Below, in pieces: positions 1-64,000 of a stretch of DNA of 64,000 nucleotides (its first letter is position 1; the number at the start of each line of letters is the position of its first letter). Source of the stretch: Candidatus Parcubacteria bacterium (GTDB taxonomy: Bacteria > Patescibacteriota > Saccharimonadia > UBA4664 > JBIOIQ01); the NCBI GenBank assembly GCA_963718875.1, contig OY970378.1, positions 1,011,691 to 1,075,690 of the forward strand, written 5' to 3'. The notes under the pieces were generated by a model, which searched no databases, had not been told where the DNA came from, and worked only from the letters and a program-made list of their open reading frames with translations. The translations under genes were made by a program, and so were the position numbers.

Positions 1-159
1 AAGCTCCTTGGCGGTTTGGGCGGAGCGATGCCTGTCGATCAAGGCCTGGATCTGATGGAGTCTTGCACCCTGGGGGACTTCAATTTCCAGCTCTGCAGCT
101 TGCGCTACAAGCCGAGCAAGGTTGGCACCATAAGAGCCGCTTGAACCATGAAAACCCAT
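1..159 (-). CDS. hypothetical protein, N-terminal part (gene continues beyond window start); GC-rich
   Basis: minus-strand ORF open to the window edge; SD AAAGGAG is 7 nt upstream of ATG (157-159 minus); translation MGFHGSSGSYGANLARLVAQAAELEIEV... Confidence 0.35.
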   Translation of the reverse strand, partial: MGFHGSSGSYGANLARLVAQAAELEIEVPQGARLHQIQALIDRHRSAQTAKEL

Positions 160-285
160 GCTTACTCCTTTTGGTGGGGGCTGGATAGGCTGATACTAGT
201 CTTAACTGATTAAGGTTGGTTCAGTCAAGCATGAGAGCTTTTAGCTCTATCATTTTTGAGCTGGTAAAATACGCTCAAACTGATT

Positions 286-1956
286 ATGCTTAGTATGATG
301 AACTTAAAAGATGACATTACTGCTCTCATAAAAGGTGAGGTAGAGAGTAGTCCTGAGACCCTGGCGATCTACAGCCATGACGCGAGCTTGTTTGAAGTTG
401 TTCCAGAACTGGTTGTGTATCCTAAGGATGCTAGTGACGTGGCGGCTTTGGTCAAGTATGCATCCAATCACAAAAAAGGTCATCCTACCCTATCACTAAC
501 CGCCCGCAGTGCAGGTACCGATATGTCTGGGGGCGCCGTAAACGACAGTATTATTGTTGATTTTAATCGCTATTTCACATCAATCGAAAAAGTGACCGCT
601 AGCACTGCTAAGGCTCAGCCGGGGGTATTTTATCGTGATTTTGAAGCCGAGACTCTTAAACACCACTCCCTCATGCCCAGCTACCCCGCCTCCCGCCAGC
701 TCTGCACTATTGGGGGGATGGTCAATAATAATTCGGGTGGTGAAAAATCGTTAGAGTATGGTAAAACCGAAAATTTTGTAAAAGAGTTAAGTGTGATTTT
801 GGCTGACGGAAACGAGTACGTTATAAAACCCTTAAATCGCAAGGAGCTAGCGGCCAAGCTAAAGCAAAAAAACTATGAAGGGCGCATATACCAACAGATC
901 TATCACTTGGTAGACGATCACTACGACAAAATTAAAGCCGCCAAACCAAATGTCACAAAAAATTCTACTGGTTACAATCTTTGGAACGTGTGGGACCGAG
1001 ATACCGGTGTGTTTGATTTGACCCAACTGTTTGTAGGCGCACAAGGGACTTTAGGCTTTGTGACCGATATTAAATTCAAACTTGTGCCCGCCCGTAAACA
1101 TTCTGGCTTACTAGTAGCTTTCATGAAAGATATCAACAACCTGGGTGAAGTCATTAACGTAGTGCTGTCACATCATCCGGCTAGTTTTGAGTCGTTTGAT
1201 GATTACACCCTAAAGTTGTCTATAAAGTTTATGCCTTATTTTGTAAAAACTTTGGGTGTTTGGGGCGTTATTAAATTAATGATAAGTCTTATCCCCGACG
1301 CACTGGTACTGTTGCACGGTATACCTAAACTCATTATGTTAGTGGAGTTTAACGGTGAAACACCCGGGGAGGTAAAACAAAAAATTCAGGCATTACACAA
1401 ACAGCTTGACTTAAATCATTACCGCTACGAGATCCAGAGCCAAGAAGAGGATTTAACCGAAGAATCTAGCAAAAAGTTTTGGATTATGCGCCGCGAAAGC
1501 TTTAATTTATTACGCAAGAAAGTTAAGGACAAACACACGGCACCCTTTATTGATGATTTGGTTGTTCCCCCGCCATATTTAACCGAATTTTTGCCTAAAC
1601 TACGCAAAATTATTAAAAAGTATAAATTACTAGCAACAGTGGCTGGACACATGGGCGATGGAAACTTTCATATTATTCCGTTAATGAAATTGGAGGACAA
1701 GGACGAGCGAGCTAAATTGCGGCCGGCTATGAAAGAGGTTAATGAGTTGGTGCTGTCATATCATGGCGTGCTGTCGGGTGAGCATAACGATGGGATGATC
1801 CGCGGGCCGTGGCTTGAGCAAGCCTATGGGCGTGATATATATAGGTTGTTTAGGCAGACAAAAAATATTTTTGATCCGCAGGAGATTTTTAATCCGCATA
1901 AAAAAGCCAATGCTGATTGGAAATGGAGCATGAGCCACGTGCGGAAAAGTTTTTAA
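286..1956 (+). CDS. FAD-binding oxidoreductase (FAD-linked oxidase / GlcD, D-lactate dehydrogenase-like family)
   Basis: 556-aa ORF; PCMH-type FAD-binding N-terminus (TARSAGTDMSGGAV...IVDF) and C-terminal FAD-oxidase-like region (HMGDGNFH). Confidence 0.65.
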   Translation: MLSMMNLKDDITALIKGEVESSPETLAIYSHDASLFEVVPELVVYPKDASDVAALVKYASNHKKGHPTLSLTARSAGTDMSGGAVNDSIIVDFNRYFTSIEKVTASTAKAQPGVFYRDFEAETLKHHSLMPSYPASRQLCTIGGMVNNNSGGEKSLEYGKTENFVKELSVILADGNEYVIKPLNRKELAAKLKQKNYEGRIYQQIYHLVDDHYDKIKAAKPNVTKNSTGYNLWNVWDRDTGVFDLTQLFVGAQGTLGFVTDIKFKLVPARKHSGLLVAFMKDINNLGEVINVVLSHHPASFESFDDYTLKLSIKFMPYFVKTLGVWGVIKLMISLIPDALVLLHGIPKLIMLVEFNGETPGEVKQKIQALHKQLDLNHYRYEIQSQEEDLTEESSKKFWIMRRESFNLLRKKVKDKHTAPFIDDLVVPPPYLTEFLPKLRKIIKKYKLLATVAGHMGDGNFHIIPLMKLEDKDERAKLRPAMKEVNELVLSYHGVLSGEHNDGMIRGPWLEQAYGRDIYRLFRQTKNIFDPQEIFNPHKKANADWKWSMSHVRKSF

Positions 1957-2288
1957 GTTTTATTCGGATTCTTTTAGTCAATGACGGGTGCTTTTTCGAC
2001 AAATAAATCCATCTTTTATTACCCCGACAGAGGTGTAGATATCTTTTTTGTTTTTTATATCACCAAAAGTAATAATATATTAGTACTTTTGGTGATATAA
2101 TCTTGGGAATGTATTAGACCCCTCCTTGGATATGAGGACGTAAACACCACGGCGTTACCGATAAAGCAATGGACATAAATTCATTATTAAAAGAAATCTT
2201 TGTTTTAGTTGGTGGATCACCGGATCTTGGTCCGGGGAAACTAGTTCAGGATAGCCTAAGGGGTGCGACGGGTTCTATAATGATTAAC

Positions 2289-3011
2289 TTAGCGGTACTC
2301 GGGGTTTTCAAAATCAAACCTGGCGCCGTCATCCCAACCTTTGCGCTGATTTCCGTAGGCCGGAATGCCGCCCGCCCGCTTGATCATATCGGCCAAGTGC
2401 ATCAGGTTCCATGTCATGAAAGTAGTGTTGCGGTTGGTGAAATCGTTTTCTGGCCCGCCTGATCCAGAGTCAAGGTATGAAGGTCCTGGACCAGCCTCCC
2501 CTACCCAGCCTGCGTCAGCTTGAGGAGGGATGGTATAGCCGAGGTGTTGTAAGCTGTACAGGGTATTCATGGTACAGTGCTTTATGCCGTCCTCGTTTCC
2601 TGTAATGAGGCTTCCTCCGACTTTACCATAAAAGGCGTATTGGCCGGCTTCATTTAAAATGCTACTGCAGGCATAAAGGCGTTCGATGACGCGCTTCATT
2701 ACCGAGCTGTTATCGCCCAACCAAATCGGCCCGCATAACACTAGTATATCGGCAGTCATAACTTTTTTATAAATATGCGGCCATTCATCTGTATCCCAGC
2801 CGTGCTCGCGCATATCAGGCCACACACCCGTGGCTATATCGTGGTCAATCGCGCGAATCAACTCTGTCTGTACACCGTGTTTATCCATAATGTCACGGCT
2901 GATCTTGATTAACCCTTCGGTATTACTGGCTTCGGGTGATTTTTTTAGGGTGGCATTTATGTATAAGGCTTTTAGATTAGAAAAGTCCCATTTATTTATT
3001 TGCTCAGCCAT
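2289..3011 (-). CDS. flavodoxin-like fold NAD(P)H-dependent FMN reductase family protein
   Basis: 240-aa ORF; ADILVLCGPIWLGDNSSVMKRVIERL resembles the FMN-reductase/flavodoxin-like core. Confidence 0.5.
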   Translation of the reverse strand: MAEQINKWDFSNLKALYINATLKKSPEASNTEGLIKISRDIMDKHGVQTELIRAIDHDIATGVWPDMREHGWDTDEWPHIYKKVMTADILVLCGPIWLGDNSSVMKRVIERLYACSSILNEAGQYAFYGKVGGSLITGNEDGIKHCTMNTLYSLQHLGYTIPPQADAGWVGEAGPGPSYLDSGSGGPENDFTNRNTTFMTWNLMHLADMIKRAGGIPAYGNQRKGWDDGARFDFENPEYR

Positions 3012-3044
3012 ATCCAGCTCCTTTTACTTATCTTATTATACGCC

Positions 3045-3095
3045 AGCAAAAAGAAAAGCCGCCGTCCGCTCTCGACCTTGCGGGTCGGGTGCGAA
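3045..3095 (-). terminator. Rho-independent terminator of the GC-rich membrane-protein gene
   Basis: minus-strand hairpin gccgccgt...acggcggc followed by UUUUCUUUUUG. Confidence 0.5.
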
Positions 3096-3112
3096 CGGCG
3101 GCGGGTACGCGA

Positions 3113-3622
3113 CTAGCGGTTCCGGTTTGCCGCGTGAACGATCTGAGCGGCGATGCCCACCCAGACCAAGACGACCAACACGGTGGCGAGCATGGCTGTT
3201 CCTCGCCTCACAGTGCCTCCGTCATAGAAGGGGGTCTCCTGGAAGCCGACGCCGTAGTTGGAAGCGTTGGCTACTGCCGTTCTTCCGGTGCTGGCCTGTT
3301 CCCAGACGGTGACGACCGGACGCTCCCCCGAGGGGATGTCCTTGATCAACATGTTGACGGTCAAGGCTTGCGGCTTGGTCGAGAGCCTTCCGACGTAGGA
3401 AACGGCGACCTTCTGGTAAGGCCCGTAGTAGCTGGAGTGCACCTGGTCGTCGACGCCTGCGACAGATCCCTGGATCGGGTCACCCCACAGACTGATCGAG
3501 TGGTCGCGTCCGTGCTCGCCGGCGATGTTGCCGATGGTGACGAGCGTGGTGATGATCAGAACGGTTGAGACGATTCCGGCCACAACCCACCCTATGATCC
3601 TCAATCCGTTATTGGTACGCAC
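3113..3622 (-). CDS. hypothetical membrane protein (N- and C-terminal TM helices) in a GC-rich islet
   Basis: 169-aa ORF; GTG start with GGAGG SD 7 nt upstream; own terminator; local GC clearly above the flanks. Confidence 0.5.
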   Translation of the reverse strand: MRTNNGLRIIGWVVAGIVSTVLIITTLVTIGNIAGEHGRDHSISLWGDPIQGSVAGVDDQVHSSYYGPYQKVAVSYVGRLSTKPQALTVNMLIKDIPSGERPVVTVWEQASTGRTAVANASNYGVGFQETPFYDGGTVRRGTAMLATVLVVLVWVGIAAQIVHAANRNR

Positions 3623-3767
3623 GTAAAGACCTCCGGTTCGGGGCGGGACGATCCCGCATCTGAACGTAGCCGGTGTATTATAGCAAAAAAGGTTATGTTT
3701 GTCAAGTCGCTCATTTTCTTAAGGTTATTGAGTCGGAGTGACATATAGGTGATGTGCGCGTACAATT

Positions 3768-4736
3768 TTGGTTATGGAACCGGTTTTACCTTCTATTAAG
3801 CCTGTAATTAAAAGTTCTCAACACGTGTTTCTTAATGAGGCTATGCTAATGGAGTTTTGTAAAACAGTGACGCCAGCCGAGCTTGAGGGAACAGAGTTTG
3901 AAGATAGCACTATCATTAAGGGGTTAACTGAAGAAGAATATATAGCCCTTTGTTTTGTTGATAGCTCGCTAAATTTTTGCTACTGGGGAGAGCCCAAGTG
4001 GACAATCCAGGTCGACGGCGCGGATTGGGACGGCAGTGCTGCCATGATTAGGGCTATTAAGCAGGCCGTGGAAAATGATTATCCCCTGCTTAGCGCCGAT
4101 TATTTAGCTACTATACCGCTAGCCGACCTCGGAACTATCTTCAAAGGCAATGTCACGATTCCGCTGTTTAACGAACGTCTGGAAATTTTACGGGCATTGG
4201 GGCGAATTACCAAAGAAAAGTTTGGAGGTCAGTTTAGTAATATTGTGCAAGCTGCCAACTGGGATTCACTGGCTTTAATTGATTTGATTGTACGCGATTT
4301 TCCGACAGTGTTTGACGATGCAGTCAACTACCATGGGCACAAGGTTGGTTTATATAAGCGCGCTCAACTGCTCCCGGTTCAGCTTCACGACCTGCATGGA
4401 TTGGGGTTGGTAGGAAGACAGATTAACGGTTTTGCCAGCGTTACAGCCATGGCCGATTATAAAATTCCGCAAGCGTTGCGCAAGTTTGGCATATTAGAAT
4501 ATACGACTGAACTGGCAGGCAAAGTTGATAATTTAGTCGAGCTACCGGAAGGCAGCGAGGAAGAGGTGGAGATCCGGGCAATGACAATTTGGGCTTGCGA
4601 GCTGATTGCGGGGGAACTAAACAAGCGTATGCCGGATGTTTATGCTGCTCGCGTAGGCGTTTTGTTTTGGTGGAAGGGCCAGGTTAAGTCGCCCGATGAT
4701 AAGCCTTATCACCGCACCCGGACTGTTTGGTATTGA
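3768..4736 (+). CDS. qng1: queuosine salvage protein Qng1 (DUF2419 / C9orf64 family)
   Basis: 322 aa; blocks KEKFGGQFSNIV, LYKRAQLL, AMADYKIPQALRKFGIL, EVEIRAMTIWACELI align with my recalled human C9orf64/QNG1 sequence. Confidence 0.7.
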   Translation: MVMEPVLPSIKPVIKSSQHVFLNEAMLMEFCKTVTPAELEGTEFEDSTIIKGLTEEEYIALCFVDSSLNFCYWGEPKWTIQVDGADWDGSAAMIRAIKQAVENDYPLLSADYLATIPLADLGTIFKGNVTIPLFNERLEILRALGRITKEKFGGQFSNIVQAANWDSLALIDLIVRDFPTVFDDAVNYHGHKVGLYKRAQLLPVQLHDLHGLGLVGRQINGFASVTAMADYKIPQALRKFGILEYTTELAGKVDNLVELPEGSEEEVEIRAMTIWACELIAGELNKRMPDVYAARVGVLFWWKGQVKSPDDKPYHRTRTVWY

Positions 4737-4744
4737 ATCTTATC

Positions 4745-4850
4745 TTGTCATTCCCTATCGGAAGCCAGCAAAATGATTTGTTTTATACAATCCGCGCTCC
4801 GGATAGGGAATCCAGGGCTTTATCTATTTTTATTTCTGGGTCCCTCTTCG
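4745..4850. repeat. modular palindromic intergenic repeat, gene-less copy (module 1 TGTCATTCCC-TATCGG..CCGGATA-GGGAATCCAGG, then module 2 TTTTTATTTCTGGGTCCC)
   Basis: same modules recur at 31372-31403/31700-31745, 32750-32936, 45167-45290 and 34364-34398. Confidence 0.6.
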
Positions 4851-5102
4851 AGTAAACCGTGCCACTCGCTTACCCTCCCACTCAACTTCTTCTATCCACT
4901 CGTCTACTGGACGGATAAACAACAACTTGTCGCCGTACTCAGCTCTATAAATAACGCAAACTGCATCAGTGCTTTCTTGAATGGCCAAGTTTAAGACGGT
5001 ATAAATCTGATTTTTATAATGATTATACTGTGCACCAACCTCGACTTGGTCGGCGGCTTGGGTGAGCATTTGTGATAATTCGATTTGCGATTTATGAGAC
5101 AT
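4830..5102 (-). CDS. DUF1653 domain protein
   Basis: 90 aa from ATG 5100-5102 (minus) with AAGGA SD; YKNQIYTVLNLA...VCVIYRAEYGDKLLFIRP is the DUF1653 pattern. Confidence 0.6.
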   Translation of the reverse strand: MSHKSQIELSQMLTQAADQVEVGAQYNHYKNQIYTVLNLAIQESTDAVCVIYRAEYGDKLLFIRPVDEWIEEVEWEGKRVARFTRRGTQK

Positions 5103-5205
5103 GAACGAGTTCCTTGTAATCAACAAATGACAAGTAACAATTTACAAACAATTTCAAAAAGTTAAGTTTAAAATTCCAAATCACTACCCCACACATAGAA
5201 CTACC

Positions 5206-5237
5206 GGTGACAGACTCTCCAATGAGAGTCTGTCACC
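5206..5237 (-). terminator. perfect 14-bp stem / 5-nt loop hairpin without U tract downstream of the HicB-like gene (possible U-less intrinsic terminator)
   Basis: ggtgacagactctc-caatg-gagagtctgtcacc; lies just 3' of the minus-strand ORF ending at 5255. Confidence 0.3.
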
Positions 5238-5254
5238 GCCGTGCAAGGGGTCAA

Positions 5255-5557
5255 CTAGTCGGCCGATCCGTCGTAGTTACCGGTCGATTCATCTTCTTCC
5301 TCTGTAACAGTGCGTCCGAGACGCCGCGCCAAGTCAGGCGAAATGGCGGTGCGTTGAACTTCACGGGCGCGGTTATCCCCACAGAACAACATACGCCCGA
5401 AGCTGGAGTAGAACAGCCCGCACAGTACGTGACCGGTAGCGTGGTCCAACCGGTCGGAGAGTTCGCTTACCCAGATTGCCCAGTCTGGCACTTCGGACTC
5501 TACAAGCCAGTGGGTATCTGACGAGTGATGGTATTCGACGCGATACTGAGTTGCCAT
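5255..5557 (-). CDS. HicB-like antitoxin-fold protein with C-terminal RHH-like segment (GC-rich islet)
   Basis: 100 aa; YRVEYHHSSDTHWLVESEVPDW resembles the HicB/UPF0150 N-terminal fold; TAISPDLARRLGRTV is RHH-like; SD GAGAGG; a 6-codon SD-preceded mini-ORF (MMTVIR) lies immediately upstream. Confidence 0.35.
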   Translation of the reverse strand: MATQYRVEYHHSSDTHWLVESEVPDWAIWVSELSDRLDHATGHVLCGLFYSSFGRMLFCGDNRAREVQRTAISPDLARRLGRTVTEEEDESTGNYDGSAD

Positions 5558-5830
5558 GATTGCCTCTCTAACGCGCCCTCACAGTGAGGGCTAGCGTATG
5601 ACGGTCATCATGGTTGCCTCCTTTGCAAGTTGTAGGGTACAGCTGACGGCCTAAGCGTAACAAGGACTACCGATTAACGCAAACTTTTCAGCGCGCATTC
5701 TTGATCAGGTGTAATCGCCACCAACAGGTGCACTTCTTGCTAGACTTGAGCTAATTTAGCATAAATGTTACGATGGGTCGGTTCTTTAGTATGAAACAGT
5801 AGTCACTAAATCCGCAAACGTCCCGTTTGC

Positions 5831-5888
5831 GACCCCATCGTCTAGCGGTTAGGACATCCCGGCATTAGCCGGGACAACCGGGGTTCGA
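5831..5888 (+). pseudogene. truncated tRNA-Glu-like gene fragment (5' acceptor strand, D arm, altered anticodon arm, 5' T stem; no 3' end)
   Basis: 26 nt plus 14 nt identical to the intact tRNA-Glu at 6149; anticodon arm replaced (TCCCGGCATTAGCCGGGA); no complementary 3' acceptor strand downstream. Confidence 0.5.
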
Positions 5889-5901
5889 GGTTACGAAGTC
5901 T

Positions 5902-6141
5902 ATGATCTATACAGCATATATTCTTTTGACAAGCACGGGGAGCTTTTATATCGGTCAGACCAATGATATGACCGATCGCTTAGTGAGGCACGCTCGAGGG
6001 GAATGCAGTTTCACAAAATCTAGGCTGCCTGTTACTCTTGTGTATAAGGAAGAATTTACTTCTAGATCTCAGGCTGTAACGCGAGAAAGACAACTCAAAT
6101 CTTGGAAAAGCACGCAAAGGCTTAAGGCTCTTATAAATTAG
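5902..6141 (+). CDS. GIY-YIG nuclease family protein (UPF0213 / YhbQ-like, 79 aa)
   Basis: YILLTSTGSFYIGQTNDMTDRLVRH...RERQLKSWKS has the GIY-YIG core; sits between the tRNA fragment and the intact tRNA-Glu. Confidence 0.7.
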   Translation: MIYTAYILLTSTGSFYIGQTNDMTDRLVRHARGECSFTKSRLPVTLVYKEEFTSRSQAVTRERQLKSWKSTQRLKALIN

Positions 6142-6148
6142 ATGGCAT

Positions 6149-6223
6149 GACCCCATCGTCTAGCGGTTAGGACACCAGGTTTTCATCCTGGCAACCGGGG
6201 TTCGATTCCCCGTGGGGTCACCA
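6149..6223 (+). tRNA. tRNA-Glu (anticodon TTC)
   Basis: 75-nt cloverleaf folded by hand; acceptor GACCCCA/TGGGGTC; anticodon loop TTTTCAT; T arm CGGGGTTCGATTCCCCG; encoded CCA. Confidence 0.9.
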
Positions 6224-6225
6224 AT

Positions 6226-6259
6226 AAAAATACCCGAGCTTGTCTCGGGTATTTTTATT
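6226..6259 (+). terminator. Rho-independent terminator after tRNA-Glu (bidirectional-looking)
   Basis: aaaaatacccgag-cttgt-ctcgggtattttt: perfect stem flanked by an A run and a T run. Confidence 0.6.
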
Positions 6260-6422
6260 GGTGAGTGCCGCAGGCACAGCGGACCTCGGTTGAGAGTGAG
6301 CGAAAGCTAACGAGGGGTTTGATAACGAGGAAAGCGCACACAAGTTTACTTGGGGCACATGCCAATGTTATACAAAAATTCCCCGTCGGGTCACTATTCG
6401 TTATCCCTTTTCTAAGCCATGC

Positions 6423-7367
6423 TTAAAGTAGTGGTGCGAGTTCCTGATTGCGCCTAAATAGCTCCTGCAAGTCGCCTAATCGTTCGTCAGGGTTAGTACA
6501 TAGCTCAGCTAAGGTATCTAGTAGCTCCCAATCCTTTTCACTCAACTCATCGTCCCTTGCCGACACAAGTCTCCAAGCGTCCCATTTTTCTCCGAACTCA
6601 AGTCGCACAAGATATGGTACAGCCTCAACTTTGTTCAATGACGCAAAGTCTCTCAGCAACTGACCTCGCACGAACCAAGCACCATACAGTGATTTCAAAC
6701 CGAACTCTTTTGGGTCTGCGCCAATACCGAACCTACTAGAACTTACCTCATCGTCACGCATCATATTCCAGGCAATACCAGCGTTTATAAAATGCTTATT
6801 ACTTACATTCAACGGGTCAAGCGATAGGAGCATTTGCTTGTACTCTGGCTCAATATCTGTCTCAGTATTAGCGTAGTTTTGGAGAACACTTTGCTGGAAC
6901 GGGTCAATCTGAGGGTCAATAGCTATCCAGGTATTACCATTCCAATACTCACAGACCCAATGGTCTTCATATAAGCCTGGTTTTGCAAGATACGTAGCAA
7001 ATCCGCACCTCGCTCGTGCTGGTATGCCTTTTGCCCTAAATAATGCCGTAGCCAGCACCGTAAACTCTCTGCAACAGGCAACCACTCGCTCTTCAGGGCT
7101 GCGTGGTAAAGCTAGCGATATACTGACTTCCCGCAGTTTTGCGGCTTGAGTAATAATTTCACTAGCACTAGGAGTACACTTAGTTCTTTTATGCTCTGGT
7201 TTCAAATGTATGCCGTAGCGCTCAATCCACATATCGTGCACTATTAAGCCTTGAGCAACTTGGAATATGACACGAGGGTCTGCAGAAAGCCAAGTAGTAA
7301 AATCCTTGAAATCGGACAGGTCAGTTAGGCTATCAGGCAGGGCATAATATTCTTGTGATAATTGCAT
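6423..7367 (-). CDS. transglutaminase-like cysteine peptidase superfamily protein
   Basis: 314 aa; CREFTVLATALFRAKGIPARARCGF ... DHWVCEYW match the transglutaminase-like Cys/His/Asp core. Confidence 0.6.
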   Translation of the reverse strand: MQLSQEYYALPDSLTDLSDFKDFTTWLSADPRVIFQVAQGLIVHDMWIERYGIHLKPEHKRTKCTPSASEIITQAAKLREVSISLALPRSPEERVVACCREFTVLATALFRAKGIPARARCGFATYLAKPGLYEDHWVCEYWNGNTWIAIDPQIDPFQQSVLQNYANTETDIEPEYKQMLLSLDPLNVSNKHFINAGIAWNMMRDDEVSSSRFGIGADPKEFGLKSLYGAWFVRGQLLRDFASLNKVEAVPYLVRLEFGEKWDAWRLVSARDDELSEKDWELLDTLAELCTNPDERLGDLQELFRRNQELAPLL

Positions 7368-7464
7368 AGCTCCAGTTTACCACCAGCAATTGCCTGTTAG
7401 AACCACTGAATACTAGACTGCATAGGCAGAGGTGAATAACAGGGTTCTCGCCTGGCAAATACTA

Positions 7465-7493
7465 TTGATTTTTTAGTAACTTTATACTATTAT
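7465..7493 (+). promoter_or_regulatory. sigma70-like promoter (TTGATT-17-TATTAT) for the GC-rich ORF 7529-8122
   Basis: near-consensus -35/-10 with 17-nt spacer about 35 nt upstream of the start codon. Confidence 0.35.
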
Positions 7494-7528
7494 GCACACA
7501 CTCAATCCCCAGACACCAGGAGAGCACC

Positions 7529-8122
7529 ATGCACAGCTTCATCGACTTGCATTGCGGATCTCGGCTATTCGTCGAGGTGGAACTTGACGAATCCATCCGA
7601 ACGGCCCAGGCTCGTGAACGCATCGAGATCATCTTGCTCGATCGGCAAATCGGCCGTCTTTTCCCTACCCTGAAGGGGTTCATGTACTACCCGCCCGACG
7701 AGCGGTGGAATGTGACCAGAATCGTGGAGCGCCTGCACAACCTCCTGAAGGAGCTGTTCGGGGACGACTACACGGTTTCCTACTGCAAGGACCGCGAGAG
7801 CGACGACATCATCATGCGCGAAGCTGATGGGTCCGAGCACGTCGTTGAGCCCAGCCGGCCACTAGGTCGCTTCGGCGCGACCAGGAGGCTTGTTATGCCG
7901 GCTAGTATCGAAGAGTACTTGGACCGTATTGCCAGAGAAGCAGCCGATTACTTCGACCGAGGTGATAGAGGAGCGGCTATCAGCTGCGTTCTGTCTCTGC
8001 TGCAAAGTCATCCCGACACTCAATCCATCGGGCGCACTTCTTCAACTTTGCCTCTCCTATTGGCGGGATGGGAAGGAGGTAGAGACAGGTTCATCGAAAC
8101 GATTACCGGGTTCCAGCCTTGA
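7529..8122 (+). CDS. hypothetical protein (GC-rich islet)
   Basis: 197-aa ORF; SD AGGAGAG 4 nt before ATG; local GC much higher than the flanks; possible terminator-like hairpin near 8150-8185. Confidence 0.45.
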   Translation: MHSFIDLHCGSRLFVEVELDESIRTAQARERIEIILLDRQIGRLFPTLKGFMYYPPDERWNVTRIVERLHNLLKELFGDDYTVSYCKDRESDDIIMREADGSEHVVEPSRPLGRFGATRRLVMPASIEEYLDRIAREAADYFDRGDRGAAISCVLSLLQSHPDTQSIGRTSSTLPLLLAGWEGGRDRFIETITGFQP

Positions 8123-8216
8123 CCGCGTTCATCGCGTTCCCCTGCTCCGATCGAAGCTTACGGCTTCGGCCGGAGCTTCTTTCGTTATGCCCCTCGTGGA
8201 ATTGGTTGTGTCGAAA

Positions 8217-8783
8217 TTACTCTATAATATCCGCAGAAATAGACAAGTAGAATAAATCAATCTTAAGATCATTGTTAAGCCTGTATGCAACAACCCAATT
8301 GTTAGCAGAGATGCCAATGTTACCCAGCCCCGCATAATTTGAGATAATCCTTGATTTGCTTATTTTATCTCTGGACTCGGTGTGCCCAGTAAAGTCCCAG
8401 GGTAAGTTTGCGCCTAGTGAAGCGCTGGATTTTGTCAGGTATGTAGAAATAGACTTTGCTGCATCGGCCTTAGACAAATCTCCGTTACCATCTGTGCTCT
8501 GACGAACAACCAATACTTTGTCTGTCATGTAGGTATCGAGTTTTGAATACTCACCCTTATTGATTAAGGCGTTAATTTCTGCCACGACCTGCGGGGTTTT
8601 ATCAACTGGTTTTTGGGATGTTGGTTTGCTTGGTGTCTGTGAGGTAGATTGAGTGTTGTTCGAGCTCTTATTCGCTTCATTTCGAGTTTTTATCACATAC
8701 CAACCAATGCCTACAATCATAGCAATTAGAACTATTGCAAACAGTACTTCAACTGCGCTAAAACCGTTTTCATTTTTTTTCAT
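8217..8783 (-). CDS. type IV pilin-like / pseudopilin protein (prepilin N-terminal motif)
   Basis: N-terminus MKKNENG|FSAVEVLFAIVLIAMIVGIGW: G|F..E(+5) prepilin cleavage/methylation pattern plus a hydrophobic helix. Confidence 0.5.
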   Translation of the reverse strand: MKKNENGFSAVEVLFAIVLIAMIVGIGWYVIKTRNEANKSSNNTQSTSQTPSKPTSQKPVDKTPQVVAEINALINKGEYSKLDTYMTDKVLVVRQSTDGNGDLSKADAAKSISTYLTKSSASLGANLPWDFTGHTESRDKISKSRIISNYAGLGNIGISANNWVVAYRLNNDLKIDLFYLSISADIIE

Positions 8784-9011
8784 TACGCTCTCCTTTCGTA
8801 GATACTATCAAATTGCTAAGGTAATTAATATAGCGTAGCAAAGGAAAAATCGCCTTTACGCTACACGAGCCAGGACTATACTGGTTCTATATCACGCCGG
8901 TAGTATTTGCGATCTCATTTCCGGAATGTAATCGTGTTTGCTTACTCTGGAAATTAAATTTCCGAAGCATCAATTCTGGTATGCACTCGTCGCACCAATG
9001 ACCTGTCCTTA

Positions 9012-9326
9012 TTATCTAGACTTAGACTGCTTGTCAATTAGGACTTTTTGCGCCCATGGGCTTACTGGCTTGTCGGTGCGATGAATACAACCAACCCAGC
9101 AACAAGGGCGGCGCTTCCCTTCTAGCAGCTCCTCTCGGGTTCGCTCTATGCGACGCTTTCTTGTCTCGATTTGCTTAGCGTTCTCTACCCAGCAAATAAA
9201 CTCATTCCGACCGAGCGGTGTGAGGCCTTGCCACCGTTCTAAGACAGCCTCGTCTGATAAAAGGACGTCCCGTAAATCAGTTGGCATTTTGTGTGCCACT
9301 CCATCTGCTATTTCAGTCTTAATCAT
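9012..9326 (-). CDS. small protein, YdeI/OmpD-associated-like family (tentative)
   Basis: 104 aa; C-terminal ...AKQIETRKRRIERTREEL resembles the conserved tail of the YdeI/OmpD-associated domain. Confidence 0.35.
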   Translation of the reverse strand: MIKTEIADGVAHKMPTDLRDVLLSDEAVLERWQGLTPLGRNEFICWVENAKQIETRKRRIERTREELLEGKRRPCCWVGCIHRTDKPVSPWAQKVLIDKQSKSR

Positions 9327-9616
9327 AGCTTTATTCTACTACAGTATCTAATCTACTGCCTCTTTATGCAGCCTATGACGAAGTTAACAAAGTATCCCTA
9401 TTGGTCAATAGCAAACCGCCCGTGCTTGCACCGGTGCTATCAAAGCTGCTACAAACAATACATGAAGTGGCTGATTGTCTTAGCGGTGGTGAGTTTATAT
9501 TTTTTCGGTACGACGCGACTTGCCAATGTGGCTTTGGCGCAGTTTCGACAGGTGGAGAATATTTATACCAATGCCGTTAATCATCCTAATCAGTTGGTGG
9601 AAAATTTTTGACTCTC

Positions 9617-10372
9617 TTAAGGTTTTAGATCCATGGCCTGGAAAATTTGGAGAGCATGCCTAAACGGATCTTTGCTGACTGGTATTTGGCCGGTAAAAGG
9701 AAAGTTTAAAGTGTAAATCAAAAACAGCACTCCAGCTACAACGATTGTTAACATGGCTGTGAGCAAATGTTGAGCCCTGAGGCTGCCCATGATTAAAAAG
9801 TAGGATGAGCCAATGGTAATAAGTCCACCGCCAATTAGTAACGGCCAAAAAACTATGGGCAAGCTGGCTTCGCCAGCCAGGTGACGCAGGTGCCTTTGTT
9901 CTTCGAGGGTGTGCAAACGATCTTGGGCAGCATCCGACGCATTGGCGTTTTTGTAAATGGTCCAGATAGGATTTATGGCATCAGCCTTGGTATGAGTCAT
10001 TACGGCGCCGTGGTTGGTCCACTCTTTATCCATGATGGTATGAGCGTAATCGTAAAACGCTTTTTGCGCGTCAGAGCGAATTGGCTCTGGAAAGTTTTCC
10101 GTATCGCGAAAAGCAACCACCAGTGAGGCAGCCTCGCTGGTTACTACTTGCTGGGAGGCAGAATAGCGTTCCCAAACGGCAAACACGACGAATGCTAAAA
10201 CAACAGCGTAAATTAAAGCAATTGCACTAAATATGTAGCCGACAATTGCTACCTCACGCTTAAGATGTTTTGTATCCAGCAAAAGTCTATGCGCCCACAG
10301 TCCAAACAGAGCAATGACTACAGATATTGCCAGGAAAGCAATTGCAGAAAGTATAATCGATAAATCTATCAC
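9617..10372 (-). CDS. hypothetical membrane protein (DUF4239-like, tentative)
   Basis: 251-aa ORF with N- and C-terminal hydrophobic helices. Confidence 0.5.
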   Translation of the reverse strand: MIDLSIILSAIAFLAISVVIALFGLWAHRLLLDTKHLKREVAIVGYIFSAIALIYAVVLAFVVFAVWERYSASQQVVTSEAASLVVAFRDTENFPEPIRSDAQKAFYDYAHTIMDKEWTNHGAVMTHTKADAINPIWTIYKNANASDAAQDRLHTLEEQRHLRHLAGEASLPIVFWPLLIGGGLITIGSSYFLIMGSLRAQHLLTAMLTIVVAGVLFLIYTLNFPFTGQIPVSKDPFRHALQIFQAMDLKP

Positions 10373-10514
10373 AATAAATTTATTATAGGCGATTATGCCT
10401 AACGTGATAAGTAATTATTTTGCTTTAAGCAAGGTACTCTATATGAGCTACGGGCGAGGCAAAAGCACAGCTCGTTTGACTTATGAAGCAATGAATTCGA
10501 CCGATTCCTTCAAA

Positions 10515-11162
10515 CTATTTTAGATTATCGTAAAAAAGCTTTCTGTCGGCTGGGCTGACCTGCTCAAGGTAACCCACAAAAGTTTTGTAATCAAGCTCTT
10601 CAAACGTTTCTAGCTCTTCATCTTCGAGATAGACTTTATCTTGGCCAGGCGTATCGAGAACGATGATGCAGCCAATTTCTTCGTTTTTATAGCCAGGAAG
10701 CAATCTGTGTACGTAATCGGTATCTTTAATATATTTAAACTCCAAGGCCTTGATGCTCATGTCTTTATATTCGTACTGGCTAATTAAGCTTATTACGTCG
10801 GGTTTTTGTAGTACTTTAATTTTACCTTCGTATTCTTCCGCAGAAGTCATGTGACACAAAAGCTTTGCTTCGGCTGGATCAACAGGAATAAACTCCTGGG
10901 CTTCGCCTTTCCTATTTACCGTGTCTGATTTGAGGCGAATTGGCCTGGAGCATTGGTAGCCACCCAATCCAGAGACGTAATACGAAGATGCTGTTTTGTA
11001 CTTAAGAGTGCCGCTGTGCTTTAGGGTGGGGTTGGTACACTCCATAGGTGAGGGGGCGCAAAAGTAATTTTTTTTGTCTGCATATCTATACACCGCATAG
11101 GCAATGGCAGACAGCCAAACAACGGATGCCAGCACTATAAACAATAGTTTTTTGCTTTTCAT
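10515..11162 (-). CDS. hypothetical membrane-anchored protein
   Basis: start chosen at MKSKKLLFIV with GGGGGAG SD; signal-anchor followed by a Cys-containing soluble domain. Confidence 0.5.
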   Translation of the reverse strand: MKSKKLLFIVLASVVWLSAIAYAVYRYADKKNYFCAPSPMECTNPTLKHSGTLKYKTASSYYVSGLGGYQCSRPIRLKSDTVNRKGEAQEFIPVDPAEAKLLCHMTSAEEYEGKIKVLQKPDVISLISQYEYKDMSIKALEFKYIKDTDYVHRLLPGYKNEEIGCIIVLDTPGQDKVYLEDEELETFEELDYKTFVGYLEQVSPADRKLFYDNLK

Positions 11163-11349
11163 AAACTCCCCCATTACCTTCCAAGGCTCGTAATTAGTGA
11201 ATAGATGGAGGCCAGAAGTGCAAATACCCACACCCCCCAACGGTAACTAGTATCGGGATTATGGCGCAATCGATGAATTTGCTTTTCCGCCCAATCGAGG
11301 GCAACAAACACGACCGCAAAGACCACCACCGACCATATAACGGCGCTGA

Positions 11350-11835
11350 TCATACAGTTGGACCCGCGTTTGGAGCGTCGTTTATGCCTAATTTTGCCTT
11401 GATCCGGTCCAAAACATTTCGTGGCGTCACTTCGGCTTTTACAATATATTCCGCACCTAGCGATTCGGCTTTTTTGCGCATTTTTGGATCGCTAGAGTTG
11501 GTAAGAATGAGTGCGGGAGAGGTTTTAAAATCGTAGCCATTTTGGACTAAGCTAGACAACACGTCCAAGCCCGAAATTTCCGGCATGCTTATATCTAGCA
11601 TCATAAGGTCGGGATGAATTTCGGTAATAGTCTGGAGTGCGTCCCGACCATTGGTTTTTATAACCACTTCAAAACCAGAGTTGGTCAACTTGGTTTGGTA
11701 CATACGAGAAATAAAAGGGTCGTCTTCGGCAATGAGGATGGTTTTGCCATTGTTTGGCAAAACAGTGTTTGCTGGTATTACGTCTTCTGGATCTGTGATG
11801 CGTGCCATGTAATACAGTTTAATGCCAAAAGACAA
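11350..11835 (-). CDS. response regulator, receiver domain only (CheY-like)
   Basis: KTILIAEDDPFISRMY...DLMMLDISMPEISGLDVL receiver motifs; no output domain. Confidence 0.65.
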   Translation of the reverse strand: MSFGIKLYYMARITDPEDVIPANTVLPNNGKTILIAEDDPFISRMYQTKLTNSGFEVVIKTNGRDALQTITEIHPDLMMLDISMPEISGLDVLSSLVQNGYDFKTSPALILTNSSDPKMRKKAESLGAEYIVKAEVTPRNVLDRIKAKLGINDAPNAGPTV

Positions 11836-11841
11836 AAGTTC

Positions 11842-12915
11842 CTAGGCGGGCTTTTTTAGATCCTTCCGAGAGTCGTGTTTTACCTTTGAGCGCTTGGCAA
11901 TCCCGAGTGGAATGGAAAAACCAAAGGTGCTACCAACGTTTTCTTGAGATTCAAAAATAACCGATCCACCTTGATCTTCGACAACTCTTTTGGCCAAATA
12001 AAGCCCTAAACCGGTCCCATCGGGTCTAGTTTTTTGGGCGTTTGTGGCCCGATAAAACTTGGTAAACAGTTTTTGCTTAGCGGCTTCTGGTACGCCAATG
12101 CCAGTATCACTCACCTTTACAATGGCATGGGTGTCATCACACTCAAGTGATACCACCACACTACCTTCCTTGGTGTAATAGATGGCATTATCAATAAAAT
12201 TCATAATAACTTGCCTGGTTTTGCCTTCATCTAGCCCTATGCGCGGGAGCTTGCGCTTTGGCAAGAGAAGTCTTAAATCCAAATGTTTGGCCATAGCATG
12301 GCTGCGCAGTTGACGCACCTCGTCGGCCAAAACCAAGCCAAGGTCAGTTGGTTTTTTTTCGATAATGAATCTGCCTGCACTTAGTCGCGAGACATTCAGA
12401 AGATCAGATATCAATGCCACCATTCTCTCTGCACCGGCATAGGCGTAACCTAAAAATTCTCGCTCTTGGTGATTTATGTGACCGGCGTCACCCTCTAAAA
12501 TCATACTAATATACCCAGTAATCGTGGTCAGGGGAGTCCTCAATTGATGCGATGTCATAGAAATAAACTCATCTTTGGCATTATCAAGCGCCCTTAAGTT
12601 GCGCTTGGCTAGTCTAAGGCGAGCTTGGGCATGTTTTAGCTGATGTTTTAGCTTTTGGTTTTCCTGGATGATAGCAGAGTGGGTATCTAATAGAGAAGAT
12701 TCTTGGGGAGTCACGACACGAGCCACCAAATTAAAACTACTACCCCGACCAAGGCTATCAATAATATAAGCATTTAACTTAATATAACCTATTGTAGTCA
12801 AATGCGTCACTTTTAAATCTTTTGGGGCCCCTTTGTCTATCGTTTCGCCATTGACGGAGCTGTCCATTTTGTAATCAACAAAATTATATTCCGCAGTTTG
12901 TAGCGCAGCTACCAC
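11842..12915 (-). CDS. sensor histidine kinase (cytoplasmic, no TM segment seen)
   Basis: H-box MTSHQLRTPLTTITGY plus HATPase_c motifs (NAIYYT, DTGIGV, GTGLGL); immediately upstream of the receiver gene. Confidence 0.7.
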   Translation of the reverse strand: MVAALQTAEYNFVDYKMDSSVNGETIDKGAPKDLKVTHLTTIGYIKLNAYIIDSLGRGSSFNLVARVVTPQESSLLDTHSAIIQENQKLKHQLKHAQARLRLAKRNLRALDNAKDEFISMTSHQLRTPLTTITGYISMILEGDAGHINHQEREFLGYAYAGAERMVALISDLLNVSRLSAGRFIIEKKPTDLGLVLADEVRQLRSHAMAKHLDLRLLLPKRKLPRIGLDEGKTRQVIMNFIDNAIYYTKEGSVVVSLECDDTHAIVKVSDTGIGVPEAAKQKLFTKFYRATNAQKTRPDGTGLGLYLAKRVVEDQGGSVIFESQENVGSTFGFSIPLGIAKRSKVKHDSRKDLKKPA

Positions 12916-12982
12916 TAATTTATTAGCTTAAGGTATATGTTATGACTTTTAGCAGCCACCGGTTAGATATACCCCAAGTGTT

Positions 12983-14305
12983 ATGATTAAGGTAATGAAA
13001 CCCAAAAGACCAAACTTGAACTTAAAAGCTTTGGCTAAGCAAACGATTGACCGAAAGCTGCGTCGATCGGTTACGCGTTTACTTCAGAATCATCACCCTA
13101 CAATTGTTGCGGTTACCGGCAGCGTAGGCAAAACCAGTGCCAAAAACGCTATCAGCCATGTCTTGTCCGATAGCCATCGAGTTAATAGCGACTTGGGCAG
13201 CTATAATACCGAGATTGGCTTGCCTTTGAGCTTTTTTGGGCTCAAAGCACCAACACGACTAACAAACCCGCTGGAGTGGAAAAAAGTTTTTAAAAAGATT
13301 AATCAAACCATCGACAGCGGATACCCTTACGACATGAGCGTCCTTGAAATGGGAGCAGATCGCCCCGGAGAGATAGGTTATTTCTTGGGTTTTATCAAGC
13401 CAAGCATTGCCGTTATTACTGGTATTGCAGCAGTCCACACACAAGGGTTTGGTACAGTTGAAGCCATTTTAGCGGAAAAATGGCTCTTGGCCGAGCAATC
13501 TGATCGGGTAGTATATAATGCTGATTTCGAGCTTTTGCGGCAACGCGCTAAAAGCCTTGCTAGCTCAAAACTGATTCGCTCTTACGGCTTGGACCATGGA
13601 GAGGTTACTTTTGCCGATTTGAGGCGAAACGCCGAGGGTTATTTTGAGGGACAACTTAAACTTGGCTCCACGAACACATTCATAGCAACGCAAATGGTTG
13701 CCCGCACCGGGCTGTATAGTTTACTTGCCGCCGCCTGTGTAGCCGATATGCTGGAAGTGACTCTAGGCGATATCATAAAAAGCCTGGGTGAAATTGCACC
13801 TACAAAGGGGCGGATGAGGTTGTTAAAAGGAGTTAATCAAAGCCAAATTTTGGATGACAGTTATAATTCTAGCCCAATTAGCGCATTGTCAGCGCTCCAA
13901 ACTCTAGCTGATTTTCCGGCAGGTCAGCGCATCGCAATCTTAGGAAGCATGAACGAGCTGGGGGATCATGCGACACAAGGTCATGTAGAAGTTGGTACAA
14001 AAGCCGGACAAGTAGTAGACTTATTAATTACTATTGGAGATGAGGCCAAAACCCATTTGGCGCCGGCGGCAATTGCAGCTGGTCTTTCGATCGACAAAGT
14101 AAAGTGCTTTGAGGGCCCCAGGGATGCGGGAATTTATGTGAGGCCGCTGATCAAGAAAGACGACGCCGTACTAGTAAAGGGGTCGCAGAACAGGGTGTTT
14201 ACCGAAGAGGCTATTAAAGTAATATTGGCATCGGATCTCGATCCAGCAGAGCAGCTAGTGCGCCAGTCGGTCGACTGGTTGCGAGTTAAGAAAGATTATC
14301 TATGA
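12983..14305 (+). CDS. murF: Mur ligase, probably UDP-MurNAc-tripeptide--D-alanyl-D-alanine ligase
   Basis: VAVTGSVGKTSAKNAI P-loop of Mur ligases; 4-nt overlap with alr downstream supports MurF. Confidence 0.6.
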   Translation: MIKVMKPKRPNLNLKALAKQTIDRKLRRSVTRLLQNHHPTIVAVTGSVGKTSAKNAISHVLSDSHRVNSDLGSYNTEIGLPLSFFGLKAPTRLTNPLEWKKVFKKINQTIDSGYPYDMSVLEMGADRPGEIGYFLGFIKPSIAVITGIAAVHTQGFGTVEAILAEKWLLAEQSDRVVYNADFELLRQRAKSLASSKLIRSYGLDHGEVTFADLRRNAEGYFEGQLKLGSTNTFIATQMVARTGLYSLLAAACVADMLEVTLGDIIKSLGEIAPTKGRMRLLKGVNQSQILDDSYNSSPISALSALQTLADFPAGQRIAILGSMNELGDHATQGHVEVGTKAGQVVDLLITIGDEAKTHLAPAAIAAGLSIDKVKCFEGPRDAGIYVRPLIKKDDAVLVKGSQNRVFTEEAIKVILASDLDPAEQLVRQSVDWLRVKKDYL

Positions 14306-15438
14306 TTTCGTGGCGACAACGTTTTAGCGAACCTTATGAAACCCTTAACCGAATTGAGGTATCTAAGGAGCGCTTGCTCCATAATTATGATTTGGTCGTG
14401 AGTCAGCACCCAAACATGGCTATTATGCCGGTTCTTAAAGGTAATGCCTACGGACATGGGTTGCTTCAGGTAGCCGAAATTTTACAAAAACGCCAGCCAC
14501 CTTATATCGTGGTCGATGGCTACTTTGAAGCCTTAAAGCTGAGGCGGTTAACCAGGCGGCCCATTTTGATAATGGGGTACATCAACCCCAGCAACTACGC
14601 TGTACTTAAAACCGAAGGTCTGGCCTTTGTAGTGCACGACCAGCCAACGCTTGAAGCACTAGCAAAACTCCGCCGGTCAATAACAGTTCATTTAGAAATT
14701 AATACAGGTATGAACCGCCAAGGTATCCAACCAGCAGAACTAGTGAGTTATTTGGCTCTGTTCAAAAGCCACCCTAGCTTGAAGTTGGAAGGAATCATGT
14801 CGCACTTAGCAGACGCCGATGGCGAAACTACAAGCTATACCCGTGAACAGGTGGAGCTATTCGATCAATGCGTACAGGCTGTGTTAGCGGCCGGGTTTAA
14901 GCCAAAACTAATCCATTTGGCACAAACCGCCGGTAGCGTGCGGGCCGTATCCGCCTATGCCAACGCCATGCGCTTAGGCATAGGTCTGTATGGAATTAAC
15001 CCTTTTGGTACTGGAACACCTTCACACCAGAGGCTAGCGGGCTTAAGTCCGGCTTTAACTTTTAAGAGTACCATTATTAAGGTAATTGAGGTTAAAAAGG
15101 GTGAGAAAATTAGTTACAATGGTATTTTTACGGCCAAAACTGCAACTCGCATTGGGGTTTTACCGTTAGGTTATTACGAAGGCGTTCCTAGAAGTTTAAG
15201 TAATAACGGTGTAGTAAAACATGGTCAGGAATATTTTCCAATCGCCGGGCGGGTTTGCATGAACCACATTATGATCGACCTAGGAACATCCAAAGCCGGG
15301 TATATGGACCAAGTCGAAGTGATAAGTAATAAGCCAGCCGATCAAAATAGCGTGGCTAGATTAGAGAGCGAGCAGGGGTTGTTTTCTTATGAGCTTTTAA
15401 CGGGATTGTCCGAATCGGTCAGGAGGGTGGTTGTTTAG
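14302..15438 (+). CDS. alr: alanine racemase
   Basis: PLP motif AIMPVLKGNAYGHG; 378 aa. Confidence 0.8.
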   Translation: MISWRQRFSEPYETLNRIEVSKERLLHNYDLVVSQHPNMAIMPVLKGNAYGHGLLQVAEILQKRQPPYIVVDGYFEALKLRRLTRRPILIMGYINPSNYAVLKTEGLAFVVHDQPTLEALAKLRRSITVHLEINTGMNRQGIQPAELVSYLALFKSHPSLKLEGIMSHLADADGETTSYTREQVELFDQCVQAVLAAGFKPKLIHLAQTAGSVRAVSAYANAMRLGIGLYGINPFGTGTPSHQRLAGLSPALTFKSTIIKVIEVKKGEKISYNGIFTAKTATRIGVLPLGYYEGVPRSLSNNGVVKHGQEYFPIAGRVCMNHIMIDLGTSKAGYMDQVEVISNKPADQNSVARLESEQGLFSYELLTGLSESVRRVVV

Positions 15439-15511
15439 TCTAAGTTAAGGAATGGTGGGATTACTCTCGGCTTGCGACAACCTGAAGCGAAAATAATTCA
15501 TGATTCCTTAT

Positions 15512-16321
15512 TCATAATTCGCGAGGATTTGCTTTTGTTGCTGCGAGCAGCAAATTATCAAACAAAGCTGCTACAGTCAGCGGGCCAACCCCACCGGGAT
15601 TAGGAGTTATTTTGAGGGTTTCGTCATCGTAGAGAGCATGGTCCACATCGCCGACTAAATTTCCGCCCATTTCGGTAGTTCCGGCATCCACAATAACGCT
15701 TCCGGGGCGGACCATGTCGGCTTTAATAAGACTTGGGACGCCAGCGGCAGTTACAATAATGTCAGCTTTAAGGGTCTCCTCTTTAAGATTTACTGTAGTC
15801 TTATCACAGCGGATCACTTGAGCCTGTGAGTTCTCCAACATATCTGCCAGTGGCTTGCCAACAACTCTTCCCTGCCCCACGACAGTTACGGTTTTGTCTT
15901 GCCACTCAACGCCGTAGGAGCTGAGCAGCCAAAGGATGGCTTTGGGTGTAGCCGGATCAAATTGACTTTTGGGGTGTAGGCCGTCAATGTCCTTAAATGG
16001 ATCAACAGACGACAAACCACGATCCAGATCCAAGCCGGCAAAAGGCAGTTGTACTATTATTCCATTAACGTCGGCGCGCTGATTCAGCTTGTGAATGAAG
16101 TTTTCTACTTCTTTCGTATCTCCAGCCGTCTCATGCACCTCTACCACCGCCCCAATATCCTGGCTGTAACGCGTTTTAGTGCTTTTGACATACATGCGCG
16201 TGGCCGCATTAGCTTCTGCACTCATCACTATGGCTAGTTTTGGTGTAAACCCTAGAGCTTTGATTTGCTCGGCGTGACGACGCTTCAGGTAATCGGCCAA
16301 GTCTCGTCCGTGAAGCAACAT
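15512..16321 (-). CDS. folD: bifunctional methylenetetrahydrofolate dehydrogenase/cyclohydrolase
   Basis: 269 aa; Rossmann GxGxxVG (VVGQGRVVGKP) and FolD N-terminal catalytic region. Confidence 0.8.
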   Translation of the reverse strand: MLLHGRDLADYLKRRHAEQIKALGFTPKLAIVMSAEANAATRMYVKSTKTRYSQDIGAVVEVHETAGDTKEVENFIHKLNQRADVNGIIVQLPFAGLDLDRGLSSVDPFKDIDGLHPKSQFDPATPKAILWLLSSYGVEWQDKTVTVVGQGRVVGKPLADMLENSQAQVIRCDKTTVNLKEETLKADIIVTAAGVPSLIKADMVRPGSVIVDAGTTEMGGNLVGDVDHALYDDETLKITPNPGGVGPLTVAALFDNLLLAATKANPREL

Positions 16322-16340
16322 TAGCTAACCTCCTGTTTAT

Positions 16341-16397
16341 GAAAGTCCGACTTTAATCTTTGTTGATTGCTGCAATCCGGATTTAAAGTCGGACTTT
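16341..16397. repeat. paired nested-palindrome repeat R1 (AAAGTCCGACTTTAATC ... GATTTAAAGTCGGACTTT)
   Basis: two AAGTCNGACTT palindromes about 39 bp apart in inverted orientation; family also at 20176, 21216 and 41359. Confidence 0.6.
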
Positions 16398-16467
16398 TGA
16401 TCTCCATACTTCGTCGCCTTAAAGATACTTCATTCTTTGTGGTTAGTAATGCTTGATTCATAATTCG

Positions 16468-17154
16468 TTATTCATTATTCGCAGATTCTAAAAGCGGCCT
16501 TACTAAGTTACTAACATCAATATTGTGAGGCCAATCGGCAGCAGTCTTCTTATTATAGGCTTTGAAGTTCTTTTTATCGAGGAAGTGCGCTTTGGTGGGA
16601 TCGGGTAAGTAATCAATAAAAAGACGGCCATCTAGGTGGTCAACTTCGTGCTGCAGCAAGATGGCCGGCCAACCCTTGGCCTCTAAGGTGAGCTTGGTAC
16701 CAAATCGGTCTAGAGCTGTAACTGTAACGGCGCTGGCTCGATCTATTAGCCCCCATACACTAGGCAAATTTACACAGCCCTCACGGTTTGTAGCTTTGGA
16801 TTTGGAGCGCTTTATAATTTCTGGGTTTATTAACACGTGTATATCGCTGTATTTTTTGCTGCCAACGCCCATATCTACGATACTGATGCGCCGCATAATA
16901 CCAACCTGAGGAGCCGAAAGACCCACTGTCATCGGAAGATTGTGAGCATGGTTTCGACCCTTATTGTTATGTCCGCATACAAACCTAATTAACTGTTCGA
17001 TAGTGTTTTGCATAGCGGCCGTACGCAACTCTCGTCGCCCAATCGACTGAGAGATTTGACGTAGAGTCGGGTTATCTGGTTTTAATGCGTGCAGCTGTGG
17101 GTTGGTCATTATATGTATGGTATCAGAAAAGCCGCTTAAAAAGATGGTTGTCAT
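16468..17154 (-). CDS. def: peptide deformylase (N-terminally extended ORF; true start may be near 17109)
   Basis: GLSAPQVG and HEVDHLDG motifs present; the third PDF motif was not located. Confidence 0.75.
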   Translation of the reverse strand: MTTIFLSGFSDTIHIMTNPQLHALKPDNPTLRQISQSIGRRELRTAAMQNTIEQLIRFVCGHNNKGRNHAHNLPMTVGLSAPQVGIMRRISIVDMGVGSKKYSDIHVLINPEIIKRSKSKATNREGCVNLPSVWGLIDRASAVTVTALDRFGTKLTLEAKGWPAILLQHEVDHLDGRLFIDYLPDPTKAHFLDKKNFKAYNKKTAADWPHNIDVSNLVRPLLESANNE

Positions 17155-17171
17155 GGAATGATTGGATGTCC

Positions 17172-17200
17172 TTGTATAAAGACCATAACCGTGTTATAAT
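17172..17200 (+). promoter_or_regulatory. near-consensus sigma70 promoter TTGTAT-17-TATAAT
   Basis: -35 at 17172-17177, -10 at 17195-17200; no plus-strand protein gene follows. Confidence 0.45.
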
Positions 17201-17206
17201 TTTAAT

Positions 17207-17395
17207 TACAACTTTCAACAGGGGGTTCGAGTGTGCGGTGGGTAATCTGCATACCCGTCTATGTAGTGATCGTTTTATTGATCGCGGGGTTCACGGGCAT
17301 GAACAATCAGAGGCATCGCGACAAAGACTTTTAGCCCAACCTGGTCGCTAGCGGCGATCATGGGGACTCTCCGGTTTATCCGGGGAGTCCCACTT
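17207..17395 (+). ncRNA. candidate small RNA (about 190 nt, unknown family) between the consensus promoter and a terminator
   Basis: only tiny ORFs inside; GC-rich structured segments; terminator hairpin 17362-17392 followed by a U-rich tract. Confidence 0.3.
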
Positions 17396-17405
17396 TCTTT
17401 TAAGC
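17362..17405 (+). terminator. intrinsic terminator hairpin GGGGACTCTCCGG-TTTA-TCCGGGGAGTCCC plus U-rich tail
   Basis: 13-bp stem with 1 mismatch, then ACTTTCTTTTAA. Confidence 0.5.
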
Positions 17406-18226
17406 TATCTGGCACCCACCAGGTTGCTACTTTCATAACGGCGGATTGAGCGGCGGAAAAGCCACAGAGTTACAGCCAGCCAAAATAGCGCAACCGGAAT
17501 ACCCAAAAGCACAGTCCGCCAATCAAATCGATGCAATACATCCAGTTGGACCGCGCCTATAAAAAGACCGGGGACAATCGTTAGCAAAAATACCCGTAGG
17601 ACTCCGGTCAGAATTCCCGTGGGGTATAGACCACTGTCCAGAATGGATGTACCAACCATTCTGCTAATTTGTTCGCTGTCAAAAACGTAAAAGGCTATTA
17701 TTCCAGGCAGTAAGACTACAAAACACCAAAAAATTATTAAGCCTATCAAGAGCGATCCGGTAAACACAATTAGCTTTGTAACGCTTATTCCAGACACCAA
17801 CATGTACCATGTAACCAACCCGAGCCCCAGCAATAGATCGCCAAACGTGGTTGAGTCTACGTTACTGCTAGCCAGCTGTAGCAAAAGTGGCGTTGGTTTT
17901 GTAAGCATATTATCGAGCGATCCCCGATCAACATGCTTAGGTAAGTCCAGGATTCCAACGCTTAATATCATGACGATGCCGAATATCACCATATTCATAC
18001 CTTCAAAGCCAATTAACTCTTGCGCACGCCAGCCATTGATTGATCCAAAACGCTGGAATAAAAACAACCAAGCAATGGTTATGGCAGCATTGTTCAATAT
18101 CATAGCCCCTATTTGTAATGCAAATGCGCCTCGCAAGGCCATGGCTCCTTTAATTTGCAAGCAAAGGCTATGCCAATACACGCCTAGGTCCTTGCGAAGG
18201 TCACGCAAACTATATTTATCCACCAT
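17405..18226 (-). CDS. ABC-2 family transporter permease
   Basis: 273-aa polytopic membrane protein in an operon with an ABC ATPase. Confidence 0.6.
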   Translation of the reverse strand: MVDKYSLRDLRKDLGVYWHSLCLQIKGAMALRGAFALQIGAMILNNAAITIAWLFLFQRFGSINGWRAQELIGFEGMNMVIFGIVMILSVGILDLPKHVDRGSLDNMLTKPTPLLLQLASSNVDSTTFGDLLLGLGLVTWYMLVSGISVTKLIVFTGSLLIGLIIFWCFVVLLPGIIAFYVFDSEQISRMVGTSILDSGLYPTGILTGVLRVFLLTIVPGLFIGAVQLDVLHRFDWRTVLLGIPVALFWLAVTLWLFRRSIRRYESSNLVGAR

Positions 18227-19013
18227 TCACCTCAATGCGTAATAAAGCTCGTTTCCAAATGACGTTACAAATGTAGACAAGTACACCTGTCCATACGATG
18301 GCTGACAAGACATAGCCTGGCAACACGCTGGCAATTTGAGGATTAAACAGCTGTGTCGGAGCCGAGTAAACCCCTAAAGGAGAAAACCGCACAAATGTTT
18401 GGACCCCTTGAGGGAGCAAGGCAATGGGCACAAACCCCCCGCCGAATACAAGGATAGCCTTATCGAACAATCTAAAAACCGATTTAGCATCATTGAGCCA
18501 AAAGGCCGCTAGGCCAATAGATAGGAAGAGACTGCTTGCACTTATAATAGCAAGCGTAGTAAGAACGAAAAACATTAGCAGAAAAGGCATGGTCCAGAAT
18601 GATATATCTGGCTTGTTAATGAGCAGGAGTAAAAATATGGGTGATATGAATAGTTGCACCAAAAATACGGTTCCGTTCTTGCCTAACAGCTGACATAACT
18701 TTGCAAGTCTCCAGTCTACTGGCTTGATTAACTGAACCTCAATTTCACCCGTTTGAACATCCCGCTCTACCAGGGTGAACAAATGTCGTAAGCCTAAGTT
18801 TGATATAAAAGCAAAGTATACTGCCAGGCTCCATACGGCGTTTTGATAAGGCAGCGATGGTTTGTTGAATTGATAAGCAGCAGCGTAGATAGCGGACAAC
18901 AAAAAAACCCGAAAAAACGTTACAGCTACCGCTCCAACTCTTCTTTGCCAAGTATCCTCTCTTGCCGATGCAACGACAATTCGCCAGTACGGTCGCCAGT
19001 TCATTTTACTCAT
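18216..19013 (-). CDS. ABC-2 family transporter permease
   Basis: 265-aa polytopic membrane protein; overlaps the downstream permease by 11 nt. Confidence 0.6.
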   Translation of the reverse strand: MSKMNWRPYWRIVVASAREDTWQRRVGAVAVTFFRVFLLSAIYAAAYQFNKPSLPYQNAVWSLAVYFAFISNLGLRHLFTLVERDVQTGEIEVQLIKPVDWRLAKLCQLLGKNGTVFLVQLFISPIFLLLLINKPDISFWTMPFLLMFFVLTTLAIISASSLFLSIGLAAFWLNDAKSVFRLFDKAILVFGGGFVPIALLPQGVQTFVRFSPLGVYSAPTQLFNPQIASVLPGYVLSAIVWTGVLVYICNVIWKRALLRIEVNGG

Positions 19014-19163
19014 CGTAGGATCTGTTCCAACTTTTATAAAGACTTGGCTGGGATGGAGTACAAGGAGAGCTTGAAGACCGTAAGTAAGCCGTAGTAGTAC
19101 CTACGGCGAACGCGGACTGGAAAGATCGACACCGTAATACGCACAGCCAAGCCTTTATAGATC

Positions 19164-20141
19164 TCATGGTGCTTGCCGAGTGTAGAGCTCGTGAATTATG
19201 TCTTCCAAGGGTGTATCTTCGACCGTCATATCGGCAATTTCTAGTGACTCAAGCATGGCCGGAAGAAATTTTTTCATTGAGTGTTTGGCGGTATCTATAG
19301 AATAAGTAGCTACACCGTCCTCATAATTAGCTGGTGCAATACCCAAGATAGCTGGCATCTCTTTTAGCTGCTTTTTGAGTACTACCCTTACTGTTTTGTT
19401 CTTGAGGTAGTCAGACTTGAGTTGGTCGGTAGGAGTATCAAGCATGATTCGGCCGTGATTGATAATAACGGTACGGTCACTAACTTCTTCGACGTCCCCA
19501 ACATCATGACTCGTTAAGAAAATGGTGGTTCCGAGGTCGCGATTTATCTGCCTGACGGCCTCTCTTAAGCTGCGTCTAGCCACAACATCAAGACCAATGG
19601 TGGGTTCGTCCAGAAAAACAATCTCTGGATTATGTAGAAGCGAGTTGGCTACTTCTGCCCGCATACGTTGGCCAAGTGACAGCTTGCGGACTGGTTGACC
19701 AGCAAATTCTTCTAGGTTAAATTGGGCCGTCACTTCATTTATGCGTTTCTGAACTTGACTGCGATCGATGGCGTACATATCGGCCGTTAATTTAAGGCTG
19801 TCAATAAGGGGCAAGTTAAAAATAAGCTGAGACCGTTGACCAAACACCGTGCCGATTCGATAGGCAAGTTCACGCCTTTGGCTAAGTGGGTTAAGTTCCA
19901 ACGCCCTAATGAGCCCTTTGGTCGGTTGTAAAATACCGCAGAGCATTTTTATCGTAGTGGATTTGCCAGCCCCATTTGGCCCAATAAAAGCTATGGACTC
20001 ACCTGCTTCGACTTGCAGGCTAATATTGTCAACCGCCTTAACTTGCTTGTGCTCAGGATTAAAAAAGCCTTTCAATCCTTGCCGTTTGGCATAAGTAAAG
20101 GTTTTGGAAACATTATGGAGAGTAATGGCAGGTTGTGGCAT
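19164..20141 (-). CDS. ABC transporter ATP-binding protein
   Basis: Walker A GPNGAGKST, signature LSLGQRMR, Walker B VFLDEPTIGLD. Confidence 0.8.
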   Translation of the reverse strand: MPQPAITLHNVSKTFTYAKRQGLKGFFNPEHKQVKAVDNISLQVEAGESIAFIGPNGAGKSTTIKMLCGILQPTKGLIRALELNPLSQRRELAYRIGTVFGQRSQLIFNLPLIDSLKLTADMYAIDRSQVQKRINEVTAQFNLEEFAGQPVRKLSLGQRMRAEVANSLLHNPEIVFLDEPTIGLDVVARRSLREAVRQINRDLGTTIFLTSHDVGDVEEVSDRTVIINHGRIMLDTPTDQLKSDYLKNKTVRVVLKKQLKEMPAILGIAPANYEDGVATYSIDTAKHSMKKFLPAMLESLEIADMTVEDTPLEDIIHELYTRQAP

Positions 20142-20175
20142 TGTAGGTTTTTAATTTACCTTACTTTTAGATGGT

Positions 20176-20232
20176 TGAAGTCGGACTTCAATCTTTGATA
20201 ATTTAAGCAATATTGATTTGAAGTCTGACTTC
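20176..20232. repeat. paired nested-palindrome repeat R2 (GAAGTCGGACTTCAATC ... GATTTGAAGTCTGACTTC)
   Basis: same family as R1, R3 and R4; inner segment TTAAGCAAT shared with R3. Confidence 0.6.
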
Positions 20233-20408
20233 TAATCTGGTTTTATTGTAGCGAAGTTTCAGCACAAGTGGAAACGGGTTATCATTGCAAGGGATCCCGA
20301 TTTTTTGCGACATGATGAAGGTAGCATCATGAGATTGCCACGCTCATCCTTCGCTCGCAATGACGATTTTGTAAATCCACTAGGGTCATACCGTGTAATA
20401 ATAAACTT

Positions 20409-20681
20409 ATGGATAAAAAACACTACAAGATTCGCGTCACCGGTAAAGTTCAAGATGTTGGCTTTCGTTCCAGCGCCAAGCGCCGGGCCGAAGAATTGGG
20501 CTTACATGGTTTTGCACGCAACGAGCCAGACGGAACGGTTTATGTTGAAGTTGAAGGGTCAGCTGATCAAGTTGAAAAGTTTTTAGAGTGGTGCCAAAAT
20601 GGCTCGAACGAAGCAATCGTAGAAACTGTTGACGTGACTGATCACCCCCCGGTTGGGCATGAGGGGTTTGAGCGGCTGTAA
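20409..20681 (+). CDS. acyP: acylphosphatase
   Basis: 90 aa; VTGKVQDVGFRSSAKRRAEELGLHGFARNEPDGTVYVEVEG matches the acylphosphatase signatures. Confidence 0.75.
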   Translation: MDKKHYKIRVTGKVQDVGFRSSAKRRAEELGLHGFARNEPDGTVYVEVEGSADQVEKFLEWCQNGSNEAIVETVDVTDHPPVGHEGFERL

Positions 20682-20716
20682 AAAAACTGCCCGCCCCAAG
20701 ACTTCCGGGGCGGGCG
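20680..20716. terminator. bidirectional intrinsic terminator (perfect 9-bp GC stem); the U tract is on the minus-strand side
   Basis: GCCCGCCCC-aagacttcc-GGGGCGGGC preceded by an A7 run; sits between convergent acyP and the 20749-21126 gene. Confidence 0.55.
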
Positions 20717-20748
20717 TTCTGACAATTGGCCTCTGTCACTCATCTGAT

Positions 20749-21126
20749 TCAGCTGGGTGTTTCTTGCCTGCCACGGTAGATCAGCCAGTCGAGCTTGCCC
20801 TGCAAGAGAGGAATCTCTAGCAAGATACAGAGGCAGCCGATAACTATCCAAAATGCGCCGTCCAGACCAAGCGCTACGATCAGCAGGGCCACAGAGGCAA
20901 GGGAAAATGCCACCGCAGTAGTGCGTGTAAGCGGAAGCTCCGACAGCGCTACCAGAATAGGATCGGCCATCCCCGACATCACGACTGGGAGCAGCATCGT
21001 GCAGATCAAGATGACGACTAACAGGCCGGACCACCAGATACTCTCGAAGATGGGCGCGATGGCTACTGCCATAACAGCTGCGATAACGCCGGCCGACTTA
21101 CGGCGGAGAGCCTGCATATCGTTCAT
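20749..21126 (-). CDS. hypothetical membrane protein (GC-rich islet)
   Basis: 125 aa, three or four hydrophobic helices; SD AAGGAAG 6 nt before ATG; GC-rich relative to the flanks. Confidence 0.45.
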   Translation of the reverse strand: MNDMQALRRKSAGVIAAVMAVAIAPIFESIWWSGLLVVILICTMLLPVVMSGMADPILVALSELPLTRTTAVAFSLASVALLIVALGLDGAFWIVIGCLCILLEIPLLQGKLDWLIYRGRQETPS

Positions 21127-21215
21127 ATGCCACTTCCTTATCGTTGGATCGTAGATGCGAGTAATTTCGCTTTATTATTGTTGACCCAAAAGGGTTTTTT
21201 GGCAATGGCGAAAAG

Positions 21216-21272
21216 AGAAGTCAGACTTTAATATTCGCCGCATTAAGCAATCCAGATTTGAAGTCTGACTTC
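21216..21272. repeat. paired nested-palindrome repeat R3 (AGAAGTCAGACTTTAAT ... GATTTGAAGTCTGACTTC)
   Basis: same family; lies between two minus-strand genes. Confidence 0.6.
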
Positions 21273-21285
21273 GATTTTCTGAAAT

Positions 21286-21822
21286 TTACGGTACTAGCTC
21301 TGGTCCCTTATCTAGATGGTCATTATAAAACTGTAAAATTTTGGCTTCGTCGGGTGTAGTTAAACTATGGGAGTATGTCCAGGCAGTTAATTCAATGGGG
21401 TTTTTATTAGCCGCCCGAGGGGCAAGAATAGCTTTGACCGAGTTAAATTGTTGGCTTACCGGCAGCTTGTTATAAATCTGCTTTAGTTTCGCAATTTGGT
21501 CTTTGGGCAGGTCCGGCTTGTAAAAAATATTTATACCGCCATGCTCTAGGTTGTGTACCAACTGCTCATCCGGTAAGGCACTATCTTTAATCCCCCAAGT
21601 TGCTGGCTGAGGGTAATGCGAGCCTGAGGTGGGTGGATTAGAGTTGTAGGTTTCATGGGGAGTACCCGGCTGAATATGGGTTTGTCCTTGGTTTGCATGT
21701 GTTGTACCGAGTCGTTTTGCGTTATCTTTTTTGGCCGGGGTAGATTTGTTGCCGATTATAAACAAGCCAATCAGTACGGCGACAATGGCAACTAAACCTA
21801 GGGGTAAACCAAGCTTTTTCAT
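21286..21822 (-). CDS. secreted/membrane-anchored protein, DUF3105-like (tentative)
   Basis: N-terminal signal-anchor; LVHNLEHGGINIFY resembles the conserved His/Gly block of DUF3105. Confidence 0.45.
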   Translation of the reverse strand: MKKLGLPLGLVAIVAVLIGLFIIGNKSTPAKKDNAKRLGTTHANQGQTHIQPGTPHETYNSNPPTSGSHYPQPATWGIKDSALPDEQLVHNLEHGGINIFYKPDLPKDQIAKLKQIYNKLPVSQQFNSVKAILAPRAANKNPIELTAWTYSHSLTTPDEAKILQFYNDHLDKGPELVP

Positions 21823-21899
21823 TAAAAATTCCTAATTAAATTCTAATCTAACTCGAACAATGTTATTTATTTATACCACATTTTACAAGTTGCTAAGCG

Positions 21900-24527
21900 C
21901 TACACTTCTTCCATTCTGATGTTGCGCAACCTGGGAACACCACCCTTGAGGGGGATAACCAGCCTGGCTTTTTTTGAAGGAGTATTTTCCAAATATCTCC
22001 AGGTGATGGTTTGAACGAGTTGATCCGCCAATAATTCTGACAACATAGCCTGGTACTGCGGTGATTCGAGCAGACTAGTGTTAGCCGAAACAACCACCTG
22101 GCCTTCAGTGCCGAATTCAAGCTCCAGACTAACTTCTTTTAACGTTTCCGGGAAATGGTATCTTTCGCCAATTTCCGAGACTGCTAAGATCAACATGTCT
22201 TCTTTGGTCGAGTGGATAGGGATACTTGCTTCGACTTTTTTGGGATCATACGTAACTGAACGAGAAGACAGTTCTAAAGAAAGAGTTAGTTCCGGTAGCT
22301 GGACGGGCTGGGGTTTTTCAATAGGATGTTCTGGTGTGAGCAAATCCGGAACGGGGTGGTCGGTTTTACTAGTCTTTTTAGCAAAATCACGAGTGGCTGG
22401 CACAGTTGTCCAGAGGGCAACACGTCCGGAAATCTTATTCTTATCACCGCGCCTTTCTCTACTTTTGGCTCCAGGTGACTGTGTAATCCAGGTTGGTAAC
22501 TCCGCAGTTTCTTTATCCCCAAAGGCATGTGGACCGATTGTATAAACCTCAGTGTCCTGGTATTTGGCTGCCACCTGCTCGCCGGTTTCATCGGTAACAT
22601 ACTCGGCTGAAAGGCCTCCCCCTGGCAGCTCTAAAGCTAATGGATTTTCGGCTTTTACCCCGGACAGAAAATAGTTTAGTCGCATTCCCGAACCATCATC
22701 TTCGATCTGACCGGCGATTGGATCACCATGACTCCTAGGAAAAAGATGATAATTAACCAACTTTTTCCCAGAACTTTCATCGACAGTTATACTGTCAACG
22801 ACCAATTCTTTGTAAAAACTATCTGGTCCAAAAAACACATGCGACCCAGCAGATTCAAAAATTTGACCGAGTGAAGCATTTACTGTTTCGGGGTTTCTAA
22901 TTATGCTGTTGGCGAGACGCTTATTTACAACTTGTGCAAAATCTTTATCAAACCCGGTGGTCATAATTACATGGTCTACGATCTGTGTGGCTGTACCGCT
23001 AAACTTTTTTTGTCCATCTTCCAGGACGTTATTGCCTTCTTCATCTCTTTCATAAATGCCATAGGTAATTTCAATCTTGCCGTCATCCGTACGGCGCAAA
23101 GAAAGCGCGCGTCCATCGATGGGGTTAATTCTATGAAAATACTCTTCGGGATCTATCCCTTCCGGCGGTACATCACCAGCCATTTTGGTGTACCGATGCC
23201 GTAAGCTGGTGGCAAACTTTTGCTCATCCTTCTGTTCAAGCCCGATCCAATCGATAGTTATGTTTGTCTCTTGACGCGTAGTTAAACCGGCGTTGCCACC
23301 ATACCCTAGCAGCTGCTCTCCTACTGTGCTGCCCGAATCACCGGCTCCAATTACCGCTACTCTACCCCAGCCTTCAAATGGCAGTTCACCCCGACGTATC
23401 CTGTCAATAGTTTGACGCTGGAACGATCCCAAGGTGTGTACTTGGGCTTCTTGGCCATTTCTATGCTTGTCTGCTTCTTCGGCTACTATCTGTTGCGACT
23501 GTTCGTCTCGAAAGCTAGAGGTTTCCCTTCCTAATCCGCCCGCCCAAATTAATCGATCTGTTGTAACTTCATAGCTTTTGCCTGTTTGAGGGTCCACAAA
23601 AGTCACAATGTATTCCGCCTTGCCATCTTCTTGAGCGTATGGGTTGCGCCGCACTTCTGAAACTTCGGCGTTTACCAAGGCTCGGCCTGCCAGAGTTTCA
23701 TTGACTCTAACAGCTGTCGCCAACTTATCTTGAGCGCTATAGGCATCATAATGCAGGTCTGAATCCGTCAGGGCTCCCCGCCCCAAGCTGTTCTTGTTAC
23801 CGCTGCGACCAGCAATATTTTCGCTAGGATCTGAGGACTCTGGCCCAGACTTGGTGTTGAGTTCGTGAACCTCAGTTTCGTAGGCGAACTGTCCGCCTAG
23901 ATGAGCACCAGCCTCCAAAATAAGACTCGGGTGGTCGGGGTCTTGAAAAAGACGCTCTGCAACATAGACTTGTGCGTGCGGGCCGGAGCCAATTATGATT
24001 TCATGAACATGGGTTTCGCCGCCCAAAATACGTTCCTTAAACTCATCCGATTCACGCTCGGTGAGACGGTCAATCGCTTCATTCATAAGCGCTTGTCCGC
24101 GTTCCACTCGAACAATTCCGGCTAAGTAAGGTGTAAGATCGCGATGGGTTTGACCTTCCGAGACGGCCTCATCGGCACCATCTTCGCCATACCCTACCAT
24201 TTTTTCTTGGAGGGCAGCTCGCGCTGGGGCATCCTCCGCCGAAACGCCTTCTCTGCCCTCAGCTATATCTCTTTTGATCAATCGGCGGCGGACGCTATCG
24301 GTCACAGAAGAGCGGATTTCGTCTATAGCCCTTACGGCCCGACTTAACGCCCGTAACTCTGGGGTTTTGAGGCGCTCAGCCATCACCCTGCGGCCTTTCG
24401 TCTCAAGATCTTCATCTAATGCTTCGGGCGTGAGGATGGTAGGAAACGGATCCCGTTCTGAATCAGTGATGGCGGGGAGAGCGGCGCTAGCTTCTATATC
24501 TGGTTGGCTCTGTACTATTTCGGGCAT
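21900..24527 (-). CDS. large (875 aa) two-dinucleotide-binding flavoprotein, class-B flavin monooxygenase-like core with extra N- and C-terminal regions
   Basis: two Rossmann motifs (HEIIIGSGPHAQVYV and RVAVIGAGDSGSTVGEQL) and an ATG-like motif (VIMTTGFD); flanking ~170-aa N-terminal and ~250-aa C-terminal regions unrecognised. Confidence 0.55.
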   Translation of the reverse strand: MPEIVQSQPDIEASAALPAITDSERDPFPTILTPEALDEDLETKGRRVMAERLKTPELRALSRAVRAIDEIRSSVTDSVRRRLIKRDIAEGREGVSAEDAPARAALQEKMVGYGEDGADEAVSEGQTHRDLTPYLAGIVRVERGQALMNEAIDRLTERESDEFKERILGGETHVHEIIIGSGPHAQVYVAERLFQDPDHPSLILEAGAHLGGQFAYETEVHELNTKSGPESSDPSENIAGRSGNKNSLGRGALTDSDLHYDAYSAQDKLATAVRVNETLAGRALVNAEVSEVRRNPYAQEDGKAEYIVTFVDPQTGKSYEVTTDRLIWAGGLGRETSSFRDEQSQQIVAEEADKHRNGQEAQVHTLGSFQRQTIDRIRRGELPFEGWGRVAVIGAGDSGSTVGEQLLGYGGNAGLTTRQETNITIDWIGLEQKDEQKFATSLRHRYTKMAGDVPPEGIDPEEYFHRINPIDGRALSLRRTDDGKIEITYGIYERDEEGNNVLEDGQKKFSGTATQIVDHVIMTTGFDKDFAQVVNKRLANSIIRNPETVNASLGQIFESAGSHVFFGPDSFYKELVVDSITVDESSGKKLVNYHLFPRSHGDPIAGQIEDDGSGMRLNYFLSGVKAENPLALELPGGGLSAEYVTDETGEQVAAKYQDTEVYTIGPHAFGDKETAELPTWITQSPGAKSRERRGDKNKISGRVALWTTVPATRDFAKKTSKTDHPVPDLLTPEHPIEKPQPVQLPELTLSLELSSRSVTYDPKKVEASIPIHSTKEDMLILAVSEIGERYHFPETLKEVSLELEFGTEGQVVVSANTSLLESPQYQAMLSELLADQLVQTITWRYLENTPSKKARLVIPLKGGVPRLRNIRMEEV

Positions 24528-24583
24528 AGTTATTACGCTTAATGCGCTAATTATAGCTTATCGTTAAGGCAAATCATAACAGG

Positions 24584-25654
24584 CTAGAAAATTTCTACCG
24601 GAAGGCCTGTAAAACTAGCGTAGCGATTAGCTGCTTCAGCTATAGCTTTCGATGGGTGTTCGGCCGATACATCAAATGGTTTGAGTTTAATCTTGATTTT
24701 GCTTTTAGTAGCAGTCTTTTTCCAAGTTCCCACAACTTGGCCGTCTACTAAAATGGTGGCTAAAAACATGCCGTTGCCGCCAGGGACAACTTTTTGGCTA
24801 TAAGCTGGCGCTAGAACTGCCGAACGATCTTTATACCCCAGCAGATATTCATCAAAGCCAGGTAATAAATAAATCGGTTCTGATGAAACGGGTCGGGGCT
24901 GACGGCGTGATAAGAAATATTGACTGTCGTCGATGGTTTCGGGCGTGATGCTTGAGCCGGCTAACGCGATGCCGGCACGGGCATCAACGGCCGTCAATCC
25001 CGACCACCACATAAAATCTTGAACTGTGGCGGGACCATGACTGCTAAAATACGTAGTCGTTAATTTAGCTAACGCCTCCTCCCGACTTATCTGAGGCTGT
25101 GGCGGCAACCAATCCTCCAACCATACGAAGGTAGGCTGTTTGCCCTCATTGGGACCAAAGCAGATTAAGCCATCCTGAGACAATTGCCATAAGATGTGGT
25201 AACCGCGCTGGTTAGCTGTAGCTATGCCAGCTTGCTCTAAAGAGGTTAAAAGCTGGGCCCGAGTGACTACTCTTCCAACTTGAAGCGCGGCCGCAAGGAC
25301 CTCTTTGGCCTTACCGAAAACTTTATCATTAAGACTCAAGTTTTTCCGACGACTGGCCGCTCCGGCAATCACACGCGGAGTCAGCAACTTAAGCATCCAG
25401 CGCACATCCTGAGGTGCCACAAAGTGCAATGTGCCGCGCATAGGCCAGGTACGAATGAGCTCCCTATCGGCCACAGCCTGCTCAATGTCGGCATCGGTGA
25501 CGCCAATTGGCAGGCGTAATCCGATTGACCATTTAGCGCCGGGGTAATCTTGCGCCTGTATCGCACCCATCCAAGCCACTATCTCAGCTGGGGTAGTAAA
25601 TTGGGAATGGCTGATTTGCTGATTCGACAATCTCATCTCGGAGATTTTGTTCAT
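24584..25654 (-). CDS. winged-helix DNA glycosylase of the YcaQ/AlkZ (HTH_42, DUF1006) family
   Basis: 356 aa; N-terminal RLSNQQISHSQF...AIQAQDYPGAKWSIGLR contains the Q-hydrophobic-Q catalytic-type motif of AlkZ-like crosslink-repair glycosylases. Confidence 0.6.
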   Translation of the reverse strand: MNKISEMRLSNQQISHSQFTTPAEIVAWMGAIQAQDYPGAKWSIGLRLPIGVTDADIEQAVADRELIRTWPMRGTLHFVAPQDVRWMLKLLTPRVIAGAASRRKNLSLNDKVFGKAKEVLAAALQVGRVVTRAQLLTSLEQAGIATANQRGYHILWQLSQDGLICFGPNEGKQPTFVWLEDWLPPQPQISREEALAKLTTTYFSSHGPATVQDFMWWSGLTAVDARAGIALAGSSITPETIDDSQYFLSRRQPRPVSSEPIYLLPGFDEYLLGYKDRSAVLAPAYSQKVVPGGNGMFLATILVDGQVVGTWKKTATKSKIKIKLKPFDVSAEHPSKAIAEAANRYASFTGLPVEIF

Positions 25655-25673
25655 GGGCTAATGATAGCAGATA

Positions 25674-26093
25674 CTATATGCCGATAAGGCCGATGACAAT
25701 ACCCATTACCATCAATGTTACGAACTCGTTACCAATATTGAGCGCTGTTAGCTTCATGGGGCGACCTTCAAATGCGTCATGAGTAATGAAACGGGCGGCT
25801 GTAAAACCAAGCCACATCCAAAAGGCCGTTGTAACAGAATCTTGTAAGAAGCTATTGTTAAAGAATTGGTTGGAGAGATACGCCACGTGTGCGAGCACAT
25901 AGGCGGTGACAAGACTAACTACCATGGTTACGATAATGGGTTTTGCTACACTACCGCGGTCTTTCGTCATATCAATCTTTGCGAGCTTTGCCCATATTTT
26001 GCCAAATACCGGCATGGCATACCATATACTACCAACAATCAACGAGCTAATCATGGCTGCCAAAACGGCCCAAAAGTTAATTTGTACGTCCAT
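25674..26093 (-). CDS. DUF1761 family membrane protein
   Basis: 139 aa; N-terminus WAVLAAMISSLIVGSIWYAMPVFGKIW matches the DUF1761 pattern. Confidence 0.5.
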   Translation of the reverse strand: MDVQINFWAVLAAMISSLIVGSIWYAMPVFGKIWAKLAKIDMTKDRGSVAKPIIVTMVVSLVTAYVLAHVAYLSNQFFNNSFLQDSVTTAFWMWLGFTAARFITHDAFEGRPMKLTALNIGNEFVTLMVMGIVIGLIGI

Positions 26094-26293
26094 TTATAAG
26101 TTCTCCATTATGCTTGGATTGTACCTCTGGGTAGCGATTTTGCCTAGTAGACTAATGCTTAACCGTATTAGCAATCTTTGGCTCAACCATTTCCAGCTCA
26201 TCCAGCGGTACCAATGCTGGGCTGAAAAGAAAAAACTGCTATTGTTAGGAAATGAAAGAAACACCAAAAGTTAGTGTAGCCACGCCCAAATTG

Positions 26294-26746
26294 TTAGGGC
26301 GAGTTCAGTGCATTCAAAAAATCCGTCAAAATATTTTTATTTGACGGAACGCCCCGGTTTAAATAGCGGATGACTCCACTAGAATCGATCCCCACAACTG
26401 AACGGCGAATAACTTTGATGGGTCCAATCTGCCATAAGCAATCATAGGCTTTCGAGACGGCATAGTCGTAGTCGCTGAGCAGACGCAAATGCAGAAACTT
26501 CCGTTTGGCAAAGACATTATGAGTATCAGCATCAGCGTTGTTGATGCCAAAAACTTCCAGGCCGTTCTGAGCAAACTCGTCAAGGTCTTTGTTGATAGCG
26601 CAAAGCTGTCTGGTACAGGTGGGAGATTGGTCATAGGGATAGAAAACAAGTATCACGGCGTTTTTAGCCAAACGCTCATGCAGGTTATAATTCTGACCTT
26701 TCTGATCCATGAGAGTAAAATCCGGCGCCACAGCCCCAGTTGTCAT
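26294..26746 (-). CDS. bcp: thiol peroxidase / peroxiredoxin (Bcp-type, AhpC-TSA family)
   Basis: FYPYDQSPTCT peroxidatic-Cys motif; 150 aa. Confidence 0.7.
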   Translation of the reverse strand: MTTGAVAPDFTLMDQKGQNYNLHERLAKNAVILVFYPYDQSPTCTRQLCAINKDLDEFAQNGLEVFGINNADADTHNVFAKRKFLHLRLLSDYDYAVSKAYDCLWQIGPIKVIRRSVVGIDSSGVIRYLNRGVPSNKNILTDFLNALNSP

Positions 26747-26834
26747 TACTTAACCTGCTTAATTATTTTTAGTTTACACCACTTAGTAATTGATGACCCA
26801 TAAATTGTCTATAACGGCAGATTTTACGCAAGTT

Positions 26835-27218
26835 TTAGGTGCTTTTTGACTGTGGCTGAAAATAGTAATATGCAAAACCAGCTGCCAGCACTGCGTGTAA
26901 AATTACTCCTGTCCAGCCACTCGAGCCCAAGTAGCCTTGGCTAATATCGGCCACATTAACAACAACGCCCAGCGCTTGCATTACCAAGTTTCCAGTGATA
27001 ACTACTTTGAGGGCTTTGGCATCGTCAATGCCCCGAGCCAGCCAGTTGATAGCGGCAACTCCTAAGAGGGTTGTACCGAGGTCTCTAAAAAGGACTCGCC
27101 CTAGATCTGTCAGGTCTAGGCCAAAACCCTTGGCCATGTTGGCAGAGTTAAATATCATACTGAGGCCAAATAAGCCCAATACTACGGCAGATATGCTTAA
27201 AAAAGTTTTTAGCTTCAC
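26835..27218 (-). CDS. hypothetical small membrane protein (4 predicted helices)
   Basis: 127-aa hydrophobic ORF. Confidence 0.45.
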   Translation of the reverse strand: MKLKTFLSISAVVLGLFGLSMIFNSANMAKGFGLDLTDLGRVLFRDLGTTLLGVAAINWLARGIDDAKALKVVITGNLVMQALGVVVNVADISQGYLGSSGWTGVILHAVLAAGFAYYYFQPQSKST

Positions 27219-27508
27219 GGGAGTTCTCCTTATTTATCCTTATGGTAACAGATTTTAACTTAAAGTACTGTTCTTTTCTTTGAGATTGCGCTACCTAAAA
27301 ATTAAGTAGCTGGCTGGTGGGTACCTGAATCAGATAGCTAGCATCCGCCTCCATATTTGACCGTAACGCTTGCAGAAGGGTCACTGATGTCACCAGCTGT
27401 AGCGACTGCTCGAATATAATAAACTAGGGAAATCGCATCGCAGCTGGGTGGGGGCGGCGGCAAAATATGGTGATAATTTGTAACAGTTGGCTCAGCCAGC
27501 AAATTGCC

Positions 27509-27889
27509 CTAATAAAAAATTTGATACTTGGCGATGGAAGTAGTTGCCGCCGAAGCTTCCCATGACAGATCATAGCCGCCGCTAGCTGCTATAACTTTAA
27601 AGTTTCGGGGAGTAGTGGGCTTGGGATAATCTACCGGGGTTACGTTTAGCGGATTACTTTGGGGGGCCACCTGGGGACTGGATTTAGGGTTTGGGGTTGC
27701 AGTGCTTTGCTGAGTTGCACTGCTTCCTGGCTGTGGATTAGGTTTGGTAACCGTGGTGGTTTTTTTTGCAGGTAATGTTTTACTGGTCTTGGCATTATTT
27801 ATCAGCCAAATACCCCCGCCTATCAGGCTAACCACAAGAAACACTAATAAAATTTCAATTAGTCCTGTACCATCCTGATTTTTTTTCAT
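27509..27889 (-). CDS. pilin-like protein with prepilin-type N-terminus (tentative)
   Basis: MKKNQDG|TGLIEILLVFLVVSLIGGGIW: Glu at +5 and a hydrophobic helix. Confidence 0.4.
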   Translation of the reverse strand: MKKNQDGTGLIEILLVFLVVSLIGGGIWLINNAKTSKTLPAKKTTTVTKPNPQPGSSATQQSTATPNPKSSPQVAPQSNPLNVTPVDYPKPTTPRNFKVIAASGGYDLSWEASAATTSIAKYQIFY

Positions 27890-28286
27890 ACTTTTATTAT
27901 CTACAAAAGAACAGACAATACAAACTTCTTAATTATAAGTAAGTCCAGTTTTTCATATTTGACGAGACGCCCAGAATTGCCGCTCAGCAGTGATTTGACT
28001 AATTTTTATTTTGTTCACATTCTAGTCGCAGGTATTGCCAATTACGATGGGCTCCGGGTCTGTCCCCATCGCGTATCCATCGCCGATAATATCATGGCAG
28101 TTCTTGGGCTGTTGAGTATAAATGTAACCAGCAGCTCCTAATACAACAGCTGTTATCAAAAGCACAGCGATAGATTTGCGGTTTACTTTCTTCACCAGTT
28201 GAGTATAGCAATAAAACATTCAACTGTTAAAGCGCTTATGCTTATGGACGGCCATTTGTGACGCTATTAGGTTTGATGGTTAAACT

Positions 28287-28583
28287 CTAACGAAATTTGT
28301 CACTGCAGGCTTGCAGACCCTCGTCGATAAGTTCCTGTCTTGCTTCTGAATTACTTACGCGTCGACGACACTCGTCAAGATTCTTGTCACTTGGCGTTGT
28401 TGGTCCGGGCGTAGGTTGTTGAACATTATTTTGCTGGCTACCATTCGATGCTGGCTGAGCAGGCAGGCTTAGGCCATCAACCTGGCTATTACTTTGCATA
28501 ATAAAAAACCAGCCAGCCATCAGCACAACAAATACTGCTACTATTACAACAACTATCCTATTTTTCATAACCATATAATACAT
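28287..28583 (-). CDS. small secreted/membrane-anchored hypothetical protein
   Basis: 98 aa with N-terminal hydrophobic segment and a Gln/Pro-rich region. Confidence 0.35.
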   Translation of the reverse strand: MYYMVMKNRIVVVIVAVFVVLMAGWFFIMQSNSQVDGLSLPAQPASNGSQQNNVQQPTPGPTTPSDKNLDECRRRVSNSEARQELIDEGLQACSDKFR

Positions 28584-28603
28584 AATTTAGGGCGGTTGGG
28601 TAT

Positions 28604-29149
28604 CTATTCTGCGGAGTAATCCCAGCCAGGTTGCCAAGCTTGAGCTTTACGCCAATCAGTAGCAAACGCTTCTTCCCAAGTCATGCCCTTTAATAGAACA
28701 TCTAGTGAAAGCTGAGGAGCTTTATGGGCAACTATGGCAATATGCTTTCCGTGATACTCTTTCTTTACGAATTCTAAGAAGTCAGCGATCCTAGCTTTGA
28801 CATCTTCGTAGCTTTCACCGTTTGGCATTGGTGTATCGATTGATTTTTCCTGCATTGTCTCGACTAGTTCTGAGTCTTCGCCATTCAAGTCACCGTAATT
28901 ACATTCACGCAAACGCTTATCGGCAAATCTGGGATATTTATCTCCCCAAGTCAACCTAGCCGATTCAACCGACCTAACTAAATCCGAAGTGAACACCGCA
29001 TCAAAGGTCATATTTTCTGTTAGACCAGTAAGATCCTTAGACTGCTGGATTCCCAACTCTGATAACTCAACATCATTCCAGCCAGAGGATTTGTGGATTT
29101 CATTATCTATAGTAGTACCGTGTACAAAATAAGTAATTTCTACAGACAT
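28604..29149 (-). CDS. histidine phosphatase family protein (phosphoglycerate mutase-like)
   Basis: start set at MSVEITYFVHGTT (the RHG-type motif appears here as VHG); the 125 codons upstream of it in the ORF track overlap tRNA-Lys and a structured noncoding region. Confidence 0.6.
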   Translation of the reverse strand: MSVEITYFVHGTTIDNEIHKSSGWNDVELSELGIQQSKDLTGLTENMTFDAVFTSDLVRSVESARLTWGDKYPRFADKRLRECNYGDLNGEDSELVETMQEKSIDTPMPNGESYEDVKARIADFLEFVKKEYHGKHIAIVAHKAPQLSLDVLLKGMTWEEAFATDWRKAQAWQPGWDYSAE

Positions 29150-29189
29150 AACGCAATTATACCACCAGGGGTACGAACTCCTGCAACAG

Positions 29190-29220
29190 ATAAAAAAATG
29201 CCTCTCGAATTTGAGAGTCT
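29190..29220 (-). terminator. minus-strand hairpin plus U7 (CTCTC-n6-GAGAG then GCAUUUUUUUA) in the leader of the phosphatase gene, downstream of tRNA-Lys
   Basis: short stem followed by 7 U on the minus strand; could terminate the tRNA-Lys transcript or act as an attenuator. Confidence 0.35.
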
Positions 29221-29255
29221 TCGGTGCGAACCGAATCGTATCTGGTAGATACGAT

Positions 29256-29308
29256 TGGAGGGCCGTCCGTGACTCCCCGGCTAGTGGGCCTGGGTAAACT
29301 TCTCGTCT
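29256..29308. repeat. 14-nt duplication of the tRNA-Lys 3' end (TGGAGGGCCGTCCG) fused to conserved motif copy 1 (TGACTCCCCGGCTAGTGGGCCTGGGTAAACTTCTCGTC)
   Basis: direct repeat of the tRNA 3' end about 90 bp from the tRNA; motif also at 37451-37487 and, diverged, at 63892-63927. Confidence 0.55.
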
Positions 29309-29358
29309 CGATGGACCCTTTCCAGTGAAAAAGCCCCACTTTCGTGAGGCGTTTTCAC

Positions 29359-29434
29359 TGGAGGGCCGTCCGGGACTTGAACCCGGAACCAATTGCTTAA
29401 GAGGCAACTGCTCTGCCGATTGAGCTAACGGCCC
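29359..29434 (-). tRNA. tRNA-Lys (anticodon CTT)
   Basis: 76-nt cloverleaf folded by hand: GGGCCGTTAGCTCAATCGGCAGAGCAGTTGCCTCTTAAGCAATTGGTTCCGGGTTCAAGTCCCGGACGGCCCTCCA. Confidence 0.9.
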
Positions 29435-29536
29435 TAGTCGTTTACAAAAACTTAACTTTCTGTCATTTATAATCTTCCTGATATAGTCTTTTCTCTTCCA
29501 AGACTTTATATGCTTTTCTGCCAACCTGGCAATAGC

Positions 29537-30109
29537 TTAAGCTTTGCGGCCGGTCATGGCTAGCATTTTTGTTTGGGCATCAGAGTCCTCTGGCACTTCT
29601 ACGATAGGCCCGAAGAGTCCCTTGGAACGAGCACCTTCTGCCATTGGTCCAAAAATTTTATTAGCGAGGGCTACTAAGCTGGGGTCGATTTTGGTATCTG
29701 CGCCAATAGCTTTGGCCAGGTCCCAATTATGGACGGCTATGTCACTGGTTATTTGCTCGCAGTAATCAGCCGCCGATGTATCACCCATCGAGAGGTGAAC
29801 TGTTCGCTCGAGCGCCCCAGGCTGGCTCAAGGTCTCCACGGCAGAGTCAGCTGCAACTGTGGCTGCCATAACTGGATCATTACCCAAAAGGTCCCCGTCG
29901 AATTTGTCGGCAACTTCTGCGATTGTTTTTCCCTCAACCATGGGCTTTATCCACATCAACTCGTTAACCATATGATTAACCAGCTCTCGGGTATCCCAAT
30001 CTGTGTCTGGCGTTGCCGCATTCCACTGGTCGGCTTTGACAGAAGAAACCAGCCTTTTAAATTGATCCGTAGCCAGTTTAAGTAACGCGAGCTCATTCAT
30101 AAACATCAC
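29537..30109 (-). CDS. DinB/MDMPI_N-like domain protein (TIGR03086-like, tentative)
   Basis: 190 aa; N-terminal WNAATPDTDWDTRELVNHMVNELMW fits the mycothiol-maleylpyruvate-isomerase N-terminal-like fold pattern. Confidence 0.45.
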   Translation of the reverse strand: MMFMNELALLKLATDQFKRLVSSVKADQWNAATPDTDWDTRELVNHMVNELMWIKPMVEGKTIAEVADKFDGDLLGNDPVMAATVAADSAVETLSQPGALERTVHLSMGDTSAADYCEQITSDIAVHNWDLAKAIGADTKIDPSLVALANKIFGPMAEGARSKGLFGPIVEVPEDSDAQTKMLAMTGRKA

Positions 30110-30147
30110 CTTTCGTTACGGTCAACTATACGTACAAGAAATTCTTA

Positions 30148-30224
30148 TGGTGCGCTCGGCAGGATTCGAACCTGCGACCCCTTGGTTCGAAGCCAAGTAC
30201 TCTAATCCGCTGAGCTACGAGCGC
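30148..30224 (-). tRNA. tRNA-Arg (anticodon TCG)
   Basis: 77-nt cloverleaf: GCGCTCGTAGCTCAGCGGATTAGAGTACTTGGCTTCGAACCAAGGGGTCGCAGGTTCGAATCCTGCCGAGCGCACCA. Confidence 0.85.
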
Positions 30225-30312
30225 GCACTCCCTAATACGTGGTTAAGACTGGGGAATCATAGCATAATGAGGCGATTTTGACTACACTGGTAGAGATGAC
30301 TATTACCAATAT

Positions 30313-31368
30313 ATGAAAACGCGCGCAAACGTATCACTAGCAGGCTTAACCTCCTTGAACTGTGGAGGCCCGGCCGAGAAATTGATTGAAATTGAAAACC
30401 ATGAAGAGGCTAGCCTTGCCTTGGAGTCCATTGACCATAGCCAGCCGTTGTGGATTCTTGGCCATGGCAATAACACTCTTATCTCGGACGCTGGGCTTCC
30501 CGGCACAACTCTGCGTTTTTTTGGTAATGCCGAGCCGCAGGCAGAAGGTACGTTGGTAATTGTTGATGCCGGTGTTTTATGGGACGACTTTGTGCAATTT
30601 TGTGTAGCTCAAAATTTGTGGGGGTTAGAACTTATCAGTGGTGTTCCAGGTGGTGTAGGCGCAGCTGTTGTCATAAACGTTACGGCTTACGGCGAGCGAG
30701 TGTCGGAAACATTGGCGTGGGCGGATGTGCTTGATCCGGCCAGTGGGGTGATTAATCGCATGACCGTTACAGAAATGGATTATAGCTATAAAAGCAGTAA
30801 GCTCATGATGCCTGGATCGCAGCTGATTGTGCTTCGAGCAGCATTTCAACTAGCAGAACAGCCAACCAAGGAACTTGAGTACACATCTGCCCTTCATGTA
30901 GCGGACGAGTTAAAGCTCAAGCCAGACAGTCTGGTTAACCGCCGTACTATCATAATGGAGACGCGTCGACGTGCAGGAGCACTGTATGATCCCGACGATC
31001 CAACCCGCGAACACACCGCCGGATCTTTTTTTAAGAATCCCCTGGTGATCGCCAAAAAAGCCGCGGAACTGTCTGAGTTTGAAGAGGCTAACATTAGCCC
31101 TCAGCAACTGTTGGAACAAAACCGCATTCATGGCGGCGAAGCCCGCCGAGTTTCATCGGCTCATGTGCTGCTAGCGGCTGGGTTTAAGCGTGGGCAAAGC
31201 TGGGGACCGGTACGTTTGCACCCGCAACATGTTTTAAAAATCGAAAACACGGGAGGAGCCAAAGCCCAGGAAATTTATGATGTCGCCCAAGAGATTATCG
31301 CTATCGTAAAAGCTAAACTAGACATTAACCTGGAGCCAGAGGTGCAGTTTTTGGGAGAATTTGAATAA
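30313..31368 (+). CDS. murB: UDP-N-acetylenolpyruvoylglucosamine reductase
   Basis: 351 aa; PCMH FAD-binding N-terminus and MurB C-terminal domain; cell-wall gene context. Confidence 0.65.
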   Translation: MKTRANVSLAGLTSLNCGGPAEKLIEIENHEEASLALESIDHSQPLWILGHGNNTLISDAGLPGTTLRFFGNAEPQAEGTLVIVDAGVLWDDFVQFCVAQNLWGLELISGVPGGVGAAVVINVTAYGERVSETLAWADVLDPASGVINRMTVTEMDYSYKSSKLMMPGSQLIVLRAAFQLAEQPTKELEYTSALHVADELKLKPDSLVNRRTIIMETRRRAGALYDPDDPTREHTAGSFFKNPLVIAKKAAELSEFEEANISPQQLLEQNRIHGGEARRVSSAHVLLAAGFKRGQSWGPVRLHPQHVLKIENTGGAKAQEIYDVAQEIIAIVKAKLDINLEPEVQFLGEFE

Positions 31369-31371
31369 ATT

Positions 31372-31403
31372 CTGTCATCCCTGCGTAGGCGGGGATCCAG
31401 GCC
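31372..31403. repeat. repeat module 1 (TGTCATCCC-TGCGTAGGCG-GGGATCCAGG) abutting the 3' end of the GIY-YIG gene
   Basis: same module as at 4745, 32750, 45167 and 34364; near-inverted copy of the module at 31700-31745. Confidence 0.6.
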
Positions 31404-31404
31404 A

Positions 31405-31689
31405 TTAGAAATCCTCTGCTAAATCTTTCCAGTTCGGGTTACTCTCTTCAATTAATCGCAGCTTCCAAGCTCTCTTCCAATGCTTAATTTGTTTTTCGCG
31501 AAGCAATGCGGAGTTCACGTCATTGGTTTGTTCAAAATAAACCAGCATATGAACACTATTTTCCTTGGTGAACCCATCTATGAGATTGTTTTTATGCTGG
31601 TGCGCCCTAGTTTGCAGATTATTCGTCATGCCAACATAGAGAGTCCCATTGCGCTGACTAGCCATTATATAGACGTAATAAGTTTTCAT
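31405..31689 (-). CDS. GIY-YIG nuclease family protein (UPF0213/YhbQ-like, 94 aa)
   Basis: YVYIMASQRNGTLYVGMTNNLQTRAHQH...REKQIKHWKR GIY-YIG core; flanked on both sides by the repeat modules. Confidence 0.7.
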   Translation of the reverse strand: MKTYYVYIMASQRNGTLYVGMTNNLQTRAHQHKNNLIDGFTKENSVHMLVYFEQTNDVNSALLREKQIKHWKRAWKLRLIEESNPNWKDLAEDF

Positions 31690-31699
31690 TTGTTTATAT

Positions 31700-31745
31700 T
31701 ATACTTTTTTCTTTTCTGGGTCCCCGCCTTCGCAGGGACGACAAC
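31700..31745. repeat. repeat module 2 (TTTTTCTTTTCTGGGTCCCC-GCCTTCGCA-GGGAC) abutting the 5' end of the GIY-YIG gene
   Basis: reverse complement GTCCCTGCGAAGGCGGGGAC matches module 1 ATCCCTGCGTAGGCGGGGATC (roughly 18/20). Confidence 0.6.
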
Positions 31746-31747
31746 TA

Positions 31748-32392
31748 CTATTTAATCAAGTGCTTATTATGGCCAGATTCGATCAATAGCCGGTATGCAT
31801 TCTTAACCTCGTCGGGCACATCCATTTCAATTTGGTACCCTTTGGCCGGATATTCCATAATACGTTGCAAATCGCCAACCATAATGCTTACAACTAATTC
31901 CTGGCCGAGCTTTTCCGTGGGATAATTTTCAAAACTGATTGGGGGAGATGAAACAATAAAGTTTTTACTTGGAAAAAGCTTTTTGGCTGTGGCGAACACT
32001 CGTCGCTCCATGTAGGGCTTGGTGACTATAATTACAAGGTTGGCGGAAATATGGTTTTTACTTAACAAGTCCATCGAAAAAAGAATGTTTTCGCCGGTAT
32101 TGGTCGATTTCTTTTCCAGCAATACAGCATCGTCTGGGATGCCGGCTGCAGCCGCAACCTCTGCAAATATTTCAGCTTCGGTTTGGCCAAAACGGTCTTT
32201 AGTTAACGATCCCAAGCCTCCCGAAAAGATTATATGCGGCGCAAGTTCTCTCTTAAATAACTCAACACCGTATTCGGCCACCCGAATATCACTGCTACCG
32301 AGGACTATGATGCAATCGGCTTTTTCGAGGCTCTGGTTCATGTGATGATAGTCCCAGACGATTTTGGCGGCACTTTGGATTTCTGGATTCAT
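31748..32392 (-). CDS. YdcF/DUF218 family protein
   Basis: 214 aa; CIIVLGSSDIRVAEYGVELFKRELAPHIIFSGG is the DUF218 core. Confidence 0.6.
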   Translation of the reverse strand: MNPEIQSAAKIVWDYHHMNQSLEKADCIIVLGSSDIRVAEYGVELFKRELAPHIIFSGGLGSLTKDRFGQTEAEIFAEVAAAAGIPDDAVLLEKKSTNTGENILFSMDLLSKNHISANLVIIVTKPYMERRVFATAKKLFPSKNFIVSSPPISFENYPTEKLGQELVVSIMVGDLQRIMEYPAKGYQIEMDVPDEVKNAYRLLIESGHNKHLIK

Positions 32393-32730
32393 TTTGAACG
32401 TTCTCTAATCTTTTGATCATCGTCAGCCAGCATGTCCTCCCACGCTTGAGCCATATCAATGTCGAGCTTGGCGGCGATAAAAAGGGCTTCAGCTATGATA
32501 TCGGCCAGCTCATTGGCTAGCTGGGTTTTAAGTTCGGGCTCGGTCTTACCTTCGGCCCAGCGCTCACCTGTGAGCTGTAGCATGATTTTGGACAAGCTCC
32601 CAACTTGGTACGTCAAATCCTTGGCGGCCGATTCCCAGCTCCATGGCTTGGTGCCTTGGGCCACATAGCGGTCAAACGAAGCCACTACTTCGGCTTTGAG
32701 TTGGGCAATGGTCTTGGTTTGCTCGCTCAT
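32389..32730 (-). CDS. MazG-like nucleotide pyrophosphohydrolase (small single-domain type)
   Basis: 113 aa; ELADIIAEALFIAAKLDIDMAQAWEDML EExxE/D-type helix pattern. Confidence 0.5.
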   Translation of the reverse strand: MSEQTKTIAQLKAEVVASFDRYVAQGTKPWSWESAAKDLTYQVGSLSKIMLQLTGERWAEGKTEPELKTQLANELADIIAEALFIAAKLDIDMAQAWEDMLADDDQKIRERSK

Positions 32731-32749
32731 CGGAATCTTTTTCCTTTCT

Positions 32750-32936
32750 TGACATCCCCTATCGGCCGTTCGAGGCTCTGAGGAGCCCTCAGGCTCTCGA
32801 AGAGAAGCCAGTTATGGCTGAGTGCTTACGTAATCTGCGCTCCGGATAGGGGATCGAGGCAAAATTATCCAACTGTTTGTTTTGCTTATTTTTTTGTTTT
32901 TTTTATTTCTGGTTCCCCGCCTTCGCGGGGATAACA
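32750..32936. repeat. modular palindromic repeat, gene-less copy with long internal loop (TGACATCCCCTATCGG ... CCGGATAGGGGATCGAGG ... TTTTTTTATTTCTGGTTCCCCGCCTTCGCGGGGA)
   Basis: module 1 and module 2 both present; perfect mini-palindrome CCCCGCCTTCGCGGGG. Confidence 0.55.
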
Positions 32937-33025
32937 AGAATGAACCGTGCAAAAGTTATGTTTGATGTTTGAAAGCTGGCGCTTGAATATTGTCTGTATC
33001 CTTGCTTCTTGGGTCTTGTACCTTG

Positions 33026-34327
33026 CTAATGCTTGTCGCTAGGAAGTGGAAATTGAAGGCAGAAAGCTTTGACCTCTTCGTGCAGCTTTTCAAGGTAAGC
33101 CTCGTCGGTGTGGTGGGTAATGGCCTGGTGCATCCAGCGAGCAATGTGCTCCATGTCGTCCTCTTTCATTCCGCGAGTGGTAATGGCAGGAGTTCCAAGT
33201 CGAATACCGCTGGGATCAAACGGCTTACGTTGGTCGTCGGCAATGACGTTTTTGTTAACGGTAAGTCCCACTTTGTCCAGCGTCTGCTCTACCACTTTGC
33301 CGCCCAATTTGAACGACGTGAAGACATCGGCCAAGATGAGGTGGTTGTCCGTACCGTTAGTGACGAGCTTAAAGCCAAGCTTCATCATTTCGTCAGCCAA
33401 ACGAGTGGCGTTTACCAGAATTTGTTTGGCATAGGTTTTAAATTCTGGTTGCTGAGCCTCGCCAAAGGCTACGGCTTTAGCGAGTATTTGATGTTCGTGA
33501 GGTCCACCTTGTAACCCAGGGAAAAGAGTCCGATCAATAAGCGTTGGTAGTTGTTCTAAGGTATGTTCTGGTTTTTTAAGCCGGTTGCCAACCTCCCCGC
33601 GGGTCAAAATCATGCCCCCGCGCGGACCGCGCAAAGTTTTATGCGTGGTGGTTGTAACCACGTCGAACCCAAAGTCAAATGGGTTTGCTAAAACGCCCGC
33701 AGCAATTAAACCGGCAATGTGTGCCATGTCCATCATGGCAATGGCACCAACTTGATCGGCGATGTCACGAAACTTTTGATAGTTTAACTCGCGGGGATAG
33801 GCAGAGAATCCCGCTAAAATGATTTTGGGCTTTTCTTTCTTTGCCACTTCAAGTAATTGATCGTAATCAATTTCCCCTGTCTCGACGTCCTTCATGCCAT
33901 AGCGCACAAAGTTGAACAGTTTGCTCATAACTGTTACGGGGCTACCGTGAGTTAGGTGACCACCGTGACTTAAATCCATGCCCAATATGGTGTCGCCGGG
34001 TTCCATCCAGGCATGATAGACGGCAATATTGGCTGGGGCACCGGAAAGAGGTTGAACATTGGCATGACCTGCCTTAAACAAGGTTTTTGCACGATCGATA
34101 GCGATGTCCTCTACTTGGTCAGTATACTGCTGGCCGCCGTACCAACGGATGCCCGGGTAGCCTTCGGAGTATTTGTTAGTAAAAATGCTACCCAGAGCCT
34201 CGAGGACTGCCCGTGAAACATAGTTTTCACTAGGAATCAGCTCCACGCCCTCGCGTTCACGCTGCTCCTCGCCTTTAATTAGGGCTCCGAGTGTAGGGTC
34301 TTGGTTTTGTAACGCTTGAAAATCCAT
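33026..34327 (-). CDS. glyA: serine hydroxymethyltransferase
   Basis: 433 aa; PLP-lysine region VVTTTTHKTLRGPRGG and overall SHMT colinearity. Confidence 0.85.
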   Translation of the reverse strand: MDFQALQNQDPTLGALIKGEEQREREGVELIPSENYVSRAVLEALGSIFTNKYSEGYPGIRWYGGQQYTDQVEDIAIDRAKTLFKAGHANVQPLSGAPANIAVYHAWMEPGDTILGMDLSHGGHLTHGSPVTVMSKLFNFVRYGMKDVETGEIDYDQLLEVAKKEKPKIILAGFSAYPRELNYQKFRDIADQVGAIAMMDMAHIAGLIAAGVLANPFDFGFDVVTTTTHKTLRGPRGGMILTRGEVGNRLKKPEHTLEQLPTLIDRTLFPGLQGGPHEHQILAKAVAFGEAQQPEFKTYAKQILVNATRLADEMMKLGFKLVTNGTDNHLILADVFTSFKLGGKVVEQTLDKVGLTVNKNVIADDQRKPFDPSGIRLGTPAITTRGMKEDDMEHIARWMHQAITHHTDEAYLEKLHEEVKAFCLQFPLPSDKH

Positions 34328-34363
34328 CTTAAAAATCTCCTTTTAGAGAATGAGGTAGTAAGC

Positions 34364-34398
34364 TGTCATCCCGAGCGATAATCGAGGGATCTAACTGG
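34364..34398. repeat. short module-1-like repeat (TGTCATCCCGAGCGATAATCGAGGGATCTAACTGG) in the glyA 5' leader
   Basis: shares TGTCATCCC...GGGATC with the other module 1 copies. Confidence 0.4.
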
Positions 34399-34549
34399 AT
34401 AGATGTTTCGACTTACGCTCAACATGACAAAGATAAGATGGGGCAAGCTACAACACGTCACAAAATCCTTATTTGTCCTGATTGTAACGGTTTACAGATC
34501 ATAGCGCTAGAGCTACGCCCACAGGAAAAGGACAGACCTTTTCCCAGTG

Positions 34550-35209
34550 TTAATTTTTGCCGTCCCACTCAGTATAAAATCGCTCTAAAAATTCTTTCAT
34601 ATATTTATGTCGTGACTCGGCCATATGTTTGCCCTCGGCCGTATTCATTCTGTCTTTTAGTAAAAGAAGTTTTTCATAAAAATGGTTTATGACGGTACCA
34701 TTACCGTTGTTTTTCATGTGTTCTTGCTTGGTTTTACGTAGGTTAGGCTTAATATTTGGATCATGCATCGCTTCTTGGATGTGTCCGGCATAGGCGAATG
34801 CTCGAGCGATCCCGACGGCTCCCAAGGCATCGAGCCGGTCAGAATCCTGGACTATTTGGCCCTCCAAGTTCGTTGGCCGATCTTCTCCAGTGCCCTTAAA
34901 AGATATGCAATCGATGGAGTCACAAATTCGGCTTGTAAGAGCTGGGTCAACCCGATGACCTTCTAAAATAACGCGAGCGGCTTTTGACCCAGCCAACTCG
35001 TCGCCACTAAACTTCCAATCGGCAACGTCGTGCAGTAGAGCGGTTAGCTCAACTTCAAATTGATCTGCCTTTTCGATTGCACAAATATGTTTAGCCATTT
35101 GCCATACGCGATAAACGTGCCACCAATCATGGCCTGAAGTTTCGCCTTCCATGCGCAAGCGGACTTTGGCGGCCACTGCCGAGATTATAGCTCTTTGTTC
35201 ACTACTCAT
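34550..35209 (-). CDS. HD domain phosphohydrolase (YpgQ/YedJ-like)
   Basis: 219 aa; H...HD motif (ALLHDVAD) and a downstream D; family associated with metal-dependent (d)NTP pyrophosphohydrolase activity. Confidence 0.6.
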   Translation of the reverse strand: MSSEQRAIISAVAAKVRLRMEGETSGHDWWHVYRVWQMAKHICAIEKADQFEVELTALLHDVADWKFSGDELAGSKAARVILEGHRVDPALTSRICDSIDCISFKGTGEDRPTNLEGQIVQDSDRLDALGAVGIARAFAYAGHIQEAMHDPNIKPNLRKTKQEHMKNNGNGTVINHFYEKLLLLKDRMNTAEGKHMAESRHKYMKEFLERFYTEWDGKN

Positions 35210-35739
35210 TTATTATCATTTTGGATATACAATGGTTTGTATTCATATTTATTAAGATCAGCTGCAATGTCATCATACGTCTTACCGCACAACATGCCAC
35301 CGGCCAAAAACTCCTCCTGGGTTACCTCTATCAAACAAAAAACAGGGGGCACAAATTGGTTCATTTCGGCTTCGCTTTCAAATTCAGCGTCAATCAAAAC
35401 TAGGCCCGATAAATCATCCTGAAAAAGATCAATTTCAAGCGTTTTGCCATTGTACGGATAAAAGTAACGCAGTTTCCGCACTCGTTTTCCTAGAATTTGC
35501 GTTAATTCTTCAAACTCAGCAATGTTCAGCTTAATGGTATCTTCGGCTTGTTGAGAAGCATCACCTTGAGCGATATGGGTCTTTTTGGTTATTTCGTAAA
35601 CACCTCCGCGCCTGCGAATGCGTAGGTTCGGGTGGTCTGAACTGGCTGGAATGTATATATCCAGAAGTTCCTTTGAGGGTGCTTCTTTTAAACCCAAGGG
35701 GAGTGAACTGGCTAGAAATGTGCGCTCGAGCTCAATCAT
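35206..35739 (-). CDS. CYTH domain protein (triphosphate tunnel metalloenzyme family)
   Basis: N-terminal ELERTFL (ExExK/R-type motif) and acidic residues along a beta-barrel pattern; 4-nt overlap with the HD gene. Confidence 0.6.
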   Translation of the reverse strand: MIELERTFLASSLPLGLKEAPSKELLDIYIPASSDHPNLRIRRRGGVYEITKKTHIAQGDASQQAEDTIKLNIAEFEELTQILGKRVRKLRYFYPYNGKTLEIDLFQDDLSGLVLIDAEFESEAEMNQFVPPVFCLIEVTQEEFLAGGMLCGKTYDDIAADLNKYEYKPLYIQNDNK

Positions 35740-35765
35740 GGCTCTATTTTAACAGAAGCCCTAGT

Positions 35766-36002
35766 TTAGTGAATTAGGCGAATAATTTCCTGATTGGTAA
35801 GTGTCTTGGTGCCGTATTCCTCCTTCAGGAGTTTGATCATACAATTGACGTAGGCCGTCTTTGAGCTATATACACAGTCGGAGGCCAAAATCTCCAGGCG
35901 TTCAAAATTGGCCCCACAGGACTCAAACCTTTTTGGATCTGTACACAGGCGGATATTTGATTGTAAATGTGAAACCTCGCCCGAGAGCGAGGTTTCACTC
36001 AA
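35766..36002 (-). CDS. hypothetical small protein
   Basis: 78-aa ORF, no recognisable motif. Confidence 0.25.
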   Translation of the reverse strand: MSETSLSGEVSHLQSNIRLCTDPKRFESCGANFERLEILASDCVYSSKTAYVNCMIKLLKEEYGTKTLTNQEIIRLIH

Positions 36003-36027
36003 ACGGGCGAGGTGGGCGCTGGCTTGG

Positions 36028-36423
36028 CTAGCTGTTGGCTGAGGGTGCTCCGGGTCGGTCGCTTCGGCCTTCGAAGAACGAGCCCACCTTGTTCTGCTTG
36101 CGCGTCTTCTTGCTCCCGATGTTCATCCATACCTTCGTCGGGCAGCCGACAACTTCTCTTGCGATCCGATCCGCAATCCTGTTGACCGCGTTAGGGGCTG
36201 CTTTGATGCGATCTGGTTGGTAGTACACCTCGAGCCTGATAACGCAGTGCACCCGTCGGTTGATACCAGTGGGGTAGACCGCCGGGATGACGCCGTCGAC
36301 CGGATCGATAACCGGCAGCGCCTTGCAAGCTGTCTCCTCGGCGAGAATCTGGTCGATAGCAGCCACTTGGTCATCGGTAAAGTTGGGTGATCCGAATCCC
36401 GGATAGTAATCGGCGTACGGCAC
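36028..36423 (-). CDS. hypothetical protein (GC-rich islet)
   Basis: GTG start with AGGAG SD; GC-rich; no family recognised. Confidence 0.35.
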   Translation of the reverse strand: MPYADYYPGFGSPNFTDDQVAAIDQILAEETACKALPVIDPVDGVIPAVYPTGINRRVHCVIRLEVYYQPDRIKAAPNAVNRIADRIAREVVGCPTKVWMNIGSKKTRKQNKVGSFFEGRSDRPGAPSANS

Positions 36424-36491
36424 AGCTTTCTTCTCCTGAGTCTGGAGTCGTAATTGTGGTGGCGACTCGTTTATGCAAGCAAACAATATAC

Positions 36492-36520
36492 TTGCATTAG
36501 ATACAATATACTGGTATAAT
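36492..36520 (+). promoter_or_regulatory. sigma70-like promoter TTGCAT-17-TATAAT for the TrmB-family gene
   Basis: near-consensus hexamers with 17-nt spacer, about 15 nt upstream of ATG 36536. Confidence 0.4.
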
Positions 36521-36535
36521 CATACTGTAAATCAA

Positions 36536-37342
36536 ATGATTGTTCAGATGGACAAACAAATTTTATCCACACAACTAACAGAATATGGACTTGAGGAGAT
36601 CGAAGCTCAGGTGTATTTGTTTTTGCTTGAGGCAGGACCACAGACGCCCCTGGAGCTGTCCAGGGCTATAAATATCGATAGATCCAAGGTGTATCGCAGC
36701 ATCGAGAAGCTAACCACTCAAGGCTTTATCGAGCAAAGTCATGCTGCATGGGGCAAAAAGCTGAGGGCAGCGACCCCAGATAACATCTCGAGACTGCTGA
36801 AGCAAGAGGAAGAAGCGCTGCAAAATAAAAAAGAAAGTTTGCCGGATTTGATAAAAGGACTTTCGGACATCTCAACGATCGTGCAGCGAGAGTTTGAAGT
36901 CAAGCACTATCGTGGGCAGGAGGGGCTGCGTCAGATGCTCTGGAATCATTTGGCTGCAACTACCGATATTGTGGCTTTAAGCCACAAGAACAAGAACGAC
37001 ATCGTGGGCAAGAGGTTTGCTGAGAAAATTAGGGCTGAGCAACTAGAGCGGGGAATCGTGCTTTATGAGGTCGAAAACGAAACGGACCAAGGCGACTATT
37101 GGTATACGGATATAGGCACCAAGAATAAAGAAGCCTGGGAGAAGTGCTACAAATCACGTTATATTCCGCCAGAAGTACTGGAGATCACGCAGTATGTAGC
37201 CGTTTTCAATCACACTGTGTCCATTATTAACTGGCAGGACGGGGAAGAGGTAGGCCTGGAGATCATCAATAAGCCATTTGCCGATATGCAGCGTCAGCAG
37301 ATCTGGAAGTTTTGGGAAATTGCCGGGGAAACTTCGGCTTAG
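36536..37342 (+). CDS. TrmB family transcriptional regulator (wHTH N-terminus plus TrmB C-terminal domain)
   Basis: LTEYGLEEIEAQVYLFLLEAGPQTPLELSRAINIDRSKVYRSIEKL TrmB-type HTH. Confidence 0.55.
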   Translation: MIVQMDKQILSTQLTEYGLEEIEAQVYLFLLEAGPQTPLELSRAINIDRSKVYRSIEKLTTQGFIEQSHAAWGKKLRAATPDNISRLLKQEEEALQNKKESLPDLIKGLSDISTIVQREFEVKHYRGQEGLRQMLWNHLAATTDIVALSHKNKNDIVGKRFAEKIRAEQLERGIVLYEVENETDQGDYWYTDIGTKNKEAWEKCYKSRYIPPEVLEITQYVAVFNHTVSIINWQDGEEVGLEIINKPFADMQRQQIWKFWEIAGETSA

Positions 37343-37756
37343 TAGCGTCGTAGGGCACTACTTGGTGCACATGTTGGGGTGGACGCAACCCGTTTTATAA
37401 GCGCAGCCGTTCCGGTAATTTGAAATTGAAGTGGCTGGTGCGCCTGGAGGGACTCCCCGGCTCGGTGGCCGGGGTAAACTTCTCGTCCCTATGATTGTTA
37501 TCTGGTGCCCCTAATCGGACAGCTTTCAAACCCAGGTTTCCATGACGCGATCAGTATTCTGTATCATTCCACGCTGGAAGCCTAAGGCCCGGTACGACAT
37601 CGATTACACCTGCTTACACAAGCTACAAAAAGAAACCTCTTTGTCGTTATACAGCGGGCGGGCTCTGACGAACATTGGCCGAACGTCCAGAAATTGCTTG
37701 TTTGTTGCCGTTGCGTCCTGGAACTTCCGCCAGGCGGCGTGATCGAGCCTGGAAAA

Positions 37757-38137
37757 TCAGGCTGCTCGCTCTGATGAGACTGCTTTGGCCGTTGCAATAA
37801 CTGCATCTCGAGCTGCTTCAAGATTAGCGCTAGCCTCTTCAAGAGCTTTCGCGGCAGCATCGCTGGCTTCTCTAGCCTGAAGATACTCTTCCATGGAGGC
37901 CCTGGTTTCACTTGTGTGACTTTCTACAAGTGCGGGATCAATACCTAGATCGCGTGCGGCATCAACAGCAAGCGCCTCTCTCTGCATATTCCATACGGCA
38001 TCATAGTCCTTGCCTTCTTGGGTAGATCGTTCCCAAGGCGTATCAGTGGCTCGTGCAACGTCTAGCGACTCAGCCGCTCTGCTTGCATTGTCCATTGTTT
38101 CTTTTGATATGTCTTCGTACCCTTGTGACTCGCCCAT
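37757..38137 (-). CDS. hypothetical acidic alpha-helical protein (islet cargo)
   Basis: 126 aa from MGESQGYEDISKE; GC-rich. Confidence 0.4.
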   Translation of the reverse strand: MGESQGYEDISKETMDNASRAAESLDVARATDTPWERSTQEGKDYDAVWNMQREALAVDAARDLGIDPALVESHTSETRASMEEYLQAREASDAAAKALEEASANLEAARDAVIATAKAVSSERAA

Positions 38138-38359
38138 ATGAAAAAGTTCCTTCTTTAAAGCATATAGGATCAATGTTACGCCAAACACTCATTTACACAA
38201 GTTGTTTGATCAAGTGGCCTTAAACGCAAGGCGCCTCCCAGAACTGGCGAGTAGCCTTGCCTGGGAGGCGAATAAGGACGATGGTGACGGGACTGGCTGG
38301 TGACGCCTGTCATGCGACAAGCTCGTCAAGTGACCAGGGCGAGGCGAGGAAATTGGCGA

Positions 38360-38794
38360 TCAGCTACTCGATGGCTTGAGTGCAGAGGGATCAGTGGAAG
38401 CAATAGACGCCTCCAGTAGCCTGCGCAGGGAATCCGGGGTTTCGGGCCCGAATAGCTTGTCGAGCGTTCCTGCTTCCTCCACATTCGCAGCAAACCCTCC
38501 TTCGATCAGTTGACGATGCCGCTCCGCACGCACATCTGGAGGTTCGGGAAGGTAGATGTCACAGTCCCAGTGACCGTCTTCCATAGCATCTTCTCTGAAC
38601 GAGGAGTCTTCTTCGCCGAAGTACTTGGACAAGTCTGTCACTCGGAAGACCAGGTCTTGATCTCCACAATAGAACACATGCCCCGGTCTGACTTGCCAGT
38701 GGGCTTGCAAATCAGTATCGGCTCGGCACAGCTCGATGTACTCGTCCGTGGCCCAAACAGGCCGTTCCTGAAGGTCATGGCCTGAATTGCTCAC
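38360..38794 (-). CDS. hypothetical acidic protein (islet cargo)
   Basis: GTG start 10 nt after a GGAGG SD; GC-rich. Confidence 0.4.
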   Translation of the reverse strand: MSNSGHDLQERPVWATDEYIELCRADTDLQAHWQVRPGHVFYCGDQDLVFRVTDLSKYFGEEDSSFREDAMEDGHWDCDIYLPEPPDVRAERHRQLIEGGFAANVEEAGTLDKLFGPETPDSLRRLLEASIASTDPSALKPSSS

Positions 38795-39290
38795 TTTTGA
38801 CGAGCCTCCTCCGCATCCGGGACTTCCGGTGTTGCGACAAGCCAAGCGCTAAGGACTAGTACTCGGGTTGTCGCAGCGGAGGAATAGGCTACTTATACTG
38901 AAATAAGTTGAGTTAGGCAAGCACAAGCGTAACGCAGGCTCCTACTATGCGTCTGTCTTCTTGTCCTCTGCTTGGACTTGCTCCCTTGCTAGTTCGATCA
39001 GGGCCGCGACGAACAAATCGACCCTCGGCTCTTTCTTCTTAACTCCAGTTACTCTGACGCGGCGCTGCGGACGGGGATTGGGTTGCTTTATTGGTACATC
39101 TCATTAATTACCGCGATTGTCGCGCCGACACGAGATATCTGCAAGAGCAAAAAACGGCATTAATGTTGACAATTTGAAACAACCAGAGCATAATATTGTC
39201 CACGAATTGGCATCTCCCGTTGAGTTTCTTTAGCAGGCTGCCGCAATGCAGCAGTCGCCTGCTTCCCGGAACTCAACGCTAGGAGAACTG

Positions 39291-39629
39291 ATGCGTTTCA
39301 TTGACCTGTACAACGTGAGCGTGGAACGCTACTGGACGGCACAAGCCACTCGAGAAGACGGCTCAGCCAACAGCTTCATCAACGTAGCCACCGATGTGGC
39401 CGAAGATCTTGTGACCACTCTCGAAGACTCTGCCGAGCTGCTGGCCGACATTGTCAGGAACTGCCCACCTCCAAACCTTGGCGAGCTCGAAGCCAGCAGC
39501 TGGATCGAGTTCGTCGTATTTCTTTTCTGGAACATGGCCGGCGAACGCGCCAGAACAAACGATCGCATCACGGCCGAGGATGATCGACGCGATCGCATCG
39601 AGGCCCTTCAGAGGGGATCCAGGGCCTAA
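39291..39629 (+). CDS. hypothetical protein (islet cargo)
   Basis: AGGAGA SD 4 nt before ATG; followed by a 9-bp GC hairpin at 39649-39681. Confidence 0.45.
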   Translation: MRFIDLYNVSVERYWTAQATREDGSANSFINVATDVAEDLVTTLEDSAELLADIVRNCPPPNLGELEASSWIEFVVFLFWNMAGERARTNDRITAEDDRRDRIEALQRGSRA

Positions 39630-39648
39630 CGGCCGACAGACTCGCACT

Positions 39649-39690
39649 GGCCCTGCATGCTCACATCGAGTGTGCAGGGCCGTTTCATTA
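39649..39690 (+). terminator. hairpin GGCCCTGCA-n15-TGCAGGGCC with a weak U tail
   Basis: perfect 9-bp stem immediately after the stop of 39291-39629. Confidence 0.3.
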
Positions 39691-39918
39691 AGTATTGTTT
39701 GCAAGAAAAAAATGAATCGACATTGAACCACACTGCGAGAAGTTGAATCACTAGGCAACATTACAGACTTCAAGCGGACCTATCGAAAGGGGATAGAGCA
39801 ACTTCTTACTTAATTGCCTGACATTTTGCTGCTCACGACAAGTGCCCCTAAATACAAAAAAGAGACTTTGCTAAGTCTCTTTTCTATACTTTTGTGTAAT
39901 TACACAGGTGTTTTTCGA

Positions 39919-39994
39919 TGGTGCGCCTGAAGGGACTCGAACCCCCGACACCCAGATCCGGAATCTGGTGCTCTATCCACTGAGCTACAGGCGC
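39919..39994 (-). tRNA. tRNA-Arg (anticodon CCG)
   Basis: 76-nt cloverleaf: GCGCCTGTAGCTCAGTGGATAGAGCACCAGATTCCGGATCTGGGTGTCGGGGGTTCGAGTCCCTTCAGGCGCACCA. Confidence 0.9.
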
Positions 39995-40050
39995 GTGTAG
40001 GTAATTATAGCCTATACATTCACCTACATCCCCGCTACAATCGATGCGTT

Positions 40051-41349
40051 ATGCCTAAATCAATCAAAATTACCGGTGGAAGACCCTTGCGGGGCGAGGT
40101 TACTATTAGTGGAGCCAAAAACGCCGCTACCAAGATGATGATAGCGAGCCTGCTGACGGACGAGCCGGTAGTTTTGCACAATTGCCCGCAGATTGGGGAC
40201 GTTGAAATAACGGCCGAAATTTGCCGGGCGGTGGGTGCAAAAGTGACGTTTGACGGTTCAACGGTTAGCCTCCATACGCCAAAAATATTGCGGCCAGCAG
40301 TTAAGCGGTTAAGCCAAAATAATCGCATTTCGGTTTTAGCTATTTCGCCTTTACTGCACCGCGCCGGTAGCGCTGCTGTACCAAAAGTATCGGGTGACTT
40401 TATTGGACCGAGGCCGGTTAACTTTCATCTTGATGCTTTGCGAAAAATGGGAGCAAACATCGAAGAAACTAGTAAAGGCTACAAGGCAAAAGCTACAGGA
40501 CTCCATGGAACGTCCATCACCTTGCCGTATCCAAGTGTTGGTGCGACGGAAAACGTTATTTTTGCGGCTGTTCTTGCCCAAGGTAGGACGATTATCAAAA
40601 ATGCGGCTACTGAGCCGGAAATAACCGACATCATTAAGATGCTCCAACGCATGGGAGCGATCATTGAGTTTCGGGCCAACCGAACCATCATTATTGACGG
40701 CGTAGAAAGACTGGGCGGCGTAGAGTACAGCATAATCCCCGACCGCATTGAGGCCGCTTCATATGCCATTATGGCCGTAGCAACGGACGGGGACATTTTG
40801 GTTAAAGGTGCAAGGCAAGAAGACCTCATGACCCTCCTCAATACCATAAGACGAATTGGGGCAGACTATACAATTGAGGAAGGCGGAATTCGCTTTAAAA
40901 GGATAGGCCGGACATTAATTGGTATTGAGCTTGAAACCGATACCCATCCCGGATTTATGACTGACTGGCAACAGCCTATGGTGGTACTCTTAACCCAGGC
41001 TGAAGGGATTTCGGTAGTACATGAAACGGTTTATGAAGATCGTTTTGGGTATGTTGAAACACTAAAGGCGATGGGATCAAGCATTACGGTTTTTAGTAAA
41101 TGTTTGGGTGAACTACCTTGCCGATTTAACGGTGAGGGTTATAAACACAGTGCCGTCATTAAGGGTCCTACGCCTTTACGTTCAGCCAAAGTGGTGATTC
41201 CAGATATTCGGGCCGGGATGGCTCAAGTCATCGCAGCATTAATAGCCGAGGGCACTTCGGAGTTGACGGGGTTAGAGCACTTGTTGCGCGGATACGAGAA
41301 CTTGCTTGATAAATTGAAGTCCGTGGGCGCGGATTTTAGCGCCAAATAG
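40051..41349 (+). CDS. murA: UDP-N-acetylglucosamine 1-carboxyvinyltransferase
   Basis: 432 aa; EPT-fold MurA colinearity (KISGAKNAA-type N-terminus, catalytic Cys region). Confidence 0.85.
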   Translation: MPKSIKITGGRPLRGEVTISGAKNAATKMMIASLLTDEPVVLHNCPQIGDVEITAEICRAVGAKVTFDGSTVSLHTPKILRPAVKRLSQNNRISVLAISPLLHRAGSAAVPKVSGDFIGPRPVNFHLDALRKMGANIEETSKGYKAKATGLHGTSITLPYPSVGATENVIFAAVLAQGRTIIKNAATEPEITDIIKMLQRMGAIIEFRANRTIIIDGVERLGGVEYSIIPDRIEAASYAIMAVATDGDILVKGARQEDLMTLLNTIRRIGADYTIEEGGIRFKRIGRTLIGIELETDTHPGFMTDWQQPMVVLLTQAEGISVVHETVYEDRFGYVETLKAMGSSITVFSKCLGELPCRFNGEGYKHSAVIKGPTPLRSAKVVIPDIRAGMAQVIAALIAEGTSELTGLEHLLRGYENLLDKLKSVGADFSAK

Positions 41350-41358
41350 TCTAGATCA

Positions 41359-41423
41359 GAAGTCAGACTTCAAATCTAGACCACCTAAGCATGGTTATTA
41401 AAGTCTGACTTTTAAATCAAGCA
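41359..41423. repeat. paired nested-palindrome repeat R4 (GAAGTCAGACTTCAAATC ... AAAGTCTGACTTTTAAATC)
   Basis: same family; immediately downstream of murA. Confidence 0.55.
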
Positions 41424-41609
41424 TTGGCCGCTCCTACCGTTCAGGATCTCTTAACCTGTACTGCGTTCTCGCGTTCTTAGTTCAAGAGGCCCTGAATCGA
41501 GTTCAGGGTGACAACTAAGGGCTTTGGTAGGGATGAAATGAGCTAAACAGTTGTATAATTTACACATTTGTGCTGTAATAAATGCACGACCATATATGGG
41601 AGGGTTTTC

Positions 41610-41852
41610 ATGACTCTATTGGTTTTCGGAGCGCAGTGGTTGAGTGTCGGTCTGGTATCGGCGCTGGTTTGGGCCGTAACGGCCAAACGGATGGGACGAA
41701 TTCGACGAGACGGTGATGTCTCCGGCTTCATCTTCATCATTCTTTTAGGGCCAATCGCGGGCTTCGTGGCTATCTATGACAGCACCATCCATGAAGAGCT
41801 CGAAGAGGGAGAAGCAGAGCGAATTAGGGCCGGAACCGCGTCAACGACGTAA
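41610..41852 (+). CDS. small two-helix membrane protein (hypothetical)
   Basis: GGGAGG SD 6 nt before ATG; 80 aa with two hydrophobic segments. Confidence 0.4.
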   Translation: MTLLVFGAQWLSVGLVSALVWAVTAKRMGRIRRDGDVSGFIFIILLGPIAGFVAIYDSTIHEELEEGEAERIRAGTASTT

Positions 41853-41917
41853 ACCCCAGGCCATTGAGGTGGCGGGACGGGCTCACCAGAGTTCGTCCCG
41901 CCACAACGTTTTATAAA

Positions 41918-43711
41918 TTACTTATATCCTTCCGCCTGCAGTTCAAATAATTCGCGATAATGGCCACCCTTAATTTTCACCAAATCATTGTGAGTACCAT
42001 GTTCAATTAGCCGGCCTTTGTCCATGACGTAGATGTGGTCGGCGTTACGAACCGTACTAAAACGGTGGGAAATAATGATGGTGGTTTTATCTTTTTGGGT
42101 TTTATTAATCTGCTGAAATATTTCGTATTCTCCCCGAGCATCAATAGCGCTAGTTGGTTCGTCTAGAATCAAAATCCCGGCGTTACGAAAAAAAGTCCGG
42201 GCAAGCGCAATGCGCTGCCATTGTCCGCCCGACGGCTCTATCCCCTCCGCAAACGAACGATCTAATATTTGGTGGTATTTTTTGTTGTAACGCTCGATAA
42301 AATCATTAGCGCCAGCCGCTTTTGATGCCTTGATCATCCGGGTGTCGTTATGATAATCCAGCACATCGCCCAGCTTAATGTTGTCGCCTGCCGACAAATA
42401 ACCGTAGTGGTTGAAATCTTGGAACAGTACCCCTATATGGCGGTACCAGTCAGACAGTTTAAGCTCTTTAATATTGTGGCCGTTGATTAATATCTCGCCT
42501 TCATCAACGTCATAAAACCGCATCAAGAGCTTGATGAGAGTGGTTTTACCGGCGCCGTTTTCGCCTACTATTGCGACTGCCTCACCGGGCTGGATGACCA
42601 TGGAGAAGTCTTTAAAAATGTAGTTTTTGGTGTGGGGATATTTAAAGGAAATATTTTTTACCTCAATGAGCGGAACTTCTTTGGCTGGCAATGAAACTGG
42701 CTGGGCTGGCTCAACTACTCTTGGTTCAAGCGCCAGTAAATCAAATGTATCTTCAATGTAACGCTGGTTGTCTTGCATGCGCTGGTATGCGGTAGATAGG
42801 CTAGTGAGACTCCCTGAAAAATTATTCACAACTTGGCGGTAAAACTGAAAATCCCCTAAGCCAAATTTGCTGCCTCGCCCTAAAACTTTCAAGAGCAGCC
42901 ATATGTCCACACCCAGCTCAACGGCGCCACTCAATATAGCTGCACCGCTACGGCGCTTCAATGCCCGCTTTTCGATTTTGACGTCTAAGTCTTTAAATCT
43001 TTGAAAAAAAGTTTTCCATAAACCCACCATGTGGTTATAAATACCGGTCATTTTAATTTCTTTGACCATTTCCGGGTTAAGCAGGGTGGTGCGTGAGTTC
43101 CACATATGACGCCAGTCATCACCAATAATGTCCCAGCGGCGCCAACGTTCTAAACTGGTTTGAGTCTCAATTATTACGACGGGCGCAACTGAAATTAATA
43201 AAACAAACAACAAAATGGGGTTTAATAGCACTAAGGCGGCTGCAGCTACCAATAAGGTTACGAGGGAGGAAATAAGTTGGAATAGATTGGTCGAAAATTG
43301 TGTTAAGGCATAGCGGTTTTCGTCCACTTTGGCTAGTTGGGTATTAAAGCTGGGGTCTTCATAGTAGCTTTGATCTAGACGTTGAAACTGGCTAAACAGT
43401 CGCTGCTGCAAGTGCATATCAAAACGATAATCCGTGACGGAACTCCAGTATCTATCGAGGCTTGCCAGTAGCTGGCCAAGAAAGCTAAGCCCAGCCACTA
43501 AGGCTGTCAGGGCAAATATGGGCGTTGTTGAGCCGTTATGATCTACCAGGTAATTGACCACAAGATTAATAATGCGGCCAGCCAGGTAAGCGTTGGCTAG
43601 AGGCAAAATGCCCTGTAGTATTTGAAGGACGAAGCGGCCAAAATAAAGTAAAGGGGATGTTTCCCAAGCAAAAAGCACAGCCCGCTTGGTTGTTTGCCAA
43701 AACTTTTTCAT
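41918..43711 (-). CDS. ABC exporter, fused permease/ATP-binding protein (MsbA-like type I)
   Basis: N-terminal six-helix TMD; C-terminal NBD with GENGAGKTT, LSGGQWQRIALAR, ILILDEPTSAID. Confidence 0.75.
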   Translation of the reverse strand: MKKFWQTTKRAVLFAWETSPLLYFGRFVLQILQGILPLANAYLAGRIINLVVNYLVDHNGSTTPIFALTALVAGLSFLGQLLASLDRYWSSVTDYRFDMHLQQRLFSQFQRLDQSYYEDPSFNTQLAKVDENRYALTQFSTNLFQLISSLVTLLVAAAALVLLNPILLFVLLISVAPVVIIETQTSLERWRRWDIIGDDWRHMWNSRTTLLNPEMVKEIKMTGIYNHMVGLWKTFFQRFKDLDVKIEKRALKRRSGAAILSGAVELGVDIWLLLKVLGRGSKFGLGDFQFYRQVVNNFSGSLTSLSTAYQRMQDNQRYIEDTFDLLALEPRVVEPAQPVSLPAKEVPLIEVKNISFKYPHTKNYIFKDFSMVIQPGEAVAIVGENGAGKTTLIKLLMRFYDVDEGEILINGHNIKELKLSDWYRHIGVLFQDFNHYGYLSAGDNIKLGDVLDYHNDTRMIKASKAAGANDFIERYNKKYHQILDRSFAEGIEPSGGQWQRIALARTFFRNAGILILDEPTSAIDARGEYEIFQQINKTQKDKTTIIISHRFSTVRNADHIYVMDKGRLIEHGTHNDLVKIKGGHYRELFELQAEGYK

Positions 43712-43754
43712 TTAGTAATCATAACAATAAACACTCGCGGTCGGAAAGTCCTGG

Positions 43755-43788
43755 CAGCAGGACGAGGCGCGAGCGCCCCGCCCTGCTG
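43755..43788 (-). terminator. GC hairpin CAGCAGG...CCTGCTG downstream of the IMPCH-domain gene copy 1 (no U tract)
   Basis: near-identical hairpin recurs at 44467-44495 after copy 2. Confidence 0.3.
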
Positions 43789-43802
43789 TTTGATGTCGCA
43801 CT

Positions 43803-44361
43803 TCAGCCCAGCTGTTCCAACACCCACGCCGCAACCCCAGCTGCATAGTTGCGGCAGTACTTCACTGCCTTGCCCGTGAGATAAACGCGCATTCCTCCGG
43901 AAAGCACGTTGTCGTGTGCCTGAAGATCTGACAGCACGGCGGAGTAGTTCTCGGGGTCAACCACAATGAATGGACCATCTTCGTGGTTCTTGATGCACCC
44001 CCAAATCATACTTGGGCCACCGACGTCGATACCGGCGAAAGAAGAAGGAGGGGTGGGATAGAGATTGCAAACCACTGCGTCTATATGACCGTAGCCTGCT
44101 GCAGCCAGCTCTGCCACATCCTCCTCCACGGATCTCCGAGCCAGAATGGGTCCGTGGATCCCGGGGTGCAAGGTCTTAACTCGACCTCCCATCATCTCTG
44201 GCTGACCAGTGACCTGCGCGACTGAGGTGAAGTCGATGCCCGCTTCAGCCAGAAAATCTCCTGTACCGCCACTGGCCACGATCTCCCAGCCCAGCTGCTT
44301 GAGCCGTTTTAGCGAAGACCCGAAGGCCTTTGGTGTTTGAGACGGAAATCAGAACGCGCAT
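43803..44361 (-). pseudogene. stand-alone PurH N-terminal IMP cyclohydrolase (MGS-like) domain gene, copy 1, frameshifted
   Basis: [20 protein letters not shown] reads in one frame and [15 protein letters not shown]...GGRVKTLHPGIHGPILARR...IDAVVCNLYP in the next; the shift lies in a TTTT/AAAA run at 44307-44310; no AICAR formyltransferase domain follows. Confidence 0.5.
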
Positions 44362-44466
44362 ACGACGTGCTCCTTCTGGAGAAATGGCCGGAACAGTTTC
44401 CGACGGGGTAATTATGGGTTCAAGGATAAAACTAAGCAAGCGTAAGCGATTAATAAGTGTTGGGAA

Positions 44467-44495
44467 GCAGGACGAGGCGCGAACGCCCCGTCCTG
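44467..44495 (-). terminator. GC hairpin CAGGACG...CGTCCTG downstream of the IMPCH-like gene copy 2 (no U tract)
   Basis: paralogous to the hairpin at 43755-43788. Confidence 0.3.
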
Positions 44496-44507
44496 GTGGG
44501 CTGTCGA

Positions 44508-45068
44508 TCAGTGCGGAGGTGGTCCCATCTCTCTAAACAGATCAAGGACAGATTGCGAGTACAGCGTTGTGTACTCGTACGTCTTAAGCGCCAGATTCCA
44601 CCTTGTGTAATCAGACAGCTGCCCTCCGTTGCTGCCTAACTCATCGATCACACTGGGATAGTCACCTGGATCTACTAGCACAACCACATGTCGCCAGTTG
44701 GCTGCTGCCGTCCAAAGGAGGGCATGCCCTCCATGATCTCCTCCGTCAAGACCAGGCTTCCTTAAATTGCAAACGACCCAGTCGATTGGACGAGAAAGGA
44801 TTGCCTTCAACCAAGCCATGTCGGACTCGACGTCACGGTGAGCTCCAATAGCAGAAAAGATGCCTGGATCTACTGCCCTCCGCCTTCTACCACCTTCAAC
44901 TTCCTCGAAGAGCAGAGCTGGTTTGTATTCACGGATGGGCCGACGAGTTGTACCCAAGGCTTCCTTAGTGCCTCCGCCGGCCATGAGGGTCAGTCCGAGT
45001 GCTTCGAGCGTGTCTGCCAGCTCTTCCAAGCCAGTCTTGTCATCAACGCTCAACAGTGCATACGCCAT
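44508..45068 (-). CDS. stand-alone PurH-N (IMPCH/MGS-like) domain protein, copy 2, degenerate catalytic motifs
   Basis: ALLSVDDKTG, GGGT and IDWVVCNL conserved, but the GGRVKTLHP motif is replaced by GGRRRRAVDP; GC-rich. Confidence 0.45.
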   Translation of the reverse strand: MAYALLSVDDKTGLEELADTLEALGLTLMAGGGTKEALGTTRRPIREYKPALLFEEVEGGRRRRAVDPGIFSAIGAHRDVESDMAWLKAILSRPIDWVVCNLRKPGLDGGDHGGHALLWTAAANWRHVVVLVDPGDYPSVIDELGSNGGQLSDYTRWNLALKTYEYTTLYSQSVLDLFREMGPPPH

Positions 45069-45166
45069 GCGAGTCGCTCCTTGTCGAAAGAAAAGGCCGG
45101 GCTGTCCGGCGGAGCTATTATGCTTGTTAAAGCCGTTATTTGCAAGCTTAAGCTTTTTTTTCTATC

Positions 45167-45290
45167 TGTCATTCCCTACCGGAAACCAAACTCCACCATT
45201 GCCTAGTTTGGTGCTCCGGATAGGGAATCCAGGCATTTTTAGCTTTCACATTTTTATTTTCTTTTCTGGGCCCCCTATCCGGAGCGCAGA
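45167..45290. repeat. modular palindromic repeat, gene-less copy (TGTCATTCCCTACCGG..CCGGATAGGGAATCCAGG ... TTTTCTTTTCTGGGCCCCCTATCCGG)
   Basis: module 1 and module 2 both present, with an inner hairpin ACCAAACT..AGTTTGGT. Confidence 0.55.
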
Positions 45291-45343
45291 TGAGCTTTTA
45301 ACAGTTTGTACCGGCTTCCGATAGGGGGTGACAAAAAAGACAC

Positions 45344-45447
45344 AAGGAGAGACGCGCATGACAGGGCGCTTTAAGTTGCACGGGTGCCTCCCGTGTCGAT
45401 AGTAATTGTTACTCAAAAGCCGATTACACGGGAGGCACCCGTGCAAC
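45344..45447 (+). promoter_or_regulatory. purL leader: SD plus 14-codon mini-ORF (45358-45402) running into a perfect 22-bp inverted repeat (45375-45396 / 45426-45447)
   Basis: AAGGAGA-8nt-ATG encodes MTGRFKLHGCLPCR; left arm GTTGCACGGGTGCCTCCCGTGT, 29-nt loop, right arm exact reverse complement; about 60 nt upstream of purL. Confidence 0.35.
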
Positions 45448-45507
45448 TATGGCATGACATGGATGGCTTGATCGCTTATACTGCCTTTATATAAAGGTAG
45501 TCAGCGG

Positions 45508-48477
45508 TTGGCAGACGTGCACAAAATTGAAGTCATACCCAAAACCAGTGACTCGCGAGCCGAGCAACTGCTGCGACTGTGGGGCGAGCAAACCAAGGGT
45601 AAAGTTAAAACTGTATGGCTGCGCGACGCCTACACTATTACAAAACCACTCGACTCCAAACAGGCCGGAAATGTGGCGGCAATGCTAACCAACCCGGTAA
45701 CCCAAACCGTAGAAGTCCACCCTGACACCCGTCATGGAGTGCCTCAAGAAGCTTTTGATTGGTCAATTGAAATCGGTTATTTGCCTGGTGTAACAGATAA
45801 CGTTGGCCATACCGCCAGGGTTAGTATCGAAGATTTGCTGGGTACCCCTTTTGTAGATCAGGAGGCGGTTTACTCATCGCAGATTATTTTAATTGAAGCC
45901 GAGCTTGACCGGGCTGAGGTAGATGATTTGGCAGCGGGGCTGGCGAACCGTTTGATTCAACGTATCGTTGTGCAATCGCATAGTGCTTGGGAAGATGGCG
46001 AAGCTGCTAAAATTGTGGTGCCTCAGGTTAAACTAAAACCGCCTGCCCCACCCACATTGATTGACCTAGATGTGAGTGATGATGAACTGGTAGCAATCGG
46101 CCAAAAGGGCATCGCAAATGAAAACGGCAATCGCCGCGGCCCGCTGGCTCTAGACCTAGCTAGCATGAAAGCAATTCAAGCCTACTTTGCCAAGCTGGAG
46201 CGCAAGCCGACAGACATTGAACTTGAATCCATAGCCCAGACTTGGTCTGAACATTGTAAACACACTATTTTTGCTGGACCATTGGATGAAATTGAAGACG
46301 GAATTTACAAAACCTACATCAAAGCTGCCACCCAAAAGGTACGAGCCGACAAAGGCAGTCGGGATCTGTGCGTTTCAGTGTTTACCGATAACGCCGGAGC
46401 CATTCGGTTCGATGATGACTATCTTGTAACACATAAAGTTGAAACCCATAATAGCCCGTCGGCACTGGATCCGTTTGGTGGCGCAATTACCGGTATTGTA
46501 GGCGTTAACCGCGACACCATGGGGTTTGGGATGGGCGCAAAACCAGTCATAAACGTCTATGGTTTTTGCTTGGCCGATCCAGAAGACAAAGCACTGCTCT
46601 ATCGCGACCCAAAGCTAACATCGGCCATGCTTCCGCCGGCCCGGATTATGAGCGGGGTGATTGCAGGAGTAAATGCCGGTGGTAACCAATCGGGTATCCC
46701 CTCCCCTCAGGGCTTCATGTTTTTCGATGAGCGCTATAAGGGAAAGCCACTGGTATTCGCAGGTACGCTGGGAATTATTCCGAACAAAGTCGGGGGCAAA
46801 GATTCCCACGAAAAGCAGGCTCGTCCAGGAGATTTAATCGTAGTCATGGGCGGACGCGTAGGCCTAGATGGCATTCATGGTGCCACATTTGCTTCGGTCG
46901 CATTAGATGAAGATAGTCCAGCAGCAGCAGTCCAAATAGGCGACCCGATTACCCAAAAGAAAATGAGCGATGCTTTGATCAAAGAGGCCCGCGATGCAGG
47001 ATTGTATTCGAGTATTACCGATAACGGCGCCGGTGGATTGTCCTGTAGTGTGGCCGAAATGGCCAAAGAAGCCGGTGGTTTTGAGGTGCAAATTGAAAAA
47101 GTGCCGTTAAAGTATCCTAACCTGGCCCCTTGGCAAACCTGGGTGTCTGAGAGCCAGGAGCGAATGACCCTGTCGGTGCCGGCAGAGCATTGGGAAGCGC
47201 TCAACGACCTGATGAAGAGTCGTGGTGTAGAGGCGATGGTGATCGGAACCTTTACTGATACTGGACGCGGGTTGGTGACGGACGACGGGGAAACGGTACT
47301 CGACATTGACTTGGAGTTTTTACATGATGGGCTGCCAAAAACGGCGCGTTCAAGCAATAATTACCACCCGCCGAAGGTAGCTGAATCAACATTGCCTGAG
47401 CCAAGCGATTGGAACCAGGCAGTACTTAAATTATTGGGGTCGTTGAATTTGGCTAGCTTTGAGTTTTTATCAAGCCAATACGATCACGAGGTTCAGGCCG
47501 GTTCGGTGTTAAAACCGCTCCAGGGGCGCGGAAGGGTTAACTCGGAGGCAAGTGTAACGCGTCCGGTTTTGTCCTCGCCCAAGGGGGTGGTTTTGTCGCA
47601 AGGCCTTTACCCGTCTTACAGCGAAATGGATCCTTACGCAATGGCGGCAGCTAGCATCGACACGGCCATTCGTAACGTTGTGGCAGCTGGTGCGGATCCT
47701 GACACAATTGCACTTCTGGATAATTTTTGCTGGTGCAGCTCTAATGATCCTGAACGTTTGGGCCAACTCAAACTAGCAGCCCAAGCCTGCTATGACTATG
47801 CCGTAGCATTTGGAGCGCCGTTTATATCTGGTAAAGACAGTATGTTTAACGACTTTAAAGGCTTTGACGCGAACGGTAACCCAATTCAAATTTCCATACC
47901 CCCTACTTTGCTTGTTTCCAGTATGGGGTTGATTAATGATGCTAGTAAGGCAGTATCGATTGATCTTAAAAAAGCCGGTGATGTGATTTACTTGCTCGGA
48001 GAAACGGCCGACGAGTTAGGGGGATCAGAATACTCGCGAGTTGCTGAGTTGTCAGGCGGCCAGGTACCGCAGGTAGACGCTAAGCGTAATTTACCCATTT
48101 ACCAGTCGTTGGCTCGAGCAATTAATAGAGATTTGGTGGCTTCAAGTATAAGCGTGACCCGCGGTGGCCTGGCAATGGCAGTGGTGAAGACGGCCCTTGC
48201 AGGGCGACTGGGAGTGAACGTTTCGATTGATGAGATACCTGGAGCTGCCTCTGGTTCTGTAGCTAGATTGTTTAGCGAGTCGCAAGGCCGGATAGTGGTT
48301 TCAGTGGCTCCGGAAAACCAAGCCGCTTTTGAGAAAGAAATGGGGTCGACTATGGGTCAGATTGGGTCTGTCACGGATGATGGTGCGATTACGATCACAG
48401 CGAATGGATCAGTTTTAGTGAAAGTGCCAGTCGACGATGCGCTCGAAACATATCGAAAAAGGTTTAAAGACGTATGA
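45508..48477 (+). CDS. purL: phosphoribosylformylglycinamidine synthase subunit PurL with an N-terminal PurS-like extension (989 aa)
   Basis: core small-PurL motifs (WSEHCKH, AIR-synthase-like domains); about 200 extra N-terminal residues with a PurS-like ...AAGLANRLIQRIVV tail; TTG or GTG start. Confidence 0.8.
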   Translation: MADVHKIEVIPKTSDSRAEQLLRLWGEQTKGKVKTVWLRDAYTITKPLDSKQAGNVAAMLTNPVTQTVEVHPDTRHGVPQEAFDWSIEIGYLPGVTDNVGHTARVSIEDLLGTPFVDQEAVYSSQIILIEAELDRAEVDDLAAGLANRLIQRIVVQSHSAWEDGEAAKIVVPQVKLKPPAPPTLIDLDVSDDELVAIGQKGIANENGNRRGPLALDLASMKAIQAYFAKLERKPTDIELESIAQTWSEHCKHTIFAGPLDEIEDGIYKTYIKAATQKVRADKGSRDLCVSVFTDNAGAIRFDDDYLVTHKVETHNSPSALDPFGGAITGIVGVNRDTMGFGMGAKPVINVYGFCLADPEDKALLYRDPKLTSAMLPPARIMSGVIAGVNAGGNQSGIPSPQGFMFFDERYKGKPLVFAGTLGIIPNKVGGKDSHEKQARPGDLIVVMGGRVGLDGIHGATFASVALDEDSPAAAVQIGDPITQKKMSDALIKEARDAGLYSSITDNGAGGLSCSVAEMAKEAGGFEVQIEKVPLKYPNLAPWQTWVSESQERMTLSVPAEHWEALNDLMKSRGVEAMVIGTFTDTGRGLVTDDGETVLDIDLEFLHDGLPKTARSSNNYHPPKVAESTLPEPSDWNQAVLKLLGSLNLASFEFLSSQYDHEVQAGSVLKPLQGRGRVNSEASVTRPVLSSPKGVVLSQGLYPSYSEMDPYAMAAASIDTAIRNVVAAGADPDTIALLDNFCWCSSNDPERLGQLKLAAQACYDYAVAFGAPFISGKDSMFNDFKGFDANGNPIQISIPPTLLVSSMGLINDASKAVSIDLKKAGDVIYLLGETADELGGSEYSRVAELSGGQVPQVDAKRNLPIYQSLARAINRDLVASSISVTRGGLAMAVVKTALAGRLGVNVSIDEIPGAASGSVARLFSESQGRIVVSVAPENQAAFEKEMGSTMGQIGSVTDDGAITITANGSVLVKVPVDDALETYRKRFKDV

Positions 48478-49274
48478 GCACTCCAAAAGTGATAGTTTTA
48501 TCGGGCTATGGGCTCAACTGCGAGGAAGAAACAGCGTTTGCTTTTGGCCTGGCTGGAGCCAAGGCTGATATTGTTCATATTAATGATCTGATTGCTCAAC
48601 CAGCACGGTTGAATGACTATCAAATAATGGCCCTCCCTGGCGGATTTTCATACGGAGACGACACTGGATCTGGTAATGCGTATGCCAATAAACTGCGCCA
48701 CCACCTGGGTGATGCCTTGCATGAGTTTGTAGCCCGGGAGACCTTGCTGATTGGGATTTGTAACGGGTTTCAAATTATCTCTAATTTGGGCCTTGTTCCG
48801 GCCACTGATAAAAGTTATGCAACACCTACGGTCGCTCTAACCACTAACACCAATGCCCGTTACCTCGACCGCTGGGTCGATTTGAAATCGGACAGCCAGT
48901 CGCCCTGGCTAACTGGAATTGGAACATTGTCTCTTCCGATTGCCCATGGCGAAGGCAAGCTATTTACTGACAAAGCAGTTCTTGACGCGTTAAAGGCCAA
49001 TGGGCAAATGGCTCTTAGGTACATGAAAGGTGAGGTTTGCGAATACTTGGATCTACCGGCCAACCCCAACGGATCACTAGAGGACATTGCAGCCATTACT
49101 GATTTGACGGGGCGAATCCTGGGCATGATGCCACATCCAGAACGGGCAATGTTCTTTACTCAGTTGCCACATTGGCCAGCTTTGGCCGACGAATTGCGCC
49201 GTGAAGAAAAACCGCTACCCCAGTCCGGACCAGGGCTACAATTATTCAAAAATGCAGTGGAATGGTTTAGATAA
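48474..49274 (+). CDS. purQ: phosphoribosylformylglycinamidine synthase glutaminase subunit
   Basis: class I amidotransferase triad (GICNGFQ ... HPE); 4-nt overlap with purL. Confidence 0.8.
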   Translation: MSTPKVIVLSGYGLNCEEETAFAFGLAGAKADIVHINDLIAQPARLNDYQIMALPGGFSYGDDTGSGNAYANKLRHHLGDALHEFVARETLLIGICNGFQIISNLGLVPATDKSYATPTVALTTNTNARYLDRWVDLKSDSQSPWLTGIGTLSLPIAHGEGKLFTDKAVLDALKANGQMALRYMKGEVCEYLDLPANPNGSLEDIAAITDLTGRILGMMPHPERAMFFTQLPHWPALADELRREEKPLPQSGPGLQLFKNAVEWFR

Positions 49275-49352
49275 ACTCGGGTCAGGGAGAAGGAGAACAA
49301 CTTCGTCCCCTTCTCCCTGCGAACTGCTGCATCACTAGGCCGCATTGGCAGC

Positions 49353-49571
49353 CTAGAAGGCCTTGAACGGGAAGAGCTCGATGCCTCCACCGGGCAAGGG
49401 CGCCGTCACGAAGACTCTTTCTGTCGCGTTTGGCCAAACGCATGCCAGAGCCCATAAAGCCGACTGAGCCAACACTAAGGCCTCAGAAAGCGTCATGGGA
49501 TCAGCCGGAAACGGTTTAAAACCTTCTGGGGCTTCGAACGCCACTCCCCAGTGGGCTTTATCGTTAGCCAC
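49353..49571 (-). CDS. hypothetical small protein
   Basis: 72 aa; GTG start with AAGGGAG SD; no family recognised. Confidence 0.3.
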   Translation of the reverse strand: MANDKAHWGVAFEAPEGFKPFPADPMTLSEALVLAQSALWALACVWPNATERVFVTAPLPGGGIELFPFKAF

Positions 49572-49613
49572 TTTTAGCTCCCTTCACTCGGTCGGTCATG
49601 CTAATTATGTCCT

Positions 49614-51029
49614 ATGGTAAGATTAAAAACAATGAAACCTGATTACGGGAGCTATCAATCTTATTTAAGTTTTCGGTATAGTTCGCCAGAGATGCGGCGG
49701 ATTTTTGGGGATGAATATAAATATCAAGTGTATCGCAAACTGTGGGTGGCGCTGGCAGAGTCTGAACATAACGCCGGTTTAGTGAGCGCCGAGGAGCTGG
49801 CGGACCTCAAAAAATATCAAAACGACATCGACATTGACCGTATTTACCAAATTGAACGCGAAGAAACCGACCATGTTGAGGTAGCCGCTATTCGAGAATT
49901 TGCCGAGAAAGCTCGGGTGGGCGGAGGTAAGATTCACTTGGGAGCTACCAGCATGGATTTGTCGGACAACGTGGAAGTTGTGCGGCATCATGAGGCCTTG
50001 GATCTGATCGAGACCCGCTTGAAGGATGTCATGGCCGCCTTTTCCGATCAGATCACTGCCCATGCCGATGAGCCGTGCATGGGCTACACTCACTTGCAGC
50101 CGGCCGAGCCCACCACTATTGGCTATCGGCTGGCGTTTTATGTTCAAGACCTGCTGATAGATTTGAAACAGCTGCGATTTGTTCGGGAACACCTGCTCGG
50201 TAAAGGCATGAAGGGGGCGGTGGGAACACGTGCGAGTTATGCCGCGATCTTGAATGGGTCGGGCGTTTCAGCCGCACAGTTGGACGAACAAGTAATGGGG
50301 GCGGTGGGTATAAAGGCAGCTGACGTTACCACCCAGGTGGTCTCACGCAAGATGGAATATTATCTGGTTAACTTACTGGCGAGTATTGGCTCAAGCTTGG
50401 CCAAGTTTGCAGCTGATGTGCGAATTTTGCAATCCCCAGCTTTTGGTGAGTGGAGTGAGCCATTTGGCTCCAAGCAGGTGGGGTCATCGGCTATGCCCTT
50501 CAAAAAAAACCCCATCAAAACAGAGAAAATTTGTTCGCTGGCACGCTACTTGCAAGCGCTGCCGCAGGTGATGTTGGAAAACGCTAGCTTGTCATACCTG
50601 GAACGGACGCTTGATGATTCGGCCAACCGGAGACTGGTTCTTCCGGAAGCTTTTTTACTGGCCGACGACATTTTAATGACCTCTGTAAAAGTGATCCGTG
50701 GGCTGATATATAACCAAGCAAATATCAAACGAAACTTGGATAAGTATGCACCGTTTTCGGCTACGGAGAGCTTTATTATAGAAGCCGTTAACAAAGGGGC
50801 TGACCGTCAAATGATGCATGAACATCTGCGCGACGTGGCCATGAAAGCTTGGGAAGCCGACCAGCCTGGAACTACTATGACAGAGTTGTTACAACACGAT
50901 GCGACTGTGGCAAAATACATAGACCGCACCAAGCTCAATCAACTATTGGACGTTTCGCACCATTTGGGTGATGCCCCCGAACGTGCTCGTCAAATGGTGG
51001 AAACGATTCAAAAGGAAATTAAGTTATGA
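49614..51029 (+). CDS. purB: adenylosuccinate lyase
   Basis: fumarate-lyase signature GSSAMPFKKNP; YSSPEMRRIFG N-terminus; true start may lie a few codons inside the ORF. Confidence 0.8.
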   Translation: MVRLKTMKPDYGSYQSYLSFRYSSPEMRRIFGDEYKYQVYRKLWVALAESEHNAGLVSAEELADLKKYQNDIDIDRIYQIEREETDHVEVAAIREFAEKARVGGGKIHLGATSMDLSDNVEVVRHHEALDLIETRLKDVMAAFSDQITAHADEPCMGYTHLQPAEPTTIGYRLAFYVQDLLIDLKQLRFVREHLLGKGMKGAVGTRASYAAILNGSGVSAAQLDEQVMGAVGIKAADVTTQVVSRKMEYYLVNLLASIGSSLAKFAADVRILQSPAFGEWSEPFGSKQVGSSAMPFKKNPIKTEKICSLARYLQALPQVMLENASLSYLERTLDDSANRRLVLPEAFLLADDILMTSVKVIRGLIYNQANIKRNLDKYAPFSATESFIIEAVNKGADRQMMHEHLRDVAMKAWEADQPGTTMTELLQHDATVAKYIDRTKLNQLLDVSHHLGDAPERARQMVETIQKEIKL

Positions 51030-52144
51030 AGAATCGCATCGGCATCATTGGCGGTGGGCAGCTGGCGCGTATGATGGATGCACCGGCCAAACAACTAGGC
51101 TTTAGCATTGTGGTACTAGATCCCACGCCCGACAGCCCGGCCGGCCAGGTCGTTCATAGGCAAATCGTCGGCGATTACGAAGATGCTGTATCTATTGCGG
51201 CGCTAGGCAAGGAAGCTGATTTTGTGACATTTGAGTCCGAGGTGGCTAACTGGGCTGCCCTTGACGCGTTAAGTGCTCAAGTAAACCCACCTGCATCCAC
51301 TTTAGAAGTTATGGTAAATAAGCTCAAACAAAAACAGCTTTTGCAAAGGTTGGGGGTTACAACGCCCGATTTTCGAGAAGTTTTTGATAGTCAAGGAGTA
51401 CTCAATGCTGCTGCAGAATTGGATTATCCTTTGATGCTCAAAGCCGCCGTTAATGCCTACGATGGGCGCGGAAACTTTTTGATTAATGGTCCAGAAGACG
51501 TTGATATAGCGTTAAACAAATTGGGTGGTCAAGTACTATATGTCGAAAAGTTCGTTCCTTTTAGCAAGGAACTCGCAATTATGGTGGCGCGTAACATTGA
51601 CGGAGAGATTGCCACTCATCCGTTAGTAGAAAATATCCATCGTAACCATATTTTGCACGAGACTTTGGCCCCCGCCCCTGTTAAGGATGATATACGCCAA
51701 AAAGCCGAAAATTTTGCCACTACCGTAATGCATCAGCTCGAAGGAGCGGGAATATTTGGTATTGAAATGTTTTTGACATCAGACGGAGAGGTTCTTATTA
51801 ATGAAATTGCACCACGGGTCCACAATAGCGGACACTATACCATCGAAGCTTGTAAAACCTCTCAGTTTGAGCAGCACATTCGCGCCATCACGGGACTACC
51901 CTTAGGGCAGACCGATATGACCGTCCCTGCTGCAGTCATGGTGAATATTTTGGGCGAACGCAGTGGCCCCGCACAGGTAGACGGCCTCACCAGAGCGCAA
52001 GAAATTCCTGGTGTATCGATACATATATATGGTAAAAAAGACACACGTCCGGAGCGTAAGATGGGACACATTACAGCCGTGGCCAAGACGCTAGATGCAG
52101 CGCTGGCTAACGCGCGTGCCGCCCGGGCATTAATAAGGATTTAA
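51026..52144 (+). CDS. purK: N5-carboxyaminoimidazole ribonucleotide synthase
   Basis: ATP-grasp; N-terminus IGIIGGGQLARMM; directly upstream of purE. Confidence 0.75.
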   Translation: MKNRIGIIGGGQLARMMDAPAKQLGFSIVVLDPTPDSPAGQVVHRQIVGDYEDAVSIAALGKEADFVTFESEVANWAALDALSAQVNPPASTLEVMVNKLKQKQLLQRLGVTTPDFREVFDSQGVLNAAAELDYPLMLKAAVNAYDGRGNFLINGPEDVDIALNKLGGQVLYVEKFVPFSKELAIMVARNIDGEIATHPLVENIHRNHILHETLAPAPVKDDIRQKAENFATTVMHQLEGAGIFGIEMFLTSDGEVLINEIAPRVHNSGHYTIEACKTSQFEQHIRAITGLPLGQTDMTVPAAVMVNILGERSGPAQVDGLTRAQEIPGVSIHIYGKKDTRPERKMGHITAVAKTLDAALANARAARALIRI

Positions 52145-52147
52145 TCT

Positions 52148-52669
52148 ATGGCAGACCCAATTGTAGGAATTATTATGGGCTCAGATTCTGATTTACCGTT
52201 AATGTCGGGGGCGGCCGAAGTACTTGAGAAACTTGGCATCGCTAGTGAAGTCACTATTATTTCAGCCCACCGCACACCGGAACGCATGTTTGAATATGCC
52301 CAAACTGCTCACGAACGAGGGATCAAAGTAATTATTGCTGGCGCAGGTGGAGCAGTGCACTTGCCCGGCATGGTTGCCGCCTTGGCTCCCCTGCCCGTTA
52401 TTGGTGTACCTAGAGCACTGAAAAATTTGGACGGTTTAGATTCGCTTTTATCAATTGTACAAATGCCGCCCGGTATTCCCGTAGCTACAATCTCAATAGA
52501 CGGAGCTAAAAACGCTGGGCTACTTGCGGCGCGGATTTTGGCAGTAAACGACGAGACTTTATGGCAAAGTCTCGTCGAATATCAGTCCAACTTGAAAAAT
52601 GAGGTATTGAAAAAAGCTAAGAAACTCGAGAGCATTGGCTATGAGTCTTACTTGGAAGAACAACAATAA
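52148..52669 (+). CDS. purE: N5-carboxyaminoimidazole ribonucleotide mutase
   Basis: [12 protein letters not shown] ... ISAHRTP ... [12 protein letters not shown] PurE signatures. Confidence 0.85.
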
Positions 52670-52778
52670 TGTCATTTCAACTTACTTCTGTCATCCTCCG
52701 GCTTGACAGGAGGATCTATCTGGATACGTGCTTCGGCCCTTCGACAAGCTCAGGGAGTAAATTGGAGGGTAAAGTATC

Positions 52779-53756
52779 GTGATTTCAAAGAAAGACATTA
52801 TTGCCGCCATCCCTCACGCGCTAGAGGCGGTGGACTTGCCGGGATTGGGACCAAAACAAAATGGAAAGGTGCGGGACTTTTACGCCTATGGCGGTAAGCG
52901 AATCACTGTAACTACTGACCGCCAATCGGCCTTTGACCAAATGTTGGGACATGTGCCGTTTAAGGGGTCGGTCTTAAATTTGCTGGCGGCCTGGTGGTTT
53001 GAGCAAACTCGGGCGATTGTGCCAAATCATCTGGTGTCCGTTCCGGATCCTAATGTTTTGGTGTCGCAGGAGTGCCAGGCGATTCCGGTGGAGATGATTG
53101 TGCGCGGATACATGAGCGGGGTGACCAAAACGTCGATTTGGTACTCCTACCAACAAGGTGAGCGACAGATTTACGGGTTGGATTTTCCAGATGGGTTGGT
53201 CAAAAATCAGGAGCTACCATCGCCAGCGATTACACCCACGACTCATGGTGGAGGGGCCGATGGGCACGACGAGCGATTGACGCGGGATGAGATCATTGGT
53301 CGAGAAATTGTCGAGGAATCACTGTACAAAGAGATGGAGAGGGCCAGTCTGGAACTGTTCAAATTTGGCGGCGAAAGAGCCAAGGAGCGAGGGTTGATTC
53401 TGGTAGATACCAAATACGAATTTGGGCTTTATGAAGGTAAACTGATGTTGATTGATGAGGTTCATACGCCAGATTCGTCGCGGTTCTGGAAGGCTGGTAG
53501 TTACCATGAACTACTCTCGGCTGGGCAAGAACCGGAAAATTTTGATAAGGAGTTTATTCGGCTGTGGTACGCAGACAAAGGCTACCGTGGTGACGGACCA
53601 GCCGAACCGATGAGTAAAGACTTGGTTGTTCAGGCTGCCGAGCGATACATTGGCGTATACGAGATGCTGACCGGGAAGACGTTTGAGCCTTATGAGTATC
53701 CGATTGAAGAGCGAATTCAAGAGTCGGTTCGGAGCTACATCAATGGCAGCGGTTGA
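52779..53756 (+). CDS. purC: SAICAR synthetase, long (about 325 aa) type
   Basis: GKVRDFY ... LILVDTKYEFG PurC motifs; longer than the approximately 240-aa bacterial form. Confidence 0.75.
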   Translation: MISKKDIIAAIPHALEAVDLPGLGPKQNGKVRDFYAYGGKRITVTTDRQSAFDQMLGHVPFKGSVLNLLAAWWFEQTRAIVPNHLVSVPDPNVLVSQECQAIPVEMIVRGYMSGVTKTSIWYSYQQGERQIYGLDFPDGLVKNQELPSPAITPTTHGGGADGHDERLTRDEIIGREIVEESLYKEMERASLELFKFGGERAKERGLILVDTKYEFGLYEGKLMLIDEVHTPDSSRFWKAGSYHELLSAGQEPENFDKEFIRLWYADKGYRGDGPAEPMSKDLVVQAAERYIGVYEMLTGKTFEPYEYPIEERIQESVRSYINGSG

Positions 53757-54636
53757 AGCAAAATTAGCGGCCGCCAAAGCTACCCGCAAGATGGCGGCCG
53801 ACTCACTACACCAGGCCTTGAGCGATCTTTTGCCGGGTTCTGAACCGATTTCCGAGGTGCGCTTACGCGACCGGTGGCTGACGATTATGCGCTCGAGTGG
53901 TACGATTTACGATGATGGCTGGTACATGCCGCCGCCACATGGTATGGCGGTGCTTTTTAGCACGGATGAGGACATTTCGCGGACCAATTTCGAGGTGTTA
54001 AGGCCAGAACCCATCTGGGCTCGAGATGATATTTTTCTTGATCGTGGCAGAGGAATCATTATGGTTTATGCCTCTCCCGTTGATAGGTCGTCCCATATGA
54101 TCGGCGACTTTGAAATGATGTTATATTTTGGCGACAAGAAGTCAATTAAGGACCATTTTGCAAAGGTGCTGGCCCTTGACTACCAGGTATTTCAAAAAGT
54201 TATTGTAGGAATGACGCTGTCAGAAGTTACGGAGCTGGCAGAGTCATCGATGAGCGAGCTAGGTTTAGTGAATAATGTAGTAAGTCTCAATGATCCGGCC
54301 GGGACGAACATTGGGCATACTGTTCCGTCGACCGATCAGGATTGGACGACAGAAGAAAACGCTGTTTTTGCTCAAGGCGATTGGAAAAAAAGTTTGGACG
54401 TTATTGCCAAAAAACGCCGATTTGTAAATAAGACTGAGCAGTTCAAAGTTCAGCCAGGCCTGGGTTTCAATATCGAGCCGCGACCATTGTCAAAAGATGA
54501 TCCCAGTATCCCGATGGCATCATTTCATACTACGGTTCTGGTCCATGAAGACGGCCGCAACGAGCTGTTGACTAATTTTGATGAATTATTTGAACTGGCT
54601 GGGATGGATTACATGCCATGGTTAGCGGACTTCTAA
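53743..54636 (+). CDS. pita-bread (M24 peptidase/creatinase-like) fold protein inside the pur cluster (tentative)
   Basis: GTNIGHTVPS, GFNIEPRPL, TTVLVHEDG resemble the M24 metal-ligand blocks; start overlaps the purC end by 14 nt. Confidence 0.4.
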   Translation: MAAVEAKLAAAKATRKMAADSLHQALSDLLPGSEPISEVRLRDRWLTIMRSSGTIYDDGWYMPPPHGMAVLFSTDEDISRTNFEVLRPEPIWARDDIFLDRGRGIIMVYASPVDRSSHMIGDFEMMLYFGDKKSIKDHFAKVLALDYQVFQKVIVGMTLSEVTELAESSMSELGLVNNVVSLNDPAGTNIGHTVPSTDQDWTTEENAVFAQGDWKKSLDVIAKKRRFVNKTEQFKVQPGLGFNIEPRPLSKDDPSIPMASFHTTVLVHEDGRNELLTNFDELFELAGMDYMPWLADF

Positions 54637-55722
54637 GTCGCTACCGGCGTAGGTAATGCCGAGGGGTTTGATAATGACTTGTTTGGGTCCTGACTCAACC
54701 CGACCGGCGTCCCAGGCTTTAAAACCAGAATCGGCGGCGGTTTTTAGCACCGTTTTCACGTCTGCCTCTGGCACATAAATAGCGAATCCTGTTCCCATAT
54801 TATAAGTGCCATACATATCTTTAGTGTCATTGCCAGAGTGTTCTTCGATAAGATCGAATACCGGGTCTACTGGTGGTAACTGCGTCATAACATAGCTAAA
54901 TTCACCAGGTGCCCGCATCAGCTTGCGCCAACCATGGCCGCTAACATGAACCATGTAATGAATTTTGACTCCCGCTTTAAAAACATCTTGAACGACTTGG
55001 GCATAAATATGTGACGGCTTGAGAACGGCCTCCCCAAACAGGGTCCCGTCCGGCAATTTTGTGGCATACCCATCAGGCAAATTGTCGGCAACTTTGCGAG
55101 CAAGAGACAGGCCATTAGTATGAATACCATTGCTTTCAATTAACACAATGCGGTCACCCGCCTCAAGTTTGTCTCCCAACACCAGGCGCTCTTTGGGGTT
55201 AATAATTCCAATGCACGCCCCGCCAATATCGATGGTAGTTGGCTCGATTATGCCACTTAAACCCGGTGTTTCTCCCCCGCCCCAGGTAGCTCCAGCATCA
55301 ACGCAGGCATCGCCCCAACCATTTACTAAGTCTCGGGCGCGTTCCACGTCGTCATGCCAGCTTGAGTCCCCTACTCCCCAATAGGCGTTGACTACTAAAG
55401 GCTTGGCTCCAACTACAACCACATCGTTCACAATCGCTGCTACGGCGTCTTTACCAATGGCATCGTAATAGGTTTTACCAGTAACTTGGCGCATCGCATC
55501 GGCCACCAAATTTTTAGTTCCTAAACCTTCTACGACGAAGGCAGAATAACTGTCCCCGGTGTCCCAAACGTAGGCCGATTCACCGCGACTGACTCCGAGC
55601 TCCTTCATCCCAATATTCTCCAGCATCGATGATGTGCCCGCAGCTTTAGCTTGAGCCAAACGTTTCATAGAATCTAGCTGTGAATAATTTACCCCAGACT
55701 CAGCATAGGAAATCTTTTTCAT
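54622..55722 (-). CDS. purM: phosphoribosylformylglycinamidine cyclo-ligase (AIR synthetase), long form
   Basis: PurM-like N- and C-domains (DAIGKDAVAAIVNDVVVVGAKPL ... GIHTNGLSL); start placed at MKKISYAESGVN, but the upstream ATG at 55773 remains possible. Confidence 0.7.
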   Translation of the reverse strand: MKKISYAESGVNYSQLDSMKRLAQAKAAGTSSMLENIGMKELGVSRGESAYVWDTGDSYSAFVVEGLGTKNLVADAMRQVTGKTYYDAIGKDAVAAIVNDVVVVGAKPLVVNAYWGVGDSSWHDDVERARDLVNGWGDACVDAGATWGGGETPGLSGIIEPTTIDIGGACIGIINPKERLVLGDKLEAGDRIVLIESNGIHTNGLSLARKVADNLPDGYATKLPDGTLFGEAVLKPSHIYAQVVQDVFKAGVKIHYMVHVSGHGWRKLMRAPGEFSYVMTQLPPVDPVFDLIEEHSGNDTKDMYGTYNMGTGFAIYVPEADVKTVLKTAADSGFKAWDAGRVESGPKQVIIKPLGITYAGSDLEVR

Positions 55723-55885
55723 TGAATAAAGCTTAACATAAATAGCCTGCTCTCTGATCCTAAGCTCTAACATTATTGCCGTAACTTTTTTAAAAAATCT
55801 TTTTATAATGTCTGTAAGCTATGTCCTTTTTCATGGGCTTTATGGCGCGAGCCATGTCCTTCCAGCTATGCTTTTGCCCACTTCG

Positions 55886-55915
55886 CATTTTCATATCATA
55901 TACGATATGAAAATC
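55886..55915. promoter_or_regulatory. perfect 10-bp inverted repeat ATTTTCATAT-n8-ATATGAAAAT in the purN-purM intergenic region
   Basis: palindrome in an AT-rich about 300-bp spacer upstream of purM on the minus strand; candidate operator. Confidence 0.25.
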
Positions 55916-56026
55916 GCAACTTAGTAAAAGTCTTAGACGAGCCTAATTGTTTAAAAAATGTTTATCCCTGGGATTAACCTTGAGCCTAAAAAAACGATAC
56001 CAACTCTCTTATTAAAAAGTCTTTTG

Positions 56027-56617
56027 TTATTTCAAGACTAAATTACCAGCCAAAATATCGCGAACGACTTGCGGATACAATTTGCGCTCTTCGGCCTTAA
56101 TCCGCTCCCACAACATTTCGACATCATCGCCCGGAAACACCGGAACAGTTTTTTGAGCTACAATGGAGCGTGAATTATCTACATCAGCAGTCGCCACATG
56201 GATAGTACAGCCGGTTTCGACCACTCGCGCATCCAGCGCCGCTTGAATCACGTGTTTACCATACAAGCCCTTAAAGGCCGGTAATAATGCGGGGTGGGTG
56301 TTTAGTAACATTCCGGCATACTTATCAAAAAAAGCGGATCCTAAAATAGTGTCAAAACCGGCCATGGCCGTCAGGCTAATGCCGACTTTATTCAATATTG
56401 ATGCTACTTTAACGGAAAAACCCGGACGGTCCCAAGCAGCTCCATGAGCAAAACCAAACTTTCGACGGTCTACAATTATAACCGGAATACCCGCAGCTTC
56501 AGCAATTTCAATTGCCCTGCAAGCCCGATCGGCTAGAACAAGATCTGGCCTCATCGCTTCCGCAATCATTGACTCCAAGATTGTGCCGCTACCAGATACG
56601 AGTACTGCCCATTTCAT
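56027..56617 (-). CDS. purN: phosphoribosylglycinamide formyltransferase
   Basis: 196 aa; formyl-transferase N-terminal fold; MKWAVLVSGSG start; folate-binding loop region present. Confidence 0.75.
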   Translation of the reverse strand: MKWAVLVSGSGTILESMIAEAMRPDLVLADRACRAIEIAEAAGIPVIIVDRRKFGFAHGAAWDRPGFSVKVASILNKVGISLTAMAGFDTILGSAFFDKYAGMLLNTHPALLPAFKGLYGKHVIQAALDARVVETGCTIHVATADVDNSRSIVAQKTVPVFPGDDVEMLWERIKAEERKLYPQVVRDILAGNLVLK

Positions 56618-56669
56618 GCTAGTACTATACTAAACCGCAAGCTAAATCAAAATAGCTATTTAACCTAGC

Positions 56670-56822
56670 TTAAAGGCCTTTTTTACGACCCGTTACCATG
56701 TTGTATATGAACACAACCAGCGCCACTACAAGCAACAAGTGGATTAGCCCGCTGGAAATATGAAACGCTAAAAAGCCCAGCAACCATAAAATAACTAATA
56801 CTGCGGCGATTGTGGTAAGCAT
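56670..56822 (-). CDS. lmo0937-family small membrane protein (50 aa), absent from the ORF track
   Basis: AGAGGTG SD 6 nt before ATG; MLTTIAAVLVILWLLGFLAFHISSGLIHLLLVVALVVFIYNMVTGRKKGL closely matches the lmo0937-family consensus. Confidence 0.55.
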   Translation of the reverse strand: MLTTIAAVLVILWLLGFLAFHISSGLIHLLLVVALVVFIYNMVTGRKKGL

Positions 56823-57079
56823 GGTACGCACCTCTTGTTAATTACAATTTAATTATAAGCCAAGCAAGCATCATATCCATTAGGCATAATTACAATTAAG
56901 GCTCATTTTTGTGTGGGAATATTGCCTAGGGGAAGATTATTAGGGCAATGGCTAGAGCCGCGATCACACCTAATATGGAAATACAGCACCCCTCAGCCGC
57001 AAGCTCCAGCGGTTGGCTGGGATACTTGCGAACTGAGGGGTTGAGGGATGAGAGCGGGGTGTATCGGACTTGCATGGTG

Positions 57080-57361
57080 CTAGGCTGCCTCGACGCCGTC
57101 GACATGGACGGTGAACGGGAAGTCATGAGCCATATCGGCTTCGAACCTCAGCCTTTCAGCGATGAACTTGGGACTTTCACCTGTAAACACGCTGAGTGCC
57201 GTAATTAGTCCGGTGACCTCTCCAGATTCTTGGCCGGCTCGAAAACCTGTACGCCACTCCACTGATGGCCCTTGTGGTCCATCGGGAGCAACAGTGAGTC
57301 CGGCTCTCTGAGTGCTGAGTGCATTGAGGAGAAAGCCTTCGATTATGGCCTCGACGCTCAT
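57080..57361 (-). CDS. hypothetical protein (GC-rich islet, second gene of a 2-gene operon)
   Basis: ATGA stop/start overlap with the upstream gene; 93 aa. Confidence 0.35.
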   Translation of the reverse strand: MSVEAIIEGFLLNALSTQRAGLTVAPDGPQGPSVEWRTGFRAGQESGEVTGLITALSVFTGESPKFIAERLRFEADMAHDFPFTVHVDGVEAA

Positions 57362-57549
57362 GACGCCGCCGGTCGGTCCGCTATCTTGTCCTGCAGTGTA
57401 CGCAGGTGGGCCAGTACTGCCGGTATCAGCGAGTTGTCGTGGCCTCTGGGGCAACGGGAGTGAGGATTGGTGTCATGAGCCGGTGGGGCGACTAGGTCGG
57501 CCGGAAGCCAACAGGTGGGGCAGGGTATGGTCTCCTCGTCAAAAGACAT
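57358..57549 (-). CDS. small Cys/His-motif protein (possible zinc-ribbon), GC-rich islet
   Basis: AAGGAAAG SD 5 nt before ATG; MSFDEETIPCPTCW...HSRCPRGH; 63 aa. Confidence 0.35.
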   Translation of the reverse strand: MSFDEETIPCPTCWLPADLVAPPAHDTNPHSRCPRGHDNSLIPAVLAHLRTLQDKIADRPAAS

Positions 57550-57818
57550 AGCTTCTTTCCTTTCTAGTCCGTTCCGGTGGAACGTAGGGTCTAGCGGAAT
57601 ACTACAGACTCTCGTGTTGATCTTAAGAGAATTTGCAGCTTGGTCCTTGTGAAAAATCATAAGTACAAAGCTACAAATGCTCCACCTGTCAAAAAGCGCA
57701 TTAGAGCCCAAAGTTAGCACAACAGCTATAAAAAGGCAATGCTTTTGCTAGGTTTGCCACATAGAAAACAGCAAGCTTTAAAAAGAAAAAAGCGCCAAAA
57801 AGTCGTACAATAAAATTA

Positions 57819-59279
57819 ATGAACCGAACGATGACGATTATAAAACTCATGACCTGGGCCATTTCCACCTACATGCGGGGCGAAAAGTTGCAGTTTATGC
57901 AAGGTAGCCACCGCCTCGAAAAACTGGGTGGGATTTACATTAAGTTTTTGCAAATTATTGTCCTCAACCTTGACCCCAACGACCAGAAAGATTATGAAGA
58001 GTTGTTGTCGGTATATGAACACAGCCAACCTGACGAGCTGGACATCCGTCAGTATCTGCGTCGTCAGCTACCAGAGCATAAGCTGGCTCAGTTTGAGTCG
58101 ATCGAGACTAGGCCATTTGCCACCGGTTCATTTGGACAAGTGTACCGTGGCAAACTTAAAACGGGCGAGCAAGTAGTTATTAAGATCTTGCGACCCAGTG
58201 TGCAAAAATACCTTTATTATGATTTGAGATTGCTGGCAATTTTTAGCCGCCTATATAACTTAGCCGGTCGACGCAATGTCATAAACATGCGCACCGTTTA
58301 CAAGCGTTTCAAACAAACTTGTCTGGAGGAAACAGATTATGTGCGTGAGGCCACTGTTGCCACCATGTATTACGACAAATTTCGTGAGCACCCATACCTA
58401 GTAATCCCTAAGACCTTTACCGAAATTAGCAACAGTCGAGTTTTAGTACAGGATTATCTAGAGGGCATTTCGGTAACCGAAATGCTAGCTGTCCAAACAA
58501 GCACAAAAAATGCTCGTGAACAGGTGGCCGAGCGCTTGGGTAGCGATATATTGTGGCAACTGCGGGTCGTGGGGACAGAATTGTTGGGCCAAGCCGTTAC
58601 GGGTGATATTATGCATGCCGATCCCCATCCTGGGAACATAATCTTGCTACCGAACAATCACGTGGCTTTGATTGATTTCGGTATGTCCACGCACTTATCT
58701 AAAAACCGTTACGCTTTTTACCAAATGTTGGTGCAGTATGTGGCCTTTTATTCAGACGAGTTGGCGATTGGTGACTTTGGGTTAAGTGCTTTGCACTTTT
58801 TACAACCGGATCTATTTGACGCCATTGATCAAGCAGACAAATCGGGTCTAATAGCCACGCGTAAACCGATTATAGATAAGGTTGGTGAAGCTGTTGATAG
58901 TATTTTTCATGATAAGACAAACCAAGCGGTCATCGATCAACTATTAAAACGCAAAATGATTATGCGGGTGCTGTTTTTCACTATAAATAAAGGCAACCGC
59001 TTCGGTTTTAGCTTTGACATGGAGGCGATTAACCTTATAAAAGCCTCACAAAATTTTTCTGTCCTGGCCTATCAATTTGATCCCGAAGGCGAGATGGTGC
59101 GAGAGGTTTTACGTGATGTGGTAAAAATTGCCGAAGACAATTTAGAGTTAGTAGTGGATATGAAAAAATCTCCGGCTGATCCATCTAAGGCACTTGAAGA
59201 TCTGTCGGTTTGGCTCGACAAAGTTGGTCGTAACGACCCATGGCTAATGGACCAACTGGCCGTGGGATATTGGCGCTAA
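57819..59279 (+). CDS. ABC1/UbiB/AarF-family atypical protein kinase
   Basis: ATGSFGQVYRG, HADPHPGNI and DFG motifs. Confidence 0.7.
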   Translation: MNRTMTIIKLMTWAISTYMRGEKLQFMQGSHRLEKLGGIYIKFLQIIVLNLDPNDQKDYEELLSVYEHSQPDELDIRQYLRRQLPEHKLAQFESIETRPFATGSFGQVYRGKLKTGEQVVIKILRPSVQKYLYYDLRLLAIFSRLYNLAGRRNVINMRTVYKRFKQTCLEETDYVREATVATMYYDKFREHPYLVIPKTFTEISNSRVLVQDYLEGISVTEMLAVQTSTKNAREQVAERLGSDILWQLRVVGTELLGQAVTGDIMHADPHPGNIILLPNNHVALIDFGMSTHLSKNRYAFYQMLVQYVAFYSDELAIGDFGLSALHFLQPDLFDAIDQADKSGLIATRKPIIDKVGEAVDSIFHDKTNQAVIDQLLKRKMIMRVLFFTINKGNRFGFSFDMEAINLIKASQNFSVLAYQFDPEGEMVREVLRDVVKIAEDNLELVVDMKKSPADPSKALEDLSVWLDKVGRNDPWLMDQLAVGYWR

Positions 59280-59346
59280 ACAATATTGATTTATAACCCA
59301 GGAGGCTTCGCAAGCACCATAATGCATCAGAGCCGGGGCATAGTAA

Positions 59347-59811
59347 CTATATAGGCTGATTAATAATACTTTTTAACGGCATGTCGCCATGAGCATAAAA
59401 AGTAATTTTCCGGTCTCTTGAGATCCCCACCACACTCCTCCGGATTACTTTAATGGGACCAAATGAAAAAAGGCTGTCGTACTTTTTAGAGACTTCGTAG
59501 CCCTCGTCGGATAGTAATGGGAGATTAAGACGCTGCTTGTCAGCAAATCGCTTATGGGATTCAGCGCTGGCATTGTTTATGCCCCAAGCAACTAGATTGT
59601 ACTTATGGAATAGGGTCAGCTCGTCATTAATTGTACATAGCTGTTTAGTACAGGAAGGAGATTGATCATAGGGGTAGAAAAATAAAAAGACTCTTTTCTG
59701 CCGAAGTGTCTCGTATAAGTTCCTCACTTGACCTGATTGATCTTGCAGGCTAAAGTCAGGAGCTATTTTCCCAATTGCTGGGTTCGCTAAGGCGGCGTTA
59801 AAGATGGACAT
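59347..59811 (-). CDS. bcp: peroxiredoxin (Bcp-type), paralog of 26294-26746
   Basis: FFYPYDQSPSCT motif; shares the identical block FGPIKVIRRSVVGI with the first paralog. Confidence 0.7.
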   Translation of the reverse strand: MSIFNAALANPAIGKIAPDFSLQDQSGQVRNLYETLRQKRVFLFFYPYDQSPSCTKQLCTINDELTLFHKYNLVAWGINNASAESHKRFADKQRLNLPLLSDEGYEVSKKYDSLFSFGPIKVIRRSVVGISRDRKITFYAHGDMPLKSIINQPI

Positions 59812-60241
59812 CAGAACTTACTTTTCTGTCAGGTTCATAGACGACTACAGTTATTGAAAGTTTGGGATTTAAATGATCATGAAAGTTGAATGTGCCAGTT
59901 TGGCTAAATTGAACCCTGTACGCTTCTGAAGGCCCAAAAACACCCGAATCTTTGCCATTTACTTGATGCTCATGAACACCCATATGAGTTTGATGGTGGG
60001 CTTCGTTATCGCCGCTACCCTGGCTCATTTGATGCTGCTTGCCATCTCTTGCATTAAACTGAACATACTGACCTTTTACGACTGCTATGACATTAGGGTC
60101 AGCTCCATGGCTGGTGAGATTCACGTGGTGAATTGATTTACTGTTTTTTGATGCCATTGTTTGTGCAGCCAGAAACCCAAGTCCACCAAAGGCTGCCAGG
60201 CTGCCGGCGGCGACTAATATTTGAAGTTTAGCTAATTTCAT
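59798..60241 (-). CDS. cupredoxin-like secreted protein with a His-rich insert (HHQTHMGVHEH)
   Basis: signal peptide; cupredoxin-like beta pattern (VAVVKGQYVQFNARDG ... GTFNFHDHLNP). Confidence 0.45.
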   Translation of the reverse strand: MKLAKLQILVAAGSLAAFGGLGFLAAQTMASKNSKSIHHVNLTSHGADPNVIAVVKGQYVQFNARDGKQHQMSQGSGDNEAHHQTHMGVHEHQVNGKDSGVFGPSEAYRVQFSQTGTFNFHDHLNPKLSITVVVYEPDRKVSSDVHL

Positions 60242-60672
60242 TCAGTCACCTCCACAACCCCTTTCATGTACGGATGGGGACTACAGTGATATTTATATGT
60301 TCCGGCACTCGCAAATGTGAACTGATAAGTTTCATTTTTACCAAATAACGGTCCATCCAGTTTTTTTGCAGGCTGACCGTCATCAAATGCTACATTGTGC
60401 TTGGCTGTATCGGTATTAGTCCAGGTCACAGTAGTGCCTTTTTTGACCTTCAGAGGATTGGGGTTAAAAGTATAGTCCTGTATTACAACACTTTTAGCGT
60501 CGGCGGGCTGGGTTGTTCCAGCTTTTGGGGTGCTGCCCATTTTGTCTATTTTAGAGTGGTTAGATAGGCTACTAAACGCCACCACCACGCCTATCACCAA
60601 AACAAGGCCAAGGAATGTAAATATAATTGCTTTTCTATTCAATGTGTCTCCTTTCACAACCAGGAGCCACAA
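60238..60672 (-). CDS. cupredoxin-like copper-binding protein (plastocyanin/EfeO-N-like)
   Basis: TVTWTNTDTAKHNVAF ... AGTYKYHCSPHPYMKGVVEV type-1 copper-site pattern (H...C..H...M). Confidence 0.6.
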   Translation of the reverse strand: MWLLVVKGDTLNRKAIIFTFLGLVLVIGVVVAFSSLSNHSKIDKMGSTPKAGTTQPADAKSVVIQDYTFNPNPLKVKKGTTVTWTNTDTAKHNVAFDDGQPAKKLDGPLFGKNETYQFTFASAGTYKYHCSPHPYMKGVVEVTE

Positions 60673-60696
60673 GTTGGCTCCTGGTTACATTTAAGT

Positions 60697-61392
60697 CTAG
60701 AACTTATCTGGGCTTTGCTTAACAATTGCACCGCTAATAGCATCGGCAATTTTACCTACCTGTTCGCTGGCTTCGTGCTGTTTGGCATACGAACCGGCAA
60801 AGTCTTTGGCTCCATAGGTATCGACTGTTGTCTTGAGTAAGCCAATGTGGTCAGTAATTAGCTGGTGCACCGCTTCTCGGGGTAGATTTGGGTTGGCCCC
60901 GCTTAGAAAGTCGGAAATCGCGTCTGCATAACCACCAAGGTTAGTAACAGCTTTGTCCATTCCGGCCTTATCGCCGCCCTTGGCTGCAACTGTGTAGTCT
61001 ACAAAGAAGCCAATATGGCTACGCCAGATCTCCAAAAACTTTGTTTCTGCTTTAGCACCGTAAACACTGCCTACAGCCTTTGCCAATGATACCGAGTTGG
61101 CATCAAGCGCATCAGCTGAGGCTTTAAAGTCGGCGCTGCCGTCAAAACCGTTGCGGGTGGCAGCCGACGCCAGGTCAACGTGCTCCCTCTCTAAGGCATT
61201 TAATACAACCCGCAAGTCAGCGGCTTTAGTAGCCGTGTCAGGCTGACTAGAGGTAGCTGTTTTGGTGTTTACATCATCGTTATTCACCATGGCTTTGGCA
61301 ATACCAAATCCTAGAGCCAAACCAACAATGGCGGTTATAATACTCACCATCATTACCGGTGCTGTTCCCTTACTATTACTATCTTGTTCCAT
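60697..61392 (-). CDS. hypothetical membrane-anchored helical protein
   Basis: 231 aa with N-terminal TM helix and an Ala/Asp-rich helical body; no family recognised. Confidence 0.45.
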   Translation of the reverse strand: MEQDSNSKGTAPVMMVSIITAIVGLALGFGIAKAMVNNDDVNTKTATSSQPDTATKAADLRVVLNALEREHVDLASAATRNGFDGSADFKASADALDANSVSLAKAVGSVYGAKAETKFLEIWRSHIGFFVDYTVAAKGGDKAGMDKAVTNLGGYADAISDFLSGANPNLPREAVHQLITDHIGLLKTTVDTYGAKDFAGSYAKQHEASEQVGKIADAISGAIVKQSPDKF

Positions 61393-61558
61393 ACTGCCTC
61401 CTTAAGCTAATTTATTTAGCTATATTAATTAAGTAACTTAAATGTTACACTGGTATTTGTTCATCGTCAATAAACATTAATACCTACTGAATGGGTGCAT
61501 CGCTGCAACTTTTTTGGCAAATTGCCCAAGTTAAAAATTAAATGGTACTATTTCCACT

Positions 61559-62011
61559 ATGGATATGAGTAAAATTTCTACATACCAAATTGGCCTTATC
61601 CAGGCTCAAGCTTACCGCTATTTACAGGTGCAGTTTCAGGCTGCACTTGCGCCTTTCGAATTAACCATTCCTGAATGGTCACTTTTGGGGTTGCTTTATG
61701 ACAACAAGGAAATGAATCTAACTCAAATTACTCAGGCTTTAAAAACTAAAGCCTCACATCCTACGGTGCTGGTTGATCAATTGGAAAAGCGTGGGTTGGT
61801 TAGTAGGAGCCTGCATAGAAAAGATAAACGTACCAAGATAGTTTCGTTAACAGCCAAGGGCAAGGATCTTGTCCCTAATGTTGAAATGCAGGCTAGGGTA
61901 CGCATTGGTTTGGCCGTTGGACATATTGATCGCGAGCTGCTTGAAGACTATTTTAAAGCCCTTCAAATGCTAGCAGCAGGCCGCCCAACCGAAGTTGTTT
62001 TTAAAGATTAG
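61559..62011 (+). CDS. MarR family transcriptional regulator
   Basis: winged HTH (LTQITQALKTKASHPTVLVDQLEKRGLVSRSLHRKDKRTKIVSLTAKG); GTAAC-n6-GTTAC inverted repeat in its upstream region at 61433-61448. Confidence 0.7.
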   Translation: MDMSKISTYQIGLIQAQAYRYLQVQFQAALAPFELTIPEWSLLGLLYDNKEMNLTQITQALKTKASHPTVLVDQLEKRGLVSRSLHRKDKRTKIVSLTAKGKDLVPNVEMQARVRIGLAVGHIDRELLEDYFKALQMLAAGRPTEVVFKD

Positions 62012-62083
62012 GGTAAACGCGACTATCACTTTCGACCCACAAAACAAAGCAGTCCTGCTTAAAGAAGTTTGTTTTTGCAGCCA

Positions 62084-63034
62084 CTAGCTAGCCCTAGCCA
62101 TTATATTTCTAATAGCAGCGAGCGTACCCTTAGCTTCTTCTACTTCTTCATTTTCAGTTTCAATGGCTAAGTCACTAATCTTTTCTAGACTCTTTAGTAA
62201 TGTTGCTAATCTTTGATCTACCCTTATCCCAGTTTTTTTCTCATATAAAGCAGCAGCCATTTCGAGCATTCCATGATCCTGATCCCAATCTCCGATGGCA
62301 AACTCTCTAGGTAAAGGACCTACCTCAACATCAGTCCAATCTATTAGCCCTGTAACTCGCTTGCTATCAGGATCAATGAGCATGTTCTGGTATTGCAGAT
62401 CGTTATGAAGGACAACCATATATTGGCTTGATGAGTCGATTGCAAGCGCAGCTTCAATAGTATCGTGAGCAAAATTTAATACTTCGGGCGGCATAGCTGG
62501 CAAATCGAATATTCGTTTAGCTTCGTCAGTTGAAATGATGAATTTTGGTAAGTTCAACTCAGCAGCCGTAGCGAGTGAAATGCCTTGATGGATTGCAACG
62601 GCGATAGTCACCCAATCCTTAACAATTTGGGCTTTTTCTAGATCGGTTAGATGGGGTAATGCTTTCTGTAATATCTTTCCTGGCAATTTCTTGTAACCAA
62701 AGTAGGCATTTTCTGGAGCAATATACTTTGGTGTAGGGATTTCTACAGGGAGTTGTCCCTGAAGATGCCTGAGTATGGTTGTTTCTCGAGCTACGCTATC
62801 TTCGGATTGTGTGTGAATACCTAAAGGAATTCGAAAGACTAAGTCATGATTGACTTCTATGGCCGCATGATGCCAACCTTTGCCAATTATACTGACTGTT
62901 TGAATATCTAAGTCAGGAAAGTCCGCGCTAAGCCTATCTTGATAGCCCAATACTTCTGGCTCTAGATTTTCTATAACAGGATTCTCTGTATCGTTTTCTT
63001 TCACTTCGTACTCCGATTGCATATCAACGTCCAC
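62084..63034 (-). CDS. aminoglycoside/choline-kinase-like phosphotransferase (APH family)
   Basis: HNDLQYQNMLIDPDSKRVTGLIDWTDVEVGP catalytic-loop and DFG-like region. Confidence 0.6.
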   Translation of the reverse strand: MDVDMQSEYEVKENDTENPVIENLEPEVLGYQDRLSADFPDLDIQTVSIIGKGWHHAAIEVNHDLVFRIPLGIHTQSEDSVARETTILRHLQGQLPVEIPTPKYIAPENAYFGYKKLPGKILQKALPHLTDLEKAQIVKDWVTIAVAIHQGISLATAAELNLPKFIISTDEAKRIFDLPAMPPEVLNFAHDTIEAALAIDSSSQYMVVLHNDLQYQNMLIDPDSKRVTGLIDWTDVEVGPLPREFAIGDWDQDHGMLEMAAALYEKKTGIRVDQRLATLLKSLEKISDLAIETENEEVEEAKGTLAAIRNIMARAS

Positions 63035-63118
63035 CTGGATGCCTTAAGGTTGATGGTTCTTTTCGCTCATAAGCTTATCTTAAAAGAGTTGTTTTACCAA
63101 TTACTAGTTAGGCTCAAC

Positions 63119-63176
63119 CCATCCTCTTCAAAACAAAAACCCCAGCTTACGCTGAGGTTTTTGTTTTGGGGCCGTG
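63119..63176. repeat. 58-bp direct repeat copy 1 containing a terminator-like hairpin (CCATCCTCTTCAAAACAAAAACCCCAGCTTACGCTGAGGTTTTTGTTTTGGGGCCGT)
   Basis: 55/58 identical to 63930-63987; hairpin CAAAAACC-CAGC/GCTG-AGGTTTTTG with T-runs on both sides. Confidence 0.6.
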
Positions 63177-63223
63177 TGGTAGGTGGTGTCAGAACAATTT
63201 TTGTTGATTGGATGAGCTAATCT

Positions 63224-63775
63224 TCATTCCTGAACTCGCCGAACTGGCGTAAGTGAGCCGACTATCGACTGTCCGTTATCTTTGGATTGCGCGATGGAAT
63301 CAAAAGTTGTCTTGTCGACAAAGTATACGTCGACACCTTGACCAATCATTGCTTCAAGTCCAGACTCATATTCTTCTTTGCCCAATGGCTTAACAGCTTG
63401 ATGACTTGTCCACTCAGTTTCGCTCATATTCCGTTCTGGGTGAAATGAAAATGATTGACTGGGTAAGTGATAAATTGCCCCACCTTTGTCTGCTCGCCTA
63501 AACCTTTCCTCGTCACTAACAACAACTTTCCACGGGCCAGGAACGCCATAAGTAGAATACCGCCCAATTATTACCCAACTATCATCACTTGGGACTAGGA
63601 AGCACGACGCGTAAGCTTTGTCCGGCGTGGCAAAAACAACAGGCCCCTCAAGCGGGTCTCTGACCTTTTTATTTCGAGGCTCGAATTCCTTAATATCTTT
63701 ATTCCTCGAGGAGTGAAAAAGGACTTTCGGCTTTGCAGCTTCAGAGCCAGTAGTTAAGTCTGGTTTTAATATCAT
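63224..63775 (-). CDS. hypothetical protein (183 aa) bracketed by the 58-bp direct repeats
   Basis: ORF with no recognised family. Confidence 0.45.
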   Translation of the reverse strand: MILKPDLTTGSEAAKPKVLFHSSRNKDIKEFEPRNKKVRDPLEGPVVFATPDKAYASCFLVPSDDSWVIIGRYSTYGVPGPWKVVVSDEERFRRADKGGAIYHLPSQSFSFHPERNMSETEWTSHQAVKPLGKEEYESGLEAMIGQGVDVYFVDKTTFDSIAQSKDNGQSIVGSLTPVRRVQE

Positions 63776-63891
63776 TGACTAATACTATCAAAAAGTTCGA
63801 TTACCCATCAGGGGTAACAAAAATAATCACTTAGCGAAGGGATTATTTTATGGGGCGAGTGATCCTTCGACTACGCTCAGGATTTAGAATG

Positions 63892-63927
63892 GGCTCCCCG
63901 GATCGTCGCCTGAGAGTAAACTTCTCG
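63892..63927. repeat. diverged copy 3 of the tRNA-associated end motif (GGCTCCCCGGATCGTCGCCTGAGAGTAAACTTCTCGC)
   Basis: shares CTCCCCGG and GTAAACTTCTCG with copies at 29270-29307 and 37451-37487. Confidence 0.4.
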
Positions 63928-63929
63928 CA

Positions 63930-63987
63930 CCATCCTCTTCAAAACAAAAACCCCAGCTTTCGCTGAGGATTTTGTTTTGGGGCCGTA
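63930..63987. repeat. 58-bp direct repeat copy 2
   Basis: see 63119-63176. Confidence 0.6.
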
Positions 63988-64000
63988 CGGTGAGTAGGGT

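Follow-up and report, generated by a model that had tools for sequence, protein, structure and literature searches.

Small GC-rich gene islets of foreign composition in a bacterial genome of about 47% GC

The window, by which we mean the whole 64-kb stretch of DNA that was analyzed, has a GC content of 47.1% and contains a series of short segments that are richer in GC. The original prediction had listed nine such segments. A two-state HMM, in which the background state has 46.1% GC, recovered eight of the nine, and the ninth has 56.5% GC over positions 5200-5640. The recovered segments range from 56 to 63% GC, compared with about 46% for the background. Compared with host windows of equal length, each GC-rich segment is 2.8-5.1 standard deviations higher in GC, and all of them surpass the highest such window. 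Besides segment 1-180 (56.1% GC), they are the following, all HMM calls except islet 3:

3058-3673, minus strand: islet 2, the focal islet, 62.8% GC, z = 5.1 against host windows of equal length
5200-5640, minus strand: islet 3, with an ORF, a hairpin and a leader
7507-8176, plus strand: islet 4, 57.8% GC
20645-21115, minus strand: islet 5, 58.0% GC
35975-36343, minus strand: islet 6, 61.2% GC (whole feature 35975-36423)
38225-38882: GC-rich part of the tRNA-Arg island, 57.6% GC
39233-39682: second GC-rich part of the tRNA-Arg island, 59.1% GC
43736-45115, minus strand: islet 8, 56.3% GC
56986-57538, minus strand: islet 9, 59.7% GC

Two of the proposed segments were drawn too wide. The segment 5200-5830 holds as far as 5640, and 5640-5830 is not GC-rich. 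Similarly, 37436-39900 is GC-rich in its right part but not in its left third, where ORF 37757-38137 has 49.5% GC and a GC3 of 0.38.

Each islet corresponds to a single small transcription unit. The promoter is AT-rich and stands outside the GC-rich segment, which itself contains a GC-rich leader with a Shine-Dalgarno site, a small ORF (often an orphan or one for a membrane protein) and a GC hairpin. The borders of GC-richness match those of the transcript. The features at the focal islet are listed here; L047 and L039 are two distant relatives, from other samples, that share the locus.

2289-3011, minus strand: FMN_red gene with its own -10 element, the conserved neighbor downstream of the focal islet
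3060-3105, minus strand: GC-rich terminator hairpin with a U tract, identified by fold and alignment and kept in L047 and L039
3113-3622, minus strand: focal ORF, 169 aa, with a GGAGG Shine-Dalgarno site and a GC3 of 0.80
3677-3705, minus strand: consensus sigma-70-type promoter (TTGACA, 17-nt spacer, TG-n-TATAAT; 12/12 match)

The promoter is directly outside the GC-rich segment and is also kept in both relatives. Repeats of the form TATTATA...GCAAAAA near 3025 and 3678 were considered as target-site duplications and rejected, because they correspond to the -10 elements of two promoters, that of FMN_red and that of the islet, both of which are conserved in the relatives. Across the islets, a motif of the AGGAG/GGAGG type precedes 10 out of 11 ORFs, compared with about 7 out of 26 host ORFs (host start codons being those of the longest ORFs), in line with the GGAGG-type sites described in the original prediction. 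The features of the remaining small islets and their surroundings are:

5206-5237, minus strand: islet 3 hairpin
5255-5557, minus strand: islet 3 ORF, 100 aa
5831-5888, plus strand: tRNA-Glu paralogue, truncated, with its break in the T loop
5902-6141: candidate GIY-YIG-like ORF, by motif reading
7465-7493: promoter-like site of islet 4, outside the islet
7529-8122, plus strand: islet 4 ORF, 197 aa, orphan, with an AGGAG Shine-Dalgarno site
8150-8177: islet 4 hairpin with a U-rich tail
20177-20232 and 21217-21272: two copies of a 56-nt palindrome-bearing repeat
20749-21126, minus strand: islet 5 ORF, 125 aa, multi-TM, orphan
35975-36013, minus strand: GC hairpin of islet 6
36028-36423, minus strand: islet 6 ORF, orphan
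56986-57538, minus strand: candidate ORFs of islet 9, small, overlapping, orphan
57358-57549, minus strand: candidate Cys/His-rich ORF of islet 9, 63 aa

Three hairpins named as lacking U tracts (5206-5237, 43755-43788 and 44467-44495) are real, with stems of 15, 15 and 12 bp and folding z-scores of -3.5 to -4.6, and none has the U run after the stem that defines a canonical intrinsic terminator. The description does not extend to islets 2 and 4, whose terminators have U-rich tails. The islet 3 ORF had been called HicB-like; a search of Pfam, NCBIfam and PHROGs at E <= 0.01 gave no family match for it, and the HicB identity was rejected. Its homologue in L039 (about 47-52% amino acid identity, depending on the alignment) sits upstream of the homologue of the focal protein. 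The truncated tRNA-Glu lies upstream of ORF 5902-6141 and of an intact tRNA-Glu (6149-6223). The 56-nt repeat brackets islet 5 together with an acylphosphatase-like gene, so assigned by sequence reading. For the TGase-like gene, we found 82-84% identical genes in contigs without shared synteny; because these relatives lie in unrelated contexts, they provide no comparator for islet 4.

The sharp compositional borders are the one feature that could hint at assembly chimeras, that is, at foreign reads joined into the contig. The borders coincide with functional signals (promoter, terminator, att repeat), and the host-islet-host order, junctions included, recurs in the independent assemblies of L039 and L047 as well as in Logan contigs from the source run. 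Chimerism is extremely unlikely. Short-read contigs from the source run terminate at, or within, islets 2 and 4, a point to which we return below.

The islets are foreign in composition, and GC content is only part of the difference. Pooled and compared with the host, they show a GC-normalised dinucleotide delta* of 0.161, against a null of 0.031 +/- 0.010 (z = 12.9). One dinucleotide signature is common to all islets, and the deviation of each islet from the host correlates 0.67-0.95 with that of the others and 0.88 with that of soil contigs of 70-75% GC. The focal islet lies at a distance of 218 from the host, compared with 97 +/- 29 for host segments. The signatures nearest to the islets are those of L040 and L130 (about 54% GC) and L116 (61% GC), at a delta* of 57-61; on the same scale, the islets lie 161 from their own host. 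The contigs of about 54% GC that are closest in composition also bear relatives of window genes. Codon usage is likewise of the high-GC type. For lysine, the islets use the codons AAG and AAA 26 and 2 times, and the host genes use them 206 and 375 times. The fraction of NNY codons with a final C is 0.71 in the islets and 0.42 in the host, and the fraction of NNR codons with a final G is 0.64 in the islets and 0.44 in the host. These values are higher in the focal islet (0.90 for C-ending NNY and 0.89 for G-ending NNR codons), where the ORF has a GC1/2/3 of 0.57/0.46/0.80 and host GC3 is 0.40-0.56. The foreign character claimed for the islets is supported both by their codon use and by their shared signature, which resembles that of higher-GC contigs more than that of the host. 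Translational selection as the source of the high GC3 was rejected, because the bias of AAG over AAA is absent in the putatively well-expressed host genes SHMT and Prx, in which the G-ending fraction of NNR codons is 0.43, with no preference for G.

Such a composition could reflect recent, direct transfer from an actinobacterial host of high GC content, or from its phages or plasmids. The focal ORF has third positions rich in C (C3 0.52, G3 0.28) and uses almost exclusively AAG for lysine, the dinucleotide deviation of the islets correlates 0.88 with soil contigs of 70-75% GC, some hairpins lack U tracts, and the neighboring genes (AlkZ-like, MDMPI_N and FMN_red) belong to families common in Actinobacteria. 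The homology searches argue against it. Nearly all islet ORFs are orphans, without any match in Pfam, NCBIfam or PHROGs, the exception being a PurH N-terminal-like pair in islet 8. Twelve islet ORFs, concatenated into one query, gave no tblastn match in 50,697 phage and 72,556 plasmid records, collections that presumably hold many actinobacterial entries. A scan of viral contigs with islet proteins 2, 3, 4, 7b and 7c and a 38-nt module (see below) returned nothing meaningful. Among the contigs retrieved for it, the focal family lies only on those of 48-54% GC, its locus appears older than the split of three lineages, and the M. tuberculosis enzyme is not the solved structure closest to the PurH-like genes. 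We consider this kind of transfer highly improbable, and the searches gave no support for an actinobacterial donor.

The one recognizable cargo is that of islet 8, which consists of two tandem PurH N-terminal-like (MGS/IMP cyclohydrolase) genes beside the purine operon. The two copies share 33% identity, and each is followed by a GC hairpin, the two hairpins being 89% identical to each other. One copy (43803-44361) carries a 1-nt frameshift; the other (44508-45068) is intact, although its motif is degenerate, KTLHP being lost. In Pfam, the first copy matched PF02142 at 2.7e-10 and the second PF01808 at 3.2e-9, and PurH structures in the PDB matched at 1e-25. The genes contain an MGS-like domain and the start of the AICARFT_IMPCHas region. 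Against the NCBIfam equivalog for full-length bifunctional PurH, they scored 129 and 94 bits, compared with cut-offs of 528 and 402, and the match covers only model residues of about 1-195. They resemble ForH (PDB 6nko), a stand-alone IMP cyclohydrolase, in having the MGS domain and the first ~190 residues of PurH and in lying beside the purine operon. Points of difference are the absence of an AICAR transformylase domain, the frameshift in one copy and the loss of the KTLHP motif in the other.

The clearest trace of insertion is found at a tRNA gene:

37436-37455 and 39919-39938: 20-nt direct repeats of the island, 19/20 identical
37436-39938, minus strand: tRNA-Arg(CCG)-anchored island of 2.5 kb, with ORFs 37757-38137, 38360-38794 and 39246-39629
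37455-37493, plus strand: 38-nt module that adjoins the tRNA-Arg 3'-end copy
39919-39994: tRNA-Arg(CCG) gene

The repeat corresponds to the 3' end of the tRNA from the T loop onwards, and zero matches would be expected by chance. The island adjoins the tRNA gene and has this repeat at its far end, and the tRNA anchoring proposed earlier is thus genuine. In P4-type elements and other users of tyrosine recombinases, the att sites lie in the stretch from the T loop to the 3' end of a tRNA gene. From its sequence, the repeat that brackets 37436-39918 would be a classic integration scar. The island resembles tRNA-targeting integrative elements in its 20-nt tRNA 3'-end repeat and in the intact tRNA at one end. 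It differs from them in that its 2.5 kb hold no integrase or excisionase: the three ORFs match nothing in Pfam, NCBIfam or PHROGs, and there is no other long ORF. It would therefore be a decayed remnant. Another difference is that the 38-nt end module recurs (29275-29313) beside a copy of the tRNA-Lys 3' end; the repeat there is 18/20 identical, again with no chance match expected, and encloses just 83 bp. We considered the tRNA ends plus module as structured RNAs and rejected this, as Rfam gave no match and, of the two sequences, just one had a better fold than its shuffled versions. The composition of the island is uneven, with 58-59% GC confined to the two GC-rich parts listed above. A genome-contig scan anchored on Q_salvage gave no relative above 52% identity, so that no syntenic counterpart of this region was obtained, and no integrase or other mobility gene was found inside or beside any islet.

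As a class, the islets are best read as lateral imports from higher-GC genomes. Specifically, and with slightly better than even confidence, we propose that they are laterally acquired accessory genes that still carry a higher-GC composition, in a small genome of about 47% GC that is probably of the CPR/Patescibacteria type. Genes from higher-GC genomes would have been placed behind AT-rich promoters of the host type, and at least one islet (37436-39918) would have been inserted site-specifically into tRNA-Arg(CCG), in the part from the T loop to the 3' end. Because no donor homologue was found for the orphan ORFs, the proposed origin rests on composition and one integration scar. Signs of gene flow nearby fit this reading, namely the relatives of FMN_red on high-GC contigs and the 82-84% identical TGase-like genes without shared synteny. 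The high-GC donor of the original prediction stands in part: foreign composition, the one att-type repeat at a tRNA and close relatives of FMN_red, 70-78% identical and on high-GC soil contigs of 62-76% GC, speak for it, but the orphan ORFs lack donor homologues, and the contigs that carry focal relatives (48-54% GC) or come nearest in composition (about 54% GC) are of intermediate GC. Not all of the acquisitions would be recent, and Actinobacteria need not be the donors.

Genomic islands and frequent, mostly intra-phylum gene exchange have been described in Patescibacteria (PMC12455944). The islets resemble those islands in their atypical GC, codon use and dinucleotide signature, in their accessory or orphan cargo and, for one islet, in a tRNA-adjacent position with flanking direct repeats. 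They differ from such horizontally acquired islands in being tiny (0.4-1.4 kb, mostly one gene) and without mobility genes, and the focal islet differs in being fixed in position across deeply diverged lineages rather than strain-specific.

The focal protein is predicted to have a two-TM, DUF3592-like architecture. Its AlphaFold model (pLDDT 84) consists of a helix (4-46), five strands and a second helix (136-168), which would form two TM helices with a five-stranded beta domain between them. Foldseek searches of BFVD retrieved viral proteins labelled DUF3592 at E-values of 1e-4 to 2e-4, with low TM-scores (0.36-0.38 for these, and 0.36-0.44 in all), and no significant match was obtained in the PDB. 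The predicted protein resembles DUF3592 (PF12158) in its N-terminal TM helix, small beta barrel and C-terminal TM helix. It differs in lacking a Pfam match: the focal protein matched nothing at E <= 0.01, and DUF3592 was absent from the matches at E <= 1 for all seven family members. DUF3592 itself has no assigned function; that the focal protein may take part in cell-surface interaction would be a guess. Only six homologues, all distant (31-39% identity), were found among 1.84 billion representatives, and none of these, nor the phages and plasmids, pointed to a donor taxon.

In both L047 and L039, the promoter, 5'UTR/leader, terminator and FMN_red are all conserved, some stem positions of the terminator having changed on both sides. 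The flanks are 77-85% identical in DNA, whereas the focal coding sequence, 35-38% identical and still GC-rich, cannot be aligned by blastn. Its dN is 0.65-0.82, compared with 0.05-0.07 for FMN_red, so that it evolves about 10 times faster than its neighbor. Synonymous sites of FMN_red are near saturation among the three lineages (fourfold-site identity 0.33-0.46, with a random expectation of 0.28-0.33), and the islet ORF is about equally diverged. Patchy presence was looked for at this site, and the gene was found in both relatives compared. Because two distant relatives share the locus, the islet is neither a fresh insertion nor one peculiar to this genome. It appears instead to be an old, positionally conserved locus, older than the split of the three lineages. 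That a locus stays GC-rich and hypervariable at one position across such deep divergence is puzzling.

This history counts against a single acquisition. Despite near-saturated synonymous sites, GC3 of the focal ORF is 0.80, 0.76 and 0.69 in the three lineages. A gene acquired once and slowly ameliorating should show much more decay, of the kind seen in FMN_red of the window (GC4 0.53). One way to account for this would be a gene-specific regime, in which the islets (at least 2 and 3) are inherited vertically and evolve fast. Their high GC would then be maintained by some local force, such as selection acting on the transcript or GC-biased gene conversion where hypervariable loci recombine frequently. 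Besides the orthologous locus and its persistent GC3, such a regime would fit the AAG:AAA ratio of 11:0 in two focal orthologues, the coincidence of GC-rich and transcript borders, and the order in L039, where the islet 3 homologue, the islet 2 homologue and FMN_red are GC-rich and interleaved with a lower-GC ORF. The TGase-like gene has a low GC4 (0.31-0.38) even within a contig of 54% GC, so gene-specific GC levels do persist across genomes here. However, the effect is very large, at about 35 points of GC3, compared with reported values of a few points for biased gene conversion in bacteria. GC1, GC2 and the dinucleotide signature are also shifted towards high-GC genomes, the family member in L040 is not GC-rich (49.6% versus 53.9% for the rest of its contig), the tRNA-Arg island has what looks like a true integration scar, and the background GC of L039 and L047 is estimated from less than 3 kb each. 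We judge this regime unlikely.

The focal coding sequence, with or without the terminator, might also have been repeatedly overwritten, by homologous recombination through its conserved flanks, with divergent alleles from higher-GC relatives. "Replacement" flexible genomic islands, known from marine bacteria and others, are fixed loci that carry highly divergent, surface-related alleles. The focal islet resembles these in its fixed position, its conserved flanks and the extreme divergence of a gene for a predicted envelope protein; it differs in comprising just one small gene instead of a cluster of several, in alleles that are still recognizably homologous and in a GC elevation common to all of them. 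The contrast between flanks and coding sequence and the tenfold difference in dN would be expected, as would the closeness in composition of the ~54% GC contigs that bear relatives of window genes. Between the window and L039, the islet ORF has no residual synonymous signal, unlike FMN_red, which retains some. The same-run contigs that stop at or inside islets 2 and 4 would fit strain heterogeneity, but they may merely reflect coverage. Against such overwriting, the leader just 5' and the terminator just 3' of the coding sequence are both conserved, so that breakpoints would need to fall exactly at the ends of the ORF. Between the window and L047, the islet ORF retains a residual synonymous signal like that of its neighbor, and there is no close allele among the 1.84 billion representatives. 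We consider allele replacement quite unlikely.

It is very unlikely that the islets form a distinct class of transcript-delimited GC-rich orphans, seemingly promoter-less, that maintain a high-GC codon regime at fixed loci in lineages with saturated synonymous sites. Were this true, it would imply a locus-specific process that raises GC, such as strong biased gene conversion or constant re-import by natural transformation at hypervariable envelope-protein loci; the source of such re-import could be the organisms on which these small-genome bacteria live. As they stand, the islets are ordinary compositional mosaicism, a known kind of feature, and hold no evidence about a particular partner organism; neither "recent" nor "actinobacterial partner" is supported.

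Under the favored reading, lateral acquisition from higher-GC genomes, the focal cassette would encode a predicted two-TM protein of the envelope, DUF3592-like and under the control of a consensus promoter. Its locus poses the question of whether recombination, selection or repeated import shapes composition. If the islets were imported, they would mark a flexible set of genes, probably related to the cell surface, in a small-genome bacterium about which little is known, and would show how foreign ORFs come under promoters of the host type.

Two-state segmentation of the window (47.1% GC overall, within a contig of 1,189,924 bp) separated a background of 46.1% GC from eight GC-rich segments:

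3058-3673 (minus strand): the focal islet (islet 2), 62.8% GC
7507-8176 (plus strand): islet 4
20645-21115 (minus strand): islet 5
35975-36343 (minus strand): within islet 6
38225-38882: within the tRNA-Arg island
39233-39682: within the tRNA-Arg island
43736-45115 (minus strand): islet 8
56986-57538 (minus strand): islet 9

Two additional segments, 5200-5640 (islet 3) and 1-180, have 56.5% and 56.1% GC, and the GC of each segment exceeds that of all equal-length host windows (z = 2.8-5.1). The GC-rich coordinates of the original prediction were good overall, except that 5640-5830 and the left third of 37436-39900 are not GC-rich.

The focal islet ORF (3113-3622, minus strand) has GC fractions of 0.57, 0.46 and 0.80 at codon positions 1, 2 and 3 (host GC3, 0.40-0.56), a frame pattern that indicates genuine coding with high-GC codon use. 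When the islets are pooled, 71 in 100 NNY codons end in C (0.71 vs 0.42 in the host), the G-ending fraction of NNR codons is 0.64 vs 0.44, and AAG:AAA is 26:2 vs 206:375. We rejected host translational selection as the cause of this bias because SHMT and peroxiredoxin, likely well-expressed host genes, show no preference for G-ending codons. After GC normalisation, the pooled islets also depart from the host in dinucleotide signature (delta* 0.161; null 0.031 +/- 0.010; z = 12.9). All islets deviate in the same way (r = 0.67-0.95 with other islets), in a direction resembling that of soil contigs with 70-75% GC (r = 0.88). Signature distances are smallest to three comparison contigs: L040 and L130, both ~54% GC and carrying relatives of window genes, and L116 (61% GC). 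On L040, which encodes a protein distantly related to the focal one, pyrF and pyrD (4595-6491) have 62% GC; the genome behind this contig is thus also compositionally mosaic.

Transcript borders coincide with the GC-rich borders of the islets. Islets 3, 4 and 6 have the same layout as the focal islet:

3705-3677 (minus strand): promoter, 12/12 consensus with an extended -10, just outside the GC-rich segment
Interior (minus strand): GC-rich 5′UTR with GGAGG, the ORF, and a terminator hairpin at 3060-3105

The strong Shine-Dalgarno sites predicted for islet genes were borne out, the motif lying upstream of 10 of 11 islet ORFs vs ~7 of 26 host ORFs. The hairpins claimed earlier are present, three of them without U tracts, and U-rich tails follow the terminator hairpins in islets 2 and 4. 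Two families of short repeats occur in the window. A 56-nt repeat with two 13-nt palindromes (GAAGTCnGACTTC) lies at 16342-16397, 20177-20232, 21217-21272 and 41398-41415, two copies enclosing an acylphosphatase-like gene and islet 5; this repeat may act as an operator or terminator, or belong to the REP-like elements. The second, intergenic family (AATCCGCGCTCCGGATAGGGAATCCAGG ... CTATTTTTATTTCTGGGTCCC) is found at 4789-4844, 31682-31744, 32832-32937 and 45206-45274, one copy being immediately outside islet 8.

One islet case has a clear integration scar. Positions 37436-37455 copy the 3′ end of tRNA-Arg(CCG) at 39919-39938, from T loop to CCA, at 19 of 20 positions, and the 2.5 kb between the two copies contain three orphan ORFs and no integrase. 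A similar copy of the tRNA-Lys (CTT) 3′ end (29256-29275, 18/20) encloses only 83 bp. Both copies are followed by one common 38-nt module, CCCCGGCTnGnGGnCCnGGGTAAACTTCTCGTC (29256-29313 and 37436-37493 including the copies), which had no match in Rfam or viral contigs and may be the conserved end, or a remnant, of a tRNA-targeting element family. At 5831-6223, a truncated tRNA-Glu paralogue, broken in the T loop, is followed by a 79-aa ORF (5902-6141), which by motif reading alone reads as GIY-YIG-like, and then by intact tRNA-Glu. The paralogue matches the intact gene exactly over a 26-nt 5′ part and also shares the 14 nt that run as far as the T loop; its anticodon arm differs and its 3′ end is absent. 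Elsewhere, an AlkZ-like DNA glycosylase gene (24584-25654) and an MDMPI_N (DinB-like) gene (29537-30109), the latter flanked by tRNA-Arg(TCG) and tRNA-Lys, have slightly raised GC (50-55%). Both families are frequent in Actinobacteria.

Assembly chimerism at the islets is practically excluded by independent assemblies. Logan short-read contigs of the source run ERR12037361 stop where the islet 2 ORF has its 3′ end and begin inside the islet 4 ORF; heterogeneity among strains, or a drop in coverage at the islets, could explain this. We compared the focal locus with two short contigs from other samples, L047 and L039. The L047 alignment, at 77-85% DNA identity, takes in the beginning of the queuosine-salvage gene, the promoter, 5′UTR hairpin, Shine-Dalgarno site, terminator hairpin and downstream neighbour FMN_red (2289-3011, minus strand); that of L039 covers these elements from the promoter on. 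Some hundreds of bases upstream, L039 additionally carries an islet 3 ORF homologue (47-52% identity, by alignment used). Across lineages, FMN_red proteins are 89-92% identical (dN 0.05-0.07), and focal islet proteins 33-38% (dN 0.65-0.82). Synonymous sites of FMN_red are near saturation (fourfold identity 0.33-0.46 vs 0.28-0.33 expected), and those of the focal ORF are about equally diverged. A recent genome-specific insertion was therefore rejected, since the locus is kept in both contigs at such divergence. The focal ORF nevertheless has GC3 of 0.80, 0.76 and 0.69 in the three lineages, with AAG:AAA of 11:0 in the two relatives; high GC kept across near-saturated synonymous divergence would not easily be read as a decaying relic. 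Two rival readings, which the present data do not separate, could apply here: a locus-specific force that maintains the elevated GC, or alleles replaced repeatedly by way of the conserved flanks.

Outside islet 8, islet ORFs matched no Pfam, NCBIfam or PHROGs family, and tblastn gave no match for islet ORFs among 50,697 phage or 72,556 plasmid records, nor did viral contigs. A search of 1.84 billion representatives gave only six distant homologues of the focal protein, which has no Pfam match. Its confident structure model (pLDDT 84) predicts two TM helices with a five-stranded beta domain between them; the closest folds, at low TM-scores, are DUF3592-labelled viral proteins. Islet 8 consists of two tandem PurH N-terminal (MGS/IMP cyclohydrolase-like) genes, 33% identical to each other and each followed by a hairpin (the hairpins are 89% identical), adjoining a purL-purQ-purB-purK-purE-purC-purM-purN cluster. 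One copy has a 1-nt frameshift and the other a degenerate KTLHP motif. The frameshift, in the gene at 43803-44361, is near 44285, outside homopolymer runs, and this gene is a possible pseudogene. The window showed no AICAR transformylase domain despite the nearly complete purine operon; ORF 53683-54636, which lies within the operon, matches no Pfam family.

The 64-kb window contains no rRNA gene and encodes a type IV pilin-like protein. Relatives of its queuosine-salvage and transglutaminase-like genes are mainly in CPR/Patescibacteria and DPANN metagenome-assembled genomes. The source is probably a CPR-type bacterium with a small genome. FMN_red (48.8% GC in the window) shares 70-78% protein identity with genes on soil metagenome contigs of 62-76% GC, none of which encodes a protein related to the focal one, and the low-GC copies of FMN_red form their own cluster. 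The pattern points to an old transfer between phyla or to unusually strong conservation of the enzyme. The transglutaminase-like gene (6423-7367) is 82-84% identical in two contigs without shared synteny, at L130:9866-10819 and L131:1422-2366; it is AT-rich at fourfold sites (0.31-0.38) even on a 54% GC contig, forming an 'AT islet' there. Together, the two patterns indicate that genes move between genomes of differing GC in the community, in agreement with published Patescibacteria work (PMC12455944).

The proposal of horizontal acquisition from a high-GC donor thus holds in part: for the islets as a class, we slightly favor lateral origin from higher-GC genomes as the best explanation, and the donor cannot be named. 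Nothing was found pointing specifically to Actinobacteria, and nothing to a partner organism. The islets are compositional islets in a mosaic genome, an already known kind, with one unexplained property that merits a population-genomic test.

Follow-up and report, generated by a model that had tools for sequence, protein, structure and literature searches.

An old tRNA-Glu gene split by a small insert with a minimal GIY-YIG nuclease gene and a complete tRNA-Glu: a probable selfish cassette at bacterial tRNA genes

Analysis of the tRNA-Glu locus in the 64-kb stretch of DNA studied here (hereafter, the window) revealed an insert of 489 bp (positions 5889-6377) that divides an old tRNA-Glu gene at the T loop. 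Besides an open reading frame (ORF) and a new tRNA-Glu, the insert comprises only a terminator and a spacer (Table 1). This arrangement is probably due to a selfish, homing-type cassette built on an Slx1-like nuclease, which would break tRNA genes and spread by recombination through its tRNA-derived arms. The same cassette design, with a conserved hairpin, was found at tRNA genes in many bacterial phyla, and it has apparently not been described so far.

Table 1. Features of the split tRNA-Glu locus, with positions in the 64-kb window.
Feature	Position	Strand	Remarks
Old (outer) tRNA-Glu, 5′ half	5831-5888	+	26/26 and 14/14 identity to the intact copy
Signature hairpin TCCCGGC-ATTA-GCCGGGA	5857-5874	+	In place of the anticodon arm
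13-nt leader, left insert edge	5889-5901	+	Between the T-loop break and the start codon; read from the sequence
Gene for a 79-aa minimal GIY-YIG nuclease (predicted)	5902-6141	+	Pfam PF01541
Intact cassette-borne tRNA-Glu, anticodon TTC, CCA encoded	6149-6223	+	ARAGORN, Rfam
Probable cassette terminator	6218-6264	+	Perfect hairpin, 21-bp stem
Spacer "X"	6265-6377	+	Separates the terminator from the old 3′ half
Old tRNA-Glu, 3′ half, right insert edge	6378-6397	+	16/17 identity to 6205-6221

The 5′ half of the old gene consists, in this order, of the 5′ strand of the acceptor stem and the D arm (nt 1-26), a hairpin, the variable loop, the 5′ strand of the T stem and the TTCGA of the T loop. Its repeated parts correspond to nt 1-26 and 44-57 of the intact tRNA-Glu (5831-5856 being equal to 6149-6174, and 5875-5888 to 6192-6205), and chance cannot account for exact repeats of such length 318 nt apart. 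This duplication had been reported in a first-pass annotation of the locus, together with the position of the ORF, which starts 13 nt past the 5′ fragment and ends 7 nt short of the intact tRNA-Glu, and both were confirmed here. The same annotation stated that the fragment has no 3′ acceptor strand, which is correct locally but not for the locus as a whole: the old 3′ half lies beyond the intact tRNA and comprises the remainder of the T loop, the 3′ strand of the T stem and the 3′ strand of the acceptor stem, and it is in its first 17 nt (6378-6394, ATTCCCCGTCGGGTCAC) that it matches the intact copy. Both old halves share a single nucleotide, an A of the T loop, and joining 5831-5888 to 6379-6397 yields one cloverleaf with acceptor, D and T arms. 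The proposal that an element had entered the tRNA gene and regenerated a functional copy is thus borne out by two halves that flank a cassette with a complete tRNA-Glu.

ARAGORN and Rfam both called only 6149-6223 in this region, as tRNA-Glu with a TTC anticodon (Rfam match of 64.7 bits, full length). The possibility that the upstream fragment is a functional tRNA was discarded, since it was called by neither program and the joined halves have a 6-nt "anticodon" loop. In total, the window contains four tRNAs. The genes neighbouring the locus encode a DUF1653 protein, a queuosine-salvage protein and a transglutaminase-like protein. Next to the stop codon of the transglutaminase-like gene, 26 nt away, lies the old 3′ half, roughly where the intact tRNA ends in the syntenic relative L115 (17 nt).

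Regarding the remaining parts of the insert, AT-rich leaders of 7-10 nt were found at the same place as the 13-nt leader in the homologous loci L001 and L003. The probable terminator begins within the 3′ end of the tRNA (TCACCA...TGGTGA) and is formed by 21-nt arms with 100% complementarity around a 5-nt loop (fold of −40.4 kcal/mol, z −8.8); the same terminator design follows the tRNA-Lys at 29359 and the tRNA of L116. In the spacer (fold z-score of only −1.6), neither a coding nor an RNA-family signal was seen, Rfam gave nothing above chance level and GIY-YIG remnants were absent; it may hold decayed older pieces of tRNA. A promoter scan of 5100-6500 found no consensus site. A weak promoter-like sequence, TTGAGC-N17-TACGAT, was noticed at 5746-5774 by eye only.

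The 79-aa product of the ORF is, as judged from its sequence and its modelled structure, a member of the Slx1-like/UPF0213 minimal branch of the GIY-YIG nuclease superfamily. The Pfam match (E 4.7e-12; 46.5 bits vs a cut-off of 22.6) agrees with the first-pass assignment, and in an alignment of 28 sequences the residues Y6 (..AYIL), Y16-I17-G18, R26, H30 and E62 were invariant or nearly so. A profile search against the PDB gave 1zg2 with an E-value of 2.8e-18, as well as 1ywl, and reached I-TevI and UvrC at 2.3e-3 and 6e-3, respectively. The AF2 model (pLDDT 95.2) shows the order E-E-H-E-H-H, with a three-stranded sheet and flanking helices, and a Foldseek search with this model returned 1zg2 and 1ywl, and then Slx1 6seh (TMq 0.69, rmsd 2.3 Å). 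The predicted fold is that of a complete GIY-YIG domain with its catalytic residues present, nearer to UPF0213/Slx1 than to UvrC/I-TevI. The protein stops at residue 79, right past the last core helix, and carries neither the C-terminal Asn segment nor an auxiliary domain. The intron-endonuclease model TIGR01453 scored 14.6 bits, under its 56-bit cut-off, and PHROG 5123 matched at E 0.008 over residues 1-32 only. An exact-protein look-up found no record identical to this protein, and 32,588 clusters at 50% identity match the family at E ≤ 1e-3; the family comprises over 11,000 protein clusters from various bacterial phyla. Values of dN/dS for pairs of orthologues ranged from 0.06 to 0.28, with dS of up to about 1 (near saturation), and the clades formed by the ORFs track the tRNA type and the host phylum.

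In the old 5′ half, a segment of 18 nt (TCCCGGCATTAGCCGGGA) stands in place of the 17-nt anticodon arm and forms a hairpin of 7 bp (−16.3 kcal/mol, z −5.7). That this arm differs from the one in the intact copy had been rightly observed in the first-pass annotation, which put forward, as a point to check, another tRNA gene, for example tRNA-Gln, as its source. This origin was rejected because the segment matches the hairpin of the family instead: the motif TCCCGR..YCGGGA has a single match in the window, at this very place, and is present in none of its four tRNAs. Such a hairpin lies at most 150 nt from the ORF in 52 of the 83 homologous loci. Of 105 instances, 78 have tRNA nt 21-26 and 44-49 as flanks, so that the hairpin takes exactly the place of the anticodon arm. 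Its stem has a conserved base (TCCCG/CGGGA) and covarying inner pairs (GC 26, AT 22), and the hairpin keeps a total length of 16-18 nt, as in an anticodon arm, and an exact position in the tRNA frame. The loops are short and variable, and contain no spacer-like variable segment. A fixed distance between hairpin and breakpoint was considered and ruled out, the range being 7 to 16 nt across loci. No described RNA family was found in Rfam for the hairpin, the spacers or the arrays.

Our best guess for the role of the hairpin is that it is a structure recognised by the nuclease, or that it makes the old copy uncuttable. A more specific version is possible, although we hold it to be doubtful: the TCCCG...CGGGA hairpin, at the anticodon-arm position, might serve a structure-specific Slx1-like nuclease as its substrate or handle, either in cruciform shape or as a single-stranded DNA hairpin, in a previously unrecognised mobile or recombinogenic system. 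If this were true, a nuclease reduced to its catalytic domain would take its specificity from a DNA structure embedded in the frame of a tRNA gene, tRNA genes would be replaced by copies borne by the element, and the arrays of hairpin-bearing tRNA halves may be functional.

The recurrence of this design was determined in a comparison set of 90 homologous ORFs in 83 loci, from Patescibacteria, Acidobacteriota, Bacteroidota and others. A tRNA was present within 150 nt of the ORF in 71 of the 90 cases, and on the same strand in 70 of these 71, with gaps of about 5-60 nt. On the other side of the ORF there is usually an altered copy of the adjacent tRNA, often with the hairpin replacing its anticodon arm. 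Where a tRNA was found upstream only (49 loci), an exact partial tRNA copy of at least 12 nt was detected downstream in 40 loci, and one of at least 20 nt in 36; these partial copies are identical to the local tRNA. In L006, L046 and L082, too, an outer tRNA is divided, with the ORF and an intact tRNA in between, and the insertions there are in the anticodon loop. The breakpoints of displaced tRNA copies are concentrated in the T stem and T loop. At least six tRNA types host the ORF (Glu, Asp, Ala, Val, Asn and Pro). Across the 83 loci, the GIY-YIG gene is the sole protein-coding gene that is always present, indicating that this gene is the element and not a passenger; a homing-type GIY-YIG insertion, raised in the first-pass annotation as a secondary suggestion, is now the best-supported reading.

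Tandem ORF units were found in five loci (L008, L018, L043, L047 and L073), and fragment arrays reach 10.4 copies at 99% identity, the amplified units being mostly non-functional tRNA fragments and not whole tRNAs. Arrays with the same junction are kept in five related Acidobacteriaceae genomes. Copy number also differs between genomes with 90-92% identical flanks, as L047 has two units versus one in L042 and L056, and an array is present in L012 but not in L015. In a relative from Saccharibacteria (L003), the order is fragment, ORF and tRNA-Glu. Rfam searches at the gathering threshold in 20 loci matched only tRNA and revealed a ribozyme in none of them, and in the interval 5100-6500 of the window, searched at E up to 10, only tRNA was above threshold.

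Presence/absence polymorphism was observed at homologous sites. A search with a degenerate 3′ pattern recovered 32 metagenomic tRNA-Glu loci, none of which contained the ORF, and the intact 75-nt tRNA sequence had no exact match in metagenomes. The syntenic relatives L115 and L116 are devoid of the ORF, their syntenic tRNA is Glu-CTC, and their 125-nt spacers contain no ORF remnant. A decayed copy of the cassette was found at the tRNA-Lys of the same window. Taken together, the related genomes do not show a stable tandem tRNA pair with an unrelated gene between, the arrangement that the first-pass annotation had set against its own proposal, but the same nuclease family at different tRNAs, with differences in copy number and in presence or absence. 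Viral relatives are nearly absent (11 weak matches in GenBank phages and three in IMG/VR, none of them beside a tRNA). A phage origin of the ORF was rejected, and no vehicle for cell-to-cell transfer was found in these viral collections.

In the relatives with conserved downstream synteny the upstream genes are unrelated, and no link was apparent between the element and the GC-rich islet with a HicB-like gene described immediately upstream of it. The islet itself is moderately GC-richer, with a GC content of 0.54-0.57 at 5250-5700 versus about 0.45; however, similar patches occur at 3000-3600 and 7500-8100. The supposed HicB-like gene is a 100-aa ORF, and its HicB label is unsupported, as searches of Pfam, NCBIfam, PADLOC, PHROGs and the PDB yielded no match to HicB. 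The PADLOC defence-system models gave marginal partial matches only.

According to the mechanism that we favour, an ancestral tRNA-Glu beside the transglutaminase-like gene would have been broken in the T-psi-C loop, and the insert would have brought the 79-aa nuclease gene together with a complete tRNA-Glu with its own terminator, so that a working tRNA would be kept by the cell. The nuclease would break DNA in or beside the tRNA gene, and host homologous recombination would repair the break from a cassette-bearing copy, with the tRNA-derived flanks serving as portable homology arms. Such repair would copy the cassette, out-of-register repair would give rise to tandem units and arrays, and the hairpin, placed at the anticodon-arm position of the displaced copy, would move along with the element. 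The anatomy of the locus, its recurrence at numerous tRNA genes, the hairpin, the arrays, the polymorphism and the protein fold are observations; cutting of tRNA-gene DNA by the protein, spread by recombinational homing and the action of the hairpin are inferences from them.

It has to be noted that several features count against homing. The 79 residues correspond to a catalytic domain only, with the DNA-binding domain absent, unlike I-TevI or SegB; the intact cassette tRNA retains the presumed target, with no obvious bar to self-cutting; and homology arms of 26 + 14 nt and 17-20 nt are very short. Purifying selection and the grouping of clades by tRNA type and phylum resemble long vertical persistence, rather than the invasion-and-decay cycle of homing endonucleases, and the exact match of the partial copies to the local tRNA means that local duplication or gene conversion fits at least as well as foreign arrival.

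With purifying selection this strong and no DNA-binding domain, there is also room for a nuclease that has been domesticated and is useful to the host, acting on the tRNA locus or its products, with the split gene, the copies and the arrays as by-products. Such a nuclease might tune tRNA copy number, through break-induced amplification and gene conversion, or might act on RNA transcribed together with the tRNA, by processing or culling it. The low dN/dS values between orthologous loci with near-saturated dS, the ORF clades that follow tRNA type and phylum, the persistence of same-junction arrays in the Acidobacteriaceae and the co-orientation of ORF and tRNA at short gaps, which suggests co-transcription, are in line with this proposal, as are the adaptive character of SegB-driven tRNA amplification in phage T6 (PMC13096335) and the role in RNA metabolism suggested for prokaryotic Slx1-like domains fused to tRNA methyltransferases (PMC1564403). 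We nevertheless consider it unlikely, given the patchy distribution, with the ORF lacking from the metagenomic tRNA-Glu loci and from syntenic relatives, the decayed copy at tRNA-Lys in the same genome, the mostly non-functional nature of the amplified fragments, and the presence of lineages at different tRNAs, which misfits a single tRNA-specific function. Clearly less probable is an element operating at the RNA level, in which hairpin-bearing tRNA-like transcripts, from single fragments or arrays, would partner the nuclease as scaffold, guide or decoy, with the protein bound to the base of the hairpin, or in which the hairpin would mark a processing site where the ORF mRNA is released from the tRNA precursor. 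Compensatory changes keep the hairpin, and with such a variable length the site cannot be a rigid palindrome in double-stranded DNA; the length of the anticodon arm and the exact position in the tRNA frame are kept, arrays of up to 10 identical units lie upstream of the tRNA in transcribed orientation, and selection on the hairpin itself is suggested by its survival between tRNA segments that have remained identical to the intact copy. However, the fragments are devoid of a complete tRNA fold, their loops offer no spacer-like segment, no Rfam family is matched, and a single-stranded DNA hairpin or a cruciform predicts covariation equally. We know of no RNA-guided GIY-YIG enzyme, which also counts against this reading.

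The locus could also be read as the scar of an integrase-mediated island or prophage in tRNA-Glu, with the GC-richer region 5200-5830 as its remnant and the GIY-YIG gene as a passenger, since tRNA genes are common integration sites where partial tRNA copies are left (PMC9897764) and the upstream region is GC-richer, with a gene content that is unconserved in relatives. This reading is highly improbable and already largely refuted: integrases and recombinases are absent in and beside the locus, halves of 58 nt (5′) and 20 nt (3′) only 489 bp apart do not constitute an att-type direct repeat, the architecture of ORF plus tRNA is found in 83 loci with unrelated neighbours, and comparable GC-rich patches exist elsewhere in the window. 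Even less credit, practically none, can be given to an assembly artefact or to an ancient stable tandem tRNA pair with one copy decaying and an unrelated gene in between, despite the order kept in Saccharibacteria L003, as the split anatomy of the gene and the recurrence of the design at different tRNA types already refute both. The gene in between comes from one and the same nuclease family in every case, at six or more tRNA types; the fragment carries an element-specific hairpin and not random decay; and the 3′ half beyond the intact tRNA denotes insertion rather than tandem duplication. As for an artefact, the transglutaminase-like neighbour is on record, with 100% identity, in a contig of 1.19 Mb.

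A selfish cassette of this type would provide a possible role for the minimal bacterial GIY-YIG proteins (UPF0213/Slx1-like), a large family with solved structures. Elements are known to reside harmlessly in essential genes through splicing, as introns and inteins do, or through regeneration of the att site, as in the case of integrases; bringing along an entire spare gene would add another route. The design implies that a copy brought by an element can take the place of a bacterial tRNA gene, the locus having Glu-TTC where relatives have Glu-CTC, and such replacement would affect readings of tRNA gene phylogeny and of synteny. It would also explain tRNA pseudogenes, arrays of tRNA fragments and the spurious N- and C-terminal extensions of many database entries for these proteins. 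The conserved hairpin, in turn, constitutes a concrete candidate substrate for the purified protein.

Among characterised systems, the nearest analogue of the cassette appears to be SegB from phage T4, a GIY-YIG homing endonuclease encoded in a tRNA cluster that recognises GGTTCRANTCC, in the T-psi-C stem-loop, and cuts in tRNA genes, its site being 27 bp (PMC2330249). SegB drives the recombination-dependent tandem amplification of tRNA plus segB (PMC13096335) and the co-conversion of neighbouring tRNA genes (PMC2330249; PMC13096335). In both cases a GIY-YIG gene lies among or against tRNA genes; the old gene in our locus is broken in the loop targeted by SegB, and the tandem units and arrays of bacterial loci resemble the outcome of SegB amplification. 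On the other hand, SegB is phage-encoded, whereas the cassette ORF lies on a bacterial chromosome and would encode no more than an Slx1-like domain of 79 aa, and PMC2330249 and PMC13096335 describe no split tRNA, carried replacement tRNA or signature hairpin. The UPF0213 proteins BH0048 (PDB 1zg2) and EF2693 (1ywl) share the minimal domain, likewise devoid of the C-terminal Asn and of auxiliary domains, and are the best sequence and fold matches, but the 2006 survey of the superfamily (PMC1564403) includes no link to tRNA genes, partial tRNA copies or hairpin.

Integrative elements that target tRNA genes likewise insert into the gene, regenerate its function and leave a partial copy; they use a tyrosine or serine integrase, measure 9-120 kb and produce one direct repeat of the 3′ part of the tRNA (PMC9897764). 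In contrast, the 489-bp cassette lacks an integrase and includes an entire tRNA, and the old gene persists as two halves that overlap by 1 nt. The "fractured genes" outlined in PMC2677866 are comparable in that a host gene is broken in two, at a split intein, with a free-standing homing endonuclease gene in between, although their function is restored by protein trans-splicing, and the cassette would rely on a replacement copy of an RNA gene. Group I introns with GIY-YIG homing endonucleases, those of bacterial tRNA genes among them (PMC3984707), also place a selfish nuclease gene in a conserved RNA gene and render the insertion harmless, and the insertions of L006, L046 and L082 are in the anticodon loop, where tRNA introns sit. 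Unlike these introns, the cassette has no ribozyme detectable with Rfam, and it would be harmless by means of a spare gene and not of splicing. A full-text literature search, which covered few subscription journals, returned work on SegB and on homing in general, but no description of a minimal GIY-YIG gene within a split tRNA gene of bacteria, or of the hairpin.

Small nuclease genes tied to GC-rich hairpins that multiply in the genome are also known from the REP/RAYT and IS200/IS605 systems. Their enzymes are HUH (Y1) transposases that carry out strand transfer, a reaction that a GIY-YIG hydrolase cannot perform. No HUH (Y1) transposase is present in the cassette, whose sole ORF is the GIY-YIG gene, and its mobility would thus have to rely on host recombination. 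Finally, a second GIY-YIG gene present in the window is flanked by inverted hairpins, in the way that a RAYT gene is flanked by REPs.

The tRNA-Glu region of the window contains an insert of 489 bp (5889-6377) flanked by two parts of a tRNA gene, and its components are collected in the table. The first-pass annotation had described a 5′ tRNA-Glu fragment followed by a GIY-YIG gene and an intact tRNA-Glu. This order was correct, as were the duplication of the 5′ part and the start of the T arm and the location of the 79-aa ORF (GIY-YIG domain, Pfam, 4.7e-12), which starts 13 nt past the fragment and stops 7 nt ahead of the tRNA, but the 3′ half, revealed here by a repeat search, had been overlooked. 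ARAGORN, proposed at that stage as a check, and Rfam called the downstream copy alone as a tRNA (full length, 64.7 bits), and neither made a tRNA call for the 5′ fragment (5831-5888), Rfam even at E up to 10. The last nucleotide of the 5′ fragment, the T-loop A of TTCGA, is also the first nucleotide of the 3′ fragment, and the joined pieces form a cloverleaf with an acceptor stem (one mismatch), a D arm and a T arm, its anticodon arm alone being abnormal; the two fragments are thus one former tRNA-Glu gene split at the T loop by the insert. The 3′ fragment lies 26 nt from a transglutaminase-like gene, the intact tRNA being ~200 nt farther off. In two related contigs, L115 and L116, this gene (80% DNA identity) is also followed by a tRNA-Glu, and a distance of 17 nt separates it from the end of the intact tRNA in L115. 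This synteny supports the identification of the outer halves as the original tRNA-Glu gene. Nothing recognisable was found in the 113-nt spacer by Rfam, a GIY-YIG remnant search or folding.

Features of the split tRNA-Glu locus and of other loci in the window
Feature	Position	Strand	Remarks
100-aa ORF	5255-5557	minus	no family match
tRNA-Glu 5′ fragment, nt 1-26	5831-5856		identical to tRNA-Glu(TTC) gene 6149-6223
Signature hairpin TCCCGGCATTAGCCGGGA	5857-5874		18 nt in place of the 17-nt anticodon arm; 7-bp hairpin
tRNA-Glu 5′ fragment, nt 44-57 (CAACCGGGGTTCGA)	5875-5888		identical to tRNA-Glu
Leader, 13 nt	left end of insert 5889-6377		
Nuclease gene	5902-6141		then 7 nt, then tRNA
Complete tRNA-Glu	6149-6223		inside insert
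Perfect 21-bp-stem hairpin	6218-6264		begins within tRNA 3′ end; -40.4 kcal/mol, z -8.8
Spacer, 113 nt	right part of insert, up to 6377		
tRNA-Glu 3′ fragment (ATTCCCCGTCGGGTCAC)	6378-6394		16/17 copy of tRNA nt 57-73 (6205-6221)
Transglutaminase-like gene	6423-7367	minus	
GIY-YIG gene remnant, last 23 codons (ARLAEKHIKSWKRKDYIRKIIND)	29530-29462	minus	E 1e-5 in small search
Intact tRNA-Lys	29434-29359	minus	then hairpin with tRNA 3′ end in its stem
tRNA-Lys 3′ fragment, 13-14 nt (GGACGGCCCTCCA)	29269-29256	minus	~90 nt downstream of tRNA-Lys
Second GIY-YIG gene, 94 aa	31405-31689	minus	Pfam 2e-15

The window ORF has no exact match on record, and its homologues show 40-65% identity. A profile of 28 homologues matched the UPF0213 proteins BH0048 (1zg2, 2.8e-18) and EF2693 (1ywl) and, weakly, Slx1, I-TevI and UvrC. 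The AlphaFold model of the 79-aa protein was confident (pLDDT 95.2), with 1zg2, 1ywl and the Slx1 nuclease domain (6seh; TMq 0.69, rmsd 2.3 Å) as nearest solved folds, and residues Y6, Y16-I-G18, R26, H30 and E62 are conserved. Sequence and predicted fold place the ORF in the UPF0213/Slx1-like GIY-YIG branch, the "minimal, stand-alone Slx1-like" branch of Dunin-Horkawicz et al. 2006 (PMC1564403), where fusions to tRNA methyltransferases were noted and no link to tRNA genes was made. Clustered at 50% identity, the family comprises 32,588 clusters matching with E ≤ 1e-3 and 11,217 with E ≤ 1e-10; relatives were nearly absent from phage collections, where the few matches are not beside tRNAs. Values of dN/dS between orthologue pairs were 0.06-0.28. 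In a neighbour-joining tree the ORFs cluster by tRNA type and host phylum, with the window ORF beside those of L001 and L003 (Saccharibacteria, tRNA-Glu). Many database entries of the family (P0004, P0007, P0011, P0012 and others) are extended by 20-60 aa at the N or C terminus, and several of these extensions resemble translated tRNA by eye (e.g. ...MPPSSSPV = ATGCCCCCATCGTCTAGCCCGGT); we take them to be gene-calling artefacts, since tRNA genes abut the ORFs.

When one genome per species was scanned, 359 stretches encoding a relative were confirmed; the best 80 of them, together with two further contigs and the window, gave 83 loci with 90 ORFs, from Saccharibacteria and other Patescibacteria, Zixibacteria, Acidobacteriota, Bacteroidota, Armatimonadota, Verrucomicrobiota and others. 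A tRNA was found within 60 nt of 65 of the 90 ORFs and within 150 nt of 71, on the strand of the ORF in 70 of these 71. The order seen in the window (partial 5′ copy, ORF, intact tRNA) is that of Patescibacteria and Zixibacteria (Glu, Asp). Loci of Acidobacteriota, Bacteroidota and others present an intact tRNA (Ala, Val or Asn), the ORF some 10 nt further on and then a partial copy of that tRNA; an exact tRNA copy of at least 12 nt, usually of nt 44-76, was present in 40/49 loci of this intact-tRNA-first type. Outer tRNA halves enclose both ORF and intact tRNA in L006, L046 and L082, with the insertion between anticodon nt 35 and 36, and Pro-type loci have tRNA calls on either side of the ORF, the downstream copy with CCCCGCCATYGGCGGGG instead of the D arm.

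In the altered tRNA copies, the anticodon arm is replaced by a signature hairpin, TCCCGR-loop-YCGGGA, a motif that occurs once within the 64-kb window. It lies at most 150 nt from the ORF in 52/83 loci, and in 78/105 instances it is bordered by sequence equal to nt 21-26 and 44-49 of the adjacent intact tRNA. The hairpin persists while these flanks stay the same as in the intact tRNA, which speaks for selection on it. The first five base pairs are invariant in the 55 distinct versions because the search pattern demanded them; at pair 6, 26 versions have G-C and 22 have A-T, and at pair 7, 25 have C-G and 20 have T-A. The stem is mostly 7-8 bp, the loop 2-4 nt and the total 16-18 nt. That the base is fixed, that the inner pairs change in a compensatory way and that the inner length varies would indicate selection for a folded hairpin, as RNA, single-stranded DNA or cruciform, and would not fit a rigid double-stranded palindrome site. 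Since the protein fold is close to that of Slx1, a branched-DNA nuclease, a structure-specific cut at the hairpin or cruciform is an attractive, hypothetical idea. In seven Acidobacteriota tRNA-Ala loci (L011, L036, L042, L047, L054, L058 and L064) the ORF stop codon lies inside the hairpin loop (tcccggTAAcaaccggga, tcccggTGAccaccggga), so that the ORF takes its final codons from the hairpin's left arm and what is left of the D stem. In addition, the acceptor stem of the tRNA-Pro loci L025, L028, L053, L057 and L073 (5′ CGGGATG ... CATCCCGA 3′) holds both half-sites, TCCCGA and CGGGA, and the Pro-CGG anticodon loop is TTCGGGA; this may be a coincidence or a clue to the hairpin's source.

The transglutaminase/tRNA-Glu synteny is maintained without the nuclease gene in L115 (4914-5100) and L116 (2629-2929), both on the minus strand. 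In both, 5′ fragments of tRNA-Glu retain a normal anticodon arm and break off in the T stem. The place of the ORF after them is taken by a non-coding spacer of ~125 nt, which contains a hairpin (TGCCAGTGGCA..GCAAGG) and, directly ahead of the intact tRNA, a TATAAT box; L116 has an additional 3′ fragment past its tRNA. No GIY-YIG remnant or Rfam match was detected in these spacers. The syntenic tRNA is Glu-TTC in the window vs Glu-CTC in L115 (4837-4913) and L116 (2554-2628), and the acceptor stem of the old 5′ fragment of L115 differs from that of its intact tRNA, which is compatible with a cassette-borne copy having taken the place of the resident tRNA gene. The ORF was absent from all 32 metagenomic loci whose tRNA-Glu closely resembles that of the window in its 3′ part. 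ORF-less 5′ tRNA-Glu fragments were also observed in L093, L103 and L107, upstream of their tRNA-Glu; between one and three GC-rich hairpins (e.g. CCCCGCCAAAGGCGGGG, CCTGCCGGCAGGCAGG) interrupt the D and anticodon loops of these fragments; in L107, 5 nt of native upstream flank are duplicated along with the fragment.

Two tandem ORF-plus-fragment units were found in L008, L018, L043, L047 and L073. Furthermore, L012 contains at 1650-2416 an array of hairpin-bearing tRNA halves, 10.4 copies of a 74-nt unit with 99% identity, each unit consisting of tRNA-Val nt 1-26, the hairpin, nt 44-50 and 23 nt of native upstream flank; the array is followed by the intact tRNA, then the ORF and finally a partial 3′ copy. 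Similar 5′-half arrays occur in L005, L009, L013, L014, L017, L033, L051 and L067, and 3′-half arrays in L060 and L071. Across these loci, L012 included, the arrays lie beside an intact tRNA and the nuclease gene and reach 10.4 copies, the period being 63-95 nt and the identity 94-100%. The junction AGGTCAG|flank is common to five Acidobacteriaceae genomes, with a homogeneous array inside each. Both the arrays and the number of units vary between genomes despite flanks 90-92% identical (L047 vs L042 and L056; L012 vs L015); L015, with flanks 90% identical to those of L012, has no array. A second, decayed cassette is present in the window at tRNA-Lys (29256-29530, minus strand). Tandem units, arrays and decayed copy would be signs of repeated breakage and repair.

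We consider it probable that the locus is a selfish, homing-type cassette. The nuclease would break a tRNA gene, host recombination would mend the break from a cassette-bearing copy via the tRNA-derived arms, the cassette's own tRNA would keep the host viable, and out-of-register repair would generate the tandem units and arrays. Displaced 5′ copies terminate within the T stem and T loop (tRNA nt 50-58). Our results establish the anatomy, the comparative pattern and the protein fold, whereas cleavage, homing and a role for the hairpin are inferred. In this proposed working, the ORF would be closest to free-standing homing endonucleases of the SegB kind. Precedent from experiment comes from phage SegB, a GIY-YIG enzyme of a tRNA cluster, which recognises GGTTCRANTCC and cuts within tRNA genes (PMC2330249); it also drives a tandem amplification of tRNA plus segB that depends on the nuclease and on recombination (PMC13096335). 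A literature search of incomplete coverage did not find minimal GIY-YIG genes in split bacterial tRNA genes, the hairpin or the arrays described.

Several observations, however, speak against homing. The protein has neither the DNA-binding domain nor the family-level sequence similarity of the SegB kind, the former absence being the one that weighs on this reading; the presumed target is kept in the intact tRNA, the partial copies exactly match the local tRNA, and no vehicle for cell-to-cell transfer was found in the phage collections searched. Purifying selection and clade structure suggest a long vertical residence. A nuclease useful to the host seems to us unlikely. A partnership at the RNA level, between a hairpin RNA and the protein, is considerably less probable; no Rfam family covers the hairpin. 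The scar of an integrase island is very improbable, and the cassette belongs neither with integrase islands nor with group I introns or HUH hairpin elements. That the locus arose by chance, or is an ancient tandem pair, is scarcely credible for a split gene whose layout recurs across tRNA types.

A GC-rich islet had been noted immediately upstream of the locus, and a HicB-like gene assigned to it. The region at 5201-5560 is GC-richer (0.54-0.57) without a demonstrable link to the cassette, and its 100-aa ORF matches neither HicB nor another family, the sole match being marginal (PDB restriction endonuclease 3hqf, E 0.048). Just past the 3′ end of this ORF, on its downstream side, is a perfect inverted repeat of 15 bp (5205-5219/5224-5238). 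The second GIY-YIG gene of the window belongs to a different, highly conserved subfamily (60-86% identity across many phyla) from that of the cassette ORF. Its flanks (31380-31740) carry GC hairpins in inverted orientation, GTCCCTGCGAAGGCGGGGAC on the upstream side and ATCCCCGCCTACGCAGGGAT on the downstream side, and no tRNA pieces, a layout similar to that of a RAYT gene between REP sequences. A Zixibacteria homologue, 71% identical (L117, 1460-1860), has the matching ends TGTCAT-CCCGCGAAGGCGGG-ATCCAG and CTGGAT-TCCCGA..TCGGGA-ATGACA, and murB adjoins the gene's counterpart in a relative too.

Follow-up and report, generated by a model that had tools for sequence, protein, structure and literature searches.

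A probable REPIN-like family of paired palindromes between the genes of a Candidatus Parcubacteria bacterium

What maintains two identical small palindromes, at an almost constant distance from each other, in four separate intergenic regions of one bacterial contig? The four elements, R1 to R4, are located in a window of 64 kb (the whole stretch of DNA analyzed, 64,000 nucleotides), which is part of a contig of 1,189,924 bp; four proteins from the window were checked, and each is the sole member of its 90% identity cluster. A preliminary description of the window offered two kinds of answer, namely a target for a DNA-binding protein acting as a dimer of dimers, or a small mobile or REP-like repeat or bidirectional RNA hairpin. 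The explanation that we favor, and consider probable, is that R1-R4 form a family of the REP-doublet (REPIN) type, made up of small, dispersed, non-coding repeats and restricted to their lineage.

The paired palindromes are real and statistically secure. There are eight exact matches to AAGTCNGACTT in the 64-kb window, as compared to 0.07 expected by chance, and none of 100 shuffles reached this number. The matches start at positions 16343, 16386, 20178, 20221, 21218, 21261, 41360 and 41401, and they pair up without exception into the four elements; all of them fall inside the four nested-palindrome copies that had been reported. The spacing did need correction. The centers of the palindromes had been placed 39-41 bp apart, and the measured distances are 43, 43, 43 and 41 bp for R1 to R4, respectively, which is still about four helical turns. 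If one or two mismatches to AAGTCNGACTT are allowed, the total is 33 versus 26 expected; once the eight perfect sites are subtracted about 25 remain, which is the chance level. A profile HMM built from the four copies recovers R1-R4 alone, i.e., the window contains no degenerate copies, and the density of the element is four copies per 64 kb. The features are as follows, with strands given for whole elements (the palindromes and boxes have none).

16342..16403, minus strand: R1, whole element, between the def stop (16468) and the folD start (16321)
R1 layout on the minus strand: AGATCA-AAAGTCCGACTTT-AAATC...GATT-AAAGTCGGACTTT
16343..16353: R1 palindrome AAGTCCGACTT, exact-match search
16386..16396: R1 palindrome AAGTCGGACTT, exact-match search
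20173..20238, minus strand: R2, whole element, flanked by the divergent ABC ATPase and acyP genes
20178..20188: R2 palindrome AAGTCGGACTT, exact-match search
20221..20231: R2 palindrome AAGTCTGACTT, inside the 23-bp near-palindrome GATTTGAAGTCTGACTTCTAATC
21210..21279, minus strand: R3, whole element, with an additional outer GAAAA/TTTTC pairing
21218..21228: R3 palindrome AAGTCAGACTT, exact-match search
21261..21271: R3 palindrome AAGTCTGACTT, exact-match search
41353..41419, plus strand: R4, whole element, inverted relative to R1-R3 and with a spacer shorter by 2 nt
41360..41370: R4 palindrome AAGTCAGACTT, exact-match search
41401..41411: R4 palindrome AAGTCTGACTT, exact-match search
20203..20211: inner spacer box TTAAGCAAT of R2, present again in R3 at 21243-21251
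Spacer box counterparts: GCAATC at 16372-16377 in R1, and TAAGCA in R4

Each element is about 65 bp long and contains two identical small palindromes. The palindromic unit is 13-27 bp and consists of the core RAAGTCNGACTTY, usually with GATT/AATC outer blocks; a unit that has both blocks is a near-palindrome of 23-27 bp, and the clearest case is GATTTGAAGTCTGACTTCTAATC in R2. When the four copies are aligned in a common orientation, a near-invariant 24-nt end (AGATYARAAGTCNGACTTYAAATC) is followed by a spacer with a GATTGC / (TTAA)GCAAT box and then by an invariant second arm (GATTRAAGTCNGACTTY). The inner box that R2 and R3 were said to have in common is indeed present in both. Besides the spacer box, one outer flank is conserved as well.

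The conservation is very unevenly distributed. In the alignment of the four copies, none of the 20 specified positions in the cores of the two palindromes varies, and the half-sites AAGTC/GACTT are identical in 16 of 16 cases. In contrast, the 21-nt spacer core is only 57-62% identical among R1-R3 (ungapped count), and the overall identity between copies is about 75%. The central bases of the two paired arms are Watson-Crick complementary in three of the four copies and form G/T in the remaining one. We infer from the invariant half-sites next to a diverged spacer, the strongest sign of this kind in the data, that a sequence-specific protein recognizes the arms.

The question then becomes where the elements are located relative to genes. 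All four copies lie between called genes, as first described, and the gene context given for each of them at that time was correct. R1 is intercistronic: def is on one side and folD, whose start is 20 nt away, on the other, and the element ends 8 nt ahead of the folD Shine-Dalgarno sequence. R2 is flanked by an ABC ATPase gene (start 20141, minus strand) and acyP (20409-20681, plus strand; Pfam Acylphosphatase), and a promoter-like site for the ABC operon, TTTCCA-18-TACAAT (20274-20245, minus strand), precedes the start of R2 by a few nt. R3 begins 14 nt past the stop of a DUF3105 gene (21286) and has a 125-aa membrane ORF as its other neighbor; on the minus strand, UCUUUUC comes next and then a promoter-like site for this ORF (21205-21177), whose -35 element R3 abuts. 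R4 begins 3 nt past the murA stop (41349), and the TATAAT box of the next gene is about 110 nt downstream. A promoter carried by the element itself was considered and rejected, as R2 alone among the four copies has a promoter-like match.

Another short intergenic motif in the window, CGCAATGACGNTTTTGTAAAT, may be a promoter-associated box. It is found at 9938-9958, 20356-20376 and 33239-33259, and the second of these copies precedes the acyP start by about 35 nt, on the stretch that separates this gene from R2.

The preliminary description had called for the copies to be mapped genome-wide relative to promoters. In the window, three of the four copies are directly after genes or between co-directional genes, R2 is in a divergent promoter/5'UTR region, and no constant position relative to promoters is evident. 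The orientation displays a clearer pattern. A profile made from R1-R3 alone scores R4 at 31.0 bits on the opposite strand versus 18.9 on the same strand, and so R4 is inverted relative to the other three. R1-R3 are among minus-strand genes, whereas the inverted R4 comes after murA, a plus-strand gene; measured against the direction in which the local genes are transcribed, the four copies thus all point the same way, and with the first copy given, the probability of this by chance is 1 in 8. A replication origin near 40 kb, where gene orientation switches, was considered and rejected because there is no DnaA-box cluster at the switch and the GC skew is weak. Therefore, with no evidence for an origin in the window, the orientation bias tracks the direction of transcription.

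Could the palindromes be paired operators? Each palindrome of 11-23 bp would then bind a dimer of a transcription factor or nucleoid-associated protein, for example a winged-helix protein like those of the GntR/FadR type, and two such dimers on the same face of the DNA, about four turns apart, would cooperate to repress or organize the neighboring genes. Invariant half-sites whose central base is free, together with a spacing fixed at 43/41 bp, are what this explanation predicts, and R1 and R2 are in suitable places, that is, 20-36 nt upstream of start codons in a leader or intercistronic region, with R2 just downstream of the promoter-like site. Furthermore, the GTCNGAC core, which is reportedly mentioned in papers on the GntR/FadR-type regulators LldR and FadR, and the 5-N-5 form of the palindrome resemble the operators of such proteins. 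Known operators of this type, however, are single, sequence-variable sites at the promoters of a coherent regulon, whereas R1-R4 are invariant doublets within a conserved repeat, mostly at gene ends. R3 and R4 directly follow stop codons and are upstream of, or far from, the next promoter; the flanking genes (folD, an ABC-2 exporter, acyP, the membrane ORF, the DUF3105 gene and murA) have no common function; and imperfect sites occur at the chance level, unlike in real regulons. An operator would also need neither the conserved spacer box and outer flank nor complementary centers in the two arms. Thus, the invariant palindromes and the four-turn spacing of the proposed dimer-of-dimers target hold up, but the gene context fits it poorly, and we regard paired operators as unlikely.

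Folding provides a different perspective. Each of the four copies is predicted to form a long RNA hairpin on either strand; the energies range from -17.9 to -26.9 kcal/mol and the z values from -4.5 to -6.2. For example, the values on the minus and plus strands are -22.0 and -25.2 kcal/mol for R1 (z about -5.5); the two strands give -17.9/-24.6 kcal/mol for R2 and -20.2/-24.1 kcal/mol for R4. As single-stranded DNA, the long hairpin has energies of -11.6 to -15.1 kcal/mol, and the alternative is a pair of small hairpins, one per palindrome, which is the minimum free energy fold for R2. A single unit as single-stranded DNA (-1.8 to -4.7 kcal/mol) is weaker than typical GC-rich REPs. The helix common to the four sequences has 17 pairs with 92.6% of the cells paired, and 13 of the 17 pairs never vary. 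Changes on both sides occur in three of the 17 pairs; with four sequences, 57 of 500 shuffles do equally well, and therefore covariation neither proves nor disproves the pairing.

These hairpins could be cis-acting RNA structures under their own selection, serving as terminators or attenuators, as RNase III-type processing sites or as stabilizers of mRNA. Their stability as RNA on both strands and the orientation of all four copies relative to transcription are consistent with such a role. In addition, no other hairpin separates the stop codon from the next promoter at R3 or at R4, each of these two has a U-rich tail, and R1 is intercistronic. A hairpin, however, requires neither arms that are palindromes in themselves nor invariant AAGTC/GACTT sequences, and selection for structure would permit compensatory changes, yet most of the pairs are fixed. 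An intrinsic terminator has a GC-rich stem, a loop of 3-8 nt and a U tract. Canonical GC-rich terminators are present elsewhere in the window; R1-R4, in contrast, have AT-rich stems and loops of about 20 nt, and R1 and R2 are without U tails. Finally, Rfam gave no match at the elements, either at the gathering thresholds or at E values up to 5. RNA hairpins as the primary function are thus, in our opinion, quite unlikely.

Among the other palindromes in the window is a near-perfect one of 46 bp at 2055-2100 (TTATATCACCAAAAGTAATAATA|TATTAGTACTTTTGGTGATATAA). It is intergenic, follows an FAD-linked oxidase gene and could be an operator or a bidirectional terminator.

A third possibility is a conventional MITE, i.e., a deletion derivative of an insertion sequence (IS) with a DDE transposase, in which the arms would be terminal inverted repeats and a full-length IS elsewhere in the genome, with ends that match AGATYARAAGTCNGACTTY, would mobilize the copies in trans. 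Inverted-repeat arms of 17-24 nt, a total length of about 65 bp and a dispersed, intergenic distribution would suit such an element. A target-site duplication, however, is missing at every consistent boundary; specifically, none of the boundaries common to the four copies has a direct duplication of at least 3 nt. The copies also look old, with diverged middles and perfect arms, and a MITE would not explain why the arms are themselves palindromic. Together with the lack of any IS element or transposase in the window, these observations make a conventional MITE very improbable.

The search for proteins that might act on the repeat covered about 60 ORFs of the window with Pfam. Transposases, RAYT/IS200-like proteins and GntR regulators were all missing among them, and the lack of a GntR regulator counts against the operator explanation. 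A scan of the window for the HUH...Y..NP motif yielded no RAYT/HUH candidate either. The DNA-binding regulators that were found, one TrmB-like and one MarR-like, do not adjoin the elements. Two ORFs close to the repeats were considered as the cognate protein and rejected: the 125-aa ORF between R2 and R3 encodes a membrane protein, and an 875-aa neighbor has a GSG motif (dinucleotide-binding type, by eye) and no Pfam match.

How far does the family extend beyond the window? Four related genomes, one of them from Antarctic soil (PMC11677454), were compared; they have 63-73% folD identity and contributed about 60 kb of DNA in total. No match to AAGTCNGACTT was found in these 60 kb, where about 3.7 elements would be expected at the density of the window, and this absence likewise counts against operators and in favor of a lineage-restricted repeat. 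The neighborhoods in the relatives are rearranged, and synteny around the sites is not preserved.

A short-read contig of the same organism spans positions 7841-25312 of the window and passes through R1-R3 unbroken. An assembly break at the repeats, which would be a sign of many identical copies, was therefore rejected; because the contig is continuous there, long identical copies elsewhere are unlikely and there is no sign of a recent burst. The absence of long identical copies also agrees with the identity of about 75% between copies.

The strict family pattern had no matches in JGI metagenomes, and a looser pattern had 20, all of which were unrelated sequences; BLAST against plasmids and phages gave nothing significant. 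A scan of a genome collection for the palindrome pair found at least 115 loci in many phyla, and most of the cross-phylum loci listed are long hairpins or 21-bp tandem repeats. Those that were fetched score at most 28 bits with the family profile versus 50-65 bits for the real copies, and their likeness stops at the two palindromes. In a viral collection, three composition-matched control palindrome pairs matched 3, 3 and 20 loci versus 7 for AAGTCNGACTT. Because the control pairs give similar counts, the AAGTCNGACTT pair is not special across phyla and its matches are background. A universal cross-phylum motif was rejected on these grounds, that is, controls that match as often and no profile match past the two palindromes.

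Two Chloroflexota MAGs have large families with an identical core palindrome, a spacing of 44 bp and different flanks (TGACTCCACTG...). The Chloroflexota element is about 95 bp long and is present in dozens of copies with the form TGACTCCACTG(CG/AA)AAAAGTCCGACTTCTGT...AGAAGTCGGACTTTT (loci L035 and L007-L114). In the Caldilineaceae MAG contig JAWKOL010000058.1 (L035, 2565-3618), two copies flank a gene for a GntR/FadR-type regulator. Because the conserved flanks differ, homology with R1-R4 is unproven and the resemblance is best treated as an analogy.

The window contains several additional repeats, which are described here in their own right. A second family of hairpin repeats is found at 4745-4850, 32750-32940, 45165-45240 (plus strand) and 45262-45340 (minus strand). 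Its layout is TTGTCA-YYCCCTATCGGAAGCC, a variable loop of 25-70 nt and GCGCTCCGGATAGGGRRYC, usually followed by a T-rich tract and TTTCTGGGTCCC; the changes in the stem look compensatory (ATTCCC/GGGAAT, ATCCCC/GGGGAT and ACCCCC/GGGGG), and Rfam gave no match to the family. The repeated motif TTTTCTGGKTCCCCGCCTTCGCRGGGA(C/T)AACAA occurs at 31682-31744 and 32875-32937 and also at 4830-4850, with one copy directly upstream of a 94-aa GIY-YIG ORF (31405-31689, minus strand). The motif could serve as a promoter or leader, or it could belong to a small mobile unit. Upstream of purL, at 45374-45448, is a perfect 23-nt inverted repeat (AGTTGCACGGGTGCCTCCCGTGT and its complement) with the arms 29 nt apart. 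Each arm is a GC-rich hairpin (CACGGG...CCCGTG), and the whole is a nested palindrome of the REP-doublet type that is single-copy in the window.

Other sequences are repeated only once. Two 71-nt copies of a terminator-like hairpin (CAAAACAAAAACCCCAGC...GCTGAGGTTTTTGTTTTG), 89% identical, are located at 63119-63189 and 63930-64000, and a short-read contig of the same organism ends within the second copy. A 58-nt direct repeat with 78% identity, TGGAGGGCCG...CCCCGGCT.GTGGCC.GGGTAAACTTCTCGTC, is present at 29256-29313 and 37436-37493; a histidine-phosphatase gene near tRNA-Lys lies downstream of one site, and the other follows a TrmB-like gene. The repeat has no Rfam match. The region 43753-45068 looks like a tandemly duplicated, truncated purH N-terminus. 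Its two adjacent minus-strand ORFs, 43803-44279 and 44508-45068, match only the N-terminus of AICARFT/IMPCHase (purH), the matches being confined to the MGS domain and the first ~58 residues of AICARFT/IMPCHase, and each ORF is preceded by a copy of a 36-nt repeat (43753 and 44463, 710 bp apart).

We return to the REP-doublet reading of R1-R4. REPINs are defined as a pair of inverted ends that are highly conserved, with a more variable spacer between them; the element can fold either into a long hairpin or into a 'clover' (PMC3116915). R1-R4 have this architecture: each end overlaps a small palindrome that corresponds to a REP, single-stranded DNA or mRNA of the element is predicted to form the long hairpin, and the alternative fold is the clover in which each REP folds alone. 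The location is strictly extragenic, and the distance from end to end is fixed, as it is in the SBW25 GI family, although it is 71 bp in that family and 43 bp here. Thus R1-R4 share several features of REPs and REPINs, namely a short palindromic unit that can form a stem-loop (about 20-40 nt in REPs, 13-27 nt here), an inverted doublet with a long hairpin, ends that are more conserved than the spacer, and an extragenic location.

The differences are also clear. R1-R4 are smaller; each arm is a perfect, AT-rich 5-N-5 palindrome, and the hairpin of a single unit is weak. REPs and REPINs have a cognate single-copy RAYT (HUH/Y1) gene, usually with repeats on its flanks, and they occur in tens to hundreds of copies per genome; most work on such systems concerns Proteobacteria and Cyanobacteria. 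Here, the cognate RAYT was not found within the 64 kb, the window has four copies as compared to hundreds per genome in pseudomonads, and the host is an uncultured bacterium rather than a proteobacterium.

The tag is another difference. Most catalogued REPs carry an unpaired GTAG or CGTC at one end of the unit, and the tagged REPs are often dimers in opposite orientation, 20-100 bp apart, that fold into larger hairpins (PMC3733652). Tagged families are often species-specific, with 20-100 units, and they are also found outside the Proteobacteria, including in the Chloroflexi (PMC3733652). R1-R4 resemble these GTAG/CGTC REPs and their HH/TT dimers (Di Nocera et al. 2013, PMC3733652) in being short stem-loop repeats dimerized in opposite orientation. 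However, neither GTAG/CTAC nor CGTC/GACG is consistently beside any of the eight units, and so the defining tetranucleotide of that group is missing from all of them.

Two other known systems are partly similar. Like R1-R4, the E. coli BIMEs combine two palindromic units with a conserved linker box, which is (TTAA)GCAAT here, and are intercistronic or at the 3' ends of genes, where E. coli REP hairpins stabilize the upstream mRNA; there is no sequence similarity, however, and the linker of R1-R4 has no IHF-like consensus (by eye). PATEs, which are derived from IS200/IS605 ends, share the two near-identical subterminal hairpins, the lack of a target-site duplication and a consistent orientation bias. 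They differ in that R1-R4 do not adjoin a conserved target tetra- or pentanucleotide and that no TnpA or TnpB gene was seen in the window.

In weighing the REP-doublet reading, we also counted in its favor that a second hairpin-repeat family and a GC-rich nested palindrome are present in the same window, and therefore REP-like repeats do occur in this genome. Against it, we counted the lack of a RAYT or transposase in the window, the missing GTAG/CGTC tag, the weak AT-rich units, the small number of copies, the compensatory changes that are too few to prove pairing and the short-read contig that is unbroken through R1-R3. Because the tag is absent, no RAYT is encoded in the 64 kb and four copies were seen in the window, we call the elements REPIN-like rather than proven REPINs. 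With these reservations, the small mobile or REP-like repeat of the preliminary description is better supported than the operator, as it matches the REPIN architecture except for the tag and the RAYT gene.

How such a family might persist can be sketched by analogy with REPINs. Recognition by a sequence-specific protein would keep the half-sites AAGTC/GACTT constant, and the recognizing protein would most likely be a single-copy HUH/Y1 enzyme (RAYT- or IS200-like) that acts on the folded single strand and copies or maintains the elements. The hairpins of the inserted elements would then act at the RNA level as a by-product. Since R3 and R4 directly follow stop codons and are themselves followed by U-rich tails, they probably end or stabilize the upstream transcript; R1, which is intercistronic, and R2, at the start of a 5'UTR, probably affect the stability or processing of mRNA. 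There is also a small chance that matters are different, either with the palindromes kept by selection for an abundant dimeric protein (a nucleoid-organizing protein or global regulator that uses transcription-oriented, hairpin-prone doublets as chromosomal sites) or with an enzyme that is not a RAYT maintaining a population of REPIN-like elements.

In conclusion, if the REPIN-like nature of R1-R4 is confirmed, they would add an untagged, AT-rich family of REP doublets from a poorly sampled bacterium. For genome annotation, sites of this type should not be read as operators; instead, transcripts probably end or are processed there, and the sites provide a search motif with which the cognate enzyme may be traced in the full genome.
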